Source: Tubulanus polymorphus (taxonomy: Eukaryota; Animalia; Nemertea). Taken from it: a stretch of DNA of 64,000 nucleotides. Shown here one piece after another: positions 1 to 64,000 of the stretch; the stretch's first letter is position 1, and each line of letters opens with the position of its first letter. The position numbers and the translations under genes are program-made. The stretch covers positions 14,508,001-14,572,000 of the forward strand of contig NC_134025.1 of NCBI RefSeq assembly GCF_964204645.1, in the 5' to 3' direction. The notes below the pieces were generated by a model. The model saw only the letters and a program-made list of their open reading frames with translations, made no database searches and was not told the origin of the DNA.

Positions 1-227
1 GCACTGTAATGAACAATTTACTTTGTTTTGCTAAATTAACTACTTGTAATCAATTCACTATAGAACTGTGGTCGATCCTAACAAAGAGTCCGGCGTACTA
101 TTCTAAACTTCAGTGGACAAAAATCTCTTTCTAAAAATTATATTGCTAAGATATTCCTAGTCTTCATCCTTCAGCATGAACTCTAGGCCTGGATATATTT
201 CGGATTCATTAAATGGTATCATGTGTG

Positions 228-724
228 ATTAGTTACATGTTGTCACTATGGTACCGCAGTGGAGTGAGGAGGGAGGAGTGAGGAGGGAGGAGGGATGACG
301 TCATACCGGAAGTGACGTCATCCAAGATGGCGGCCGGAAGTGGCGGTTAAAATTCAAATTTCAAATTTTGGCGGGAAAATTCAAAATTTTTCCGTTAAAT
401 CCAAATCAAATTATTGACAACAAATCCAAATCAATTTATTGATGATGTTAAATCCAATTTTATTTATTGACAACAAATCCAAATTTATTTATTGGGTACG
501 ACATCCTATGCGTGTGTGTGAGAGGAGGGGGAGGAGTAAATCCTAGATGGCGCTTTTCCAAGGAATCCCGAGTACGGGTGAAACGAAGTAAACCAAAAAT
601 TCCAAAAACAAATGTAAAACAAATTAATGTCAACAATTAAAAAACATTTATTAACAATAAATACGCAATAAATAGAATAAATAAATAAATAGGTAACTAT
701 ATTTTTGTCTTTTCACTCTGTTAC
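228..724 (+). repeat. Left terminal inverted repeat of Polinton-A
   Basis: Reverse complement of 14476-15058 except in the internal motif block (about 310-395). Confidence 0.95.
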
Positions 725-830
725 GTGTTCGGGCAAGTCATTTTCTGACAATAAAAACGTCATGTAAATCCATAAACTAATCATTCTGCTCAGAAACTTT
801 GAACCGTCAACATCGACCTGTATCGCCCAG

Positions 831-1647
831 ATGGATTCGACTAGTGGACAAACTACCTTAGAAATGTCAAGCACACCGATTCGAGCAAAGTCCTCTCTTC
901 AATCTAGAAAAAGAAAACACCCCTCGCTGAAACTCGACTTAAGTAAGTTTTATAACTATTCCGGTATTCGAAACCGTCAAATATTAAGTCATACGTATAC
1001 TGATATAGAATATTCTTTATTGTTTTATAGGTTCAATCGTTAATGACAACGCTGTTCCGTCGAAAGTTCAACGGAATACCTGGAACAATGACCCCGAGCC
1101 TCATTATCTAGGATCGCTTGTGTACGCGAGTGCGAAAACGTGGCAGGGGTTAAAACGTATAGATTTACGATCTTATGAGTGTTGCGAGCGTAGAAAACAA
1201 CTGTATCCCACAAAGAACGGTATTTCGCTAGATCTCCAAGAGTGGGTACATATAGATTATTGTAAAGCCGATATCGAACACGAAATTGCGCGCGTTAAAG
1301 AAGATATCGATTACGTAGGCGTGATGACCGTTGGTCGTTCGAACTTTATCAAAATCTATAGATCTAGTCACGATCATCGTATTTACGTAAATATCCGAAA
1401 ATATGATCTACACGATGAGCTTTTCGACGTAACTCCGACTAGATGCGGTGTAAAACTAACATTGGAATTATGGAAAAAGTTGAAAGACATTAATTTTAAC
1501 GACGATATACCCGAACTAGCCAACATGACGCCCTGTTGGTATGATTCGAGTCACTCGAATCAGGAATACAGGTGTCCGTACTGCGCAAAAGAAACTTCTG
1601 GAGTACGAAAAACACCTGAATACGGTGTAATGATCACCCAAGTATAA
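831..1647 (+). CDS. Spliced gene (exons 831-942, 1031-1647; 242 aa) for a tandem PC4-like ssDNA-binding/coactivator domain protein
   Basis: Two PC4-type motifs: RIDLRSY..YPTKNGISLDLQEW and YVNIRKY..PTRCGVKLTLELW. Donor GTAAGT at 943 and acceptor TTTTATAG at 1030 join the two ORFs in frame (729 nt). Confidence 0.8.
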
Positions 1648-2492
1648 TTAAAGTAGTTTAAAAGATATTAATTAGATAATATCTATATCATAACCGATTA
1701 ACAAAATGTGTAAAAAACATCAATTTATATACGTTAGTTTGCGTTAAACTCTCAGATAGAAATAAGTATCCGAAATAACTAATCCAGGACTTCATTAAGA
1801 TCCGCTCTAACCAAAGAGGATTAACTAAAGTAGTGAGTTTCTATCTTTTATGAATTTTATCGTTTTCTGTGTAGGTATATGGCCTATGTTTATCTATAAT
1901 ATTTATAAAAATATTTATGTTTTTTAGGACTAAATAAAACATTTATTGAATAAAAGATTTCATTTTTGACTCATTCTGATTTAACAATACGTTAATCTAG
2001 CATTTCGTTGCTATCCAGACCCATGATACGGTATACCGACAAAGAAGGCAATTAATTGATTTAGATCAATACACGACCACGATTGGGGAAAATAGGTGTG
2101 AGCAAAACCAATTACCAGTAGCAGATGGGTCGATAGTATCCAAACACCGTTAATTATATGCGGAAGACGAAGGCAATAAAGTGATTTAGATCGGAGACAC
2201 GACCGCAATGGGAAAATAGGTGTGAGGTTTCAAACCAATTACACTAGCAATAATTCGAACATTTTTAGTGCTCATAGCGCTGAGGTAATTAAGTTGTTTA
2301 GATAAAACCGAACAGATGGTCCTATATGCTGGGTGATATTAGACCAGAGTATCAAAAACACCGTTAATTATATGTGATAGAATCCTCAAATACTTTGAGT
2401 AAACTGTTAGACTATAAGAATTAATCAACTAATTAGTCGTCTGACTTAGACCCATAAATAAGGGGGTAGTTTTAGGACAAATCATTTCCAAG

Positions 2493-2834
2493 ATGTCTGC
2501 TATCGGAGGACGTTGGTTTGAAATTCCCGACGAACCGGAGGCAGTGCTTGAGTGCGGCATATGCTTCGAGACGGGGCAGCGGTGCTGGCTACTATGTAGC
2601 CAATGCCAATATAGAAACTTGACGTGTGGAAGCTGCGTCTCCGCCATAATACGCAGAAACCTTCAACTGGGGCGTGAAGACGCTAATGATGTTTTTTTGT
2701 GCCCGTTCTGTAGAAATGTTGTGCGCTGGGCACGTATGTTTGCAGAACATATACGCAAAGAAGAACAGAGAATGCGACGAAACCGACGCCGCCGTCACCA
2801 GAGACGGCAACAACAGCAGCAGCAACGTCGATGA
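2493..2834 (+). CDS. RING-finger-like protein (putative E3 ligase) with basic/Gln-rich tail
   Basis: CGIC..CSQC..CGSC..CPFCR cysteine spacing. TATA-like CATAAATA about 35 nt upstream. Arg-rich tail. Confidence 0.75.
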   Translation: MSAIGGRWFEIPDEPEAVLECGICFETGQRCWLLCSQCQYRNLTCGSCVSAIIRRNLQLGREDANDVFLCPFCRNVVRWARMFAEHIRKEEQRMRRNRRRRHQRRQQQQQQRR

Positions 2835-2877
2835 TGACGATGACGACGACGACGAACTCGGACACTGACCCCTTCCT

Positions 2878-2918
2878 CAAAAGGTCCTTTTCAGGACCAC
2901 TTCAATTTCCAAGAAAGA
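2878..2918 (+). terminator. Replication-dependent histone-type 3' stem-loop plus histone downstream element (U7 site)
   Basis: CAAAA-GGTCCT-TTTC-AGGACC-AC (6-bp stem, 4-nt loop, 2883-2898), followed by CAAGAAAGA at 2910-2918. Confidence 0.88.
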
Positions 2919-3042
2919 GCCAGTGTTTAAACGCCTCGCCTCGCTTTTTGCTTCAGTTTTTTCTCCAAGTTTTAAACAAAACTCTTCTGGTGAGTTTGTA
3001 GAATTTAAAAAAAACGACTAAATTCATATATATAATAGTTTA

Positions 3043-3504
3043 TTATAGCTTAAAATATTTCACGATAAATTTTTTTACAAAATAATCATTATCAGTAGTT
3101 TTGTTTGACAATAGTTTCGTAATATCGCGTACATCGTTACCGTGACATAGGTGTAATAGTACAAATATAGCGTAATAACCGCATACATTGGATAATACAT
3201 TTTGATACATCTTATTATTATATTTCCATTCTATACAATTTTCATCCAAGTATTTTTCTAACATTTTATCATAAGTTCCGGGTTGTTGCCCGAAGGAATC
3301 AAAAAAATAACCGATGCCGTATTCGTTTATATATATAGTTAGCCAGTGTTCACCCGGCTCGTCGTGATTATCAGTGTTTACTATAAAACCAGCGGGATAG
3401 CTCGTTATATTCGGTAGTCGATCGCATGGAAAAACACCAAAGAAAAACGCTTTCAGACATTCGTCTTTTTTCATAAACTCTAAAATTTGGTTTGTGTACA
3501 ACAT
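3043..3504 (-). CDS. Adenain-like maturation cysteine protease
   Basis: GVFPCD, VNTD..PGEHW (His), FFDSFG (Asp), Q..SNVCGYY (Cys). Confidence 0.93.
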   Translation of the reverse strand: MLYTNQILEFMKKDECLKAFFFGVFPCDRLPNITSYPAGFIVNTDNHDEPGEHWLTIYINEYGIGYFFDSFGQQPGTYDKMLEKYLDENCIEWKYNNKMYQNVLSNVCGYYAIFVLLHLCHGNDVRDITKLLSNKTTDNDYFVKKFIVKYFKL

Positions 3505-3509
3505 GGTCG

Positions 3510-4803
3510 CTAATAATCGATCTCTATATGACGTTCTTTAGTTACTTGTAGTAATTCGTCGAAAACGGCGTAAACAATCAAATTCACGTTATGCGGTAAA
3601 GCTTCATCAAATCGCATTTCGATTTTTAATGACCCCTTTTTAATTAGTGACATACTCTGGCGATATATTGAATCCACAAATAAAATAACCATTTTTGAAA
3701 TCCTCGCGTTTTATCCCAATTCCTTCGTTTTTATACAATAAGCCCCGGGCTAAATATAAACCGTGATACACTTCGCAACCGTCGCCACGAGAGTCTATAA
3801 GTAACGGCGAGTTTTGTGCATGGACATTATCAATGGTCACCCCTATATAATTCAATGAATAATCCTTGAAATCGAACGGATTCTTTTTGTAATTACCGCT
3901 CAACGCGTCGTCGTCCACTAAAGCTAAAACAATAGCCTTTGGTATCTTACCGACGAAAACGGAGTCCTTGATAATTGTTCTATGACCTCTTGGAATATTT
4001 AACGATAATAATTCAGTTCTCGAAAAATAATATTTTGCTGTATTCTTTTCCATTGCTTTAGCATGCGCTACTAAAACAGAACTATCCAGTTCTAGTTTAC
4101 GAATGTATAGTTGAGCGCTTTCAATCTTTATACGAAAATCTGGGTTTTCGGCGGGGGAAACTAGAGCAAAACTTTCCTTTGATCGAGTTAGTTTTATTTG
4201 TAAATCTGTATTGTTGATGAAAATCTTATTCATTCTCATTACATCGCTATACAAACGCGAATAAGCGCAAACCAGTTTACTGCCTTTAGTGTAGTTATTT
4301 CTTCTGACCAAACCGGAATTTGCGTCCGGTAAAGTAGGATCGATGTTTGCTTTCTTCCCGGCTTCGTCTTCGGCGTAAAGATCGCATTGTAGCCAGCTGT
4401 TGTTTTTAGTTTCCGAGTTGTAATTAACCATATTTTCCAGCTCACACTTGAACGGGTATAAGCCACCGTCGTGGGTAACCACTCGGTCGTAAAGCGTAAT
4501 TTGTACATCGCTAAATAGACTATAGGCGCCATTGATCATTAAGACTGACTTTTCAGGACCCACATTAGTTCCATCGGCGTTAACTATTTTAAACTGTAGT
4601 TTTAAATACGTGACGTTTAAATCTAAATATTGTTCAGTTTTTGGTACTCTGAATACAATCGGTCCCATATCGTTAATCGATGTAGTAGGCTCATAACTAA
4701 CGTATCGGCATTCTTTGAAATTTATCTGTCTTCCGGGAACTGTAAACAGATCGAGTTCAGACTTGACGCACAATGGCGAATCCTTATGTACTAATAACGA
4801 CAT
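3510..4803 (-). pseudogene. Major capsid protein (double jelly-roll), frameshifted near 3640-3650
   Basis: Polinton MCP-type N-terminus KSELDLF, YLDL, KKNPFDF. C-terminus GSLKIEMRF..IEIDY is in another frame. Confidence 0.9.
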
Positions 4804-5219
4804 AATAAGTACGCTTCAGCGGTTGCTTTGGTTTTTCGTACACGTTTTCCGGTTGTTATACGTCTACTTCCTTTACGACCTTTTATTGATTTTGGGGTTG
4901 AGGTAGATGGTCTTTTTAAGCTTCGTCTGATAATGCGACCCATTGTTTCGATGCCACGATCTTTGATGGCTGTCGCGATATTCTTACCGCCTACCACATC
5001 GCTGGCTACGTGTAAACCAGTTCTCAGTAAATGAGGAACCGCTTGCTTGGCCATATTTTTTAGTAGTGGAATAGCTGGACGAGCCAACCCGCCCAAGACT
5101 GATGCAAATCCAGCACCGCCTTGTACGGGAGACGCCGTGTATACGTCAATACCCGAACCGCATTGGTTCATGTAATATTTACAACAAGCATCCCGATCGA
5201 TTTCGCAGAGAGCCCTCAT
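4791..5219 (-). CDS. Conserved Polinton small virion/core protein with QxGxG-type motifs, amphipathic helix and basic tail
   Basis: YYMNQCGSG and VQGGAGFASVLGGLARPAIPLLK. Lies between mCP and MCP. Confidence 0.75.
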   Translation of the reverse strand: MRALCEIDRDACCKYYMNQCGSGIDVYTASPVQGGAGFASVLGGLARPAIPLLKNMAKQAVPHLLRTGLHVASDVVGGKNIATAIKDRGIETMGRIIRRSLKRPSTSTPKSIKGRKGSRRITTGKRVRKTKATAEAYLLCRY

Positions 5220-6076
5220 AGCAATAAATTCTTCTTTTTAAAATGTAAAGCTAAGTTAACTTTTCCTTTTCTGAACACGGGTATTCTCCCGGATTCAGTT
5301 CTTATAAAGACTTCTATAGTTTGGAAATTCCGTCTCTGTAGTGGGAAGTATTGTAACTTGGTAAATTCTCGACCAACAATTTTACCAAAATTTCTCGGAT
5401 TCAAATCAATCATGCGCAAGAGATTTGCGCTTTGATGTCCGACCAGCTGAGGTTCGATAACATCTGTATATATCATTAAATTATGATAATCGACGTTTAT
5501 ATCCGAACTGTGGGCTGCAGTAACCTCGATGTATTTGTAAACTGTTTTACTATCGGATGAATCTGACAGTATAGGACCATGTATTTTAGAGCCTTGACGA
5601 TGATCTGTTATATCTTCGTTAATCGGTATATTTTCTTTAAAACCCAAAATCCACGCAATATCACTCGTAAAAGTTATTGTGCAGTTGTCATAAAATCGGA
5701 TACAAACTTTATGACTTAGTTCATTGAATGCAAGAACTATCTTATTATCATACCATTTGTTTAACTCTGTTTGTATAGCGACAATTAATTGGGTAATTGT
5801 CAAATAACGACCTTCGGGTATATTGAGATAATGAGTTCCTTGCTCAGACGACGTACATTGAAATCTACCATTGTTCACGTTATTGAAATCTGCCATAAAG
5901 TTTATTTGATGTAAAGCGCAAACCCATTTGCCTTGAAGTGAAATCGGTGTTCGTAATCGAACTTTAAAACTATGTTGCGTATTATCGGGATAAATGTCTA
6001 CGCTAGCATCGCTTTTGAGATATACGTAAAAATCCTGACTCATGTTAACTTCTTGATATCTCGAGCGTTCACCCAA
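5216..6076 (-). CDS. Minor capsid protein (penton); likely start MSQDFY
   Basis: FYVYLKSDAS..YPDNT..FKVRL..LQGKWVCAL, IYTDVIEPQLVG..LLR, C-terminal LHFKK. Confidence 0.88.
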   Translation of the reverse strand: MGERSRYQEVNMSQDFYVYLKSDASVDIYPDNTQHSFKVRLRTPISLQGKWVCALHQINFMADFNNVNNGRFQCTSSEQGTHYLNIPEGRYLTITQLIVAIQTELNKWYDNKIVLAFNELSHKVCIRFYDNCTITFTSDIAWILGFKENIPINEDITDHRQGSKIHGPILSDSSDSKTVYKYIEVTAAHSSDINVDYHNLMIYTDVIEPQLVGHQSANLLRMIDLNPRNFGKIVGREFTKLQYFPLQRRNFQTIEVFIRTESGRIPVFRKGKVNLALHFKKKNLLL

Positions 6077-7122
6077 GAATTGAATTTATCGGGATAGTTA
6101 TACCACTTTACCAAGTATTGTTTTCGAACGCCTTTACCCCGAGTTTTAATTATCGACTCGATCTTATACGTTTCATCCTTTTTATTGAATTTTATCAACT
6201 CGTATCCGTAAAACACGCCATCTATTGTTACGTCTTGTAAATCTTTAATCTTGTATACAGGTGGCTCACGCATAATTCTTTTCGTAACGATAAACAACTC
6301 GGTACTCCACCCGGGTAAATAGCCTTTTTGGAATTGTCCTTTGAGTTCGCTTATTCGCACAGTGTCGCCAACGCGAAACTTAAATTTCACGCGTTTTTTA
6401 CTACGGATTGTACCGTATAGATTCTTGAAAACTTTGTACGCGTTTAACTCGTTGACATCGTTTGGAGCCATTTTTATACTACGATGAAACGATTTATTGT
6501 ATGACGCTACTATATCTTTAAGCAAATCGATATATCTGTATGAATTTCTATGCGAAAATATCTTATACATTTACGATTTTAAAGTACGTATCCATCTTTC
6601 GATTAAAGCGCATTTTACTTCGTTTTTACTTTGGAAAAAACGTACGCCTTCGTTTTTCAGATACGCCTGCGTTTTTGAACCGACAAATTCTGTGCCTGAA
6701 TCCGATTGAATAACGCCAGGTTTCCTAATCTTGAAAATCTTTTTAAAACCATCCACAACGGTAGAATTAAATTTAATCTCTAACGGTATAGCGAACGCGT
6801 ATCTAGACAATACATCAATAGCCGTCAATAGAAATTTGTAACCGTCGTTGTGTTTCGAAATATTCGAAACGTCGCACAAGTCAACCTGAAATTGTTCGTT
6901 CACTCGATAGGCTATAGTTTTGTTTCTGGGAAATCTCTTTCGTACTTTGGCGTGTAACGTATGAACTTCTTGTTCGGCTAACCAGTCTCGTATCTCACGT
7001 AAAGAGATATTTTTGTTTTCTTTTTTACAAATCCGTAGTAATGTATTTGCGTTTGAAAAACTTCCTTCTTTGTCGACGCCATAATATTGATTCGCCAGGA
7101 ATCTTTTCTGTTCGGCTTTCAT
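6040..7122 (-). pseudogene. Retroviral-like (rve) integrase with C-terminal chromodomain, one in-frame stop at 6571-6573
   Basis: QVDL, IDVLSRY, QSDSGTEF, IERWIRTLK catalytic motifs. Chromodomain YLVKWYNY..NSWV. TAA between LKS and MYK. Confidence 0.93.
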
Positions 7123-7243
7123 CGATTACAGTTGTACTACCGCAACACGTGCTCAATACGCAATTAACTCTATTGAATTGACACTCGAAATTCGGCTCCT
7201 CCTGCTTCAAACAACAACAACAAAATAACTTTCGCCAATTCAT
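7025..7243 (-). CDS. Small cysteine-string protein overlapping the integrase start
   Basis: ATG start, LFCCCCL and STCC motifs, basic C-terminus. Same strand as its neighbours. Confidence 0.5.
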   Translation of the reverse strand: MNWRKLFCCCCLKQEEPNFECQFNRVNCVLSTCCGSTTVIDESRTEKIPGESILWRRQRRKFFKRKYITTDL

Positions 7244-7298
7244 CTTTTCTCATAATTTTATTTACACTTAAAAAAACAATATGCTTTTAATGACTTTT

Positions 7299-7823
7299 TT
7301 ATTTGGAACAAAGAATGGTATAGAATAGAACTTCTTCGTAGGCTTCCTGTAAATCGTTGAGTTTTTTGGCACCCGACAATATTAAAGTACCGCCGTTATG
7401 TACTATACATTTTATTCCGTTTTCACATTTGTACACAAAACCGGGAAATATTTCAGGATTATAATCGCCGTCAACTGTTTTGGAAAGTTCCACTAAGTCT
7501 ACGCGTCGACCGATTTTTGCAACTCCAGTCATAGTTTGTATTTTCAAGTTATTCAAGTTCCCCGTGTATCCCATCCTTTGTATCAAACGAGCAAATTTCC
7601 GTGTACTGCATCGGCTGTTAAACTCGCTTTTACATCCTGTCACTACCATTTTTCCATTTACGAACAATAGACAGCTACCTTGTATACTTCTATGTTTCCA
7701 CATCAATCCGCTAAACTTTCGGGGGTCATAAACGACATTACATAATTTTCTCGCAATATCGGTTAAATTTAAACGGCAATTCAAATGCGCTGTGGATACA
7801 ACGTTTACAACCTCAATCATCAT
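7299..7823 (-). CDS. TATA-binding protein (TBP)-like, element-encoded
   Basis: Two TBP repeats: NVVST..YDPRKFSGL..LLFVNGKMVVTGCKS and YNPEIFPGFVY..GTLILSGAK. Confidence 0.93.
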   Translation of the reverse strand: MMIEVVNVVSTAHLNCRLNLTDIARKLCNVVYDPRKFSGLMWKHRSIQGSCLLFVNGKMVVTGCKSEFNSRCSTRKFARLIQRMGYTGNLNNLKIQTMTGVAKIGRRVDLVELSKTVDGDYNPEIFPGFVYKCENGIKCIVHNGGTLILSGAKKLNDLQEAYEEVLFYTILCSK

Positions 7824-8011
7824 TAACGTGCTTACTCGACCACAAATGAAACCGCTATATCCATTCCACTAATAATATAATTGCAAAACCCGCTGACCGT
7901 TGACACGCCCAAACACGAATAATGAAACGCTCATAACATATCAATCCGCCACAAATGAAGCCCGGTCATTGGTCAAAGCTTTTTGACAGTCGTGATTAGG
8001 TTTTCTAGTCG

Positions 8012-8572
8012 TTAAAAGGATAACCAGTTTGTGAAATTCACATTGCCATCCCGCACTCCACACAGTCCGGATCCGCTCTGATCATACTTTGGTTTCTTTC
8101 TCTTTGGAGACAACGACATATCTAAATCTACGGTAAGTTCACCTTTGATACTTCTCTTTAACGTTTTATTCGAAATAAGACTCAATGGTACGTTCAACTC
8201 GTTAAATGCAGATATATATTTATCTAGGCCGATATATTCTTGATCCATTTTAGTTTGTACTAACGACATGTGTAAAATATCGTCAATGTTGCTTCCACGA
8301 ATTAGATTGTCCTTGTAAATCAGTTCGCCTTTATCATTCCATTTCAAAATTCCTGGATTATCTTCAAAAAATGCTAATAGGGATTTACATTTTTTCCTAA
8401 ATCTTAGCGGTAACCGATCAATAATCTTCTGCGTAGTATATTTGCCCGAGATTTCTTTATTATCTTGTGTCGTTTGGTTAATATCCTTTTCTACAGATGA
8501 TTTATGTATTTCTTGCTGCAATAACTGATTATACTTTAAGTATTTGAGATCGTCGGGTATTTTGTTATCCAT
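8012..8572 (-). CDS. Conserved Polinton hypothetical protein (N-terminus probably disrupted, original start about 8690)
   Basis: WNDKGELIY..GSNIDDIL motif that I recognise from Mavericks. QSGSG near the C-terminus. Confidence 0.7.
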   Translation of the reverse strand: MDNKIPDDLKYLKYNQLLQQEIHKSSVEKDINQTTQDNKEISGKYTTQKIIDRLPLRFRKKCKSLLAFFEDNPGILKWNDKGELIYKDNLIRGSNIDDILHMSLVQTKMDQEYIGLDKYISAFNELNVPLSLISNKTLKRSIKGELTVDLDMSLSPKRKKPKYDQSGSGLCGVRDGNVNFTNWLSF

Positions 8573-8701
8573 TAGAGGGTTGTAGGTAGCGGGTGTTTCT
8601 TATTCTTGTTGACGTTCCTGACTCGCGATAAAAGCTTGTATCGAGGGTAACATGGAATCGGGTAAAATGATTAACTTTTCAACGTTCTTCATGCTATTGC
8701 C

Positions 8702-9073
8702 TTATCTACTATTCGGTTTGCGGCGTTCGTTAAAACAGACGTCAGTATAGGTTTTCAAAAGTGGTAGTAAAATGAATCGCAGAAATCCACCTTTTTGCGA
8801 AATCATTCCTCGTTTATGTTTAATGGCTATCGAATTGTTGGCCAACATGCGTATGTAACGTTTATGTTGTTTCAACACGCGTTTATCTTTGTCGCTATAT
8901 TTTATATTTCCTGCTAAACTGTTTTTGGATATCTCGCATACGCACTTGATTAAGTCTGACGGAGCCGATTCTATCAACGCTCTACGTTGTTTCTTATTAC
9001 ATTTACCCAACACGTGTAAATGATGTATATATTTTTTCACTCTTTGTAACGAGTTGTTTTTACGCTGCGCCAT
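8702..9073 (-). CDS. Conserved basic Polinton protein (putative core protein)
   Basis: ICE/CxN-type motif (KCVCEISKNSLAGNI) and QKGGFL. Adjacent to the ATPase. Confidence 0.75.
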   Translation of the reverse strand: MAQRKNNSLQRVKKYIHHLHVLGKCNKKQRRALIESAPSDLIKCVCEISKNSLAGNIKYSDKDKRVLKQHKRYIRMLANNSIAIKHKRGMISQKGGFLRFILLPLLKTYTDVCFNERRKPNSR

Positions 9074-9109
9074 GGTCTTCTTTTATTAGTTAACCGATGA
9101 ATTATACTT

Positions 9110-9760
9110 TTAATGAATTTTCTTTGTTTTGTATATTATATGGTATTTATCGCTAGGAAAAATTCTAGTTCTCAAACGCCATCTATCATCAGTTTTTGGT
9201 TTAAAATCCAGTAAAAGATAACCGTGGGGTTCCTTGGTCGCGTCTCTAAAGGCCGCTTCAATTTCGTTTTTCAAACCGGCTTGTTGAGCGAGAACGCGAA
9301 CTTGATTTCTATCTCGCGCGTTTTTAAAAACGACAATATAATGCGAGTTTAAACTAATCGTTCTAAACTCTTTGCCTTTCGGGAAAATATTTTGTACAAT
9401 CGTAATAACGCTGATGTTGCGATGATGGGATCCTCGTGTATACAAAGAAGCTAACGCGTTATTACTCCCTACTTCATTCATCAGATCGTCGACTATAATT
9501 AATGTACGTTTACTGCCATCTATTTTGTCGTAGAGTTCCCCGGAAAAACCCTCTACAAACTGCACTCCAAACTTTTCCAATTCGTTGAACATTTCGGGTT
9601 GCGCCTCCGCGTAACACCAATATATCTTATCGGGATTTTTTTCGACAAGATTCTCCGTTATAACTTTTTTGACAAACACACTTTTACCGGAACCCGTCAG
9701 TCCTGCAACTATCATCGTGAATGGATGGGATAAGTATCTCGGGCCATTATACTCTGCCAT
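9110..9760 (-). CDS. Genome packaging ATPase (A32/FtsK-like)
   Basis: Walker A GLTGSGKS, Walker B LIIVDD, TRGSHHRNISVITIVQN. Confidence 0.95.
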   Translation of the reverse strand: MAEYNGPRYLSHPFTMIVAGLTGSGKSVFVKKVITENLVEKNPDKIYWCYAEAQPEMFNELEKFGVQFVEGFSGELYDKIDGSKRTLIIVDDLMNEVGSNNALASLYTRGSHHRNISVITIVQNIFPKGKEFRTISLNSHYIVVFKNARDRNQVRVLAQQAGLKNEIEAAFRDATKEPHGYLLLDFKPKTDDRWRLRTRIFPSDKYHIIYKTKKIH

Positions 9761-9845
9761 CTTAGTGTTTTAAGTGTTTTAGCTGCGAATGAAAAACACT
9801 TTTAATAGAAACAAGGGGGTTGTCAATATTTGAAAAATACAGTAC

Positions 9846-10127
9846 ACGCATTTTATAGTTTACTAAACTTTTTATTTTCACTAAACGAGGTTCTAACAAT
9901 TTTCAGCTTTCTAAAATATGGTTTGCACTTTTTTAATAGGAAAATACTATACGGTTTTGACAAAAAATCATAAGTTATATTTGAGGTTTAGATTTTTTTT
10001 CGATTTACGCAATTTATAGTTTACTAAATTCTTTATTTTCACTAAATGAGGTTCTAACAATTTTCAATTTTGAAAAATATGGTTTGCACTTTTTTAATAG
10101 GAAAATACTATACGGTTTTGACAAAAT
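9846..10127 (+). repeat. Two imperfect direct repeats of about 120 bp (period about 161) in the divergent intergenic region
   Basis: ACGCA.TTTATAGTTTACTAAA...GGAAAATACTATACGGTTTTGACAAAA occurs twice. Confidence 0.85.
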
Positions 10128-10217
10128 AACATTAGTTAAAATTACGGTTTGACTATTAATCGATTTTAGATATTCGAGGTTTGACTATTTTTTCATAAAC
10201 GCTATCGGACTTTCGTT

Positions 10218-10535
10218 TCATGTGTTAATATAAATTCTTCGTATGAAATATTTACGCTCCGGTTGAAGTTCAATCACGTCTAAACAAAATATAGCGCCGA
10301 CAATTTTATAAAGGAATCGCTCCGTCATATTTAATTCTTTCAAAACAATGCATAATCCATCTGGTTCGTCGCAATCTACAAATTCTCTGGCTAAACGTTG
10401 AATATCTGTTAAATGCCTTTGACCGAGTAACACTTGGTGTAATCGCGTGTAATCCAAAATCGTGAACAATAGCCTTCGTAATAGTCCGTCCATTGTACTC
10501 GATAGTCGCTCCATAATTGACTTGTAAACACTCAA
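10218..10535 (-). CDS. Hypothetical protein
   Basis: Globular-looking 105-aa ORF divergent from the zinc-finger gene. No recognisable motif. Confidence 0.35.
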   Translation of the reverse strand: MSVYKSIMERLSSTMDGLLRRLLFTILDYTRLHQVLLGQRHLTDIQRLAREFVDCDEPDGLCIVLKELNMTERFLYKIVGAIFCLDVIELQPERKYFIRRIYINT

Positions 10536-10588
10536 GATTAGTCTCTTTTAAAAATATTTCATATTCAATCTTTTTTTCCTCACAGAAA

Positions 10589-11090
10589 ATGTATTCATGC
10601 CAATACTGCCCGTTGACCTTTGCCAATGAACTTGGTTTGGAACAACACCAGCAACTGCACGTTGGTAAGAAGGGGTTTAAATGCTTGAGCTGTTGCAAAG
10701 CATTTGCGTGTGCGCGCGATTTAACGCACCACACCGTCATTTGTATGGCACCCCAACCGATTCAGCAACAGGCGTCTGTAGCTTTGGCTATTCCGGTAAG
10801 TAGATTAGAACCGTTCGTTTTAATTATTATGTGGTTGAACGTATTACCAAATATCTGTTTTTTATTTTCAGCAAATATGGGACTGCAATGCGGTCTTAAC
10901 TTTGCTAACCAGCAAACGCTGACGCGACACATGGGTTCCCATTTTGGGACTTCTGATTGTCAATGCGTCACACACATGTGGTAAGGTGTTTGCGCGCAAA
11001 GACCATTTGAAGCGACACGCTAAAACGTGTAAGGGATACGTTGTACAACACGACGTATCGTGGTCTGTACTACATCGGAGGCTAAACCGG
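10589..11090 (+). pseudogene. Spliced multi-C2H2 zinc-finger gene (intron 10796-10871), frameshifted in exon 2
   Basis: Fingers CQYC..HQQLH, CLSC..HTVIC, QCGLNF..HMGSH, TCGKVFARKDHLKRH. GTAAGT donors at 10796 and 11091, acceptor TTTTCAG at 10871. Confidence 0.75.
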
Positions 11091-11125
11091 TAAGTTTTGA
11101 AATTATGAGTTACAAAGAAAAACCG

Positions 11126-11127
<2 letters not shown>

Positions 11128-11175
<48 letters not shown>
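11128..11175. repeat. (TA)n microsatellite
   Basis: Direct reading. Confidence 0.95.
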
Positions 11176-11177
<2 letters not shown>

Positions 11178-11230
11178 TTTTTTAATATACATTCAATGTC
11201 ATTGTCTATTGAAGGGGTCCGAGTGTCCGA

Positions 11231-14200
11231 GTGCCGATTGCCTTACATACGAATGCCGGTGTGCCCCAAGGCAAGTGTGGATTGCGCGAGTTGGACGTAT
11301 TTTCGAAACAATTATCCGAATACTACATAATTGTTGTAACGGGGGATCATATCGCGTATCACATTTTATACGAGAACAATCGCAATGTGTTAGACGCTCA
11401 GGGTGTAAATGCCAAAAAACTTATATTATTATATACAGATGGCCATTTCGATGTAATTACATCGATGGCTTCATTTACCTGTCGCGTATACTATTGCTAC
11501 ATTTGTAAAAAAGGGTACATGAATACCGAGCGACATCGCTGTACCGATAAATGTAGACTTTGCTTTGGGGATTGCGTAGAACAACGGGGAAATTATTTGT
11601 GTATAAAATGCAATATCTATTTTAAATCGGAAGCGTGTTTAGCCAGACACTGTAGACCAAGAGCAGACGGGGTAAGCGTATGCGATTCGAGAGCGAGATG
11701 TTTACAATGCGGGTCTATTGTATCTAGAAAGAAACTTGATCCTAAATCTCACGACTGCGGTCAAAAATACTGCAGTTCTTGTAAAGAGCAAAAGCCTAGC
11801 GGCCATCTTTGCTACATCGGGGTCGCCAAAAGTCAGGATCATGTGGTTTCTGAGGAGCAGGGTAACCCTCATACACTAATTAACCCGTATTTGGATGCCG
11901 ATAAGGCTGGCGATGAGCTAAAATATAGAAAGTTCATCGCATTCGATTTCGAAACAACGACTGTGGAATCGAACCACGTTGTAGTATTGGGTATAGCGCA
12001 TAGAATATGTCAAATGTGTAAATGGTCGAAACGGACCCCTGACTCGGTTTGCGATTATTGCGGTAAACATGAACACGTGTTTAAAACGGACTCTGAATTC
12101 TGCGAGTGGTTGTTTACGGAAGAGAATAGGGGCGCCATTGTTTTCGCGCATAATTTTCAATCCTTTGACGGTTACTTTATTCTTCAATATTTGGTGTCAC
12201 AAGGTATATTACCAGATATTGTACCAAACGGCGGGAAAATAATGACTATGACCGTCACACATTTGGACATAAAGTTTTTGGACACGTTGAATTTTCTACC
12301 AATGAAACTCGCTAAATTACCCGAAACACTAGGTATTCCCGAGTTGAAAAAGGGCTATTTTCCGTATAAATTCTGCACTCGCGAGAATATTGATTACGTC
12401 GGACCTATTCCCGATGTAGAATATTACAATCCCGACGGTCTAAGTTCGAGCGAAAGGTCTGATTTAATAAAGTGACATAGCGATCGGCAGTCGGAACATT
12501 TCATTTTTGATATGCAACGCGAGTTGGTCGAATACTGTCGTTCAGATGTGGATATTCTGATGCAATCGGTCGTAAATTTTCAACATCAATTCTTTGCTCT
12601 TTCGGCTGTTGATCCATTTCGTAATAGCATCACTATAGCATCGGCGTTCAATGTGGCATTACGAACAAACTTTTTGAAACCGAAAACAATAGGGCTAATC
12701 CCTCCAGGCGGTTATAAACCTAATGCAAAATTTTCCAAGATGGCAATTAACTGGTTGAAATGGGTATCCACAACGAATGACATACGAGTCCAACACGCGT
12801 TGAACGGCGGCGAAGTATCAATTGACCGCTTTAAAGTAGACGGTTATCACGCCGAATCCAATACCGTGTACGAATTCACGGTTGTTTATATCACGGATGC
12901 CCTAAGTGTTTCAAAAATCCGGATTTGATATCTCCGGTACGACCCGATCGTAAATTTGGTGAATTATATCAGGCCACATTAGAAAAAACATCTAAAATTA
13001 GAGCTTTGGGTTACAATTTGGTAGAATTTTGGGAACACGAATATCGTGACTTGGTTAAAGAAAACCACGCGTTTGCAGATTTTGTCAAGAAATCTGATAT
13101 TCTCGATCCATTGCAACCACGTGACGCATTTTTTGGAGGTCGTACGAACGCGATAAAAATTTATCGCCAAGCCGAGGGTGAAGAAAAAATCAAATATATC
13201 GACATATGCTCGTTATACCCGTATGTCAACAGTCGTTGCAGTTATCCAATCGGTCATCCGACTATTGTGACTGAAAATTTCCGCGATATTGAAAATTATT
13301 ACGGGTTGATAAAGTGTAAGGTTTTACCGCCTCGGGGTTTATATCTACCAGTGCTCCCATATAGATCGGGTGGGAAATTGACTTTCCCATTGTGTCGAAC
13401 GTGCGCTAATGAAAGCAATCAGCGCGAAAAGTGTCATCACTCGGATGATGAACGTTCGATAACGGGTACCTGGGTAACTTTAGAGGTACAAAAAGCAGTG
13501 AAACTTGGTTATAAGATATTAGATATATATGAAATTTGGGATTGGGAAACTAACGAAACGGGTTTATTCGAGGATTATATAGGAAAATTCCTCAAAGTTA
13601 AAACTGAAGCTAGTGGCTGGCCGGCTAAAGATATGTCTCGCGAACAGAAGGATAAATTCATTTCCGATTATTTAGAGAGAGAGGGTATCCAACTCGAAGA
13701 AGATAAGATTAAGAAAGCCAAGGGGATGCGAACAGTCGCGAAATTATGTTTAAATTCGATGTGGGGTAAACTCGGTCAAAACGAAAATAAGACGACGGCC
13801 AAATATATTTCGGACCCCGGAGAATTACATAGAATGCTTTTGGATGAAACTTAGAGATAAGCGATCTGTTGTTGTGTAATGACGAGGTGTTAAGAGTGCA
13901 TTACAAAAAACGCGAAGAATTTGTCGAATCGACAAACAAAACCAGCGTCGCTTTAGCAGCTTTCACAACGACTCATGCGCGGCTTATTCTCTATAGTTAT
14001 ATGGAGAAATTAGGGGAACGAACCCTATACACGGATACCGACTCCATTATTTATAGCGTGAAACCTGGTGAATGGGATCCGCCAACCGGTAATTTTTTGG
14101 GTGATATGACTGATGAGTTGGTTGATAAATACGGGGAGGGGTCGTTTATTTCAGAATTTGTTTCGGCTGGACCCAAAAATTATGCATATCGGGTATTTAG

Positions 14201-14474
14201 TCCTAGAGATAATGAATTCTCGACTGAATGTAAGGTTAAAGGGATCAATTTGAATTTTCGAAACAAGCAAATTGTAAACTTTGGTTCCATGGTGGATATA
14301 ATTGTCGAAGAAAAGTACGACCATCATTACATATTAAATCCCGACAAAATCAATAGAAAGATCAAGGACTGCTCTATTTACAATAGAGACGAACGTAAAA
14401 TATATCGCACCGTTTATACAAAACGAGCTTTTGACCCCGCAGATCGGTATAACACGCTTCCGTACGGATATTAA
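11231..14474 (+). pseudogene. Protein-primed family-B DNA polymerase with inserted Vsr-like nuclease domain; split by stops and frameshifts (about 12475, 12880, 13854)
   Basis: Exo motifs FDFET, HNFQSFDG, YCRSDV. Pol motifs GGRT, DICSLYP, KLCLNSMWGK, YTDTDS, GPKNY, KVKG. Vsr-like VDGY..YEF..WEHE. Confidence 0.95.
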
Positions 14475-14475
14475 T

Positions 14476-15058
14476 GTAACAGAGTGAAAAGACAAAAATA
14501 TAGTTACCTATTTATTTATTTATTCTATTTATTGCGTATTTATTGTTAATAAATGTTTTTTAATTGTTGACATTAATTTGTTTTACATTTATTTTTTGAA
14601 TTTTTGGTTTACTTCGTTTCACCCGTACTCGGGATTCCTTGGAAAAGCGCCATCTAGGATTTACTCCTCCCCCTCCTCTCACACACACGCATAGGATGTC
14701 GTACCCAATAAATAAATTTGGATTTGTTGTCAATAAATAAAATTGGATTTAACATCATCAATAAATTGATTTGGATTTGTTGTCAATTTATTGATTTGGA
14801 TTTTAACCGCCAATTCCGGTCGCCATCTTGGATTACGCCACTTCCGGTCGCCATCTTGGATTACGCCACTTCCGGTCGCCATCTTGGATTACGTCACTTC
14901 CGGTCGCCATCTTGGATTACGTCACTTCCGGTCGCCATCTTGGATTACGTCACTTCCGGTCGCCATCTTGGATTACGTCACTTCCGGTATGACGTCATCC
15001 CCCCTCCCCCTCCTCCCCTCACTCCACTGCGGTACCATAGTGACAACATGTAACTACT
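14476..15058 (-). repeat. Right TIR of Polinton-A with six tandem 28-bp units (14813-14980)
   Basis: Unit CTTCCGGTCGCCATCTTGGATTACGYCA x6. The remainder is the reverse complement of the left TIR. Confidence 0.95.
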
Positions 15059-16040
15059 TGTGTGTGTAGAACGTTTGGGCGAAGGTATTATCCCCCGGTA
15101 TCACGCGTAAAACAAACAGAAAACATATTTTCATACATAGGTCATCGCATTATAGAAATTGAACTGTTGACAAGTTGTATTAAATCTGTATAGATGAAAC
15201 ACTTTTAAGGAAAACGCATTATGTCCGTAGTTCCTTTATATCTACTATTGACTGTGCGCCTCGGGCTCAGTCAACTCGCCATCTTCATGATTGTGTGATG
15301 GAGTGACTATCACCACAGAGAGTTGACCAGATCCGAAGGAGTAAAGTCGAAGAGCGTGTTGTATTTTGTGAATCTAAACAGCATCTGACTATATTACTAC
15401 AGTATAGGGTTACAGTACAGTACACATGGCGCGAAAACATCAACCAATCATATAAGAGAGACATCAACGAATCATATAAGAGAACCAACACATGTCGTTC
15501 TCGACACTCCGGGGGCGGCGGTAAGCGCCGAATTTGAAAGTTTACTCTAAGATAACATGTATCGCATTAAATTGAAAGATATTAATAATCACTATACTAA
15601 GTAATAGTTTCACGTATGAAATTGAATCGCCATAAGGGCTAGAAATAGAGACATTGCGTTGTGTTGAATAAATGAGTACATAAAGACTATTTCATAATAA
15701 ATGACTATCTATAGAAAGCAAGTTAACATCGTATCGAATAACATTTAAATTCATTAATCCGCTTTATAGTAATAATAAGTAATTCCCAACACCAAGAGTG
15801 ATTAAACGATATTTCAAGTCCTTTCCGGTAAAGAAAAGTTTCGAAGCAAACGCGTTATTTGTTTAAGATCGGAAACGATTAAAGTTCAGAAAACGCGTAA
15901 AAACGATAACGTGTTTGACCTCGCGGCCGACGAAGAATTTAACGTAAACACGCATGCAGAATCACGTGATGTAAACATAGTCGAGTAAAAAGGCAATAAT
16001 AGCCTACGCATCGGTTTCATACATATAATCCAGACAGAGT

Positions 16041-16442
16041 TCAGTCTTTTAATAATTTCGTCCAATTTCTAATCTTTCGCTGAGCGTTGGCTGCGGCCAG
16101 CCTGGTCGCACGCGTTTTCGGTTGATTTGTATCGGTAATCGTACCGGTATCCGATGAATCATCGACAGATTTCGCGTTAATTTCCAGCGGATATAATTTC
16201 GATACGGGTCGGTTCGTACGGCCGGTACTTGTTCTAATATCCGCTGATCGCACAAGTCCATCGGCGCTAACGTTTAATTTCTCGACGAGTGCCATACGCC
16301 AGTGTATTCGCTTCTTGTTGTCCTCGTGCACTAAAACAATGCCGCCAGTTTTTATTTTGTTTTCGAGTTTCCCGTTGAGTTTCGCACGTTCTCTGAGCGC
16401 TATCAAGTATTCACGGCTCCATTGTCGTTTGAATGAACTCAA
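16041..16442 (-). pseudogene. BEL/Pao pol C-terminus (post-integrase DUF5641-type region)
   Basis: WSREYL..LRE, WRMALVEKL..DGLVRSA..RPVSKLYPLE. Confidence 0.88.
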
Positions 16443-18880
16443 AAGTTCGATCCATATTTTTCCGGATCAATGATCTTTAAGATACCCGCTTTTTCTAACT
16501 GTTCGTGTTGTATCGACATGGTAGTCTCGTCGACAGATTCATCAGTTTTAATTTCGTTATCGGCTTGAAATCGCGAGACTGGCCAATCGCCGACTTTCAA
16601 CCAGTCGGGCCCGTGCCACCATAGTGTTGAGTTGGCCAGTTGATGAGTGGTTATACCGCGTGTTAGTAGATCCGCTGGGTTATCTTGAGTCGGTACGTAA
16701 TTCAATTCCACATCGAGATTGTCTAGCTTCAAGGAGTTTATCTCGTGCACCCGATTTTGAACGAAACACGGAAGTCGATTTTCACTCCTAGTCCAACTTA
16801 GGACTATCTCGCTATCGGACCAGATAATCGCTTTGCTGAAATTGTAGCATGGATTGAGCGCATCGAATGAATATTTGATCAAACGGGCGCCGACGACGGC
16901 GGCCATTAGCTCGAGGCGCGGTAACGAGAGCTGTTTAACGGGTGCAACTCTGTTTTTCGCTATGACAAGCGCGGTGTTTTCCCCTTGACGTAGATAAACG
17001 GTGGCTCCGTAGCCACGTGAACTCGCGTCCACAAAGCTATGTAACTCAGTATCGGTATCCTCCGACGGCGCAGAAAAATACTTCCGGTTAATCGTTATTT
17101 TTCTCGCATTTTGTAGATCGCGGTACAAAGTTTTCCAGTTATTGCTCACCTCGTCTGGTAATAATTCATCCCACGAGACATTCGCTTTCCATAATTCTTG
17201 GATGAATATTTTTGATTTGATGTGAACCGGTGATAACAGTCCTAACGGATCATAGAGACTCGCCACGCTCCTGACGATTTCGCGCTTCGTAATAATTTCT
17301 GGTTCGCTATGCTCGATCGCTTGTTTGTATTTAAGCCTGTCCTGATTGACATCCCACAGGAGTCCTAGGTTGCTGACAACGTCATGTCCGTTCAATAAGT
17401 TGTCTTTACTCGCAATATGTCTGAGGTTTTCGCTGTTACTAGTCCACTCACATAGTTTAAATCCTGCGTCGGACATCATCCGATTCGCATTATGGTAATA
17501 ATCGATCGCTGTCGATTCGTCTTTCACCGACGTAACGACGTTGTCTACGTATATGCTCGATTTCATATCGTTAGCTACCGTGCTCTTATCTTTGTCCAAA
17601 TGTGATTTTATGACGGCATTGAGAATAAACGGCGAGCACGCTGCTCCGAATAATACAGATTTAAATTGATACGTAATGAATTTGCTTTCGGGGTCGTTTG
17701 GATCGCTTAGCCAGAAAAATTTCGTGAATTTCCGGTCTGGCTCGGCTAGGCCCACTTGAAGGAAGGCCTTTTCGATGTCGCTACTAAGTCCAACGTCGCA
17801 TGTACGAAAGTTCATCAAGATCGAACCAAGATCGTTAAGCAGTAGCGGTCCTTTTTCCAGGCAGTCATTTAAACTCGGAGACTGACGCGTACGGAAGCTA
17901 CAATCGTAGACGACGCGAATTGGTGTTGTAGCTGAGTCTTTCTTCACCGAGTAGTGCGGTATATAATCACCTTCGGATTCGTTTTCCTCGTGGATCGACT
18001 CGATGAATCCACGCGCTATTTGATCTTCGATAATTCGATCATAGATTTTTCGGGTATCGTTATTTAGTTTCCTGACAATCGCTCGCGTTCGGTTGGCTGT
18101 GTTCAGTCTATTGGTCGGTAATGGAGGGTGTTCCGGCCTCCATGGTAGCTGCGCAACGTATTGGTTTCCCGCCATTTCGATACAATCCGTCGCGTAATTT
18201 TCAAACGTAAGTTCTTCGTTTATCGGGTGTTTTATCCCGAGTGTTTCGACCCTCCAAAAGTTTTCGAGTTGGTCTCGTTCATGAGTATCATCGGTGAGGA
18301 TAAAGTTCGCGTAGTCACGACGGTCGTGACTCGAGTTTTTTAGCGGACCCGAAAGAAGATAACCGAGTTTTGACGCAACCGCTGTGGGGCCGTTGCCCCT
18401 GACGACTTTGTCCTCAACTAAGGACCAGTAGTAGTTGGATCCAATTAATAGAGCGATTTCGAACGATTCACGACCGCTTACAGGGTGCGCCAGTTTCAGA
18501 CCCGATAGATAAGGTAAATTACGTGTATCTTTGATGTGATTACTCATAGGTGTCGTAATGTTCGATTTTACGAGTGCGCTTATCGGCACGTCTCCAGTTT
18601 CGGTTTTAATGGCTAACTTGACCCGGTCGTATTTCCTTTGTTTAGATTTAGTATCTCCGAAGATCGAAAGATTCAGTATTTCGCTCGACTCCGGTTTCAA
18701 GTTTAATTTCACGGCTGTTTCCTCCGTGATCCATGTTCGGGTCGAGCCTTCATCAAACAATATGCTGACGGTCTCGGAGTTTTGATGTTTTTCATCAGTA
18801 ATTTCAGCAACAGCTGTCTTTAAGACGACTGGCGTCGATACGGTGATTGAGTCTTGTGAATTTAGCACGCCGATGTACAT
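16439..18880 (-). pseudogene. BEL/Pao pol: aspartic protease, reverse transcriptase, RNase H
   Basis: LFDEGS, TTPIRVVYD, DIEKAFLQ, FGAACSPF, YVDN, FVDAS, PRLELMAA, NPADLLTRG, WWHGPDWL. Confidence 0.93.
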
Positions 18881-19243
18881 TTGCCTGTCATCGCATCGCG
18901 GGTTCTGATCGTTATGACCAGCTGATTGTGGTTTTTTGCCGCATAGAGATGTATGGTGTTCATCTGAACATACGGAACAGCAATAGCGTGACCTGCAATC
19001 TCTGGCTTAGTGATTTTTTCTCAAACAATTTCGGCAGAGATATTCTCTTTTCACTATATCCATCCGTTTTTCCAGAGTGTTATAGATCAGACAATCCCTT
19101 GATTTGTGGTCTTTCTTGCAGTAGTTACATTGAATTTTATAATTACGGTCTAGACGGCTTGTTTGATTTCGTTTTCTGTGATGAATTAATAACGACGTGT
19201 CTGTGGTTTCGTGTTCTGAATCGCTGATGAGCACACTTTGAAT

Positions 19244-19693
19244 CGGTCATCCTTATTACCGAGATGATGTATTTTACCGAGATGAACCGAGATCAACCGA
19301 GATGAAATTAAATATAACATATTCATTTATTCCATATCGATTTTAACCATTGAAATCATATTATATCAGTAATAAATGCCTGCTGGGTTCATATTTTACA
19401 TATTTTGTCGGATATTTTTGGAAAAATAACTTTTAACTTTACCGAGATGAGATCGTCGATCAATCAAATTCAATGAAATTTTATTGCTAACCGAGTTTAC
19501 GTTTTTTGAGTCAAAATTTCTTTAAATAAAAAAATATGTAAAATATGACTCTAGGAGGTATTTATTACTGATATAACATGATTTCAAGTGTTAAAATCGA
19601 TAAGGAATAAATAAATATGTTATATTTAATTTCATCTCGGTTGATCTCGGTTCATCTCGGTAAAATACATCATCTCGGTAATAAGGATGACCC
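19244..19693. mobile_element. Palindromic MITE inserted in BEL gag
   Basis: Long TIRs (GGTCATCCTTATTACCGAGATG...). Perfect 8-bp TSD CTTTGAAT at 19236-19243 and 19694-19701. Confidence 0.92.
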
Positions 19694-20664
19694 CTTTGAA
19701 TGGCTTGTCCTGCCAGACCCGCTTGAATCTCTTTCTGTAACGCTTTCTTCAATTCAGTTAAATTCCATGCTGAATCACCATGGTCGCGTGTGATCTGAGT
19801 TTTAATTCCCGACGGGAGTTTCTCGAATATGACTGGAATCAGGAGATCCCCATAGCTTTCCTCGGTCTTACCGAGAGATTTTAGACCCCTGATATAGCCT
19901 TCCAGTTCATCGTAGAACTTTTTCATCTGTTGTACATTTTCGCGTGGTTTTGGCAATTCCCACAATGCCTTCATATAAACGTTGATCAATTTATGAGTTT
20001 GTCCGTACCTGTTTTTCAAAAGTTCAATGGCTTCGACGTAGTTGTTATTGGTCAGTGATAAGCCCTCGACGCATAGGGCCGCTTCTCCGCTGAGTTGCGC
20101 ACGAAGATACTGGAATTTTTGGATGTCGTCTAATCCGGTATCGTTGTGGATAGCTGATTCGAATGCATCTATAAAGCCGATCCATTGTAGTAAATCCCCG
20201 CTGAATGTCGGTAAATGTAACTTAGGTAGATTGACTTGCCTTGATTTGTTGTTAATCGGTTGATGAGTTGTCGTTGTCGTCGGTTTCGTGTCATTATTGA
20301 ACGTTTCAATAAAGAATCTATACTTTTGTATTTCGATAATCCGTTCGAATGCGAAATCATCTGCTTCTGCGATAGATGATTGTAGATTTTCATCAGGCGT
20401 CAACGAGAGAATTGTTTGATCTAGTTCTTGTATGAGGTTTAGCTTTGTGACCGCTGATGATATGATTGCTACCAGATCTTGAACTTCGGCTAGGCCTACT
20501 TTTGTTGATCCGGATTGTAGGCTCTGGTAGACCTCTTCTGCACGATTGAGGTATTTAGATAACTGCCCTCGGTGGGCCAACCGAGATGCTGTAGGACGCT
20601 TCGTTTGGTCCATTTCGTTTTGACGCTCAGTTTCGTCATTCGCATTTTCCGATGTCGTCGACAT
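19694..20664 (-). pseudogene. BEL/Pao gag (DUF1759-type); zinc-knuckle part continues below 19236
   Basis: LPKLHLPTFSGD..W..F, QKFQYLRAQLSGEA, NYVEAIELLKNRYG. CNYC..H..C and CRNC..H in the 19007-19234 ORF. Confidence 0.9.
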
Positions 20665-20665
20665 A

Positions 20666-20683
20666 ATCCTGGTCACGGCACCA
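20666..20683 (-). other. Primer-binding site complementary to the tRNA-His 3' end
   Basis: TGGTGCCGTGACCAGGAT directly inside the 5' LTR. Confidence 0.85.
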
Positions 20684-22375
20684 AATGTGATGGAGTGACG
20701 ATCACCACAGAGAGTTGACCAGATCCGAAGGAGTAAAGTCGAAGAGCGTGTTGTATTTTGTGAATCTAAACAGCATCTGACTTTATTACTACAGTATAGG
20801 GTTACAGTATAGTACACATGGCGCGAAAACATCAACCAATCATATAAGAGAGACATCAACGAATCATATAAGATAACCAACACATGTCGTTCTCGACAGA
20901 TTGAAATATTTGATTAGGCAGTCCTATCAAAAGTGGCGTTAATTCATACAAGCGAATAATTTGTTGTTTCCAAAGGTTTTTGTTACCGGCTCGTCTACAC
21001 GGTAATGGTCGTAATTCCCCGGTAAAAATCCCCTAAGAATATACCCATTAAAGAGCTTATGATTTGCTGCCGCCGGTATGTTTTCGTTTGTATTGCAAAA
21101 TTAAGTCAAAAATAACTGGAATCGTTTTAGAGGATTTCTGTGAAAATTTTCAATTTTTCCCCACACGTCAACAAGTGCCTTTCAAATCAAGATCGATTCA
21201 TCATGCGTAAAAACGATTGAAGCAATTTTTGCCGTTTTATTTATCTATGGTTTGATACGTCAAGATTTCAGTAAAAAGGGCAACATCATCGTTTATGTTA
21301 GCGAAGCTTGGTATACAAGCAAGCTGACAATAACAAGCCATTGAATTTTATCTGACTTTGTATAGCTTATTATATATAGAAAGTCAGTGATTAAGTCCTA
21401 AGTAAATATTGCTCAATTAAAGAGAATTCATTATGACAATGTACAAGCGATGACAGGCCTATGAGGCACCCGTAAATCAAAAATGTATTTCACGAATTTT
21501 GCTGTGCGATGCGATAAATTATTGAAACTTTTTATTTGAAATATCTTTGAAATACTATTTGAAATTTGAAATATTATTTTACCAGTGCGATAACTTTTAG
21601 TATTAGTTTAGTATTAATGAAGTATTTCAATCTTTGGATAAACGTTGGAAAAATGGCAAGGGGAAAATTACCGCTAAATAAACATTAGAATTTGCAGGTT
21701 TTGTAATAACTTTGAATTGTTAAATTTTACTGGACATTGGTGTATGCTGAATATCACGAACAACGAAACATATATCTCATACAAACGTTGATTGTCTTTT
21801 TCAACTTTCTTCATTTCAATAACAATCAATCGATTTTTAAGTCGATTTAATTACCGGGATAGCGACTATATGCGTTTGTGCTTTTAATCAACTAATTTCC
21901 GAATCCGTGGTATGTCAATCAAATAATAATTTTTAAGTCGAGAAAAAGTAAGATGCATTCTATCAACTAATTTCAATGTAAAGACTGTAATGCTTCGTAT
22001 ATGAATCAATACTAAAGCATTCATACCGCAGGCCACTTAATCTTAAGCTTGATTGTGAGAGGTGTTTAAACATAATGGTCACATGAGTAATTAAATGGTT
22101 GTGTCACAAAGGGAGAAATCTGCCTTAGACATATCACACTTCCCTGGATTGACTTTGGGAGGAATATTCTAACCAAGTTCAATTTTCACAATAGCGGTCC
22201 TCTTAATTGGTGACACTCAAAGAACGCGCGGCTCAGATTTCTATTGTGCGCCTATCGCGCGCTGCGCGTGAATCACTTACGTAATCTTTTCTGTAAATGT
22301 GAAGACCTCGGGGGCATTATGTTCTCTAAAGCCCAATATTATCCCAAATTCCGGACTGTTAATAGGTTGATTTTA

Positions 22376-23139
22376 AGGCTGGCTTATGTCGACAAGCAAC
22401 GCGACGCCTACCGACGCAACTGAGAGCAACCGCGATCGCAGCCCAGCTTATGTCGACTGCGCTCCGATTCGCAGCAACTGAGGCCGACTAGCGGGATATG
22501 AGATCCTCCCAGTTGCTTCCCTGCTTATGTCGGTTGCGATTACTAGCAACTGCAACGGCTCAATTGATCACGTGATAAGCATTTTGGGAATAAATTTGAA
22601 TTATTAGAAAAGCTATTTCTTTAAGACTTTGATCTTTCTGATTCTGTTTTGAATACAACGTGCTAGCGACATCTATAAAGATGGCTGCTCACACCATAAT
22701 TCTACCAATTTCGTTTCTAGATCTTCGGTCCAGTCCTCTGCCGTGCTGAAGGTTTGGCTTACGTTTTGAACTACTTGAATTTGAAAGTTTATGACTAATT
22801 ACGAATGACGCTAACTAGCGGTGATAATTTGTACTATGTATATGCGGTCTCTCATTGGCTGGAACCCTGCGCTCAGTTCCGTCGCGTCGCAGATGAGCTT
22901 ATGTCGGCTGCGATCGAAAGCAACTGCCCGCCTACCGTAGGCTGGAGTAGAACATGGGCAACTAGCCGGATACGGCTTGCGACGAGTCGGTAGGCGTCGC
23001 GTTGCCGTCGCAAGCCGGCTTATGTCGAACCGATTGAGGAGCAACTGGCGGCCTCTCGTAGGCCGTTAGTTGCCGCTAATCGGCGATAAACCCAGTTGTG
23101 TCGGTAGGCGTCGCGTTGCTTGTCGAGATAAGCCAGCCT
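22376..23139. mobile_element. PIF/Harbinger-type MITE
   Basis: About 40-bp TIRs AGGCTGGCTTATGTCGACAAGCAACGCGACGCCTACCGAC. TTA TSD on both sides. Confidence 0.88.
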
Positions 23140-23300
23140 TTACGGCAGAGTCGACACGTTACAACAATTTTTAACTGTTCATTTATGAATATTTGAGGAC
23201 TTATGAACTAAAAATTAGTTAAATTTTTGATACATTTTGAGAAAGTCACAAAACAGTTGAGACTGCGTTAGGTATGTTTCCGACTAGGACAAGGCTAACA

Positions 23301-23445
23301 TCTGCGGATCCAGGATTTCGGGGAGAGGGTGCACAAATTAGGAAGGGGGGTCTGAGGGTCCTCGCCCAGAAAATATTTTTAAATTAGATGCACGGAGACG
23401 CGTTCTAGGCACGATCAGAGTACGTCTGACCTGGATCCGCCGCTG
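23301..23445. mobile_element. Short hAT-like MITE remnant
   Basis: Inverted ends GCGGATCCAGG / CCTGGATCCGC. TSD not resolved. Confidence 0.5.
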
Positions 23446-23795
23446 AATGAATCATCACCTTGTAAAATAGTTTTTCTGCTGGGCTTAACAACCTCAGGCT
23501 TATTCATTTTTAAACAAGGTACTGCTAAATTCTCAAATATGAAATAGTGCCTCTTTTTAGCCCACTTGGACTCAGGTCCCAGTGCTATTGCGTTCAGTTT
23601 TCGTCCATCTGGGAAGTTTTGAAAATGCTTCACTGAATTGTCTTCATATTCGGTTTAGCCATGCTCGCCATTGTTGCTGAAATCAGAACTTTTTTGACAA
23701 GTTTCATTATGATTGAAAATGAAATTATATACAATTTGACTATTCAAGTTAGTACCTACCAGGGTATGCATATTTTGGCACCACAATCAATTGTA

Positions 23796-23863
23796 CAGTG
23801 GAACCTCGTTATAACGAACATATTTTCTGGTCTCCTGAAGTTTGCTGTAACGAGGTTCCACTG
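23796..23863. mobile_element. Tiny pogo/Tigger-type (Tc1/mariner) MITE
   Basis: TA|CAGTGGAACCTCGTTA...TAACGAGGTTCCACTG|TA. Confidence 0.85.
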
Positions 23864-24039
23864 TACATAAGTAGCTCATGACATCACTGAGACTTTGGTG
23901 AGTTGATTTCTGCATTTGTTTACCAGGGGGCGTTGAATATATTAAACTTGTCAGATTTTCAAGCATTTCACCAAGTGCATCCCTAGTTGCGTTATATTAC
24001 TCAGTCGTTATTCGTTTTTCATACGTTTGTCTAAGCTGG

Positions 24040-26203
24040 CACACCTACGATATTATTCAGAAATCAAATTCCAACAAGTATCGCAGAAGTTCATCGAGGA
24101 CTCTCTTCACCAATTGACCGAGACGGCAAAAAATGTGATTAACGTGACACGAGAGAAGGTGCTCGATGGGGCATACTGAGGATTCTCCCGTGAATCATTC
24201 AGTGCTAATAATTTACTGAGTGTAAAATTCCATGGAGAGCAAGGAATAGATACGGGTGGTCTTTCCAGAGAGTTTCTCAGGCTTGCCCTGATACAGTTAT
24301 CAAGGAGCAATCTGTTTACGGGCTCAGAAAATAATAAGTTTTTAGAGCTTAATGCAAAAGGTAAGAATACATATTTGTCCAGAAACAAATTACTTTTGCC
24401 AGTGGCTTCAATCTCGATTCCAATAGTTAGTGTTATAAACGCAAAATGATTTGTGATATACAAGTCGTTTCCTATGTTAATATCTTTGTAGCTCTTGATA
24501 AGGAATGCTATATAATTGCTGGTAAACTCGTTGCTTACTCTGTAGTACATGGAGGACCGTTTCCCCAGTTCCTCCACCCGCAGATGTATGAACGTGTGAG
24601 TGGAGGATATGCAAAGATTAAAATTGACGATGTACCGGACACAGATGTCAGAGCAAAAATGAAAGCGGTAGCGGTAGCGCCCGCATCTATATAATAAGCA
24701 TATCGTCATCTTTTTATCATTTTATTTCTCTATGAACGTATCGAGAAAAGATCGTATAAATATCATCGGCACCACTGGTGACTCGAGCCCATATCAATGG
24801 AGTCGGTTACCGTATCCCTATGTCAAATGCCTTCCGGGTTTGATTTCTGGCGTGATTCTCATTTCGAAGCGATTTCTCTTTTATTTTTCGTGCACGATGT
24901 TGATATCTGTTCAAAGCAGTGATTTTCCAGTGAAATAAAGATAAAAAAACTACCTCCCGCATCTGAAGAGAATATGTCAGAGGGATATTTTCATTGTTAT
25001 AATAAAAATAAAATGACACCTCCCGCATCTCAAAAACATTCAAACAGTTCTTTTTATTTCTACTTTAAAAAAAAGTACATAAAAATAAAAACCGCCCGCC
25101 CTCGTCATGGTAAAAAGCAAAAGTGTGATGAGAAACAAGGCATCTTTTTTTGGCCACCATTTGATAAAATCTGTTGACTAAACCACTTTGGGTGTCAAAA
25201 CTGAATGAATTGTTTTTCAAGCCCCGATAGTGGTGTCAGTATCAATTAAATTGTTGTTGATACTGGCTCTTTGAGAGTGGAAATGCCGCGATCATAACCA
25301 CTGGGATAGACTTTAGTAGGATGTCTTCATATAAACAGCCTAGAAGAAGCTGTCCAAAGCGCAAGCAATGTTGCACACTGGTACATTTTTCAAAGAACTA
25401 ACTCTGCTATTGAACAGTAAGTCTTTTCCATCCTCCTTTCCATTGAGTAAAATTCACTGTAAAGAATTATCAGTCAAATGTTGTACTTTCAATGCATGGA
25501 GAGTTTAATAAGATGTAAAATGTTAAAAATCTGAAATGAATCCGCAAATGAACTACTGTAATTAAACTGAGATTTGAGAAATCACTTGCAGTAATGATAT
25601 CATCTGTTTTTCAGGTTCAAAAGTCGTTTGGAAACCTTGGGGTTTTTAATGGCGGTACAAGAAAACCGAGATCTCATGCGAGAGGGTTTTCTGGAACCCA
25701 TTCATAGTCTTGATGCCAATCAGATACTAGATATGTTCCAGACACCAGAATTAAGCCCGGAAGGTTCAAATAAAAGGAGGGCCGAGTCTGATACACTAGC
25801 ATATTGGTATGATTTTGTCGAGCATCTGGGAGGTACGCATAGTCAAATTCCCCTTATCATTATTTATCTGATTATCTATATCCATTGGCATTACTTGTAA
25901 GTAGTTAAGGCATTGTTTCAAACACATACATGTACATATATTTCTTTTTCGGAACGTGGTTTCCTGGAAGACCTTCTTATATTCACTGCAGGGTTGGCAC
26001 GCCCCCCACCTCTTGGATTTGATCCATCAGTGTGTATACGGTTTCGACATCCATCGGATGGAAGTGATGAGTGGACAAGAAACTACCCTATTGCAAATAC
26101 CTGCGCCAATATTTTGCATTTACCAGTTCTTAGCGAATACGACGAATTTCAGCAAAACATGCTTGCTGCGATTCTTAGTTGTCTGTCTTTTACGGACAAA
26201 TGA
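24040..26203 (+). pseudogene. Multi-exon G2E3-like HECT E3 ligase pseudogene (C-terminal part)
   Basis: Exons encode SVKFHGEQGIDTGGLSREF, AGKLVAYSVVHGGPFPQF, SPEGSNKRRAE, LLIFTAG..PPPLGF..ANTCANILHLP (catalytic Cys). GT donors at about 24361, 24667, 25418 and 25833. In-frame TGA near 24238. Confidence 0.8.
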
Positions 26204-26344
26204 ACACATAACAATTACTGCACAATCATGTACTGCACAGTTATGTACCGTATGCATTTCATTGTGTTCTTAACTACTCTGAGTCCAGAGGCTGACCCGA
26301 AATCAATAGTCGCTACCTAGCCTGCAATCTTAATTTTTACCCCG

Positions 26345-26790
26345 CTTTCAAATTCATTAATTTTTTATCATTTGTTTTATTTTATACATTAAATATCTAT
26401 AAACATTGTCGAAATTTTAAAAGCGTATGCATGTTTATATATTATAGTTTTTTAAGATGGGTTGTGAATCAGTATTTCAATAGCAATATTTTTGTTTTCA
26501 TGACAATAATTTGAAAAATCCAGCTTTCAAATTTAATTCTTTTTTATCATTTGTTTAGTTTATACATTAAATATCTATAAAAATTGTTGAAATTTTAAAA
26601 GCGTATGCATGTTTATATATTATAGTTTTTTAAGATTGGTTGTGAATCAGTATTTTAATAGCAATATTTTTGTTTTCATGACAATAATTTGAAAAAGCCA
26701 GCTTTCAAATTTAATTCTTTCTTATCATTTGTTTAGTTAATTCAATAGAATATCTGTTGACAGTGTAGAAATTATAGAACAGTATGCATG
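26345..26790 (+). repeat. AT-rich tandem repeat, about 178-bp unit, about 2.5 copies
   Basis: TTTATACATTAAATATCTATAAA...CATGACAATAATTTGAAAAA repeated. Confidence 0.85.
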
Positions 26791-27221
26791 ATTATAGATT
26801 ATATTTTTGTATCAATACTTTCATAATCATCAGTGGCTACTTTGGACCCGTTTTTCAGTTTTGTAGAGACTTTTTCTGAACAAATCAGTTCTATGCATGA
26901 TTAAATAAAAAGTTTGGTTCATTCAATTAAATGTTTTTTGCTTATATTGTGGGCTGAAATTTGCGCTTTTAGAAATTTGATACAGACATTTATACAGACT
27001 AACCTGATTGTATGACTAAAATTGGTCAGATTTGTAAGCCTACGCAAGTCAACGGATACCAGAGTACAATGAACCCCTTTCTGAAACTGAGGACTGTATT
27101 GTTTCTGTTGAAACCAGACACCCTATATACATGCACATTTAAGACAGTAATATAAAATCGGCCACTTATTTTTGATTGTGAAAATCAACACATTACAAAG
27201 TTGACAATTAGAAAGTTGAAC

Positions 27222-27458
27222 TTAAACAAGCATCCTCCTAATTTCCTGCCTCAAAAAGTTGTACAGTTCTACAGCATCATATGCATCGCTGGGAATATGA
27301 TAATTGTGATCCTGCATGATTTCCATCACAGCATCTAGTATGGCTGGATCTTTGCATGTGACATCGTCCTTTTCTATACAATCTTCAGCACACGCATATA
27401 TTTCAGCTCGCGTCAACGGTCCCCGTAGCATATCCACGCCACCAAACAGCTCAGGGTA
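27222..27458 (-). pseudogene. Probable C-terminal fragment of an integrase-core-type DNA transposase
   Basis: YPELFGG..C..P.DA.DA.ELY.FLR.EI resembles C-termini of animal integrase-core transposases. Recognised from memory; no catalytic residues present. Confidence 0.45.
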
Positions 27459-27602
27459 CTTCGACTTAATAAGTCGAATTTCGACTTAATAGGTCGAATT
27501 TCGACATAATAAGTCGAATTTCGTGTTAATTAAGTCGAATTTCGACTTAATAAGTCGAAATTGTGAAAAAATTTTCTCGTATGTCACCTAGGGGCTTCCG
27601 TA
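27459..27602. repeat. Palindromic 20-bp tandem array (CGACTTAATAAGTCGAATTT x5) ending in a MITE-like terminus GGGGCTTCCGTA
   Basis: Direct reading. Related end TACGGAAGC at 27724, followed by about 58-bp tandem units at 27770-27920. Confidence 0.75.
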
Positions 27603-29044
27603 TATAATAGTTATAATTGCTGATGATGTAATTTATTTAGTAAAAAAATGACGCGTCAATAGTAGGAGGAATATAATTTTTTTTGTTTCTCTAAATAATC
27701 AATTGTTGGCCAAAAAAATGATACTACGGAAGCGTCCTGGGGACATATCTATTTAAAGAATTTTTTGAGGTTAATTCCAAGTTTGCAACTCGGAATTAAC
27801 TAGTTTTCTCAGTTAAATGCGATTTTTGATGTTAATTCCGAGTTTTGAACTCGTAATAAACTAGTTTTCTCAGTCAAATGCGATTTTCGAAGTTAATTTT
27901 GAGTTTGTAACTCGGCATTTTATATTTTCATATTTAAAACTAAGATTTTTACCGTTAATCTATCTGACCCGGCCGGGGAATGAGAAACACGGTATCATTT
28001 TTGGCCTCATTTCCAAACCACATAATCCAATGTAATCTTTGAAAGAAATGAATGATTTAGATTTCATCTTTTATTTTCAATCACTGATCATCGTACGAGA
28101 TACTTATTTTCCATTTCAAGCACGAGCGGGGCGGCCGATCGCGTGCGTTCATTTAAAGGCTTGATGACTAGGCTCCAAAGTTTATGAGTTGAAATATGAA
28201 TGACAAATACGGTGACAAAAAATCAATATATCAAAATTTTCATCGTGTTCAAAGATCCATCTTAATCACTAGTAGTCCGGTATGCTGATAAACACTTGAT
28301 ACACGAATGAAAAATGCGAAAACGTTTTCAGAAATTGATATAAACGTGTAGATGTAAAATCGTAGAAAAGGTTGGCGGGTATTTGACGCGGTTTTGTTTG
28401 TTGATAGCTGCGAACGCTGATACTGCGGGTTTAGTGCGCATACGCGTGGATTGTGTTTACCAAAAGTGTGTTTACCAAAGAAAAATGCGAGCATGCGCAC
28501 TGCAAACGAGATGGTGGAAACTCTTTGCGAAAAAAAATCGCTCCGCGGTACATATACTCGCTACTATGTGGTGCATTGATCTGTGCATGTGTATGAAAAG
28601 CACGCCTCGCGCGGGGCCTAGTTTAACTGCAAATGATTCAACTCGGTCAGGCGGCAGAGAAAAGCAGTGAATTTTATAGAAGGGCAGTAAAATTGGGAAA
28701 GGGGGAAGTGAATCTTGGAAATTGTTCAATTTACAAAAATAAATTGCCTCACAACTTTGTACACAGTGTATGATATAAATGGAATCGTCACACCATGAAA
28801 GTGAAATTGTCTATTTGAGTTAGTGGGGAAACCCAATACCATGTATATTCATGATGAATCATCATGGAGTTGTGTATAGAGATCAATGGAGATCAATATA
28901 CAGTAGACAGATTTTCATAAAAACTTCTTGATTTAATCAAGGGCGACATATTGCAGGGCTTTTTGGTTTACCTATGTCAGCGGTATGAGGTTGGCATTGA
29001 ACCAATGCATGTAAAATCGAGGTACGTTTTTTTATGTGAGCATT

Positions 29045-29345
29045 TTTTCATTGGTTCTCGGGTTAAACGACGCATAATCGATGCGATTGAAGACATGGCG
29101 AACCTCCATCGATGACATCGATCATAAATTCGACGAAAAACTGTTTTTGGCGGGAAAATTCTTAGCCCTCGCGTATAAAATTGCGATGAGCTCGATTGGC
29201 GGGCGTCGTCTCTACGAATGTGATTGGCTATTTTTGGGATATACGGGGAATTCTGGTGCTACTAAAATGATTGCGGGAAAGCCATTAATGGCGAATGTTT
29301 CATTGGACTAGGTGCCGTATATGTGCGAATTTTAAATGCTCATTG
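29045..29345. promoter_or_regulatory. Putative cell-cycle-type promoter (CCAAT boxes, E2F sites, CHR-like motif)
   Basis: Four ATTGG boxes, TTTTGGCGGGAAAA (29145), GCGGGAAA (29273), TTTTAAA (about 29330). CpG-rich relative to flanks. Confidence 0.45.
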
Positions 29346-30978
29346 CTGCTGAGAATGTGACAATTTCATATATCGCCATAGGTATTGTTTCATTTTAATA
29401 ACCGGCGATTGTGTTGATTGAGATTGAAGTGAAGCGAACGTTCACTACACAAGGCCTCAACGTGCGCAGGAAAACACTAGACTGTTGCACACACACAAGC
29501 TCGTACAGACTACTATATGGTGATGCTGTTACGCTGCTTGGTGCGTGCACGTTTGGTATGATTACAGGCTGAATAATCGCCGTAGCAGAAGATGAGAGCG
29601 CTGTGTTTTCTGTTTGATAGAATTTGTAATAAATTGTAATTTCTTGTGACCTGAAAAAACTAAGCAGCAAACTATAGGTTTAGGTTGAGGTCTGAATATT
29701 GTAGTGGTAAATTCCAGGATTCAAATCGATCTAATACCACGCCCAGGTGTTTTAGCTTCCGCGGCCATACATTGGAAGAGGTTTCGTTTCCAAGACTCAA
29801 GCCACCCTCTGATATGTGACATCATATGAATTTTATTTGAATATTTTTTCATATAGTGGAAAATATTTATTAGAAAATATAAGATAGTCTCCCTGCCGCG
29901 CCTACCTATGCCCTACGAAATTTTGGACGTTGACCATAAACAAATGTTTATCTTTGGTCTTATTTGACTACCAAATATTTTTCTGAGAAAAATAAAATAC
30001 AATGTAAACTTCTAGAACTTTGAAGTCACGAATTAAAAGGATTTTTCAAGCAATGCCCTTACTCCAAAAAAACCTCTAGCTTTTAAGGTAAACCACACTT
30101 TGCCCATGGGCAATTTATTTGATTACTCGGAGCACGGATTCCCTGAATTTCTGCCAAAAACTTCATGCCGAAGATGCGTTTCCATTCAAGATTTGAAAAA
30201 AGAATTTTTTTTCTTGATATTTTCCGTCCTTATAATTGTCTGTGAAAAGTCAGTTTTCTCCCATCATTTGAATTCAATCCAATAGTTTTCACTCTATTTC
30301 ATTTTTCTGCTTAATAGAGTTCCAATGTTTAAATTTGATGCTGATTAAACATACACTCTTGTAAATTTAGGAGAGTCCATATTAAGAATTTCGTTTCTTG
30401 TTAACTTTATTTTTCACTGATTGACTTTTTTGACGCGCGCGGAAAATGAAACTCATGAAAACAAGCAATTTTTGCGTGGCCTTAAACTATATGTCGGTCC
30501 AAATTAGTCCGAATGTTCCAAATTTTGACCGTTCAGAATAACGTAGCGTGAACGCAGCTTTTAACCAACCGAAAGCTGATGCTCACCGCTCACAGCGTCG
30601 ACACGTGGTCCAAATCTCTATCTCAACGTGCGTAATCATAAGGGCGCGAAATCGATACTTAAACATAACATACACACAACCAGTATCTTTCATTTCGTAC
30701 TAAAATCCTATTAATCCAAAGCGAACAGACCGCGTCAACCCGTAACAATTTCACCGTTAGCCGCTTACAGTATAGATCAGATTAAATGTAAAGACTGCCG
30801 GAAAGGGTAGATTAAATGACTCAAGATTACAGCATAAAATAGTTCCATCAGAGTCTTATCACATCGGACTGGTATTTGAAATTAATCCGCCAATATTGGA
30901 CTGATTGAATCTTACGACATTACGCTATAGGGACGTGCGGACATACCGACAACCCAACCATCGATCAGAGGTAGGTTA

Positions 30979-31870
30979 ACAAGGAGCCTATCGGCTTGTA
31001 TAGCTCCGCTGTGTGATTTGAAGAAATGGAAGCTGTATACCTAGGGGTGCCCCCTTTTGGCCAAATCCAAAAAGGGCTCTGTACTTTGTAGGTATTGGTC
31101 CATAGAACATTATTCATACCAAATTTCGTCTTGATCTGATTAAAACTGTAGGACTAATAGCAATTTGAAGAAATAGAAACTCCATCCCCAGGGGCGCCCC
31201 CTTGGGGACGAATAAAAAAATGGCTCTGTAACTTCATAGTCCGTGGTCCATAATAGAACATTCACACCAAATTTGGAATTGATCTGATTAAAACTGTAGG
31301 ACTAGTAGCGCTTTGAAGAAACAGAAACTCCACCCCAAGGGGCGCCCCTGGGGGAAGAGTCCAAAAATGCTCTGTAACTTTATAGGCCTTGGTCCATAGA
31401 ACATTGATACCAATTGATCTGATTAAAACGGTAGGACTAGTAGCAATTAGAATATGAACTCCAACCCCAGGGGCGCCCCCTGGGGGACGAATCCAAAAAA
31501 TGTTCTGTACTTTATAGACCTAGGTCCATAGAACATTCATACCAAATTTGGAATTGATCTGATTTAAACTGTAGGACAAGTAGCGATTTGAAGAAATAGA
31601 AACTCTACCCCCAGGGGCGCCCCCTGGCGGACGAATCCAAAAAATGTTCTGTACTTTATAGACCTAGGTCCATAGCGATTTGAAGAAATAGAAACTCCAC
31701 CCCCTAGGGGCGCCCCCTGGCGGACGAATCCAAAAAATGGCTCTGTAACTTTATAGGCCTTGGTCCATAGAATGTTCTTACCAAATTTGGAATTGATCCG
31801 AATAAAACTGTAGGACTAGTAGCGATTCGAAGAAAAAGTTCACAGACGCACGAACGAACGAACGAACGAG
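30979..31870. repeat. Non-autonomous element with about 150-bp tandem cores and (GAAC)n microsatellite (Helentron/DINE-like architecture)
   Basis: AACAAG start, 5-6 copies of GCGATTTGAAGAAATAGAAACTC..GGGGCGCCCC..GTAGGACTAGTA, then CGAACGAACGAAC. Confidence 0.7.
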
Positions 31871-32112
31871 CTCAGACCACTATTCCAAAATCTTCTATAT
31901 CCTAAAGTAAAAACAAGAAATTCGAGAGTTAAGTTCATATATAAGCGCGTAAATTCAGCGGAAATCCTGCTTATGGCTCATAGGCCAGCATCTTAGTGGT
32001 TTTCGCCCCACATACCCAACCTAACTTTGAAATAATCAAACCTTTATCAAACCTTTAGAAAGGAGGGGTATCCCAGTACAGGTATGCCAGTACATCCGAG
32101 CCCAATATCTAA

Positions 32113-32319
32113 AGCCGGGCGTAGGTCGACCTTGCGACGCGACGCGTCGCGTCGCAGAAAGTAGAACATGTGCGACTCATTGCGACTGGCGTCGCTGGCA
32201 GTCGCAACCCGTCGCTGGCAGTCGCAAGGGAGCGTAGGTCGGTGGGTCGTTGCGACGCGATCGTCGTTGGCGGTCGCAGTGAGTCGAAAGCCGTCGCAAG
32301 GCCGACCTACGCTCAGGCT
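32113..32319. mobile_element. Harbinger-like MITE nested in a second DINE-like element (about 31912-32642)
   Basis: Imperfect TIR GCGTAGGTCG.CCTTGCGACG. Flanks TAA and TTA. Confidence 0.65.
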
Positions 32320-32832
32320 TTAGGGAATCCCCCATCGTGTTTGGTACCCTTACTCCAAGCAAAAAAAGTCCAGGGAATCCCTTATTTCATCATCAATCTG
32401 CCTCTCAGGATCAATGGATTTCATACATATAACCGAAATTCGTTACCTATCCCATTTGCAGAAATTATGGCAACATTTATGGGGGACCTCTTCTTCACTC
32501 TAGGTACTATTTTGGGGTCCGGCCCTACGCACCTTCGAGCTACTAACCTAATTATGGTCTGATGCCGAACGGACGGACGACGACGGCTCGCCCCCTAACC
32601 CATTAGCTCCGCTGACCTTCAGTCACAGCAAAGCTAATAAAAGTCAATGATTTTATCAACCAAGAAAATGCGAGAATCCTTAGCAACGCAATTTAGGTAC
32701 CTTTGCCGTACCGATTCCCTACCGACAGTGTTCCTGTGGAAATGGAATGTATCCACGCAACATTATCACATGATACCAACTGCCTTGATGTATTGGGTTA
32801 GGCTACGAGCTGGAACTTAGGAATTTAAAAGG

Positions 32833-34497
32833 ATGAATCGCGGACTGAGCTGGTCAGATTCTGACGAAGATGGCGTTGATGATGGTATGAATGAACAAGA
32901 GTTGCAGCGACTACAGCGTCAGTATCGGCGTCTGTGTGGTGATCGCCGTGCGTATACAGAGGACACAAAGAATGTTATCCGAAAACAGCGATCGCTGATA
33001 GAGTCACTACAACAAGAAAATCGTGAAATTTGTACGAATCTCGAAAATACGGAGAGTTTCCAAAACCAAATAAAGGATGACGATGCTACAAAAGAATTGG
33101 AAGATTTGGTTATATCTCACGATGAATACCAAACGGAAATAGTGGAAGAAAATCATAAAATTCATGTTTTAGATGAGGAAGTTCAGCTGCTTGAATCCAA
33201 AATTAAGAAACAAAATAAAGAGATTGGTGGGATCCACCAAGGACAGGCACTACATACTGCAACGCAAAAGAAAATACGCGTTTTAGAAAATCGCCTTGAT
33301 AAAGCAATGGGCAATTTCAACGGCCAACTTACGCGTAACAGACAATTACGACATGCAATTGACCACCTAAGGCAGGAACGCGAACGATTCGATCACCTGT
33401 ACAAAAAATTAGACAAAGAGTTGAATGAATGCAAGCGAGAAATGGGTGAGGTTATTGATGAAGCAACGCATAATTACGAACAACGAGATGAATACCAGTC
33501 AAAGATGATGCAACTTCAAGAAAGAAACCAAAAAGACCAAAATCAACATGAAACAGAAATGAAAGAGCTGGAACGCGTCATTAGCCATGATAATAAGTTG
33601 AAGGAGTTCATGAATATCAAATCTGGTGATCGTGCAGATTACAAGACTGAAGAAGCCGACAAGAGAAAGAAAAGAGGGGCAGGGGAAAGGGCAATTGATC
33701 AAGATAAACGTTTAATAGAAAGTTATGAAGAAGCATTCACTAGGATCAAAGAAATAACTGGTGAAGAAAATCTAGAAAATATCGTAGATAATTTTATCAG
33801 AAAAGAAGACGATAATTTTGCCCTTTTTAACTATGTTAATGAAATGAGTAATGAGGTAGAACTTCTTCAAGAACAAAGTGAACAACTTCGGTCAGACATA
33901 AAACAGTTTGGAGAGCAGGATGTCCAAATGGAATGTGAACGTGGTGAAAAACTGAAGGAATTAGAAGAAACTATAAGGTTGAAAAAAGCCACAACCAGTT
34001 CTGACGAACAACGGCTGATGGAAATAAATAAAACACTGGACAAACTAAAAGCTGGTATCAAGGTTGCATTTGAAAAGATTGGGTGTGATAGAAAGCCAGT
34101 TGAAGATTTATTGGGTGGGAAACATGAGGCTATCCAAGATAGCAATATCATGATTTTCCTTGGACTAATCGAACAACGTACAAATGAACTTCTTTCAATT
34201 CAGAAATATTCACAAATGAAGGATTTTGAGCCTCCAGATTTGACGGAGCACCAACTACATAATATAACGAAAAAACATCCGCAAGGGGTCACAATAACTT
34301 TACCTCCAAGCACTGGTGACGATTTTTATGATGATTTAAGTTCAGAAGAAGATGATGATCAACCATGTACCAGAGAAGAGATAAGATCTAGAATTATGAA
34401 GAACATTGGCAAGAAAGATACACGGCGTACGCAAGCCTTTCAAGGTTCTGGTGGAAAGCAAAAGGTTGAAAACAAAAAGAAAAGTCAAATCACATAG
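32833..34497 (+). CDS. ODAD1: Outer dynein arm docking complex subunit (ODA-DC2; ODAD1/CCDC114-CCDC63 family), single exon
   Basis: ELQRLQRQYR..GDRRAY, KIRVLENRLDKA..FN..L..N..LR..IDHLR.ER, EDDNFALFNYVNE, FLGLIEQRTNELL. Intact 554-aa coiled coil. ATTAAA at about 34642. Confidence 0.88.
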   Translation: MNRGLSWSDSDEDGVDDGMNEQELQRLQRQYRRLCGDRRAYTEDTKNVIRKQRSLIESLQQENREICTNLENTESFQNQIKDDDATKELEDLVISHDEYQTEIVEENHKIHVLDEEVQLLESKIKKQNKEIGGIHQGQALHTATQKKIRVLENRLDKAMGNFNGQLTRNRQLRHAIDHLRQERERFDHLYKKLDKELNECKREMGEVIDEATHNYEQRDEYQSKMMQLQERNQKDQNQHETEMKELERVISHDNKLKEFMNIKSGDRADYKTEEADKRKKRGAGERAIDQDKRLIESYEEAFTRIKEITGEENLENIVDNFIRKEDDNFALFNYVNEMSNEVELLQEQSEQLRSDIKQFGEQDVQMECERGEKLKELEETIRLKKATTSSDEQRLMEINKTLDKLKAGIKVAFEKIGCDRKPVEDLLGGKHEAIQDSNIMIFLGLIEQRTNELLSIQKYSQMKDFEPPDLTEHQLHNITKKHPQGVTITLPPSTGDDFYDDLSSEEDDDQPCTREEIRSRIMKNIGKKDTRRTQAFQGSGGKQKVENKKKSQIT

Positions 34498-35929
34498 GCC
34501 TATCAAAACGACGATGAGAGGTAGACTACGGCTCGAAATTTTACAGTTCCGATACAAGTGCAATGATATAACCAATAATCTCGTAGACTTGCCAATTGTT
34601 ATTCACCAGAAATTATATAATCGTTACGTATAAACAACTGCATTAAAAACACCTCTCACAAACGGGTTATTCTTTGATCAGACTGGTAGTTTTTATGGTC
34701 TAAGACCATATAGGCATCGTCGCTAGTAAAAATCTTGCCGTTCGCCGATCAACATCCGTAGTATCTCTACTGCCATGGATATAGTCCCATAATGCTGTAT
34801 CATAAAAGAACGGATAATCCGATAAGAATTGTCTGTAACGCGTCATTTGCCTGTATCCATGATCCTAGCTATGACTCTCATATAGCCTGTTTTAGTTTGG
34901 TTCCCAAAATCGTGATGAATTACGCAAAATATTGAGGCGCATGAAGGGCTTACCTGTCAGTGAATTGTCTCAGTTTTACCCGCCAATGAAGTGTTATCCC
35001 CATCTTTATCCTCACAGCTGCTCGTGCACTGATACATGTGTAAGTAGGTCATAAAAACTGCGCAGTTCGTGGTTTACATTGACATGGATCGGACGGTAGA
35101 TTATTGTCACGGCACGCTTCGTCGCTAGCCCGGTTATTTCTTGAAAGCATTGCGAGTGAGGATTTTCTTGATGAAGATTACCAGTAATGCGAAGATACTG
35201 TACTCTCGGGGAATACCCTGAGTAAGTTAGTACAGCCAGATTTAAGGTTTAAAAAACCAATTTTAGCGGACGGTTCTTTCAATTCCATGATTGTTGATAT
35301 AGAATTCTAAATTAAAAACGTAGTTTTGCTGAAGGATTCAGGTACCCGGCGGTGTTGCCGGGCGTGACCAAAAGGAAATCGAAATATCATAGATCTGTGA
35401 GCGAAGTTCCGTGATCAAATATAAAAAAGAGATTCATTTTCTGCAAAAAAACATGCTTTGGGAATGTTGTTTACAAATTGAGAGCCTATTGTTTTATCGA
35501 TTACGAGAATAAATTATTCTAATAAAAAATCGTCAAATTTCTACATTAAATCTCTCGGCTTCAATGGTTTTATATGTTTTACACTATAGAAATTTGTCCC
35601 CAAGTAGTACAACGGGTTGCATGGGTACAGAATTAATGGAACTACTTTAAATACGGATTATAGTAGCACGACTAAATTTTACTCGACACAAAAGGGAAAC
35701 GTTTGAAAAACGGGAGTAAAAGACACGTAAAAAGATATGATAAGTTAAAAAACGCATTTTATCCCAAGGATCGGCAAAAATTTGAGTTAATTTTTCTGCA
35801 GTACTCGTATCTCGCGGGACTCGGTCGTTTCGTAACACGAATCCCCGCGCGCGTAATCTAATTCTCCGGGACTCGACCGTTAGCGATGCCGTGAAACCGG
35901 TGCGCTTGTTATTCTAAAAGATTCACTCC

Positions 35930-35995
35930 GTTGCTAAGGGACTGTGCTTTTTGTGGGATTCGAATCTAATCTTCCACTCGGTTTCCACGGAGAAA
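35930..35995. promoter_or_regulatory. RFX X-box-like sites
   Basis: GTTGCTAAGGGAC (35930) and GTTTCCACGGAGA (about 35982). Half-site CCTTAGCAAC also at 32678-32687, upstream of ODAD1. Confidence 0.5.
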
Positions 35996-36249
35996 TCCGA
36001 AATAAAAAATAACATTTTGGATGTAGGCCTATGTTATTCACGTATTTATTTGTTTCTGATCCTTCGGGAATATCGAGTACCGGAAATCTACGGCTCAAAA
36101 TAAAAAGTGCACGTGGCCAGCGGTACCGAATTCCTTATTTGGTGAAAGAAGGGGCGGAGACTAATGTTTTTGCCGACCGCGATGTTGCTGCTGCTGGTGC
36201 TGCTCGAGCGAGACGTGCTGATCGATAAATCATATTTCATCTCCGCAAA

Positions 36250-37455
36250 AATTAACATGTGGAGTTCCGCAAGGTTCGATTTTAGGTCCTATACTTTTTC
36301 TTTTATTTATTAATGACTGTATTAACAGTTCAAAATTATTTCAGTTCATAATGTTTGCAGATGATACTAATGCCGGCTCAACTCCAGAACAGGTAGGCCC
36401 CTAAAAGTAGATCTGCGGGTTGGTTCCAACATTTTCACTGAGAAAAGTATTAATACGCGCAGATCGTGAAGTAATTTTCAGAAGTCGACAATCGGCAATC
36501 GGAAACCTGATAGTCGACGATTTCTCGAGTCGACAATCGGCAATCGGAAACCTGATAGTGGCCTTTCATAAAATTCAATGCTGTGATTGTGAGGGTGAAA
36601 TAGATGTAATTGTGATTGTGAGGGTGATATAGATGCTGTGATTGTGAGGGCGATATAGATGCTGCGATTGTGAGGGTGAAATAGATGTAATTGTGATTAT
36701 GATATAGATGCTGCGATTGTGAGGGTGATATAGGCCTAGATGCTGTGATTGTGAGGGCGATATAGATGTTGTGATTGTTAGGGTGATATAGATGCTGTGA
36801 TTGTGAGGGCGATATAGATGCTGTGATTGTGAGGGCGATATAGATGCTGTGATTGTGAGGGCGATATAGATGCTGTGATTGGGAGGGCAATATAGATGCT
36901 GCGATTGCGAGGGTGATATAGATGCTGCGATTGTGAGGGCGATATAGATGCTGCGATTGTGAGGGCGATAAAATGCTGTGGGTGATTGGTTTCTGATTGC
37001 CGATTGTCGACCCGAGAAATGGTCGACAATCAGGTTTCTGATATCCGACCCGAGAAATGGTCGACAATCAGGTTTCTGGCGGCAATTTGAAACCGAACCA
37101 CTTCCCTCATTTAAGAAAACCCTGCACGATGGAACTATTTTGACCTATTCTGGAGTTGAACCCTAATGGCTTCATATCTCACAAAGATTTAAAATCTCTA
37201 GAATTTCTGGTCAATAGGGAATTATCAAATTTAGATCTGTGGTTTAAAGTTAATAGACTTTCGTTAAATTTGAAAAAAACTCATTATATGGTTTTCAGTC
37301 GAGTAAAAAAGAAAAGTGAATTGAAAATATCTATATGTGGAATTAATATTGAAACAGTTTGTAGTACAAATTTTTTAGGTGTTCAGATTGATGAAAATTT
37401 TAACTGGAAGGAACATATAATGACTATTTCTAACAAGATCTCAAAGAATTTTTGA
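36250..37455 (+). pseudogene. CR1/L2-group LINE reverse transcriptase fragment interrupted by a MITE
   Basis: CGVPQGSILGPILFLLFIND..MFADDTN, resuming at 37171 with FISHKD..WFKVNRLSLNLKKT..FLGVQID..W.EH. Confidence 0.88.
36375..37162. mobile_element. MITE with GG..CC ends, 8-bp TSD and internal 26-bp tandem array
   Basis: TIR GGYTCAACTCCAGAAYAGG. TSD CTAATGCC / CTAATGGC. Array ATATAGATGCTGTGATTGTGAGGGCG at about 36578-36978. Confidence 0.88.
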
Positions 37456-38154
37456 GGATTTGGGGAAACTAGGACCACTTTTGCCTGGGGAAAATGTCCA
37501 TCTAACGGTTTAAAAAACGGGAACCCTGGAAACGTGAATTTGTTTCACTAATTAAACTGATATCTCCTCATGCATCCACTCACTACTATTTAGTCAATTC
37601 TTAACGCTGTCTTCGACCATATTGGCCTTATGGCCCTCTTGTTCACTAATGCCAGGCAATGATTTGCGGGGCGAGACAATTTCCGATGAAAATCATTTTA
37701 TGGGGAGTGGTGTTCTGACTAATCCGAATAAAACTATCAAAACTGAATTGACCGAATCTGATCTTTTATTCTTCCACCTTTTTTATCTTCTTTCTCTGAA
37801 CATGTGCTTTAATAGAAACAACCATTTAGTGGCACCCTCTATTTATATGCACCAACTAATAATTGATTATTTTCACTAATTTCAATAAACCATTAATTCC
37901 CCCTCCTGCAAGAGGGCCCTTGCAACTACTAAATCGACAACAAAATCGAATAACGGATTAAAGTCTATATGAAAGGTCAATATAATAGAACGATTATTCC
38001 AAAACATATAATCTTGATATCGGACGAACATAATCCTTGGAACCAATTTTCACACGAACCATTACTACTGGGTTAGATCTCGGTAAATCTGCCCGATCTG
38101 CCCGATGGCCATTGTCAACCTAGAGTATTCTTGTCAATACAGACCACATTGTCG

Positions 38155-38477
<323 letters not shown>

Positions 38478-38997
38478 ATAATATATATGTATATAAATTT
38501 TGGTGAGCGTTCGTCGCACACGGCGTTTTGACACGCGTTGATGAAATTGCTTATCACCGGGCCCACAGACGTCACCAGCTGCTAAATAATTGACTCGGCC
38601 TGGGTGAAGTCTTACTTCCAGATTCCAAGTAGAGCAAGACATTCGTCATTTGACCAATTCTATCCTTTGTCAGGTTTAGACAATTTTGCGAATTCGATTT
38701 TATTCTATCACGCTAAGTGTCGTTTAAACACGATTCAAAACACGAAAGTAAAAGGGATGATGATTGCGACATACGAATACGGATACGAATATTTGTTACT
38801 CTCCAAACATTTCCAACGCGTTCTCAAATGTTTTGATACTTTCTCAGTTTGTATCAAAAATATTGCCGATTTTAGGTCCTGAAAGTCCTGAAAAATGATA
38901 AATTTACAGTGTAAAATCGTACAAACGTGTCATCTATACCACAAAACACTTTATTTCCTGACCAATTTATGATGTTATGTGTGGGCCATAGACCTCA

Positions 38998-39225
38998 ATA
39001 TCTGCCTGTGATCTCAACTTTCAATTAAGATTACGTAAGCTACTCGTGCCCAAAACGCGGCAGGCGCACAATAGAAAGTTACGCGCAGGGTACTTTTATT
39101 GTCGCCGACATAGAGGACCGGTATTTTGCTAATTGGATTCGGGAGGTTTAAACCTCCCAAGGTCAATTTACTAAAATTGTGACCTTCAGGGAGATTCTAC
39201 GAAAGGCCGATCGTAATCAATTTTG
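38998..39225. repeat. Dispersed repeat; inverted copy at about 46486-46710
   Basis: Shared palindrome GGGAGGTTTAAACCTCCC and about 220 bp of colinear inverted similarity. Confidence 0.85.
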
Positions 39226-41340
39226 GTTGAACTTGATACCATAATGCTCACTGGTTTTAATGTCAAACCATGTAGTCCATATTTGGTAAGTTGTAAATTA
39301 CTTAAAACCGAAAGAAAAACCCATTATTGGATCGAGTTTTTCCTAATTACACGAATTACTTGAAACATCTAATAAATGAAATGTATACACAATACCAATA
39401 AGAACAACCTGATTTGATTCTGTTCGGAATTCATTCCTATATTTTCGTCATAAAAATCGGAGGCAGTATTTCTCATTGATTTTTTCAATAGCGTCATTTC
39501 AGCCATGGACTGTAAAAAAACGTTACTGATTCCATGGTTAAGCTCGTTTTCGAGTCAAATATTGCATTTGATTCATTTCTATCTCGTTGTGGTTTTATCA
39601 AAGCTATATTTTCACAGTCCGATCAGTAATACAAATAGCTAGTCAGTTACCAACGGTATAGCCAATAATCTACAGAACCACCCGAATAGCGAAAATTAGC
39701 AAATTGTACCAGTGATACCAGTTTTTGTCATGATTTTATCGAACATGTCATTCAATAATCGATGTGATCGGGTAAAAACTCGCCCCGTAAAGGTCCCTTT
39801 CAGTAAAAATCCCCTAGTTAAATATACCCCAAGGTAAAGGCCCTTGGTAAAAAACCCGAATAAAGATTTTTCAGTGTCTAGTTGGATGTTCTTTTCTTGT
39901 TCCTCTGTATACCTGTATACCTTCTCTATCAGAAAGAAATGTTGTTAACTGCAACTATCCGTTAATCAAACTGTTGAATTATATTTGATAATCGGGAGTG
40001 ATGAAAAGTTAGGAATGAAAATTAACGGTTTAGCTACTTATATTTAGTTTAAAATCATGTGTTCTGCTTTAACAAATGCACTGTTTTATCTAAAAAATAT
40101 TATTTGACCCGAGTGCCTCAATCAGGGCTACATCAACAGTCCATCTCACTGATTACTTCATCACAAATAATCACCAGCCATTGAAATGTTTAATCCTTAT
40201 ACAATACAATACAATTATCTCAAATCTAAATTTCATGAGATAAATGCTCCTAGATTTCATAGGTTTTATTCCAACTGTTGCGACAGTCATATCAAAACTG
40301 GACTATTCATATCAATAGACGTTAAACTGGACTGTTAATAAATAAAAAGTATTTAAGGCCATATCATATATCTGAAGTGCGCTATGTTTTGCCTTGCAGT
40401 AATAATTTGATTTGTCACATGATTACTCCATATCTTCATATAATTTCCAAATAAACGAATACATTTCTATTGTTATGTTAAATGACATCAGCAAAAGCAA
40501 ATAGACACAAACTACTAAACTACTGTGTTTAGGATGGTTTAAGAGATTGGACGCCGATTGATACGAAAACTAGATTTCATGCAATCATTTTCTTTCTTTA
40601 AAATCGTTGCGAATTAACGCGCGAGTGTTCGACTCTGGACGAACGGTTAATGGAATTTTATCGGGTTAGTCTTTCTATAGCCGACTAGCTATTGAATACA
40701 CGTGATTAAGCCATAAGTAAATAAAGAAGTTACTTGGGATGTTTAATTAATTGATGACAATGTACAAGTAAAACCAGGCCTATGAGACACCCGTAATGTA
40801 AAATGATATCATGCAAGATATTCATATAAGCGTATTTTAGTCCTGATTTGAATGAATGTACCCACATTTTTGGCAATGAATCGAGACTTGGTTTTATCCC
40901 ATAGCATCATCGCTAGTATATGCTTGAGATGAGATTGTTGGTTTATATTTTGAACTCTGTAAAGAAGTTTTGTACATTTAAGCGTGAATTACGCACTGTG
41001 ATGAACTATTGTACGAAATAACATATTAAATTCAATGAAAGAATCTTAATGTTCCAAAAGAAATATAAGTGTAGTTAAGATTAATAGTTGTTTTTTTTTC
41101 TTAATGAAAACCGATGATATCAAATAATTTAGGTTATTATCCCCAAAGTAAAAATCCCCCGGTAAAATATTCCCAATATTTGATTTAACTAACATAAGAT
41201 CAACACAATTTATTATGTTCAAAAAAACTCAACTCATAGATTCTAGATTTTATTGCACTTCTATTAACTGAAGATGATAGTAATGATGTATAGATGTATA
41301 ATATGATGACCGAACGTTTGATGAGGAATAACTTCTGTGG

Positions 41341-43550
41341 TTAGATAGATAGTTTATTCTTAATCAAAGTGTATACTACACTTGTATGACAGATAATCAA
41401 AATTACAAATCTTAACAAAATAATTTAGTCAAAATTACATCTTGAAAAAACAGAAATATTTAGTTGATGGGGTAGCTATATTTACTCGGTTTGGTCGCCT
41501 CGAAGCATTCTCCGTCTACTGAACATTGAAATCAAATATCTTCCAACAGATCTAAGTTTTCCGATTGAATTAGTAGTTAGAAGTTGAATAAATTTTGCCA
41601 TGCTAGGATGTGTTCTAAAATAACGAGGTAAGAGATTACTTCGAAGCGAGTTGTATGAGGGGCAGGACATGAGAACGTGATATTCGTCCTCAATTTCGTC
41701 AGTGGAGCAAGTTGTACAAGTGCGGTTTTCTCTCGGCGTTAAGGGCCTGGTCCATCTACCTGTTTCAATCCTAAGATCGTGACTGCCGCATCTAAATTTA
41801 GAGATTAGGTTAACTATTTTTGTGTCATTAATGTCAAGGTATCGTTCGTATACGAAACGTCCTTTGAAATATCTATAAAGATTAGGGCTACGTTCTAAAG
41901 CCACCCTCCACGACTGAATGTACTGGTCTTTCAACCTTTGTTCGACGAGTTTTAAAAAGAATCGATCATTTTGAACTTCTTGCGCTAGCCAATAATTGCC
42001 GACACCTAGGCCGTTAAGGAAGTCACGCATTTTTGAGGCCCAATTACAGGTGCGCGGGCTGTTCTGAATATCACCATAAAGCAGATTGTAAGTTTGGCGT
42101 AAAAGTGTGTTCTCCTCTGACCGCAGAATTTTTAACCAAAACTTTGCTGCCGAGATTTGTATATCTATAGACAGAGGGAAACAGCCTAGTTCACCGTAGA
42201 CCATTACATTCGGTGTCGTGGCGCGCACATTGAGTATGTATTTACAGAATTTGACATATTGAACGGATTCTATATTTCTAACATTTTCAAATGCCCAGAT
42301 TGGGCTACCATACATTAATACTGATTTCACTAATGAATCAAAGATATCAAGCTTGGTTTTAGGTGAAATGAGTCTCGCGTTTAGCAAATACTTCTTGAGT
42401 CCAAAGCAAGCTCTTGTACCTTGATCGGCCTGCGACTTGATTGCAGCAGACATTTTGCCGTTATTTGACATAGTAATGCCAAGGTACTGAAAGGTTGACA
42501 CCTCTTCCAGTAGGACATTGTTATAAAAACATAAAAGGGGGTTACGGTTATTTCTACGGTACCCAATTTTCATTGTCTTTGTCTTATCAGAATTCACAGA
42601 TAGTTTCATCTTTTTACAATAATCATGCAGAATATCAAGCGCACCCTGCAATTCTCCGGGCGATTGGGCTAGAATGACGGTATCATCGGCGTAAAGCAAA
42701 ACATATAGTTTGAATAAATTAAAGTCAATGCCTGAATGGCCATTGTTTATAAAAAATTCTTCCATGTCATTAATATAGATATTGAAAGGTACAGGCGAGA
42801 TACAGTCGCCTTGCCTTACGCCGACGGTGCAGTCAAAAAAGCTAGATATGAACCCATTGTTTTTGACACATGATTCACTGTTAGCATACATAGATTTAAT
42901 TATGTTATAAACTTTGCCAGTGATACCAGCTTCCAGGATCTTTTTCCAGAGAATGTCGTGGTTCAAATAATCGAAGGCCTTAGAAAAATCTACGAATGCC
43001 ATACACGCATTTTTCATTTTCTTCGTTATACAGTGATCGATGATTGAAGATAATACAAAGGATTGATTTATAGTACCATTATTTGGCCTAAAACCGGCCT
43101 GTGCATTATTTAATACTTGGTGGGCCTCTAACCATTGTATAATGCGTGTATTCAGAATAATTGAAAATATTTTTCCGAAGCAGCTCAAGACGGTGATACC
43201 TCTATCATTGTTTGGGTCGGAAGTCATCCCTTTCTTATGAATGGGTGCAATGCAGCCACTGCTCCAATTTTGTGGGTAATACCTGATTGAAGGATGACAT
43301 TGAAAAAAATGGTCAGCACAGGTGTTAGGGTTTCAGAGGCAGTTATAAGTATTTCTGGTAGGATATTATCAAGACCCGGTGATTTGCCTTTTTTTAGATT
43401 TCTTATCGCTCTTATAACTTCATCTCTAGTTATGGGGATGTCTAGATCGTGAGGCATATTAATAGCTTCCGTATCATTTTCATTAAGCAAAAGATCAGGA
43501 TCAATGTCATCGTTTGATTCAGATTGAATTATTCCGCGAAAAAAAGTTTC
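41341..43550 (-). mobile_element. Non-LTR retrotransposon (RTE-X-like) ORF2, 5'-truncated or degraded, frameshift at about 43225
   Basis: KSPGLD, RGITVLS, QAGFR, FVDFSKAFD, GVRQGD, YADD, H.LRIETGRW..C..C..EDEYH..C. AATAAA plus (CTAT)n tail near 41345. Confidence 0.9.
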
Positions 43551-46500
43551 GATACAATTCTCATTCTTAGGATACGAATCGGTTGATTGAATTCGGTCAT
43601 TTAAACTACTGGCTAATTTACAGTGGTCACTATTGAAACGATTAATTGAAGTGCCCTTGAAATCAAGATAGATTCCTGTTGCGTAAATTAACTAATTTTC
43701 AAGCGACCACCTTCTATTGTCGGTATTCGGTTAGCTCTTGGTTAGCCAGAAGTTTTACCATAAAGACTCAGACTAGATGATTGAATTAAATCTTTGAATC
43801 AAAATATTGTCACTGGAGTAAATATTTATTTTACCTAGGGGATTTCTACCTACAACCATCTAAAATGCCCCAGGCCCTAAATCCAGTAGGTTTATGGCGA
43901 AAGGTTAAGATTAGGAATGTATTAGCAATTTTTTGAAACAGTATTTTGTCTCCCGATGATCTGATTTGCAGGTCAGACTTATTGTTGACCAAAGTTCTTA
44001 AAGTGAATTGCTTTAAAGTAATAAATATCAATGAAACAATATCATAAATTCTGAAGTGAGTTATTTTGTAATAATCCAATTTAAGTGCACTCCGATGCAT
44101 GCTAAATTCTTATAAATTCATTTATAAATTTAATTTATACATTTTCCCTCCTTACTTATTCATTCTATATTAGTTTTACTAATGAACATAACAGTGGCTT
44201 CTGCCTAATGTCAATAAGCAGCGATTGGGTGCCGCCTCTCTGTGTTAATCTATCACGAAAGATTTAACTCGATTAGAGCCGCTGAAAACGTATTTCTTTG
44301 CAGCCTAGAGTTTATGCATACATGTTCTAAATCAAGACAATATGCTCTATATCAGAGCCTATACTAAAGAAAGCATTCTAAAGCATGCACTCATAATTCG
44401 TTTAAGAGTCCGAGGCTTAATTGTGAGAGTTGTTATACAATGAGTAATTAAATGGTGGGATTACAATGGGAGAGATCATTTCATCAGCCACATCGTTGCC
44501 CCAGGGAGTTAGTTATATTCGTTATAGCCAAAATACCTTGACCATGGACTCTAAAACGTTTTAATGTCTAAATCGTTTTAGAGTCCATGACTTGACAGAA
44601 TATAGAAATTTGCCCAGAAAAAGTTATGCATATTCCAACAAAAAAGAATCAATAAAGACTTATATTATTTGAATGAAGAGACGAGTAGTACTTTAAAGGT
44701 TAACTATTTATTTCGACGCACGAGCTTTCGCTTCTAATATAGCTTCGGAAACAAAACCTAGTCTTAAGAACTACCAAGTTTCAAAGAATTTTGTTCCCTT
44801 ATGATATTGAATGGTGTGAAATTGAAGTGTCCCTAATGAAATATCTTTATGTAAGTTCAACTAACTTACCCAGTTAGTGATGATAGTTGAATAATTAACA
44901 AAATAATAGTTGGAATATCGTTTAGGACAAATTAGGATTTTACCGGGTAAGTTTTTTCCTTATAGGCTACCTTTTTGAAGAGCATGCATCCTGAGATACG
45001 TATACAAAAATTCGTTTGACGTTTCACGGTAGAACATATTTGGACATCAATTAATCACGTGAAGGGGATTGGACATCAATTAATCACGTGAAGGGGATGA
45101 AATGACAATTTGTCACTGCTGAGCTTATTTTCCTTCACTGAACTTTTTCTAATTTTTTCAATATTCTCTAATCCGACAGTATATACGCTGCGTACTAACA
45201 ACTGTACAGAATTTCGGGTTTGGGTTGTTTTTGAAAAAAAACAGATTCCCAGAAAGTTGTAATTTTTGGGTTCTTGAAAATGGCCAATATGTTATAGCAG
45301 ATTAATGTATAAAACCGCAAGGAATAGCTACAATAAACAACATGTATCCAGGAAAATATATATTTCAGAACACGATTGATTTCACTGAATTTAGCCTCAT
45401 CATGTAGGATAAAATGAACTTCTGTTGATATTGCGATTGTGCTGTCGTTAGCTGTCCCATAGCTTATTCGACTCGCTATCGAAAGTAACACAACAATGGT
45501 CACATGTGTCAATGAACTTATCGCTATTCGAAGTAATGTGCGTATTGAAAAATTTCTCAAGCACTTCGAATTTCCGATTGCTTAACCGCCAAATTTGCAT
45601 TCGAAATATTAAGCCGATCTATTCTAATTCATACCTGGTCGTGTTATAAGCAATTCAAGCGTTTAGTTTGTACTTTAAAATAAAATGAAATAGATTGATT
45701 GATGAAATACAAATCAAGTCAAACAAACTCAACTAACTGACTACTGCTGAGTTATTTGTATTTGATGAAAGAACATATTCTAGTTACTGACATTGGCTCG
45801 AACCTTGATTATTGTCTAAGTTGTACTATAACTAACATGCCAATGGATGTGTACATGCGCCTCTCTGATTGGCTAGAATCCTTGCATTCGATAGAAACTG
45901 ACGGCATCAGTGAACTAACGGGGAAATTAGAATTGTATGTTTGACCACGGATTCTTCGTTTTTGAGTCCATGGTTTTGGCTCTGGTTTTATTGTGAGTTT
46001 GATTAACGTTCATTGTAGAGAACAATGGTGGGGATTCGAATAACGTGCATCTTTTATTCAGAAAGAGTATCATTACGTATATACATATAGAAATTATTAC
46101 AATAACTTTCAGAATTATCGCATCAGGTAGAACCAGTGAAAAAGCCGTTGTAAAGCCGCAAAGTAAATTGAATGAAATTGACATAATGTCAACGTCTTAC
46201 GGTCAACAAATGAAACATATTGTACAATAATGAACGAATCAATGAGTAGTGCTCACGCATTTGTTTCCATTTCATAAGAATCAATTCCAAACAGATGAAT
46301 CAGATTCGAATTTTTGCTTCTTCGTTATGCGAAGTTTTTTTTATATCAGGGACTCTTAAACGATTTAGGTTTTAGAGTCCATGGTTATATGAATATCTTA
46401 TGATTTCTCAACTTTCATCAAATACTTAGGAATGCCATTGACAGATTTTCAAACCATTGAACGTTTGGGTAAAAAGTTCTGCTAAATTTGATTACCATCG

Positions 46501-46710
46501 GCTTTTTAGATAATCTCCACGAAGGTCACAATTTTAGTGATTTGACCTTGGGAGGTTTAAACCTCCCGAATCCAATTTGCGAAATATCGGTCCTCTTTGT
46601 CGGCGGTAATGAAAGAATACATAGAGCGAAGTTTCTATCGTGCGCCGGCCGCATTTTGTACACGAATAGCTTACGTAATAAATAGAAAGTCGAGATCACA
46701 GGCGTATATA

Positions 46711-47055
46711 AGTAATAGGGAATAAGTTGTTTCATACCAAAGGTCGAAGGGTCGAGCTCATAAAAAATAAAAAATAAATTCTCGCAAACTCGAATTTATT
46801 TTTTATTTTTTACTCACTCGCCCCTTCAACCTTTGATATGAAACAACTTATTCCCTATTACTCTTAAAATATTCATATGTATGAATAAAATAAAAATGAA
46901 TAACTTCTAAAATCAATTTTAATAAAACATTTGATATTAAAATGGAAGCAAATAAGTACTACTGTCCAACATGTAATATCAATGTAGATAAATCCTAAAA
47001 AGCAAGACACATTAAAACTAAAACACATTTAGAGAATAAATTGAAACTAGAATAT
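46711..47055 (+). repeat. Left TIR of Polinton-B (345 bp), including a terminal 152-bp imperfect palindrome and a dead copy of the start of ORF 63029-63787
   Basis: Reverse-complement match to the window end. ATGGAAGCAAATAAGTACTACTG at 46942. Confidence 0.95.
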
Positions 47056-47406
47056 TTACAGTTATATTTAGAACAGTTAACAAAGGCAAAGAAATTTATT
47101 GATCAATGGAACAATGATCCAAATAATGAACAATACGTTGAGTCTTTAATGAGTGGTTAAAGAATAATAGATTTTAAATAAAAAATATTAAAAAAACAAT
47201 AACTTCAACTAGCTAGTGAATTCTATTATATTTTTAATATTTTCTTTTCAAAAAAGAATACTTTATATCACAAATAAAAAATACTAAAAAAACAATAACT
47301 AATACTAAAATTCTTTACCTTTAACTAACTAGTATTAACCCAAAGAGATACTAGTATCATTTTATAATACTTATAATATTTTTCTTATTAAATTTCTCTA
47401 ATATAA

Positions 47407-48009
47407 ATGTCAAAGAAATCTAATAAGAATAGTATTGATATTGAAAAAACATTAGATGATTTAGGTATTAGTGATAATAAAGATACAGTTGTTTCTAATT
47501 CTATTCAAGTTAATAACAATATAGATTATGAATACTATTTATATTGTAAGCATCATCTAGAACTATTGATTGCCGGTGGAAAAACTAATGAGTTTTTAAA
47601 TAGAATCATTACTTTTCAAGAATTAGATGCTATGAAACCAGATAAAGTAATAAAATATTTTAAGATTTATGAAGAAGCTAGATTAGCTAGAATAAATGAT
47701 TCTATTTCAGATGGTATTGTCAAATGTTATTCTAAGTTATGTAACCAGTTAATACCAATTGATGATGAAAATAAATTATATAGTGATTTGAAAAATGACT
47801 ACTTAGTTATGACTGAATTACAAAAATGGGTTGGATATGCTTCATTCCAATTAGGATCGGTTATGACATTAATTTCTACTGGTGTCATAACATTTTCGAA
47901 CATCAAGCCTATGGAATATAAATCAGGTAAGAACGAAACAGATGTACTACAACCAAACGTTGAAACAGAAAATGAATCAGAACAAAAATTAACTAAAATA
48001 AATGAGTGA
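47407..48009 (+). CDS. Polinton-B hypothetical protein with a hydrophobic C-terminal segment
   Basis: 200-aa ORF with TAAATG start. VGYASFQLGSVMTLISTGVITF. Confidence 0.75.
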   Translation: MSKKSNKNSIDIEKTLDDLGISDNKDTVVSNSIQVNNNIDYEYYLYCKHHLELLIAGGKTNEFLNRIITFQELDAMKPDKVIKYFKIYEEARLARINDSISDGIVKCYSKLCNQLIPIDDENKLYSDLKNDYLVMTELQKWVGYASFQLGSVMTLISTGVITFSNIKPMEYKSGKNETDVLQPNVETENESEQKLTKINE

Positions 48010-48491
48010 TGGAGTTAAGAAAAAGGCTAGATCCGAGAAACAAATTAAATGGGCAAGAGAATTAGGTAAAAGATCTTCAGAATTAAAAAAAGGCTAAGAA
48101 AAATAAATTAACTGATATAGAGAAACAAATTATATGGGCAAGAGAATTAGGTAAAAGATCTTCAGAATTAAAAAAAGCTAAGAAAAATAAATTAACTGAT
48201 ATAAATGAATCACAGACTTTATCTGATATTGATTCAAATAATAATCCATCTAATAGATTCAGCACAGCTGAATCTCATAATTACTTATATATTACAATTG
48301 GGTTAATCACAATTATTATATTCTCCGGGGTAATATATAAATCAAAATTCAAATCTGATGATAACAATAATGATTCCAATGACAATCGGAAACTTAGTTA
48401 TCCGTGTACAGACAATAAACCTATTATACCAGAAAATAAGTCAAATCATAAAACAATTGAAACTAAATCTAAATTATTATTAATGGATTAA
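48002..48491 (+). pseudogene. Small single-TM protein frameshifted by an 85-bp tandem duplication
   Basis: TAAATG start. EKQI.WARELGKRSSELKK duplicated at 48036 and 48121. TM YLYITIGLITIIIFSGVIY. Confidence 0.7.
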
Positions 48492-48497
48492 AATAAG

Positions 48498-49601
48498 ATG
48501 AAAAAAGAACAATATTTAAGAGATTTATATTATAACCCAGAAAGTGAAGTATCATATTCTAACGTTACAGAATTATGGGGTAAAATTAAATCTGATAAGG
48601 AAAATGGTGGTATAAAATATAGCGAATTAAAATCATGGTTACAAAACCAACCCACATATCAAATCCACAAGAAAATGGATAAAACTTATTTAACAAGAAA
48701 AGTTATGGTTTCATATATCGATCAACAATGGCAAGCAGATTTAATTGACATGAAGAACTTAGAAGAATACAACAAAGGATATTTCTGGATATTAAATGTT
48801 ATAGACATATTCAGTAGATACGCATGGTCAATTCCAATCAAAAATAAAACTGGAATAGAAGTAACAAATGCTTTTAAATCTATATCTAAAGAAGCTATTC
48901 CAGATAAGATACAATTTGATGAAGGTAAGGAATTCTATAACAAACATTTCAAAAAACTATTATCTGATAACGATGTAGATTATTTTTCAACACATTCAGA
49001 TAAAAAAGCATCTATTATAGAAAGATTTAATAAAACATTGAAAACTAGAATGTGGAAATATTTTACTGCTAATGAAACATATAAATATATCGGTGAGTCT
49101 ATAAATATATTAGATGATTTAGTGAAAGGTTATAATAATTCTAAACATAGTTCTATAAATATGAAACCTATACAAGCTAGAAAAGAAGATAATTCGGAAA
49201 TAGTTTGGAATAATTTATATGGAGCGTTTGTTACACACGATTTCGGTGAACCTAAATTTAAAATAGGACAACACGTAACAATATCTAAATATAGAAAAAC
49301 ATTCTATAAAGGTTATACTCCAAATTTTACTGAAGAGATATTTAAAATTAAAAAGATAATATTAACTAAACCTTTTGTTTATAAACTAGAAGATCTAAAA
49401 GATGAAGAAATATTAGGTTATTTCTATGAACAAGAATTATCACTTGTACCAAATCCAGATGAAATAGAATACAAAATAGAAAAAGTATTGAAAACAAAAA
49501 CTCTTAAAGGAAAAAAGTATTCTTTGGTGAAATATAAAGGATACGATGATAAATTTAATGAATGGATTTTATCTAGTAAAATTAAAAGAATAAATGAATA
49601 A
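48498..49601 (+). CDS. rve integrase with chromodomain, intact
   Basis: WQADLID, IDIFSRYAW, QFDEGKEF, IERFNKTLK, LVKYKGY..NEW. Confidence 0.95.
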   Translation: MKKEQYLRDLYYNPESEVSYSNVTELWGKIKSDKENGGIKYSELKSWLQNQPTYQIHKKMDKTYLTRKVMVSYIDQQWQADLIDMKNLEEYNKGYFWILNVIDIFSRYAWSIPIKNKTGIEVTNAFKSISKEAIPDKIQFDEGKEFYNKHFKKLLSDNDVDYFSTHSDKKASIIERFNKTLKTRMWKYFTANETYKYIGESINILDDLVKGYNNSKHSSINMKPIQARKEDNSEIVWNNLYGAFVTHDFGEPKFKIGQHVTISKYRKTFYKGYTPNFTEEIFKIKKIILTKPFVYKLEDLKDEEILGYFYEQELSLVPNPDEIEYKIEKVLKTKTLKGKKYSLVKYKGYDDKFNEWILSSKIKRINE

Positions 49602-50205
49602 AGATTTATTTATATTTGAACCTCATAATATGTTAGTTACTGGAGTAACCAATTGTGGTAAAACACATTTCATATTAGATTTGTTAGAAACTATTTATAA
49701 GAATCATTTTGATAATATAATATTATTCTGTCCTACTTATGAAATGAATAAAACATATAATAGAGATATAGTTAAGATGAAAAAGTTTATTATATTAGAT
49801 CCTAAAACAGTAAAAGAAAATTTAGATAATTGTATAAAAATAGTAATTGATGCTTATAAAGGATCAAATACATTATTCATTGTAGATGATTGCGCAAATT
49901 TACATGATTCAAAAGTGAGAGAAAGTGAGTTATGTTATTTAGCTTTCTCTGGAAGACATTTTGGGATAACAACCTGGGTTTTAAATCAAAAATATAATTC
50001 AATTGTTAAAGACTTTAGGGAGAATATAAGATTTCTAGTTTTATTCTACAACAAAGATAAAAAATCTATGCAACAATCATTGGAAGAAAATCAAATTATA
50101 CCTACTGAATTATATGATGAATATATGAATAAATTAAAGAATAATAAAGGTTCAAAATTATTACTGAGACTACATTTTCCATATGAATATACATTTATAA
50201 AATAA
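49594..50205 (+). CDS. Packaging ATPase
   Basis: GVTNCGKT, LFIVDDC, SGRHFGITTWVLNQ. Confidence 0.93.
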   Translation: MNKDLFIFEPHNMLVTGVTNCGKTHFILDLLETIYKNHFDNIILFCPTYEMNKTYNRDIVKMKKFIILDPKTVKENLDNCIKIVIDAYKGSNTLFIVDDCANLHDSKVRESELCYLAFSGRHFGITTWVLNQKYNSIVKDFRENIRFLVLFYNKDKKSMQQSLEENQIIPTELYDEYMNKLKNNKGSKLLLRLHFPYEYTFIK

Positions 50206-50214
50206 CTATTTATA

Positions 50215-50555
50215 TATCTATGTATTAGATACCCTATTAGATACCCTAATACCTGATACCCTATTAGATACCTTAAATACTTAAAACCCCCTTTTTTAAA
50301 ATAAATATTATTTATACAATTTTCAACCAATTTATTTTTATTTTTTCAACTAATATATGAATAAGTTTGAAAATAATAAAGGTTATTTATTATTACTGAG
50401 GTTTCAACATAAATTTAAAAAAGAAATATGATTTAAGGTATTTTCAAATAATATGTATTAGATATGTATTAGATATGTATTAGATACCTTAAATACCTTA
50501 AATACTTAAAAACCCCTTTTTTATTTACTATTATTTTATACAATTTTCAACCAAT
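50215..50555 (+). repeat. Direct-repeat region between convergent gene blocks
   Basis: TATTAGATA micro-repeats and ATACTTAAAA.CCCCTTTT...TATACAATTTTCAACCAAT twice. Confidence 0.75.
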
Positions 50556-50592
50556 ATTATTATTATTATATATGTTAAATATAATTAATATT

Positions 50593-51380
50593 TTAATCAC
50601 TTTCACTATCAGACCCTAACAATTTATTCAAATTCTCTACCGTATCATCGTCAATAGTTGTTTTATTTTTATACTTATTCTTCACCCTTTTTACCGCATC
50701 ATCAATAGTTGTTTCATTGTTATGCTTATTCATCCAATCAAATTTATCATTATTTTCTACTTTATGTTTCATAGAATCTTTATTAGTGTTTGCTCCTAAT
50801 ATTTCATTTACAGTGTTTGATCCTAATATTTCATTAGCATCAGTTAAATCTAATTCATCTTATTAGGTGTTGCTAATAAAAAATCTACATATAATTCTTT
50901 ACCATTTACTTTTGTATTTGAAACAAACTTTGTAACATATCTAAATGGGTGTTCTATAAATTCTTTTAAACCAACACGTTCTATAACATTAGTAATATGT
51001 GAATTTGTATTCATATGTTTATTCCAATTTGATGGAGCGTTTGAATATTCATCTTTACAATAATCACAATAATTTCTATTTTGACTAACATTTAATATTA
51101 TTGCATTATTATATGTAGAAGTTATTACATTATTAGATGTAGTAGGTATTACTGTAGTAGGTATTACTGTAGTAGGTATTACATTATTATCAATTACATT
51201 ACTTAAATTATCAACAACACCACTTTTATTATTATCGATTTCTATTAGTTTAGTTTTATAAATTTTGAAAATAGGATCAAATATCAAAGCTATATTACAA
51301 GGTATTACATAATATAAACCATCATTATTTTCATGTGTATCGATGTATGGAATATGTTTATATACTTTACCACCTTCCAT
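50593..51380 (-). pseudogene. Hypothetical protein with a single C2H2-type finger; acidic tail continues after a frameshift at about 50855
   Basis: YCDYC..WNKHMNTNSH and VIPTT repeats. Open frame DELDLTDANEILG... runs to about 50593. Confidence 0.6.
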
Positions 51381-51412
51381 TTATATAATAAATATTTATT
51401 AAAGTTAAAATT

Positions 51413-52660
51413 TTAATACATAACACTATCTAATTGTGAATTCACAATATTTAATTGCGCGTCAGATATAATATAAATGTGCATTTTAAAATTTTTGATT
51501 CCTTTATTCTTTGTCATGAATAATTGTATTCCATCTTTAGTGTTCTGTAGTTTTTTTCCAGAACCATGTGATGAATTATCCTCTGTTGTTCTAAAATCTA
51601 ACCATAATGCATATTTATTACCGGTATAATAATCAATTTGATTAATATTACAATTTTCAGATGATTTTACTTTTTCATTCATAAAATGTTTTCTAATTTC
51701 TGGCCATTGATCAATCATTCTCATTCCTTGACAAAATATTTTATTTGCTATTCCTTCGATAGTTATTTCTACTTTTGTTATTTCAGGATTATAATAATTA
51801 TCAACATTTATTGCACCATTAGTATATGTTGCAATGGTAAAAAATATTCATATACCTTTAATCGATCTTCTTGAGAAGTTAATATTCTCATTAATTATTT
51901 CATCATTTGCATTAATAGTTACAGTTTTAAATTTATCAATATAATCATATAATAATGAAAATCCTTGATTGTATTGAGTTTGAATTATACTTGAAATATT
52001 TTCATCAGTTACTGTATCATATTCTAAACATATATTCGATAATTTATAACCCATATCTTTATTAACGCTAGATATTACAATTTCATTAACAGGAGCAAAT
52101 GTTATTTCGAATATAACGTCTTCTTGAATTGCGTATTTATATAAAGGCGCATTATTATTTATCAATTCAAAGTCTAATGGAATTTTATATTTGCTTCCAT
52201 ATATACTTTTTATCAATTTATCTACAGCATTAGTTAATATTGCGCTATTGGCTTCTGATCTTAATTTATTTTGGTTTTCTGATTGGATGCCTTGAAATAT
52301 CATATTATTTCTATTTTCTTTAGTTAACCATAAATCTTTATAATGCATAAATAAATTATAATCATCTAATGAGAAAACTGTTTCTGGACCAATCTTTATA
52401 GTTAATTTTTTAATCAAATATCTTCCAACATTATCAACAACATAATTATTATTATTACCGATTACTTTTATATTAGCTGATAAATAAATACTATTTGGAA
52501 CGTAAAAAGTATTTTGTGTTAATCGAGGAATTCTAACGTATAAAGTTTCATCGGGATTAATATTAGAAGGGTTATGAGTAATTATATGATGTGATCTTTC
52601 TGCTTTAATAGCATTAGATATTCTAGAAATCTTAGAAGGACTTATATAACTCCCACTCAT
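51413..52660 (-). pseudogene. Major capsid protein, frameshifted (51413-51724 plus 51848-52660)
   Basis: ITHNPSNINPDETLYVRIP, YKLSNICLEYD, YALWLDFRT..HGSG, YIISDAQLNI. Confidence 0.85.
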
Positions 52661-52710
52661 TTATTTAACAAAAAAATTATTTATTTATTTTTTATCATGG
52701 TTATTTTTTA

Positions 52711-54180
52711 TTATTTTTTCTTGATATTTTTGGATATCATATTTACTAATCCAAAAATGATAGCACTTACAACTGTAATTAAAAATAAAATAATATGTTC
52801 AGCAGCAAAGTTAAGAATATTCCCAGCAGATTTCAATATAAAACCAACAATTGATGCAATAATTCCTGGTAATGCTGCAGCAGATTTCTTTGATAGTTCC
52901 CATAAATATTTTGCTAATTTCTTTAAACCATCTTTAACTTTATTTTGTATAGAATTATTATCATTCGGGGGTTTATCCGGTTTATTGGGAGTAGGAGTAG
53001 ATTTTAAAGCATTTGATATAGCTAAACCAATTGTTGTGAATAACATAGTTACAGCTGTTAGAATTGAAAGAATTGTTATTCCTTCTAATTTAAATAACAA
53101 TTTTATTCTGTCTTTTAATGATATTTTAGAATCTGGTTTTATCAACAAATCTTTAAAAATAACTTTTAATCTATCAATATTATAATCATATGATTTTAAT
53201 AATAATTTAATTTCTTCTTTTTGTAATTCTATGTTATATTCTAAATCATCTTTTTCTTTTTCTAAACGTAATTCTTTTTTTGCCTATATTCTATTTCATC
53301 AATTACTTGATGATCTAAATCAGACTTTAATTGTTCTATTTCTTTATTTTTATCAGTTAATTCTTTTCTAAAGTTCTAATTTTAAAATCTCTTATACTTT
53401 TATCATGCGCAATTTTATCAGATGCAAGTCTTATACTAAAAATTTCTCTAATTGCTTTATCAGAAAATATATCTAAATATTCTAATTCTTGATCTGTTGC
53501 ATCAAGTAATCCATTTGGTAAAAGTTTTTCAATTGGAACTTTATTTGATTTAAGTTTACTAGTTTTGGAAGTTATATTCTGTTCAGAAGTTGTTTCTGTT
53601 TCTAAATTATTATCGATTGTTTCAAATAATTCATTAATTCTTTGTTTAAATACTCTTTCATTTTTAATAATTTCTTCTTGTGTTACATCTTCTATTTCAT
53701 TTATATTTCTTATTCTTTTAATTCTAGATAGGTCTAACCTAAACAAAGTTGATTCTGCTAATATTTTGTTTTTTTTTAATAAGAGATATCAATATAATAA
53801 TCATCTTTCAAATGATAATAATATTCACCATCTAATGATTTTAATTCTCTTACTAAATATCTGGCGCCTCTATCATTTATATTATATCCAGATTCTTTAA
53901 ATACATGTTGAAAATCATACATAAATTCAATATTTTCTAAATTTTGTCTTGATAAACCTGGGTCTAAATTTTCAGGATTTATTCTCGATCTAGTTCTTCT
54001 ATCAAATTCATCTGTTGATGGGGCTTTAGAACCACTATCTGCTAAATTAGAATTATATGTTGTATCATTATCATTATCAATATTAGTATCAGCAGTCATA
54101 TAATCATCATTGTTAGTATTGACATCATCATTATTTCCCATGCCTTCCATTTCATAATCTTCTCCACCTTCTACATCCAT
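52711..54180 (-). pseudogene. Long acidic/coiled-coil protein with C-terminal hydrophobic helices, split by frameshifts
   Basis: Fragments 53776-54180, 53357-53746 and 52711-53148. EGITILSILTA and ALPGIIASIVGFIL..HIILFLI. Confidence 0.7.
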
Positions 54181-54196
54181 TTACATAATAAAAAAA

Positions 54197-55520
54197 TTAA
54201 AATTTAAAATATAATATTCCTCCGATTACAATTCCTATACAAGTTAAAGCTAATTTAGTATTTTCATGGGATTTATTATCATCATTAGTTTTAATTATAT
54301 CATGTTGAATATTATCAGTTTTAATATCACCGTGTGGGTGCCGTACGGCACCATTTTCTGATGTATTATAATCCGGTTTAGAATCATTATGCAATTTAAT
54401 ATTATTAGTTTTAGTTTCAGTTGATTGAATATGTTTTTAATTTTTTTCACCTTCCATTAATTTTGGAGCAGTGATAATCTTTTTATTTATATCATTCAAT
54501 CCAAATGAATTATTTATTGTTGCAGTTTTAATTAGATTATTATAACCAATTATATTTCCCATCTTTAATACTAAATCATTAGAAATAATTAATAGATTAG
54601 GGCCTATACAATAATTTAATCTAATATGTAATTTATCTAAATAATTTTGATATCTTACAATGTTTTCTGGAATCGATCTATTTTTATCATTATGAATAGA
54701 ATCTTCAAATAATACTTTAAATTGTTTCTGCGCATCGAATGAAGTGTTATCATTTCCAACTATTGGTGATCTTGTTTCAACTTGCGCACCTAGAATACAT
54801 ATCAAATAAGTTCTAATAGATTGATTTATTCTTTGTATACCAGCTTTAGTAAAACCTTCACTATTTTCTAAAATGAAATTAACCCAACCATTATTATTAT
54901 CAATTTTATAATTAGTATAAGCTCCAATTCTATGCATATAATCAATTCTTTTTATTTCATACTGTTCACCAATACCTTGCAATTTACCATGCGCTCTAAA
55001 ATCAGAATTAATATTCATATTAAATTCATTACATATTTTATAAAACTTAGATAGATTAATATTATTATCCGATTCTTTAAAATATTTAGACCCGGGTAAA
55101 GGACATTCTAATTCATTTAATATTATTCTGATTTGAAAATATGTGTGAAATCTAAATATTGTGTGAATTAATTTTAAATCAGAATACTTCAAATTTTTAT
55201 CTAAGTTATTTAAATGATCATTCCAACTTATTCCACATCCTGTTGTTGCACAATAAACAGCAAAATCTAATTGGTTCTGCCAATATTTCATATTAGATTT
55301 TACTTTATATATGATATTCATCTCGAGTAAAAGTAACTTCATATGTATTAAATATATTTTCCATTTTAGAAATAAACAACTGTGATTCAGTAACATAAAT
55401 TTCTAAATTAGTTAATGAATTTAAAACTATATTTTTATATGTAATATTTTTCTTAAAATCTATTGCCGGAATATTATATTTAATTGATTTATTATATTGG
55501 AAAGCTTTTGGAAACCCCAT
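54197..55520 (-). pseudogene. Conserved Polinton-B protein with C-terminal TM anchor, frameshifted
   Basis: Fragments 55305-55520, 54437-55396 (WQNQLDFAVYCATTGCGIS; RTYLICILGAQ) and 54197-54394 (LALTCIGIVIGGILYF). Confidence 0.72.
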
Positions 55521-55536
55521 TTATATAACTAAAAAA

Positions 55537-55971
55537 TTAATAATTAACTAATTCTTTTAATAATTTATCTTGTTCTTCAACTGTTATATGACCATTTAAA
55601 CTTATTATATAATCTAGTGTATTCTTTAATTTATTAATTTCTTTTATATTAGTTTTAATTTTTTCTTTATTACTTTTTATATTCAATTTTGAACTTATAC
55701 CGGTTAAAACACTTGAACTTAATCCTAACACACCAATTGATATAGCTAAAGGTGTTAATGGACTGAATATTGCTAGAAATGTTATTACAGAACTAATTGT
55801 AACCGAACCACTTATAATCAAATAATATATAATTTTAGATTTTAAATATTTTTTCTTTTTAACTTTTAAGTCATTTTCAAATTCTAATATTTGTTTTTCT
55901 AAATATATTTTTAATTTATTTTTATCTATATCATGAGGAATAATATCAATATTATCAACTTTATCATCCAT
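55537..55971 (-). CDS. Two-TM hairpin/coiled-coil membrane protein
   Basis: IIYYLIISGSVTISSVITFLAIF / LAISIGVLGLSSSVLTGI. TAAATG start. Confidence 0.75.
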   Translation of the reverse strand: MDDKVDNIDIIPHDIDKNKLKIYLEKQILEFENDLKVKKKKYLKSKIIYYLIISGSVTISSVITFLAIFSPLTPLAISIGVLGLSSSVLTGISSKLNIKSNKEKIKTNIKEINKLKNTLDYIISLNGHITVEEQDKLLKELVNY

Positions 55972-55992
55972 TTATTTAGAAAAAAAAAATTA

Positions 55993-56415
55993 CTAATTAG
56001 TAAACTTATAAGCAACAAATATAACAATAACTGTTCCACCTAAAATCCATATTATTTCATATTTCTTCTGTTCATTACTTGGGGTATAATAATCTGATAA
56101 TTTAGGTTTGTATAGATGTAATTTTTCTTTATTGGTTACCGCGTTATATAAACTCATTGCATCATCAACTGATTGAAAATCTCTATGTGAAATCTTCTGA
56201 TCATATAATTCTTTATTGATGTAATCCATGTAGTTTTGCCTCTTTTCTCTATATTCTTCTGCAGCTTTATTGTATTTCTCTAATGCTAAGTTATGTCTTT
56301 TTTGTTCTGTTAATGAACCATTTTTATCAATATGTTTAAATAAATATCCACCACCAGTAAATGCTAAAGCGTTAACAATTGCTGATCCTATAATAGTTAT
56401 AATTGCAGAAGCCAT
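55993..56415 (-). CDS. Conserved small protein with hydrophobic N- and C-termini
   Basis: GSAIVNALAFTGGGYLF, EQKRHNLALEK, C-terminal TM. Confidence 0.78.
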   Translation of the reverse strand: MASAIITIIGSAIVNALAFTGGGYLFKHIDKNGSLTEQKRHNLALEKYNKAAEEYREKRQNYMDYINKELYDQKISHRDFQSVDDAMSLYNAVTNKEKLHLYKPKLSDYYTPSNEQKKYEIIWILGGTVIVIFVAYKFTN

Positions 56416-56439
56416 TTATTTAGCAAAAAAATTATGCAT

Positions 56440-56661
56440 TTATATGGGAGGAATATATTTTTGTTTTTCCAAATAATCAATAGTTAAATTAGATAAAGTA
56501 ACTGCTAACGTTAATTTTAAAATATCATTTATATCAAATCTATCAACATTAACACTTCCCATTTTAAATACTTTTTTTAATACCATTGTATAACCAACAG
56601 TTCCAACTGATAGTAATGCTCCATTATATAATCCAGTTATTATCCACTTATTATCACTCAT
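56440..56661 (-). CDS. Small hydrophobic protein
   Basis: TAAATG start, two hydrophobic segments, ends YLEKQKYIP. Confidence 0.72.
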   Translation of the reverse strand: MSDNKWIITGLYNGALLSVGTVGYTMVLKKVFKMGSVNVDRFDINDILKLTLAVTLSNLTIDYLEKQKYIPPI

Positions 56662-57000
56662 TTATTTATCAAAAAAATTACTATCATCAAAATATTTAGT
56701 TATCTTATTTATGATTAATTCAACATTTATTTCATTACTACTTTGATGATTATCATATATTTTGGATAATATGTTTTTGATATCTTCAATAATTCCATCT
56801 TCATTTAATTCATAATATTCTAAAGGTGATTTAATTAAATCAATTACTTTTTCTATATTATAATTTTCTTTATCAATCATTGACGCATTGTTAAATGATT
56901 TACTTTTTATATCAGTAATTACATTTAGTTTAATTCTCATTTCTTTACCATGTTTAAAATCAAACCCAAAACATATACTCGGTCCAACAGTTATATTCAT
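56662..57000 (-). CDS. Hypothetical protein
   Basis: TAAATG start; tightly packed in the gene block. Confidence 0.65.
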   Translation of the reverse strand: MNITVGPSICFGFDFKHGKEMRIKLNVITDIKSKSFNNASMIDKENYNIEKVIDLIKSPLEYYELNEDGIIEDIKNILSKIYDNHQSSNEINVELIINKITKYFDDSNFFDK

Positions 57001-57017
57001 TTATATAGTGAAAAAAA

Positions 57018-57776
57018 TTACTCTCTACATCTTATAAATAATTCATAAATTACAGGGAAATTATTTAAATCAATTAAGTATCCATTATGATTTCTTATTT
57101 CTAATCTAAAATTATTAAAACGAGGAATGCATGGTTTGAAATCACATTCTGTTAAATTATAATTTATTTGCGTTCCAAATTCTTTAACATTCTTCAATGG
57201 TAAAATGTTTAGTAAACCAGAATTACAAGTTATATCTTTAGTTGCTTCGAATGTTTTTGTAGGATCGATTAAATTGCAATAAATATAAAAGTGTGTAAAA
57301 GGTATTAAGTTTGGTGTAGCTTCAATATTTGTAAAAGATTTATCTGGAGGAATTCCTAACAGTTTAGCTATAGGTTTTTTTACCATAAATGCATGTTTTT
57401 CACTATTAGACAACCTTATCTTTATTTTGTCAGTACTCTCACTTTTTAAAAATCTAATATTAAACCCGGAATTATTACCTGACTTGTGCCAGGCTTTTCT
57501 ATTAATTTCTTGTGCCAATGTATCTAAATTATATAACCCCGGTTTTAAATATATATAGGCCCATTCATTTTTATTTTTATTAAAAATTAAAAAGGCTCTA
57601 TGTTCAATAGTTTTATTCGATATATTGTAAAAAGAATTACATAAACTTATATTAACTAATTTTAAATCAACACAATTTTTATATTCTCTATCTAATTGTA
57701 CTAGTAAATTATGAGATTTATAATTTGTAAGTCTTCTAGAATCAACAAATATTCTGTATTCTTTTAATTCTACCAT
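57018..57776 (-). CDS. Putative minor capsid protein
   Basis: IFVDSR, NSFYNIS, PGLYNL, FYIYCNLID, IRNHNGYLIDLNNFPV..L.I beta-rich pattern. Confidence 0.75.
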   Translation of the reverse strand: MVELKEYRIFVDSRRLTNYKSHNLLVQLDREYKNCVDLKLVNISLCNSFYNISNKTIEHRAFLIFNKNKNEWAYIYLKPGLYNLDTLAQEINRKAWHKSGNNSGFNIRFLKSESTDKIKIRLSNSEKHAFMVKKPIAKLLGIPPDKSFTNIEATPNLIPFTHFYIYCNLIDPTKTFEATKDITCNSGLLNILPLKNVKEFGTQINYNLTECDFKPCIPRFNNFRLEIRNHNGYLIDLNNFPVIYELFIRCRE

Positions 57777-57793
57777 TTATTTTACATATTTTC

Positions 57794-58147
57794 TTATTCG
57801 AAATCTATTTCATGGTGCCCCTTTTCATTCTTACCTTTGTATACGAAATAGAAATCACCAGAACATAATTCTTCCAAATCTTCACTTGATAATCTATGAA
57901 ATCTATCAGGTAAATATGTTCTGAATTTATATGTATTTCCTTCTAATCCTTCATATTCTAAGTGTATAACTAATTTATCTCCATAGTTATTAGTAACTGT
58001 AACAATATTTCTAATTAGATATTTCTTATGGATTGTTAATTCTGTTAACTTTTTGAATTTATAATCTACAGATTTTACATTTGTTATATCTTTAATTCTA
58101 TCTAGATATAATTTGTTGTTCTCACTGTGTGTTTGTTTACTCTCCAT
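57794..58147 (-). CDS. Small conserved protein (possible OB-fold ssDNA-binding)
   Basis: KKL.EL...Y.I....T.NYG..L...L...YLP.RF pattern. The fold is an inference. Confidence 0.65.
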   Translation of the reverse strand: MESKQTHSENNKLYLDRIKDITNVKSVDYKFKKLTELTIHKKYLIRNIVTVTNNYGDKLVIHLEYEGLEGNTYKFRTYLPDRFHRLSSEDLEELCSGDFYFVYKGKNEKGHHEIDFE

Positions 58148-58176
58148 TTATAATACATATTTTTATTAAAATTTGA

Positions 58177-58957
58177 TTAACACGTTAGAATTCTTTTCAT
58201 TATCTCGTTCTCTTTTGTTTCTTCTCTTTTAAATTTTAAGTATTCATCTAATTTACAACCATAAGCAACTGTATGAATTCCATCATCCAGAATATATCTT
58301 TTATCATCAAATGGGTTTAGACTTATCTTTTCAATTTCTTCAACATATTGTTCATTATTTGGTTCATTGTTCCAAAATTCAATGAATTTCTTTGCTTTAT
58401 CTAATTGATCCAAATATAACTGAAAATCTAGTTTATTAGATTTGATTTGATTTTCTTTCTTTTCAAGAGGTCTTAGATTCTTCCAATTCCAAATTAATTT
58501 CTGATTATGTTCATCATTCATGTTAAATTTAGATATCGGTAACACATGATCAATATGAAAGTATTCACCATAGTTTTTTTCATTCATTTTATCGTTGAAT
58601 TGATATACAATCCATGATTTGAGAAATTCATCTGAACAACCCAATAAATTAGATAGTGTAACTGAATGCGCTTCTTTACTGAATAATTGTGATAGTCTAT
58701 TACCTAGACATTGTTTCATTTTAAAATTAAAATCTGTTTGATATCTTTCTTTATGATATTTGTTTTGATACGCTTTAACACGTTCTGGATTATTTTCCTT
58801 CCATTGCTTAATTTTATCGTTGCGTGCTTCAATATTATCTCTATAATATTGTTGATTATTCTGATGATTATAACAGCTTTTGCAATTATGGCGTAAACCA
58901 TCTTTACCAATCTTACGTTTATGATAATCTGTAAATGGCTTACTTATTTTACATTTG
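58177..58957 (-). pseudogene. 5'-truncated tandem duplicate of the HNH endonuclease gene
   Basis: Near-identical to 59051-59828 with an 874-bp period. Confidence 0.9.
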
Positions 58958-59050
58958 TTATATCTTTAATTCTATCTAGAAATAATTTGTTGTTCTCACT
59001 GTGTGTTTGTTTACTCTCCATTTATAATACATATTTTTATTAAAATTTGA

Positions 59051-59899
59051 TTAACACGTTAGAATTCTTTTCATTATCTCGTTCTCTTTTGTTTCTTCTC
59101 TTTTAAATTTTAAGTATTCATCTAAATTACAACCATAAGCAACTGTATGAATTCCATCATCCAGAATATATCTTTTATCATCAAATGGGTTTAGACTTAT
59201 CTTTTCAATTTCTTCAACATATCGTTCATTATTTGGTTCATTGTTCCAAAATTCAATGAATTTCTTTGCTTTATCTAATTGATCCAAATATAACTGAAAA
59301 TCTAGTTTATTAGATTTGATTTGATTTTCTTTCTTTTCAAGAGGTCTTAGATTCTTCCAATTCCAAATTAATTTCTGATTGTGTTCATCATTCATGTTAA
59401 ATTTAGATATCGGTAACACATGATCAATATGAAAGTATTCACCATAGTTTTTTTCATTCATTTTATCGTTGAATTGATATACAATCCATGATTTGAGAAA
59501 TTCATCTGAACAACCCAATAAATTAGATAGTGTAACTGAATGCGCTTCTTTACTGAATAATTGTGATAATCTATTACCTAGACATTGTTTCATTTTAAAA
59601 TTAAAATCTGTTTGACATCTTTCTTTATGATATTTATTTTGATACGCTTTAACGCGTTCTGGATTATTTTCCTTCCATTGCTTAATTTTATCGATTCGTG
59701 CTTCAATATTATCTCTATAATATTGTTGATTATTCTGATGATAACAGCTTTTGCAATTATGGCGTAAACCATCTTTACCAATCTTACGTTTATAATAATC
59801 TGTAAATGGCTTACTTATTTTACATTTGCAACATGTTTTATGATATATATTTATAACACTATTTGTAATATTGATAGTTTGTGATTGTTCCGGCTCCAT
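59051..59899 (-). CDS. NCLDV-type HNH endonuclease fused to a copy of the pPolB C-terminus
   Basis: CCKC..KDGL...CKSC, LLGCS..FL, NYGEYFHIDHVLP, NW.NLRPL...EN..KSNK. Last about 53 aa match the pPolB end. Confidence 0.88.
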   Translation of the reverse strand: MEPEQSQTINITNSVINIYHKTCCKCKISKPFTDYYKRKIGKDGLRHNCKSCYHQNNQQYYRDNIEARIDKIKQWKENNPERVKAYQNKYHKERCQTDFNFKMKQCLGNRLSQLFSKEAHSVTLSNLLGCSDEFLKSWIVYQFNDKMNEKNYGEYFHIDHVLPISKFNMNDEHNQKLIWNWKNLRPLEKKENQIKSNKLDFQLYLDQLDKAKKFIEFWNNEPNNERYVEEIEKISLNPFDDKRYILDDGIHTVAYGCNLDEYLKFKREETKENEIMKRILTC

Positions 59900-59928
59900 T
59901 TATAATATATATTTTCATTAAAACTGAA

Positions 59929-62900
59929 TTAACACGTTATAATCCTGTTCATTATTTCCTTTTCTTTCTCTTCTTCCCTTTTAAATTTTAAGTATTCATC
60001 TAAATTGCAACCATACGCGACTGTGTGTATACCATCATCTAATATATATCGTTTATCATCAAATGGATTCAAACTTATCTTCTCTATTTCTTCAATAAAC
60101 ATTTCGTGGTACTCAGATCTTAAACATCTCATCTTATGTTTTCTAACTTCTTCATTGAATATACAATTGATGTAATCTTTGAAATGAATATTCTTTTCTA
60201 CTACACTTTTGGTTATTCCTTTTAACTTTTTAGCTTCATGTTCTTTAGTTTTATATGAATACATTTTAGATCTAATACCGATGAATTCAGTCATTTCTTC
60301 ACCGCCTAATTCATCTTTGAATTTACCGGGAACTTTTTTATTATCATTGCTAAACAATTCATGATGTTTAGGATAATTACTAAAATCAAAATGATGTTTT
60401 AATGTTTTTAAATCATCAGTTATGTTATCAGTTTTTATCTTTAATATGTAACTGTCAGTATCAAAATATAATATTTCTATAAGTTTTTCTCCAAAAAGTG
60501 GTTGTAATATATTATAATAGAATTCATACATTAGTAATTTTGATAATTCTAAAACTGATGCACCAACATAGATTGGTTTATTAAATTTCATTGATGTTCT
60601 TCTCATCTTAACTGCGGCTAAATTTTCATCAAATATTCTGTTACCAATGAACTTAGGATATGATTGTAAATGTCTTATCCTTTTACCATTACTAACTAAC
60701 TCAATATCATTTCTATTTCTAATATTTTCACAAGTCTTACCATAGAATGCATTATTCATTAACTTGAAGAAATCTTTTTCGAAATCAGTTTTAGCTTTAG
60801 TTCCCTGTTTGGTGTTAAAATCTATATATTTTTCTAACCATTTAGATTGACTGAATGAAATATATCTATGTAATTTTTTTAGAATCATTCCTTGATTCAA
60901 ATAAAACTTTAACATTCTGTAATGTACTACATAATTATATTTATCTTCTTGAGATACCATTAACTTTTCTGTATGAATATGATTTTCGGGTTTAATTCTT
61001 TTTTGGTAATTTGATAATTCTTCATGAGTTACAGTTTTATGTTCGGGGCAGTATGCTAGATTTCTAGATTTAAATTTAATATGTTCAGGATATTCTAAAT
61101 CTACAACAAAGAAGTAACCAATATCTGAATCATCTGCAATATCTAGAATTCTTTTCTTCCAATCAAATTTATCATAATTTTCATTCTGTAAAACTTCTCT
61201 TATTTCAAATACTCCATAAGGTTGTGGTTCCATCATTGCCCAACCATACAAATTATTTGCATCTATATATAATAACTTATATCCAGGGTTATCATTTACA
61301 TTGAAATATCTATCACCTAATACACCTGAAACTCCTCCTCTTATAGATTTTTCAAATAATAATAATTGATCTATATTTGTTAACAAATCCATTTTTATAT
61401 CTGTAAATTTTAATCCACAATCCCATGTTAAACCTGGTGATGAATAACAATGACAAGGATCAATGTTAAAATATTTTAGGTTTACATCTCTAAACCTTTC
61501 GAATATATCGGTTAATAATAATACATCTGATTTTAGATATAAATCTACTAATTGCCCATGATTTTCTATTTTTAAATGATTCCAAATATTCAATGTTCTA
61601 TTATAGACTTCATCTTTAACATATTCATTTTTTAATTCATAATAGAATTGTTCTTTTAATAATTCAGTTATGTTAAAATCATTATGATTTTTATAAAATG
61701 AATATGGAATTGCGCCTTTATATCTCATTAATTGAAAATCATCATTATTTGGGTGGTGTTGCTTTAATATTTTTAATTCATCATCAACTAATGATTTTGA
61801 TAAGTTATCTAATGAACTATTTAAAAATCTATATGAATCTATAAATCTTAGACACCCAAATTGGAATGATATATAATTCTTAGCTTGCAAATTGCAATTC
61901 TCATGTGCAGCGCCTCTAAACTTTCCATTCAAATGATCATGGTCTCTTACTTTTTTATCTTTATAATTAAATATCTTTTCACAATAATAACATTTACCTG
62001 CAAACGCAAATGCTTCTTTATCTTCTTCTGTCATTATAATTTCTATATTTGTATTCAATAATTTACTAAATCTTATTTCATATTCAATTAATAAGTCACA
62101 AAAATGATTGATAACATTTTCATTTCTGTAATGATAATATTCACTTTCAATTAGTTCTGGATAATCAGATTTTAAATATAACCCGAAAGCTGCAGCCGAT
62201 TGATGAATCTTTTTAATTGTATTTGTTTTTGGTGGTTCATCTGAAAAATCATTTTCTTTAGAATTTAATTTCTTTCTTTTATAATATATTTCTTTTCTAT
62301 CTTGATCAGTTAGTTCTTTATTTAATGATTCAAAATCTCCATATATTACAAATGGTGCTTTATTTTTGTAATCATATTTTTTGAATTCTAATATTTTATC
62401 TTTTTCATTTGGTAAAACTAATTTACAATAATCATGATTTTCACATAATTGTTTATGATTTAATAATGCACTTTCAGTTCTGAATTTATGTAAACATTTT
62501 CTACATAGATATATTTTATTATCAAAATCATTTTCTGATTTAAAAAATAAATCAATTCTTTTAATCCACATATAATGATTCTCATAATATAATATATCTA
62601 TAACACCATTTGAATCATAATCTTTTGATAGGTATAAAGGTTCTAATGTATAATGTTTTATATTGTTACCTTTTGTATTTGGTAATTTGATTAAATCAAA
62701 TACATTTATCTTTATATTATTATCTCTTTCTATTTTTGGGATGTTTTTAATTCTAACAGGATACTTATCTATCTTATAATTATTTGCAAATGGTTAATAA
62801 TGAGTTAATCTAAAACTATGTGTAATATCTTCTGTTGGGTGTAAACAACTTATAATTGTCCATAGAAAACATTTATCATCAAAATTTTGTACATTTATTA

Positions 62901-63787
62901 CAGCATTAGTTTTAAATGGTAGTTTAATATAACTCGATGCTTCAATATCTGGTTCTTTATAATGATACATTATTTTCATCAATTGGTTTTGATTTAGTTA
63001 ACTTATTAAATTTTGTGTTATAAACATGTTAAGTCATAAATATTATTTCATCAAATATTAAACCAGATCCTTCTAAATATTTCTCTTCTATTTTAGTTTT
63101 TACTTCATTATAACATTTATCTAATTTATCATCTATATGTTGTTTTGATATAATATGTTGTGAATGAGAATTTAGATTATATATTGGTTTATCTTCAGAT
63201 TTTATGAATTTAACTTTAGAAGATATACTAATTTTAGGGTATTCAACATCAGTTATTATTTTTATTATTTCTTTCATATTTTCTAAATGTTTTTTATTTT
63301 CTTCTAATGTTTTTCCTTTATGAAATTTAAACTCGATAGCTGCTGGGCCAATATCACTTTTAAATGCTTCGGTTATCTCTATATCTTTTTTATTATCTAA
63401 TGAATTAATGTAATTTCTTACATCTTCCATGTATGGTCTTTTATTGTTTAATTTATTTTTTATGCTTTTAATTGTCTTCTGTTTCTTATCATTATCTTTA
63501 TCAAAATAATCTTCACCTAAAATATCATTATTCTTATTTCTAATATGACTTTTAGATTTTAAATTTTCTTTATAATATCTTTTATCACTGAATGATTGAT
63601 TACATGTATCACATTTATATTTTTCTTTTTCATTCTTTAATTCATCTAATTTAGTTTCTAATATATCATCTTTATATTCTAGTTTCAATTTATTCTCTAA
63701 ATGTGTTTTAATTTTATTGTGTCTTGCTTTTTGGGATTTATATAGATTGATATTACATGTTGGACAGTAGTACTTATTTGCTTCCAT
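59929..63787 (-). pseudogene. Protein-primed family-B DNA polymerase with Zn fingers and endonuclease-VII-like insert; N-terminal part broken by frameshifts and stops
   Basis: SSYIKLP..INVQNFDDKCFLW, YGDFES, RDHDHLNGKFRGAAH..CNL, YLKSDV, IRGGVS, DANNLYGWAM, KLMNNAFYGKT, YFDTDS, KLKGI. Confidence 0.95.
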
Positions 63788-64000
63788 TTTAATATCAAAT
63801 TTTTTATTAAAATTGATTTTAGAAGTTATTCATTTTTATTTTATTCATATATATGAATATTTTAAGAGTAATAGGGAATAAGTTGTTTCATATCAAAGGT
63901 TGAAGGGGCGAGTGAGTAAAAAATAAAAAATAAATTCGAGTTTGCGAGAATTTATTTTTTATTTTTTATGAGCTCGACCCTTCGACCTTTGGTATGAAAC
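63674..64000 (-). repeat. Right TIR of Polinton-B (truncated by the window edge)
   Basis: Reverse complement of 46729-47055. Confidence 0.95.

Follow-up and report, generated by a model that had tools for sequence, protein, structure and literature searches.

Can a gene carried by a virus-like mobile element end its messages in the manner of a metazoan histone gene? The question arises in Tubulanus polymorphus, within a 64,000-nucleotide stretch of contig NC_134025.1 (hereafter the window), where a preliminary description read a histone-type processing signal behind a short ORF of a Polinton. In the accessible text of PMC5054213, histone mRNAs appear to be the sole mRNAs processed by the U7 pathway, and UCUUU is given as the universal U7 box. 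The marks of the animal signal, as listed in the available part of a 2026 survey (10.64898/2026.10.14.759114), comprise G-C pairing at stem position 2, U as the third loop base and a distance of 25-60 nt separating stop codon and 26-nt unit, along with a purine-rich downstream element and cleavage five nucleotides past the stem. The same part of the survey reports no processing factors in large DNA viruses. If the reading is true, a mobile virus-like element using the histone cis-signal breaks the histone exclusivity of the U7 pathway.

The element itself is a complete but decayed Maverick/Polinton, in agreement with its earlier assignment, which terminal inverted repeats, a target-site duplication and core genes by Pfam bear out. 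The 6-bp duplication, TGTGTG, stands at 222-227 and 15059-15064 with matching ends, and the inverted arms pair 397-724 with 14476-14803 (98%) and 230-345 with 14948-15056. Pfam recovers PC4, Peptidase_C5, chromo, rve, TBP, Pox_A32, a C2H2 zinc finger and DNA_pol_B_2 within these bounds. Decay is visible as an in-frame stop that splits the integrase, a polymerase in four pieces and a capsid frame that appears to end early. The element and the genes that concern us here are as follows.

228 to 15058, no strand assigned: complete Maverick/Polinton of 14,831 bp (target-site duplication, inverted repeats, Pfam).
1324 to 1647, plus strand: PC4-like gene, upstream neighbour of the RING-like ORF (Pfam PC4, 24 bits).
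2493 to 2834, plus strand: orphan RING-like ORF of 113 aa, intronless (ORF list; sub-threshold Pfam).
3043 to 3504, minus strand: adenain-like cysteine protease gene, convergent with the RING-like gene (Pfam Peptidase_C5, 20.5 bits; 7 homologues).

The RING-like gene thus sits between the PC4 and protease genes. Elsewhere in the element, a TBP gene (window 7299-7823, Pfam TBP 119 bits) has a counterpart at the matching place in two related loci, L027 and L028 (43-44%), and was not seen in the other 78 of the best 80 of 260 such loci. The terminal repeats contain a 28-bp unit, present in 6.2 copies on the right (14814-14988) and about one on the left (293-345), in which we take certain words to be YY1-, ETS- and CRE-like.

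The candidate processing signal comprises two parts.

2878 to 2903, plus strand: histone-type stem-loop unit of 26 nt (Rfam RF00032, fold).
2910 to 2918, plus strand: histone downstream element CAAGAAAGA (sequence; spacing as in the control H2B gene).

Lying on the plus strand at 2883-2898, the stem GGTCCT-TTTC-AGGACC begins 48 nt past the stop of the RING-like ORF, close to the 50 nt first estimated. Within the 26-nt unit, a CAAAA 5' flank precedes 6-bp stem arms (2883-2888 and 2893-2898) that enclose the loop UUUC; stem position 2 is G-C, the closing pair is U-A and loop position 3 is U. The unit lies 43 nt from the stop, where the published range is 25-60. Direct reading of the sequence has CAAGAAAGA starting 11 nt 3' of the stem, at the distance originally given, and its AAAGA core, located at 2914-2918 and separated from the stem by 15 nt, matches the complement of the UCUUU box in U7 snRNAs. 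Cleavage is predicted at 2903-2904, the nearest CA ending at 2904. The preliminary description had also seen no histone ORF nearby, and none appears in the ORF lists or, by Pfam, among the 17 ORFs of the element. By sequence, this is a complete histone-type 3' signal, in the right orientation and with the right spacing, behind a non-histone ORF.

A histone cluster found in the same searches served as a positive control for this geometry. In four control histone genes of contig L113, the stem is followed by the AAAGA core after 12-15 nt (15 nt in H2B), compared with 15 nt here, and the stop lies 21-30 nt before the stem. The 3' flank reads ACTTCA at our locus versus ACCAC or ACCAT in the control genes, with agreement at the first two bases. 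The cluster, spread over L110, L113 and L114, is a tandem array of animal H2A, H2B, H3 and H4 genes with a period of about 5 kb that is filed under a Bdellovibrionales MAG, most likely as contamination.

Covariance scoring, folding and resampling were then set beside the anatomy. An Rfam scan, suggested at the outset, matched Histone3 (RF00032) at 2878-2923 with 34.8 bits and an E value of 2.4e-6, exceeding the cut-off of 34 by 0.8 bit; it is the sole gathering-level Rfam match within the 64-kb window, and a permissive E-value scan of the Maverick gave no second Histone3 match. A 28-nt piece folds into a hairpin of -9.3 kcal/mol (z -3.0), with 2 of 200 shuffles equally good. First-order Markov resampling of the 14.8-kb element, repeated 300 times and covering both strands, produced the stem-loop pattern once and never the stem-loop with a purine core. 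Because of this E value and the 0 of 300 resamplings with stem-loop plus core, we do not attribute the signal to chance.

Equally important is the identity of the gene that the signal follows, whose further features are these.

2453 to 2486, plus strand: predicted promoter, a TATA-like box (2453-2460) with an initiator-like TCATT (2482-2486) (sequence).
2829 to 2855, plus strand: GAC/CGA trinucleotide run of low complexity that contains the stop codon (TRF).

The ORF encodes no histone, as no histone family was matched by Pfam or in the ESM Atlas. Its 113-aa product carries eight cysteines (C-x2-C-x10-C-x2-C-x6-C-x2-C-x21-C-x2-C) in an all-cysteine region that terminates in CPFCR, and an Arg/Gln-rich basic tail, a basic helix, lies C-terminal to it. 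Pfam RING_XB3 scores 20-21 bits, under the cut-off of 50, while the protein's neighbours in the ESM Atlas (0.87-0.90) belong to RING clusters or are small proteins of viruses. The preliminary designation as a RING gene is therefore retained in part: the eight cysteines have RING-like spacing, but the Pfam match is sub-threshold (21 versus 50 bits). A RING ubiquitin ligase is the likely reading of the predicted protein. None of the 3 candidates from a homologue search is a relative, and the 5 matches among 1.84 billion representatives are all proteins of 400-2696 aa, aligned over several short stretches each. No match was returned by tblastn against any of the loci collected, no relative by single-protein scans of viral contigs and nothing useful by a PDB sequence search. 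The single-sequence fold model is poor (pLDDT 58), and a viral fold search with it produced no E value below 3.8. The G+C content of the ORF is 52%, compared with 38% in the element and 38% in a host gene, a difference partly due to the Arg/Gln tail; it follows that the cassette of ORF and signal may, as a whole, be a foreign gain.

Upstream of the ORF, the words at 2453-2460 and 2482-2486, which we take to be TATA-like and initiator-like and presumably to act as a promoter, are 29 nt apart, both 5' of the RING-like ATG, and CCAAT words precede the TATA-like box at 2108 and 2235. In the surrounding region (window 1980-2400), a degenerate repeat recurs two to three times at intervals of about 125 bp, the plus strand carrying CCAAT words and the minus strand a frame rich in cysteine but interrupted by stops; a 6-nt insertion distinguishes sister copies there. 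A decayed second RING at about 1985-2160 on the minus strand was considered and set aside, as three frames translated with X in place of stops had no Pfam match. An alternative gene frame, the +1 frame over about 2730-2868, which encodes an acidic stretch and ends 14 nt before the stem, was rejected, since the present frame persists to 2801 in a sister contig that has no gap, and the change commonly seen at 2768 leaves the protein sequence in this frame unaltered.

A histone-type end would take the place of a polyadenylation signal, and the downstream sequence was read accordingly.

3039 to 3044, minus strand: AATAAA hexamer located at the protease stop, serving the convergent gene block as its poly(A) signal (sequence).

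No AATAAA or ATTAAA occurs on the plus strand from the RING-like stop to 3679 (844 nt), and the copy at 3039-3044 belongs to the minus strand; the earlier statement that no AATAAA precedes the convergent protease gene holds for the sense strand. Weak hexamer variants follow the RING-like stop in an A/T-rich stretch (ACTAAA at +182 and GATAAA at +229). Because the 14.8-kb element has 22 plus-strand hexamer sites, the 844-nt gap is mild evidence when taken alone. The other block ends carry AATAAA or ATTAAA at -1 (PC4), -2 (protease), -5 (TBP), -5 (ATPase) and +73 (polymerase end) relative to their stops. A distance of 140 nt separates the histone-type signal from the protease poly(A) site, which places the signal where the two genes converge.

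Four of ten listed runs were aligned over 1500-3700 at 80% likeness, with X1 and X3 consisting of contigs and X5 of raw DNA reads, about 12% of which were read. X7, possibly an RNA run, contributed no contigs, an outcome that bears neither way on expression. The alignment skips the repeat at 2802-2869, and 2883-2955 is swamped by reads from other loci. X5 depth is 85-108 immediately before the ORF, 68-101 within it and 96-127 immediately after; for most X5 reads, likeness to the window is 90-99% or under 90%. Depth and likeness together indicate a multi-copy family, most members of which carry the RING-like ORF. A contig of X3 spans 2620-2801 without a gap and shows 2 differences. Another, from X1, has 9 differences, represents a roughly 5%-diverged sister and links 2929 to 3097, so that in this sister the protease end adjoins the module's downstream half. 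The segment is consequently not peculiar to one copy, a prospect that the preliminary description had raised against its own reading: many sister copies have the ORF, and one sister contig has the downstream half. Among the variants listed, four are ORF substitutions, of which one is synonymous and three change amino acids (E-D, P-A and V-I); an 84%-alike version of the ORF is also present in the reads. Part of the family differs here, as follows from the ORF depth in the contig runs X1 and X3, which is a quarter to a half of the upstream depth, and from an X1 contig that departs from the window sequence after 2508. Behind PC4, a 149-nt stretch (1663-1813) is skipped by about 39 X5 reads and by X1 and X3 contigs, a common structural variant.

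Read depth also bears on the origin of the signal. Over 2832-2979, X5 depth climbs to 385-504. Among the reads listed, 962 have loose ends before 2883, and 381, 101, 321 and 157 (960 together) have loose ends behind 2924, 2925, 2928 and 2955, respectively. The rise in depth and the loose ends show that several loci, commoner than the Maverick, share the stem-loop and downstream element. The shared module measures 45-73 bp and occurs at several higher-copy host loci, its right edge being defined by the following feature.

2919 to 2955, plus strand: downstream tail common, partly or wholly, to higher-copy host loci; right edge of the module (loose read ends).

Reads over this tail have insertions at 2934/2937, and the loose 3' letters of the higher-copy loci resemble the window tail at 2932-2955. 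Their loose 5' letters end in AAC, as in the control histone genes, where the window has AAAA. The higher-copy loci are probably host tandem histone genes and the donor of the module; alternatively, they could be a non-histone gene family or a repeat, with which the 30 letters seen are compatible. That the module and a further 30-nt tail are shared with host loci points to capture from the host, which we consider likely. Because the tail is still alike beyond the downstream element, the capture appears to be recent, and conservation cannot yet be read as selection.

As a general feature of Polintons, the signal is not supported. Of 260 metagenome loci confirmed with a protease alignment, the best 80 were retrieved; Maverick core genes are present in most of them, and Rfam Histone3 matched 0 of the 80; 59 of them reach at least 300 nt past the protease stop and 29 at least 1000 nt. 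PC4 converges directly on the protease in 12 of the 80, and 8 of these 12 have an ordinary AATAAA on the opposite strand. A relaxed pattern applied to 717 kb (the best 80 of 260 loci and 25 viral loci) gave one hairpin, with no downstream core. The signal was likewise found in none of 26 viral-collection loci, comprising 25 distant ones from the protease alignment and one Maverick from a capsid alignment (L119). The closest relatives, L027 and L028, have the same gene order, including TBP, with 50-65% identity in core genes and 46-60% in shared capsid-like ORFs. Their sequences run out 189 and 322 nt beyond the protease stop with no signal, and since both stop so early they do not settle the neighbouring slot. 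The 0 of 80 among the best of 260 loci makes the histone-type end, on the sequences compared, a lineage-specific gain of one Maverick subfamily and no Polinton trait. Three parts of the original reading (a Polinton, a complete signal, no canonical sense poly(A) signal close by) are supported. Directly behind its protease (6800-7106), L028 also has an inverted repeat that is long and nearly perfect and may reflect either an artefact of assembly or the insertion of a small element. A second Maverick of another type lies in the window itself (47400-64000); it is A+T-rich, has an ORF duplicated at about 58.2 and 59.1 kb, and gave no Histone3 match with Rfam.

Searches outside Mavericks returned another example. 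Among genome contigs, the stem-loop pattern was found in 11 stretches: 3 from one true histone cluster, 7 bacterial and L111, a 1086-bp eukaryote-like contig within a bacterial MAG. Within 132-870 on its minus strand, L111 has an intronless 220-aa MADF-domain ORF (PF10545, 35 bits). A TATA precedes this ORF, and a Histone3 match of 42.7 bits lies 25 nt past its stop, with a downstream element in addition. As annotated here, L111 is an independent second non-histone gene with the same histone-end architecture. The 7 bacterial stretches were discarded, as they have no full stem and the 4 scanned with Rfam gave no match. In viral contigs, a phage sequence (L001) has a perfect stem inside an ORF on the other strand with no downstream element, and another phage (L107) has no stem. 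BLAST of the module against phages gave chance matches only.

How the RING-like message is made can now be considered. On balance, we think it somewhat probable that this Maverick subfamily produces the message by host SLBP/U7 cleavage near 2903 and not by polyadenylation. RNA polymerase II would start near 2482, SLBP would bind 2878-2903, U7 would pair with 2910-2918 and CPSF73 would cut at about 2903-2904. The resulting tail-less message would be translated and degraded like a histone mRNA, and would then be present mainly in S phase or stored in oocytes. Its product, a putative nuclear RING ubiquitin ligase, would be made while host DNA synthesis is on, a timing that would suit an element replicating and integrating in the germline. 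The cut would also keep the RING-like message from overlapping the convergent capsid-protease transcript. The strongest argument for such use is geometric: the signal is in sense, at canonical distance and behind the one block end that has no poly(A) signal.

The same geometry has to be weighed against simpler histories. The module may be a passive, recent capture of a host histone 3' region or repeat that is now inert, with the ORF either silent or polyadenylated at the weak signals. The shared piece does run about 35 nt past the downstream element, its edges at 2883 and 2924-2955 are sharp, the other loci exceed it several-fold in abundance (962 and 960 loose reads, among those listed), the best 80 of 260 relatives have no such module, the 3' flank departs from consensus and hexamers stand at +182 and +229. 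Against inertness, a random landing in sense, at canonical distance and behind the only block end without a poly(A) signal would be rare, with an estimated 35 or so permitted positions among about 30,000 on both strands, and the module is present beyond one copy. We regard this account as unlikely, though it is the main competitor and deserves serious consideration. Chance resemblance, by comparison, is hardly credible. Its points are the margin of 0.8 bit over the Rfam cut-off and the ability of a very large collection to yield a perfect stem-loop, as in the one phage match without a downstream element among all viral contigs; the E value, the resamplings and the presence of the same module at higher-copy host loci all contradict it.

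Two other possibilities keep the signal active while assigning it a different task. Some invertebrate histone messages keep the stem-loop yet are polyadenylated further on, and the RING-like message might similarly retain its stem-loop for SLBP-dependent translation or storage while being mostly polyadenylated downstream at a weak signal. ACTAAA and GATAAA in their A/T-rich stretch, together with the non-consensus cleavage flank, are compatible with such a dual end, but the downstream element, needed only for cleavage, is intact and correctly spaced, and polyadenylation there would overlap the protease message; we judge a dual end rather improbable. We give still less credence to the idea that the signal works through SLBP/U7 as a plus-strand read-through terminator ahead of the capsid-protease block, avoiding dsRNA and silencing, with the ORF and its timing incidental. 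Its position at the convergence point, 140 nt from the protease poly(A) site, would suit a terminator, and in the accessible text of 10.1101/2023.08.25.554787 U7 represses human LTR12 via HDE-like motifs, an action on mobile elements that does not consist in mRNA production. Relatives, however, manage convergence with an opposite-strand AATAAA (the 8 of 12 PC4-convergent loci above), and the RING-like frame is uninterrupted, follows a TATA-like box and is maintained in sister contigs.

Production of the message by SLBP/U7 cleavage, the reading that we prefer, can be placed among known systems. The locus resembles the metazoan histone 3' end (RF00032, HDE, SLBP, U7 snRNP and CPSF73) in its stem, loop, A-rich 5' flank and AAAGA core, and the RING-like gene is, like histone genes, short, intronless and without a canonical poly(A) signal nearby. 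Unlike histone genes, the ORF is non-histone, lies inside a mobile virus-like element and has the flank ACTTCA, and its histone-type processing is a prediction. The element shares with animal Mavericks, as presented in the main text of PMC8502044, inverted repeats, a 6-bp target-site duplication, a protein-primed polymerase B, rve with a chromodomain, and ATPase, protease and capsid-like genes. It differs from the 80 related loci (the best of 260) in having, between PC4 and the protease, one additional gene that is RING-like, rich in G+C and followed by a histone-type end. A mobile element with a motif complementary to the U7 5' end has a parallel in human HERV1/LTR12 (10.1101/2023.08.25.554787, accessible text); there, HDE-like motifs occur alone and U7 represses transcription, whereas here a stem-loop and an HDE stand at the position of an mRNA end. 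The predicted protein resembles small viral RING ligases (Nucleocytoviricota and Preplasmiviricota, ESM Atlas) in its length of about 110 aa, eight spaced cysteines and CPFCR end, and differs from them in having no alignable relative, 141-148 of 256 features shared, all-cysteine ligands and unusual spacing.

Precedents in the literature were sought in the same connection. The main text of PMC8502044 names other accessory genes of Mavericks and adintoviruses (oncogene-like, Bcl2, IAP), and the word RING is absent from it. In the main text of 10.64898/2026.10.14.759114, Polinton, Maverick, non-histone and transpos- do not occur, and the accessible parts of PMC13525598 and 10.64898/2026.08.17.745202 have nothing bearing on a histone-type end in a Polinton. 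The literature search, which covered openly accessible articles and preprint main texts, found no report of a histone-type 3' end on a Polinton gene. The candidate locus provides a natural setting in which to ask if histone-type processing can operate at a distance from histone promoters and from histone locus bodies. If the reading is true, Mavericks gain a concrete means of coupling gene expression to DNA synthesis in the host or to the egg. Poly(A)-selected RNA sequencing would miss such messages, which could explain why they have gone unnoticed. Non-histone stem-loops may reportedly be listed in the survey by Davila Lopez and Samuelsson from 2008. More tentatively, the ubiquitin ligase of a viral lineage might be a client of SLBP/U7, tail-less and either confined to S phase or stored in eggs, as one case of a wider and so far unreported use of histone ends by non-histone genes and mobile DNA in marine invertebrates; we consider this broader proposal less likely than not.

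Two other stretches of the window were also annotated. Remains of an LTR retrotransposon, BEL/Pao-like by eye, lie at 16000-20900 with gag- and polymerase-like frames on the minus strand, and an intronless CCDC63/ODAD1-like host gene at 32821-34497 suggests a nemertean host, its best named relative being from Lineus longissimus (61%) and the next from Owenia fusiformis (49%).

Follow-up and report, generated by a model that had tools for sequence, protein, structure and literature searches.

A Polinton of Tubulanus polymorphus carries a selected, core-only TATA-binding protein that may act as a late-promoter factor

Giant viruses and mirusviruses that carry a TATA-binding protein (TBP) mostly encode their own polymerase. 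TBP is described as frequent in mirusviruses (PMC10132985). In beta- and gammaherpesviruses, KSHV ORF24, EBV BcRF1, and HCMV UL87 are TBP mimics that recognize a TATTWAA motif located about 30 bp ahead of late starts; an additional N-terminal domain lets ORF24 bind the polymerase carboxy-terminal domain (CTD), and five more viral proteins are needed (PMC7498053, PMC6541308). For Polintoviricetes, a 2026 preprint on the diversity of Polinton-like viruses does not name TBP as a gene in its main text, where TATA, TBP, and PC4 have no occurrence, and Maverick/Polinton virions are stated there never to have been seen (bioRxiv 10.64898/2026.06.19.733378). A TBP label does appear in a figure legend for MELD viruses with an adintovirus-like PolB, in the non-animal-dataset section of one study (Starrett et al. 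2021, PMC8502044). That legend label aside, our literature search, with Repbase, subscription journals, figures, and bioRxiv supplements outside its scope, returned no study of a Polinton TBP family. Virus-coded TBPs are known as a kind, and the Polinton family is apparently undescribed in the literature searched. Here we report a Polinton TBP that is real, selected, and widespread, and that is not universal.

The window analyzed is a 64,000-nucleotide stretch of the Tubulanus polymorphus genome (NC_134025.1, positions 14,508,001 to 14,572,000), and it contains a complete 14.8-kb Polinton at 228-15058 with terminal inverted repeats (TIRs) at both ends and a 6-bp target-site duplication (TSD), TGTGTG, at 222-227 and 15059-15064. 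The left TIR (228-724) and the right TIR (14476-15058, ending in ACTACT) were delimited by inverted-repeat alignment and match over 328 nt at 98% in one alignment and at 470 of 485 aligned letters in another. A 28-nt tandem array at 14780-15003 (about six copies) occupies part of the right TIR and is much shorter in the left one; its unit combines a CCGCCAT-like word with ACTTCCGG, words that we take to resemble YY1 and ETS sites. Element-wide k-mer counts revealed no striking repeat. The element ends are confirmed by reads and contigs that skip exactly 228-15058: 110 reads (run X4) and contigs from X1 and X2 join the flanks at 221 and 15059 without the element, with a 6-letter overlap. These element-free joins may represent empty alleles or paralogous sites, the flank itself being repetitive. 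An LTR retrotransposon with 213-nt repeats that are 98% alike lies 235 nt from the right end of the Polinton (15294-20898); its ORFs, read by eye, look to us BEL/Pao-like.

Hallmarks of Polintons are present in the element, including the long TIRs, the 6-bp TSD, a DNA polymerase B of the protein-primed type (pPolB) as well as an rve integrase (both broken), an A32-type ATPase, an adenain-type protease, and a major capsid protein placed in the double jelly-roll type on Atlas features. On the plus strand, a tandem PC4-like protein fills a stop-to-stop frame at 1009-1647 (two Pfam PC4 stretches, E 1.3e-12, with homologues in relatives) and a putative short upstream exon, read by eye, begins at about 831. 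It is followed by a RING-like small protein at 2493-2834 (weak Pfam match, E 6e-4, below the cut-off), a probably spliced C2H2 zinc-finger ORF at 10589-10984 (Pfam E 4.6e-9), and the pPolB at 11213-14474 (Pfam DNA_pol_B_2). The minus strand encodes the adenain-type maturation protease at 3043-3504 (Pfam Peptidase_C5, E 4e-4, just under the cut-off), the major capsid protein (MCP) at 3640-4803, a 142-aa basic/amphipathic ORF at 4791-5219 that has no Pfam match and from its position is probably a virion protein, a putative minor capsid protein (mCP) at 5216-6043, and an rve integrase with a chromodomain at 6040-7122 (Pfam rve). The mCP finds weak matches in relatives L032 and L038 and its single-sequence fold has a pLDDT of 31; its label is a tentative assignment from synteny. 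Upstream on the same strand lie a putative 72-aa Cys-rich basic ORF at 7025-7243 between TBP and the integrase (no Pfam match), TBP itself at 7299-7823, a 186-aa ORF at 8012-8572 (no Pfam match), a 123-aa basic ORF at 8702-9073 with a homologue in a relative, the A32/IVa2-type packaging ATPase at 9110-9760 (Pfam Pox_A32, E 6.6e-7), and a putative 98-aa ORF at 10218-10514. Pfam scanning of 18 element ORFs gave no match to TFIIB, TFIIA, or a polymerase of the transcription machinery.

In this complete Polinton, TBP is thus flanked by the integrase on one side and the ATPase block on the other, within the structural/integrase gene block where a first, sequence-only reading of this DNA had placed it. 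That reading also called the integrase, MCP, and pPolB of this copy broken, and all three are. The integrase is split by an internal stop, and the MCP frame ends early, at 387 aa compared with 435 aa in a relative (27% identity; Atlas, 0.97 to an MCP cluster of which 16% of members have a DJR-like domain); no PDB sequence matched the MCP of a relative. The pPolB is in pieces, with a stop, frame changes, and about 370 N-terminal residues not found. A (TA)n run occupies 11127-11175, where those residues of relative L032 would lie. The contrast between an intact TBP and its broken neighbours carries no information, however: a 525-nt gene escapes the 5-6 breaks seen in ~9.9 kb of other coding sequence with P 0.73-0.77 by chance alone. 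Intactness as a sign of host domestication was rejected on the same chance estimate (P ~0.75) and on the broken TBP copies found among reads.

The TBP gene is a stop-free, intronless minus-strand ORF of 174 residues that is collinear with TBP cores. Pfam TBP (PF00352) matches the protein in two stretches (E 8e-35, 119 bits; curated cut-off 22.9), and phmmer aligns the human and yeast TBP cores across residues 4-165 at E ~1e-31. The AlphaFold model, built from a 29-row alignment, has a pLDDT of 97.7, and this predicted structure adopts the saddle fold of human (1cdw) and Arabidopsis (1qn3) TBP with a TM of 0.97 and an rmsd of 1.1 Å. Its Atlas label is the generic TBP family only. These results bear out the intact, intronless, two-repeat core of the initial description, and the residues of this divergent TBP are exactly those first described: Phe is kept in KFSG (F37), LLFV (F54), and IFPG (F126), and His replaces it in IVHN (H142), leaving three of the four DNA-intercalating Phe.

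Read depth over TBP is 38-41x and that over its neighbours 43-60x, so close that most element copies in the species carry the gene. Broken copies occur among the reads: 8 of 39 have a 4-nt insertion, 4 of 32 have a 1-nt insertion, and 6 reads skip 64 nt. A sister TBP copy from the same species shows 65 differences over 441 nt and no gap; third positions account for 21 of the 34 differences listed (P 6e-4), and among those listed 13 of 20 single-change codons are silent versus ~21-26% expected.

In a phmmer search of 1.84 billion representatives, short proteins, mostly of 169-176 aa, outscored most cellular TBPs. A quick tree of the window protein and 143 of the 150 phmmer matches (7 short matches were dropped) grouped 28 short TBPs with the window protein at an SH-aLRT of 95. 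A profile search then yielded 2,856 proteins, the best 120 of which include 113 new clusters, several of them multi-copy on large eukaryotic contigs. A W-x-H/N-x-x-I/V signature occurs in 103 of these 113 clusters versus 0 of 122 non-clade TBP hits and supports the clade separately from any tree. A more careful tree of 52 hand-picked rows, with 24 other IMG/VR loci left out, recovered a 22-row family clade (support, 100/98) apart from 12 cellular TBPs, 2 TRF2-like, 2 archaeal-like, and 6 IMG/VR viral TBPs; the group labels, including those of the two TRF2-like rows, are our own assignments from motifs, support toward the base of this tree is weak, and its long branches warrant caution. Constraining the window protein with two animal-type TBPs was rejected by the AU test (p 9e-39), and its similarity to cellular TBPs is ~35-38%. 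The family is a clade of ~170-aa core-only TBPs inherited with a clade of Polintons, and a cellular TBP is its likely ultimate source. An origin from the sampled giant-virus TBPs was rejected, with distant BFVD matches and a separate clade in the tree.

The family takes in eight Mercenaria gene models spread over several chromosome-size contigs, and the multi-copy bivalve models named "TATA-box-binding protein-like 1", which are family members, are probably genes of Polintons and not paralogues of the host. Two family TBPs (P0236 and P0270) come from 1.1-1.4-kb contigs of an assembly assigned to a bacterial gill symbiont and probably represent host-animal DNA in that assembly. Other TBPs that fall outside the clade, are short and divergent, and lack the W-x-H signature (P0058, P0066, P0113, P0119, P0140, P0068, P0069, and P0143) may be further mobile-element TBPs. 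No family member was found in IMG/VR with the window protein; there the strict motif gave 0 hits, the relaxed motif gave 13 hits, none of which is a TBP by tblastn, and an alignment-based search returned 30 distant viral TBPs without Polinton neighbours. GTDB gave 0 hits apart from one 14-residue chance match, and a single-protein word search with the window TBP gave 1 unrelated hit among 10 candidates.

A family motif, which the window protein itself does not match, was used to search metagenomes and identified 16 loci falling into about five related groups. All 16 encode TBP, and an integrase lies alongside it in 13; the three integrase-less loci are only 1.1-1.8 kb long, and two of them have a PC4-like gene. 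One locus, L032, encodes MCP, integrase, ATPase, and an intact 1,555-aa pPolB beside TBP. Across 13 full TBP ORFs (L031, L036, L040, and L043 were left out as cut or frameshifted), 19 pairs share at least 60% identity, and the 12 unsaturated ones have a dN/dS of 0.10-0.19; that of the integrase N terminus is 0.05-0.18. Among 12 elements, identity in TBP covaries with identity in the integrase (Mantel r 0.77, permutation p 2e-4). The dN/dS values and this co-divergence together indicate that TBP has long been carried by these Polintons under selection, and TBP is an element gene under purifying selection. A neutral copy of host TBP, retrotransposed and captured only recently by the window element, would agree with the intronless gene and with the likely cellular ancestry. 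The refutation test set by the sequence-only reading fails, though: the low similarity to cellular TBPs, the AU rejection of an animal-TBP grouping, and the carriage of a constrained TBP by sister copies and distant Polintons leave this explanation with a negligible probability. The HMM search, structure prediction, tree, and dN/dS analysis by which the sequence-only reading proposed to check its claim were all run and confirmed TBP identity and selection.

A second Polinton occupies about 46700-64000 of the window (20-26% GC, with an inverted repeat of 46729-47055 versus 63674-64000) and encodes an integrase at 48492-49601 along with two ORFs read by eye, one ATPase-like and one DNA polymerase B-like (59929-62793). 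The part of it within the window has no TBP or PC4-like match, so Polintons at large may be able to do without TBP. Elsewhere, the window holds reverse-transcriptase-like frames of a non-LTR retroelement (41482-43691, by eye) and a 558-aa single-frame coiled-coil ORF (32821-34497) that is probably a host gene; by eye, we take it to resemble an outer-dynein-arm docking protein.

The initial reading grouped TBP with PC4-like and C2H2 proteins as a basal-transcription kit. Both partner ORFs are real by their Pfam matches, and the C2H2 gene is not shared: it has a match in 0 of the 16 relative loci, most of which are short, and was rejected as a member of a conserved kit. Two PC4 domains per chain are found at 1009-1647 of the window and in L031, L033, L039, and L046, and a C-terminal Cys/His cluster in most copies (C..H..CxxC) may bind zinc. 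PC4 binds single-stranded DNA (ssDNA), and phage T5 has a PC4 homologue to which a part in DNA replication is ascribed (PMC7549692, PMC9600219). By analogy, the PC4-like protein may be a replication ssDNA-binding protein and need not be transcriptional; with a fold that also serves in replication and an unshared C2H2 gene, the three-part "kit" is an overstatement. The same phage analogy (PMC7549692), together with the 13 of 16 loci in which the integrase adjoins TBP and the 7 in which a PC4-like gene does, would suit a TBP that bends DNA in replication, excision/integration, or packaging alongside these two partners. Gene order differs between elements, however, and the retained TFIIB stirrup and the promoter-positioned box at structural genes, both described below, suit transcription better, so we hold a DNA-bending role to be very unlikely.

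To examine the protein surfaces, yeast positions were mapped onto 142 family members through the TBP-core alignment, with roles assigned as in yeast TBP (N69/N159, the E186/E188 stirrup, helix-2 R137/R141, and E93). The four intercalating positions are Phe in 128, 139, 114, and 115 of the 142, and all four together in 77. His at the fourth position, which the sequence-only reading singled out, is present in the window protein (H142) and in its closest relative, P0003, and is no family trait: only 16 of 142 members have it, and it was rejected as the defining change. In the central Asn pair of the DNA face, N69 is kept in 141 of 142 and N159 is changed to Thr in 139 of 142; several DNA-facing Val/Thr/Leu residues of TBP are polar in most members, with repeat 1 of the window protein nearer to TBP. 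The TFIIB stirrup glutamates are kept in 115 (E186) and 133 (E188) of 142, the window protein having Asn and Glu, respectively, and the basic helix-2 residues R137 and R141 are each kept in 138; the E93 position on the TFIIA face is changed in the family. These surfaces read as a protein that would have retained its grip on DNA and on host partners while its sequence choice changed. They also bear on a decoy that would bind TFIIB, TAF1, NC2, BTAF1/Mot1, or Brf1 and divert or dampen host transcription while not engaging promoters productively. Among the most invariant residues are those of the stirrup and the helix-2 arginines, presumably partner surfaces, and the window copy lacks one intercalating Phe. 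A pure decoy would have no need of the intercalating Phe kept in most of the family, nor does it predict the matching promoter box in relatives, and we consider a decoy distinctly unlikely.

Two promoter classes are shown by the upstream sequences of the relatives of the window element. A YRTAAGA box lies within 90 nt ahead of 22 of 25 MCP, mCP, integrase, and small-gene starts, at -46 to -33 in 17 of those 22, and is absent before TBP (0/16) and PC4 (0/4) starts. Counts by strand are 60 for the TBP strand and 11 for the opposite one (shuffle mean, 21). The TAA of the box is not the stop of a long ORF at 21 of 31 sites and overlaps an upstream stop codon at the other 10. It is missing ahead of the ATPase (0/3), seven small genes, and 3 of 11 integrases. 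The box is often doubled, and five sites, just 7-12 nt ahead of the ATG, are too close for a TATA-like role. The Fisher P values for the two classes are inflated, because the loci are related and were selected by the motif. The second class, in which a TATA-like run is followed downstream by an initiator-like TCA(G/T)Y, precedes 9 of 16 TBP starts versus 0 of 25 in the first class, the pattern having been set post hoc; it is also found at the one pPolB start and before the window TBP, where a TATA-like run with TCATT at 7845-7879 (minus strand, likewise picked post hoc) is a candidate host-driven early promoter. In 6 of 16 TBP promoters (L039, L040, L041, L042, L043, and L046), a CACGTG-type E-box immediately precedes the TATA-like run, and 0 of 40 other upstream regions have one.

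Baculovirus and nudivirus late promoters use a TAAG-type start-site motif, and the RTAAG within the box, its frequent doubling, and the five sites close to the ATG would all fit such an initiator, read by a helper-virus polymerase or another factor, with TBP serving early or other promoters. The 17 sites at -46 to -33 instead have the placement of a TATA-like element whose leader is very short, and we hold the initiator reading to be very unlikely. In the window element, YRTAAGA is found at -46 to -33 of none of the 14 annotated starts. TTAAAAG is found at -37 to -47 of 4 of the 14, namely the ATPase (9799-9805, 45 nt upstream), the 123-aa ORF (9107-9113, 40 nt), the 98-aa ORF (10545-10551, 37 nt), and the 72-aa ORF (7284-7290, minus strand, 47 nt). 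This enrichment has a P of 0.006-0.02 against random or shuffled windows and of 0.10 against AT-rich windows, and TTAAAAG as the candidate late box of this lineage is suggestive only; 8-mer and 9-mer tests of the upstream regions were not convincing. Since TTAAAAG is itself close to a normal TATA box, it also agrees with a general TBP supplement that would act on ordinary TATA-type promoters, boosting or replacing scarce host TBP (in germ cells or under host shut-off) without choosing late genes. The near-canonical DNA face of repeat 1 and a predicted fold almost identical to that of host TBP are in keeping with such a supplement. The family-wide changes on the DNA face point to altered specificity, however, and the box of the relatives is non-canonical and confined to structural genes; a supplement is in our estimate unlikely.

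The reading we prefer, with somewhat better than even confidence, is that an early host-type promoter yields TBP, which acts through an element-specific TATA-variant box and host TFIIB and RNA polymerase II at the capsid, packaging, and integrase genes. The element TBP would be made early, driven by host TBP, would then bind the TATA-variant box, and once bound would bring in host TFIIB and polymerase II, whose targets would be the virion, packaging, and integrase genes. The late-promoter factor proposed by the sequence-only reading thus gains from the promoter classes of the relatives, and loses from the window, where YRTAAGA is out of place and TTAAAAG a suggestive candidate. A broader version, in which a rewired mini-TBP with a lineage-specific box (YRTAAGA, and perhaps TTAAAAG here) forms a one-protein early/late switch throughout a large clade of animal Polintons, is tentative and in our view falls a little short of an even chance. 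A preference of the element TBP for its cognate box over TATAAAAG and scrambled DNA would support the late-promoter model.

Such a model matters for how Polinton capsid genes are switched on, and a conserved TBP and a 7-nt motif bear on a virus-like late programme. If true, the one-protein switch would describe a staged, helper-independent virion programme and a natural library of altered-specificity TBP/box pairs, and the more than 100 natural variants of the family offer material on how the saddle sets sequence choice.

Compared with known systems, the window element has in common with Polintons, Mavericks, and adintoviruses (Polintoviricetes) its TIRs, 6-bp TSD, pPolB, rve integrase, A32 ATPase, protease, and capsid gene. 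The TBP label in the MELD viruses may denote the same family, and the text searched contains no analysis of TBP distribution, selection, or promoters (PMC8502044). Giant-virus TBP-like proteins in BFVD share the TBP fold in a double-stranded DNA virus but only 6-19% identity, with TMq at most 0.80, and the window TBP is much closer to cellular TBP than to these; giant viruses also differ from the window Polinton in that its 18 scanned ORFs include no polymerase match. The Polinton family forms a clade separate from the two rows that we labeled TRF2/TBPL1-like from motifs. With cellular TBP (1cdw and 1ytb), the window protein shares the two-repeat saddle (TM 0.97; 31-34% identity in structural alignment), three of the four Phe, and the second stirrup Glu, whereas the Polinton family differs in having no N-terminal extension, the W-x-H signature, Thr in place of N159, and a mobile element as its carrier. 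The herpesvirus ORF24 type provides a model of how the protein might work, a virus-coded TBP with a late TATA variant and host polymerase II. ORF24 has a CTD-binding domain, whereas the Polinton TBP consists of the ~170-aa core alone and still aligns with host TBP by sequence; without that N-terminal domain it is not a member of the ORF24 type, and as a bare core it would need host TFIIB or another bridge. A late-only TATA-variant box is herpesvirus-like in the relatives (22/25 versus 0/20) and suggestive only in the window, and a Polinton late system of this kind, if true, would be far smaller than the six-protein system of herpesviruses.

Follow-up and report, generated by a model that had tools for sequence, protein, structure and literature searches.

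It is an open question if animal Polintons can replicate by themselves or depend on a helper, and according to a 2026 review preprint no virions of them have been seen (10.64898/2026.06.19.733378). The stretch of 64,000 nt analyzed here (the window, Table 1) contains a protease-less Polinton of ~17 kb and 24% GC, integrated in a Tubulanus polymorphus chromosome, whose gene starts raise the question of which RNA polymerase reads them. TAAATG was found at 14 of 16 gene starts, compared to 41 of 489 other first-ATG-after-stop sites in the element (Fisher p = 8e-14). A preliminary description of this DNA had listed these 14 starts, and TAA followed by ATG was indeed present at each of them; the two exceptions it had named, TAAGATG at the integrase (48498) and TAAAATG at the protein-primed polymerase pPolB (63787), hold as well. 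A fifteenth TAAATG at 59021 duplicates the start at 58147 within a 1.15-kb tandem duplication (copies 58072-59217 and 58946-60095, 94% identical), and with this duplicate included TAA precedes 15 of 17 starts.

Table 1 Features of the window, from left to right (L001, intact relative used as reference).
Feature	Position	Strand	Remarks
Control classical Polinton, outside the finding	397..14803		adenain-like protease, TBP, 37% GC; gene starts without TAAATG
Imperfect palindrome	46711-46862		at left terminal inverted repeat
Left terminal inverted repeat	46729..47073		346 nt, 96% to 63656-64000
Conserved 200-aa Polinton gene, TAAATG start	47407..48009	+	64% to L001 g206; relatives in 25/80 loci
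Small basic protein gene, frameshifted, TAAATG start	48002..48490	+	two frames vs L001 g130
rve integrase with chromodomain, intact, start TAAGATG (exception)	48498..49601	+	rve E=4e-9, Chromo E=9e-5
A32-type packaging ATPase, intact, TAAATG start	49594..50205	+	Pox_A32 E=1.5e-11
176-aa gene, TAAATG start	50850..51380	-	no Pfam match
Major capsid protein (MCP) gene, one internal stop, T-run and TAAATG	51413..52660	-	73% to intact L001 MCP
Large gene, hydrophobic C-terminus, frameshifted, T-run and TAAATG	52711..54180	-	three frames vs L001 g485, residues 210-482 aligned
Conserved ~440-aa Polinton gene, frameshift and stop, T-run and TAAATG	54197..55520	-	68% to L001 g442; relatives in 26/80 loci
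144-aa membrane protein, T-run and TAAATG	55537..55971	-	77% to L001 g144
140-aa membrane protein, T-run and TAAATG	55993..56415	-	81% to L001 g139
73-aa protein, T-run within upstream gene, TAAATG, stop-start coupled	56440..56661	-	92% to L001 g75
112-aa gene, T-run and TAAATG	56662..57000	-	
252-aa gene, candidate minor capsid, A-rich upstream and TAAATG	57018..57776	-	44% to L001 254-aa protein; no Pfam match
117-aa gene, A-rich upstream and TAAATG	57794..58147	-	nearest named family phi29 SSB at 0.86
Tandem duplication, brings duplicate TAAATG at 59021	58072..60095		1.15 kb, 94% identical
282-aa gene, A-rich upstream and TAAATG	59051..59899	-	no Pfam match
Protein-primed DNA polymerase B, split over frames	59929..63787	-	DNA_pol_B_2 E=4e-13
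Right terminal inverted repeat, extends past window end	63656..64000		96% to left arm

From the local upstream base composition TAA was expected with a probability of 0.087 (binomial p about 1e-13), and only one of the 14 starts (56661) is coupled to a preceding stop; the remaining gaps are -8 or 16-50 nt, a gap of 256 nt computed for 54180 being an artefact, as the gene upstream is cut short by a premature stop. Evidently, the motif is more frequent than AT content and stop-start coupling predict. For comparison with another Polinton, as the preliminary description had proposed, the classical Polinton of the same host was analyzed and found to lack the motif, TAA preceding 1 of its 19 ATG-first ORFs, where it is a stop within the split integrase. 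Counting against the promoter reading proposed below, TAAAT is not depleted inside the coding strands of the element (82 vs 78.6 expected). Four of the 14 starts (48002, 52660, 54180 and 55520) belong to genes that are broken; 48002, 52660 and 55520 are supported as true starts by homology to L001 and a matching gene order, and 54180 only by gene order and a similar N-terminus. The motif extends beyond the structural genes.

As described before, the element is more AT-rich than its flanks (GC 20-26% vs 28-49%) and shows no introns, the proteins of relatives aligning collinearly along coding blocks that cover 94% of 47407-63787. The control Polinton is likewise without intron signs, and this trait does not discriminate. 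The copy studied is defective, five genes being broken, capsid and polymerase among them. The arms of the terminal inverted repeats are 96% alike, so the insertion is not ancient; the pPolB start lies inside the right repeat and a copy of it in the left one, whose outer boundary is not fixed, the right end of the element falling outside the window. The major capsid protein is predicted to be a double jelly-roll, the model of its L001 counterpart (pLDDT 90.5) matching solved double jelly-roll capsids with E about 1e-16, those of iridovirus, PBCV-1 and mavirus being among the matches. By its size and the gene set, the 252-aa gene likely encodes the minor capsid protein (single jelly-roll), and the 117-aa protein is possibly an ssDNA-binding protein, which we treat as a lead. 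pPolB carries an endonuclease-VII-type insert (Endonuclease_7 E = 4e-5), the 144-aa membrane protein resembles SLATT weakly (E = 0.004, below the Pfam cut-off) and the 282-aa gene presumably holds an HNH-like motif. A tblastn search with the adenain cysteine protease of the same window and a protease motif search, run on the element and its 80 relatives, returned nothing except three implausible matches, the control Polinton being positive. No RNA polymerase was matched in the element by Pfam, and the longest genes other than pPolB reach only about 415-485 aa.

The spread of the motif was determined in a comparison set of these 80 related loci. In the nearest group (group T; 23 loci, 20-39% GC), which was delimited after the counts had been seen and whose monophyly is not established, TAAATG is present at 48 of 52 core-gene starts, and in an unbiased branch of 29 rows at 48 of 61; the other groups, AT-rich ones included, have it at 2 of 115. 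Leaving out L001, the counts were 34 of 38 versus 0 of 24 in 12 AT-rich outside loci (p = 2e-13), and a second start-calling method yielded 46 of 58 versus 4 of 343 outside. The looser TAAA is enriched near starts in outside groups too (6/8, 11/35 and 3/6). A purine at -3 occurs at 3 of 52 starts in the nearest group versus 55 of 59 in a GC-rich outside group, and the T at -3 of the motif starts is contrary to what host genes have at their starts. Furthermore, 13 of 14 starts in head-to-head position have TAAATG, evidence against both stop-codon and poly(A)-signal explanations. The integrase itself starts with TAAATG in L001, L006, L007 and L011 and without it in L002 and L015; by this sequence comparison the deviating TAAGATG is particular to the copy studied. 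The ATPases of the relatives that keep the motif are 41-80% identical to that of the element, which indicates long selection. Taken together, these data support a real and lineage-specific motif that AT content, stop-start coupling, poly(A) signals and host start context fail to explain.

The preliminary description had also pointed to an upstream T tract. At 7 of the 14 starts, all in the capsid block 52660-57000, such a T-run stops 5-7 nt short of TAAAT, and the other seven lack it; upstream of 57776, 58147 and 59899 the sequence is A-rich. On the minus strand TAATTTTTT occurs seven times, each 6-11 nt ahead of a TAAATG start, and on the plus strand four times, never ahead of TAAATG; its chance figure of 0.07 comes from whole-window shuffles and a data-derived pattern and overstates the significance. 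According to two vaccinia reports, late promoters consist of a T-containing core 5-7 bp before TAAAT(G/A) (PMC5294985), and TAAA at -1 to +3 is read by the vaccinia polymerase itself (PMC12917281). Judged against this published layout rather than an actual helper genome, the element shares with the vaccinia intermediate and late promoters the TAAAT(G) overlapping the start codon, the T-rich core 5-7 nt upstream and the AT-rich alternative core, which agrees with the earlier assignment of TAAATG as a poxvirus late promoter/initiator. In contrast to vaccinia, the motif sits in an element without a polymerase and is known here from sequence alone. Late starts of ASFV carry TATA, not TAAAT (PMC7163114), and among the sister lineages other start dialects were found, namely a TATA type like that of ASFV late genes and a host type with a purine at -3.

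We consider it probable (roughly 0.6) that TAAATG serves as a transcription initiator and that the RNA polymerase reading it belongs to a cytoplasmic poxvirus-type helper and not to the host. Of the earlier proposal, the pox-like helper gains from the motif, its lineage restriction, the vaccinia-like layout and the missing polymerase; the suggested antiviral role is unsupported, capsid and polymerase genes being broken in this copy. The integrase would insert the genome into the chromosome, where it would be silent. Once the helper infects, its late machinery would open the AT-rich core about 10-20 nt upstream, the RNA would begin within the AAA of TAAATG and a 5' poly(A) leader would arise by slippage immediately ahead of the AUG, so that the T at -3 would not matter for translation. 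Replication of the genome would then fall to pPolB and its packaging, inside the factory of the helper, to the capsid module. Speculatively, the genes with T-runs may be late-type and the three with A-rich upstream regions intermediate-type.

A helper virus was not identified by a motif scan of viral stretches: 34 were returned, none with systematic TAAATG starts (best 4/9), and relatives of the element were absent from IMG/VR. To our knowledge, no poxvirus of ribbon worms has been described. A VLTF3-like gene, so far a lead, was seen in two relatives; it is absent from the element studied, occurs in other Polinton-like viruses (PLVs) as well, and its label was not borne out by Pfam or fold search.

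Host RNA polymerase II could alternatively use a compact AT-rich core promoter with very short or absent leaders, independent of any helper. This would fit the failed helper search, the TATAAA whose final A is that of the start codon in 6 of 14 cases in the window and 11 of 52 in relatives, and the transcription of coral polintoviruses in control and heat-stressed colonies alike (PMC11131425). We nevertheless regard it as unlikely, because a TATA box for Pol II belongs about 25-30 nt ahead of the transcription start and is misplaced at the start codon, the T at -3 reverses the purine of sister lineages sharing the gene set, and the Polinton of the same host that has its own TBP lacks the motif; moreover, AATAAA is not purged from the coding strands (about 4 per kb, 46 vs 48.4 expected). 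The outside groups leave AATAAA unpurged as well. Less probable again is a translational role of TAA, as an in-frame stop guarding the start or as a re-initiation cue on read-through RNAs, which we consider very improbable: TAA is invariably in frame with ATG, the genes are tightly packed (94% coding) and 6 of 46 starts of relatives show upstream-stop coupling, but the triplet before the ATG in relatives is always TAA and never TAG or TGA (0 of 52 starts), yet the same genes terminate in TAG or TGA in 11 of 46 cases. The 13 of 14 head-to-head starts with TAAATG have no same-strand gene upstream, and the fixed spacing of the T-run would be left unexplained.

Two further alternatives keep a viral polymerase and change its source, and both fall between those above in likelihood. 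The promoters might be a relic of a lineage that adapted to a poxvirus helper elsewhere and arrived by horizontal transfer, the helper being absent here; the five broken genes, the look-alikes of the 117-aa protein, of which the few with a record come from arthropods more often than from any other group, and the gene exchange of poxviruses with chordates and arthropods (10.1101/2024.03.23.586382) speak for this. Retention of the motif across such divergent ATPases does not, nor do the closely similar repeat arms, integration here having required some integrase expression, and we find a relic improbable. Slightly more doubtful still is a non-pox donor with a pox-related polymerase, be it an egovirus- or iridovirus-like virus, a pGKL-like linear plasmid or a larger sister element. 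The linear elements of yeast do pair a TAAAN initiator with a pox-related polymerase that they encode themselves (PMC6211774), TAAAT is present in ranavirus polymerase-gene promoters, and egoviruses and polintons have exchanged genes; however, the strict start-overlapping TAAATG with a T-run at 5-7 nt best fits the vaccinia late layout, and 18 accessory ORFs of relatives contained no polymerase subunit.

The gene content is that of Mavericks/Polintons in the broad sense. With groups 1 and 2 (adintoviruses; PMC8502044, 10.64898/2026.06.19.733378) the element shares pPolB, rve integrase, A32 ATPase, double jelly-roll capsid, terminal inverted repeats, a length of about 17 kb and the animal genome; unlike adintoviruses/group 1 it has no adenain protease. 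Its capsid and the one encoded by the classical Polinton of the window failed to align (hhalign 0.4%), and in a viral fold search adintovirus entries ranked only 27th and 50th. The element may belong to the animal elements with PLV-type capsids (PMC11296320, 10.64898/2026.06.19.733378). Two traits of a helper-dependent satellite were found in it: its promoters carry the motif of a large DNA virus, by the published vaccinia layout, and an RNA polymerase is missing. Virophages in the taxonomic sense (Virophaviricetes) have a virophage-type capsid and a maturation protease. Membership in this class was rejected, the element having no protease and the mavirus capsid ranking 43rd, below iridovirus and PBCV-1 capsids.

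The mavirus provirophage of Cafeteria with its helper CroV (10.1101/068312) is likewise integrated, with inverted repeats, pPolB, rve integrase and no polymerase of its own, and its genes carry the helper's late promoter and are silent until helper infection. It differs in its protist host and the CroV motif (TCTA core); moreover, its helper dependence and defence are experimentally established, whereas the dependence of the present element, which has no protease, is deduced from its sequence. Gezel-14T (PgVV; 10.1101/2022.07.28.501842) is a Polinton-like virus that carries its helper's promoter and relies on the helper for transcription, as is proposed for the present element; it has an algal host, an early AAAATTGA motif at five genes versus a late initiator at nearly all here, and tyrosine recombinase and TVpol in place of rve and pPolB. 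Poxvirus-associated Polinton-like viruses are already published: AHEV_PLV1/2, CBEV_PLV1 and Ca_PLV1, found in entomopoxvirus occlusion bodies, are, like this element, animal Polinton-like elements proposed as poxvirus parasites (PMC11296320). Compared by description, they are tied to the helper by co-packaging and the present element by its promoter, in a non-insect host; all four encode a protease, and AHEV_PLV1 and Ca_PLV1 have no known integrase. The words 'promoter', 'motif' and 'TAAAT' are absent from the main text of that report, and we found no report of pox-type promoters in Polintons in the literature.

A lineage-specific pox-type promoter makes helper dependence directly testable and offers a cheap genomic marker parting likely helper-dependent from autonomous Polintons. 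With a chance that we would put slightly below even, this widespread integrated lineage of animal Polintons represents provirophages of poxvirus-type viruses, its promoters being a fingerprint that predicts unseen pox-like viruses of marine invertebrates, ribbon worms for example. If so, the mavirus-type provirophage lifestyle would reach animal chromosomes, pox-like viruses would be expected in invertebrate groups with none known, and the start context of any Polinton could reveal its polymerase and helper.

The TAAATG starts are a real feature of the AT-rich, protease-less Polinton of about 17 kb that extends from around 46729 to beyond the window end. All 14 of those listed in the preliminary description were found in place, and TAA precedes 15 of the 17 starts of the element (14 of 16 if the duplicate at 59021 is not counted), compared with 41 of the 489 remaining first ATGs (Fisher p=8e-14); under the local base composition the observed count has a chance of p=1e-13. 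The classical Polinton of the same window (397-14803), which served as control, carries TAA before only one of 19 ATG-first ORFs, and this single case is a stop inside its split integrase. The upstream T tract that had been ascribed to many starts was recovered for seven of the 14, as a run of 6-10 T ending at -9 to -11, 5-7 nt before TAAAT, and at 57776, 58147 and 59899 an A-run ending at -13 takes its place. Inside the coding strands of the element TAAAT is not depleted (82 vs 78.6 expected). T5NT is depleted there (ratio 0.28; 0.34 in the control Polinton), but A-runs are as well, so that this depletion is non-specific.

The higher AT content that had been described for the element also holds, with a GC content of 20-26% inside vs 28-49% in the flanks. 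Pfam domains were identified for an rve integrase, an A32 ATPase and a protein-primed PolB; neither an adenain protease nor an RNA polymerase gene is present in the element. Its capsid gene is 73% identical to the intact capsid gene of L001, the closest relative among the metagenome loci, and the model of the L001 capsid (pLDDT 90.5) resembles double jelly-roll capsids in a fold search; the capsid profile gave zero sequence matches in the PDB. The copy is defective, with broken genes for the capsid, pPolB and the homologues of the L001 proteins g442, g485 and g130, and contains an internal duplication of 1.15 kb. Between 21 and 62% of the element's sequence words were found in four sequencing runs of one study, none of them recorded as RNA and one of them possibly from the source sample.

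Gene content places the element among the Polintons. Lacking adenain, it does not qualify as an adintovirus as defined in PMC8502044. No alignment was obtained between its capsid and that of the classical Polinton, and the element may belong to those animal elements, mentioned in PMC11296320 and in 2026 preprints, whose capsids are of PLV type. An adenain-like protease and a TBP homologue are encoded by the classical Polinton, in which both pPolB and the integrase are disrupted. Searches of main texts in the open literature turned up no publication dealing with TAAATG promoters of Polintons, and the word 'promoter' is absent from the main texts of PMC11296320, PMC8502044, PMC8363768, PMC11131425 and two 2026 Polinton preprints.

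Relatives were fetched from 23 of the 64 parts of a metagenome collection with an ATPase profile, yielding 80 loci (the best 80 of 180 confirmed), and three further loci were added with a capsid profile. A start entered the count only if its gene was homologous to an L001 core protein and the N-terminal offset agreed to within 25 residues; rows of the integrase were excluded because that query lacked its N-terminus. In group T, the TAAATG-type relatives, which were named after the counts were known as a 29-row branch of a quick tree (support 81) minus four rows, TAAATG stands at 48 of 52 core-gene starts from 23 loci among the best 80 of 180; for the entire 29-row branch the count is 48/61. 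The outside groups of the same selection (best 80 of 180) gave 0/9, 0/22, 0/21, 2/59 and 0/4. With L001 removed, 34/38 starts in group T still compare with 0/24 in AT-rich outside loci (p=2e-13, among the best 80 of 180), and a second start-calling method resulted in 46/58 vs 4/343 among the relatives listed. The group boundary is sharp for strict TAAATG only, because certain outside groups also show an excess of the looser TAAA close to starts. In a careful tree of 56 rows, from which 26 near-redundant rows were excluded, group T falls into three groups and a single origin was not recovered.

Several further observations were made among these loci. The closest sister rows among the loci listed (L008, L009, L010 and L014) have no TAAATG, and TATA lies within 12 nt of the start in 8 of 9 cases vs a background of 12%, possibly an asfar-type dialect given its resemblance to the ASFV late initiator TATA. 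The GC-rich outside loci within L038-L080 show a weak enrichment of TATA immediately ahead of starts (30/261 vs 3%) alongside the host-type purine at -3. L022, a member of the TAAATG group, carries a pPolB of the control Polinton's type (38%) instead of the element's type, which amounts to a polymerase swap. Capsid relatives in three prokaryotic genome bins (L081-L083) and in a Bartonella-labelled record (protein P0192) probably reflect binning errors or contamination with eukaryotic viral DNA.

AT content alone as the cause of TAAATG is rejected by the chance estimates and by the counts in the relatives. Coupling of each start to the stop of the preceding gene likewise fails, since 56661 is the sole coupled start in the element and only 6 of 46 starts are coupled in the relatives. 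If the motif acted as a stop codon, TAG or TGA might serve as well, yet these occupy that place at 0/52 starts although they terminate 11/46 of the same genes. A poly(A) signal would explain little, as AATAAA covers just 16/52 starts and TAAATG is found at 13 of 14 head-to-head starts that have no upstream gene on the same strand. A host (Kozak) context is contradicted by the purine at -3, which occurs in 3/52 group-T starts vs 55/59 in the GC-rich outside group. A role of the T-run in terminating the preceding gene is disfavoured too, considering that the run ends at a constant -9 to -11 relative to the ATG that follows and that at 56661 it sits within the upstream gene. As a sign of an early poxvirus promoter, the AAAAnTGAAAA match with one mismatch at 63827-63837, which lies upstream of the pPolB start, is uninformative because 69 such matches occur in the window. 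A supposed enrichment of membrane proteins in the group-T lineage was abandoned, the same genes being present in outside relatives.

A VLTF3-like zinc-ribbon protein was detected in two group-T loci among 117 scanned and is absent from the element. In the Atlas it falls among Pox_VLTF3 clusters (26 of 30 matches), with a recognition of 2212, below the reliable mark of 2300. This identity was confirmed neither by Pfam nor by a fold search on a low-confidence model (pLDDT 53), and the zinc-ribbon ORF of a further locus, L011, was not matched by the VLTF3-like profile. No pox polymerase subunit was found among 18 accessory ORFs of the relatives, in which a Rap94 match at E=0.019 was taken as chance. 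VLTF3 is present in other PLVs according to 10.64898/2026.06.19.733378.

Features of the element, its neighbourhood and its relatives (window positions unless a locus is named)
Feature	Position	Strand	Remark
Terminal inverted repeats	46729-47073 and 63656-64000		right one runs past window edge
Imperfect palindrome, 154 nt	46711-46862		left repeat
99-nt piece	47044-47141		matches duplicated pPolB 3' region; adjoins the left-repeat palindrome
Degenerate duplication of ATPase 3' end	50120-50567
TBP homologue of classical Polinton	7299-7868		Pfam E=1e-34
Pao/BEL retrotransposon and LINE	16439-20913 and 41482-43691		between the two Polintons
Host ODAD1/CCDC63 gene	32821-34497	(+)	one 558-aa open frame; best named match a Lineus longissimus (ribbon worm) protein, 61%; points to an animal host
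VLTF3-like zinc-ribbon protein	L019:1935-2867	(-)	C-terminal domain repeated three times
VLTF3-like zinc-ribbon protein	L015:3587-3817	(-)	TAAATG-type relative
Deoxynucleoside kinase	L001:10340-10981	(-)	E=2e-31; T-run plus TAAATG start; L001 is the closest relative listed

In vaccinia, the late promoter pairs a T-containing core with TAAAT(G/A), which lies 5-7 bp further downstream and overlaps the start site (PMC5294985). Vaccinia polymerase is reported to recognise TAAA at -1..+3 directly, with TAAA being common outside promoters too (PMC12917281), slippage at a TAAA-type initiator adds 5' poly(A) (PMC6211774), and late genes of ASFV use TATA instead (PMC7163114). Polinton-like viruses have been found in entomopoxvirus occlusion bodies (PMC11296320). 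Beside the motif statistics and the gene content of the element, which are direct observations, we regard it as rather probable (roughly 0.6) that the TAAATG starts are served by a poxvirus-type helper.

The search for a helper did not find one: scans of IMG/VR proteins for relatives found none, and of 34 stretches retrieved by a motif scan none has systematic TAAATG starts. Ribbon worms are not known to carry poxviruses. Two reports count against a helper: polintovirus expression is seen in control colonies of corals (PMC11131425), and poxvirus gene flow is linked to chordates and arthropods (egovirus preprint, 10.1101/2024.03.23.586382). The missing depletion of TAAAT, the non-specific loss of T5NT and the retention of AATAAA, which is not purged from the coding strands in any group, also count against it. 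The antiviral role put forward as a possibility in the preliminary description found no support.

The element, which has TAAATG starts and no polymerase, would need a polymerase from outside. This need would be analogous to that of mavirus, which uses the late promoter of CroV and is silent until infection (10.1101/068312); Gezel-14T likewise borrows a polymerase, but by an early motif (10.1101/2022.07.28.501842). With a poxvirus-type helper, transcription would initiate at the TAAATG motif and the transcripts would carry 5' poly(A) leaders. The element, although not a virophage in the taxonomic sense, is predicted to work in a provirophage-like way, in which it would stay silent while in the chromosome and would replicate in the factory of the helper.
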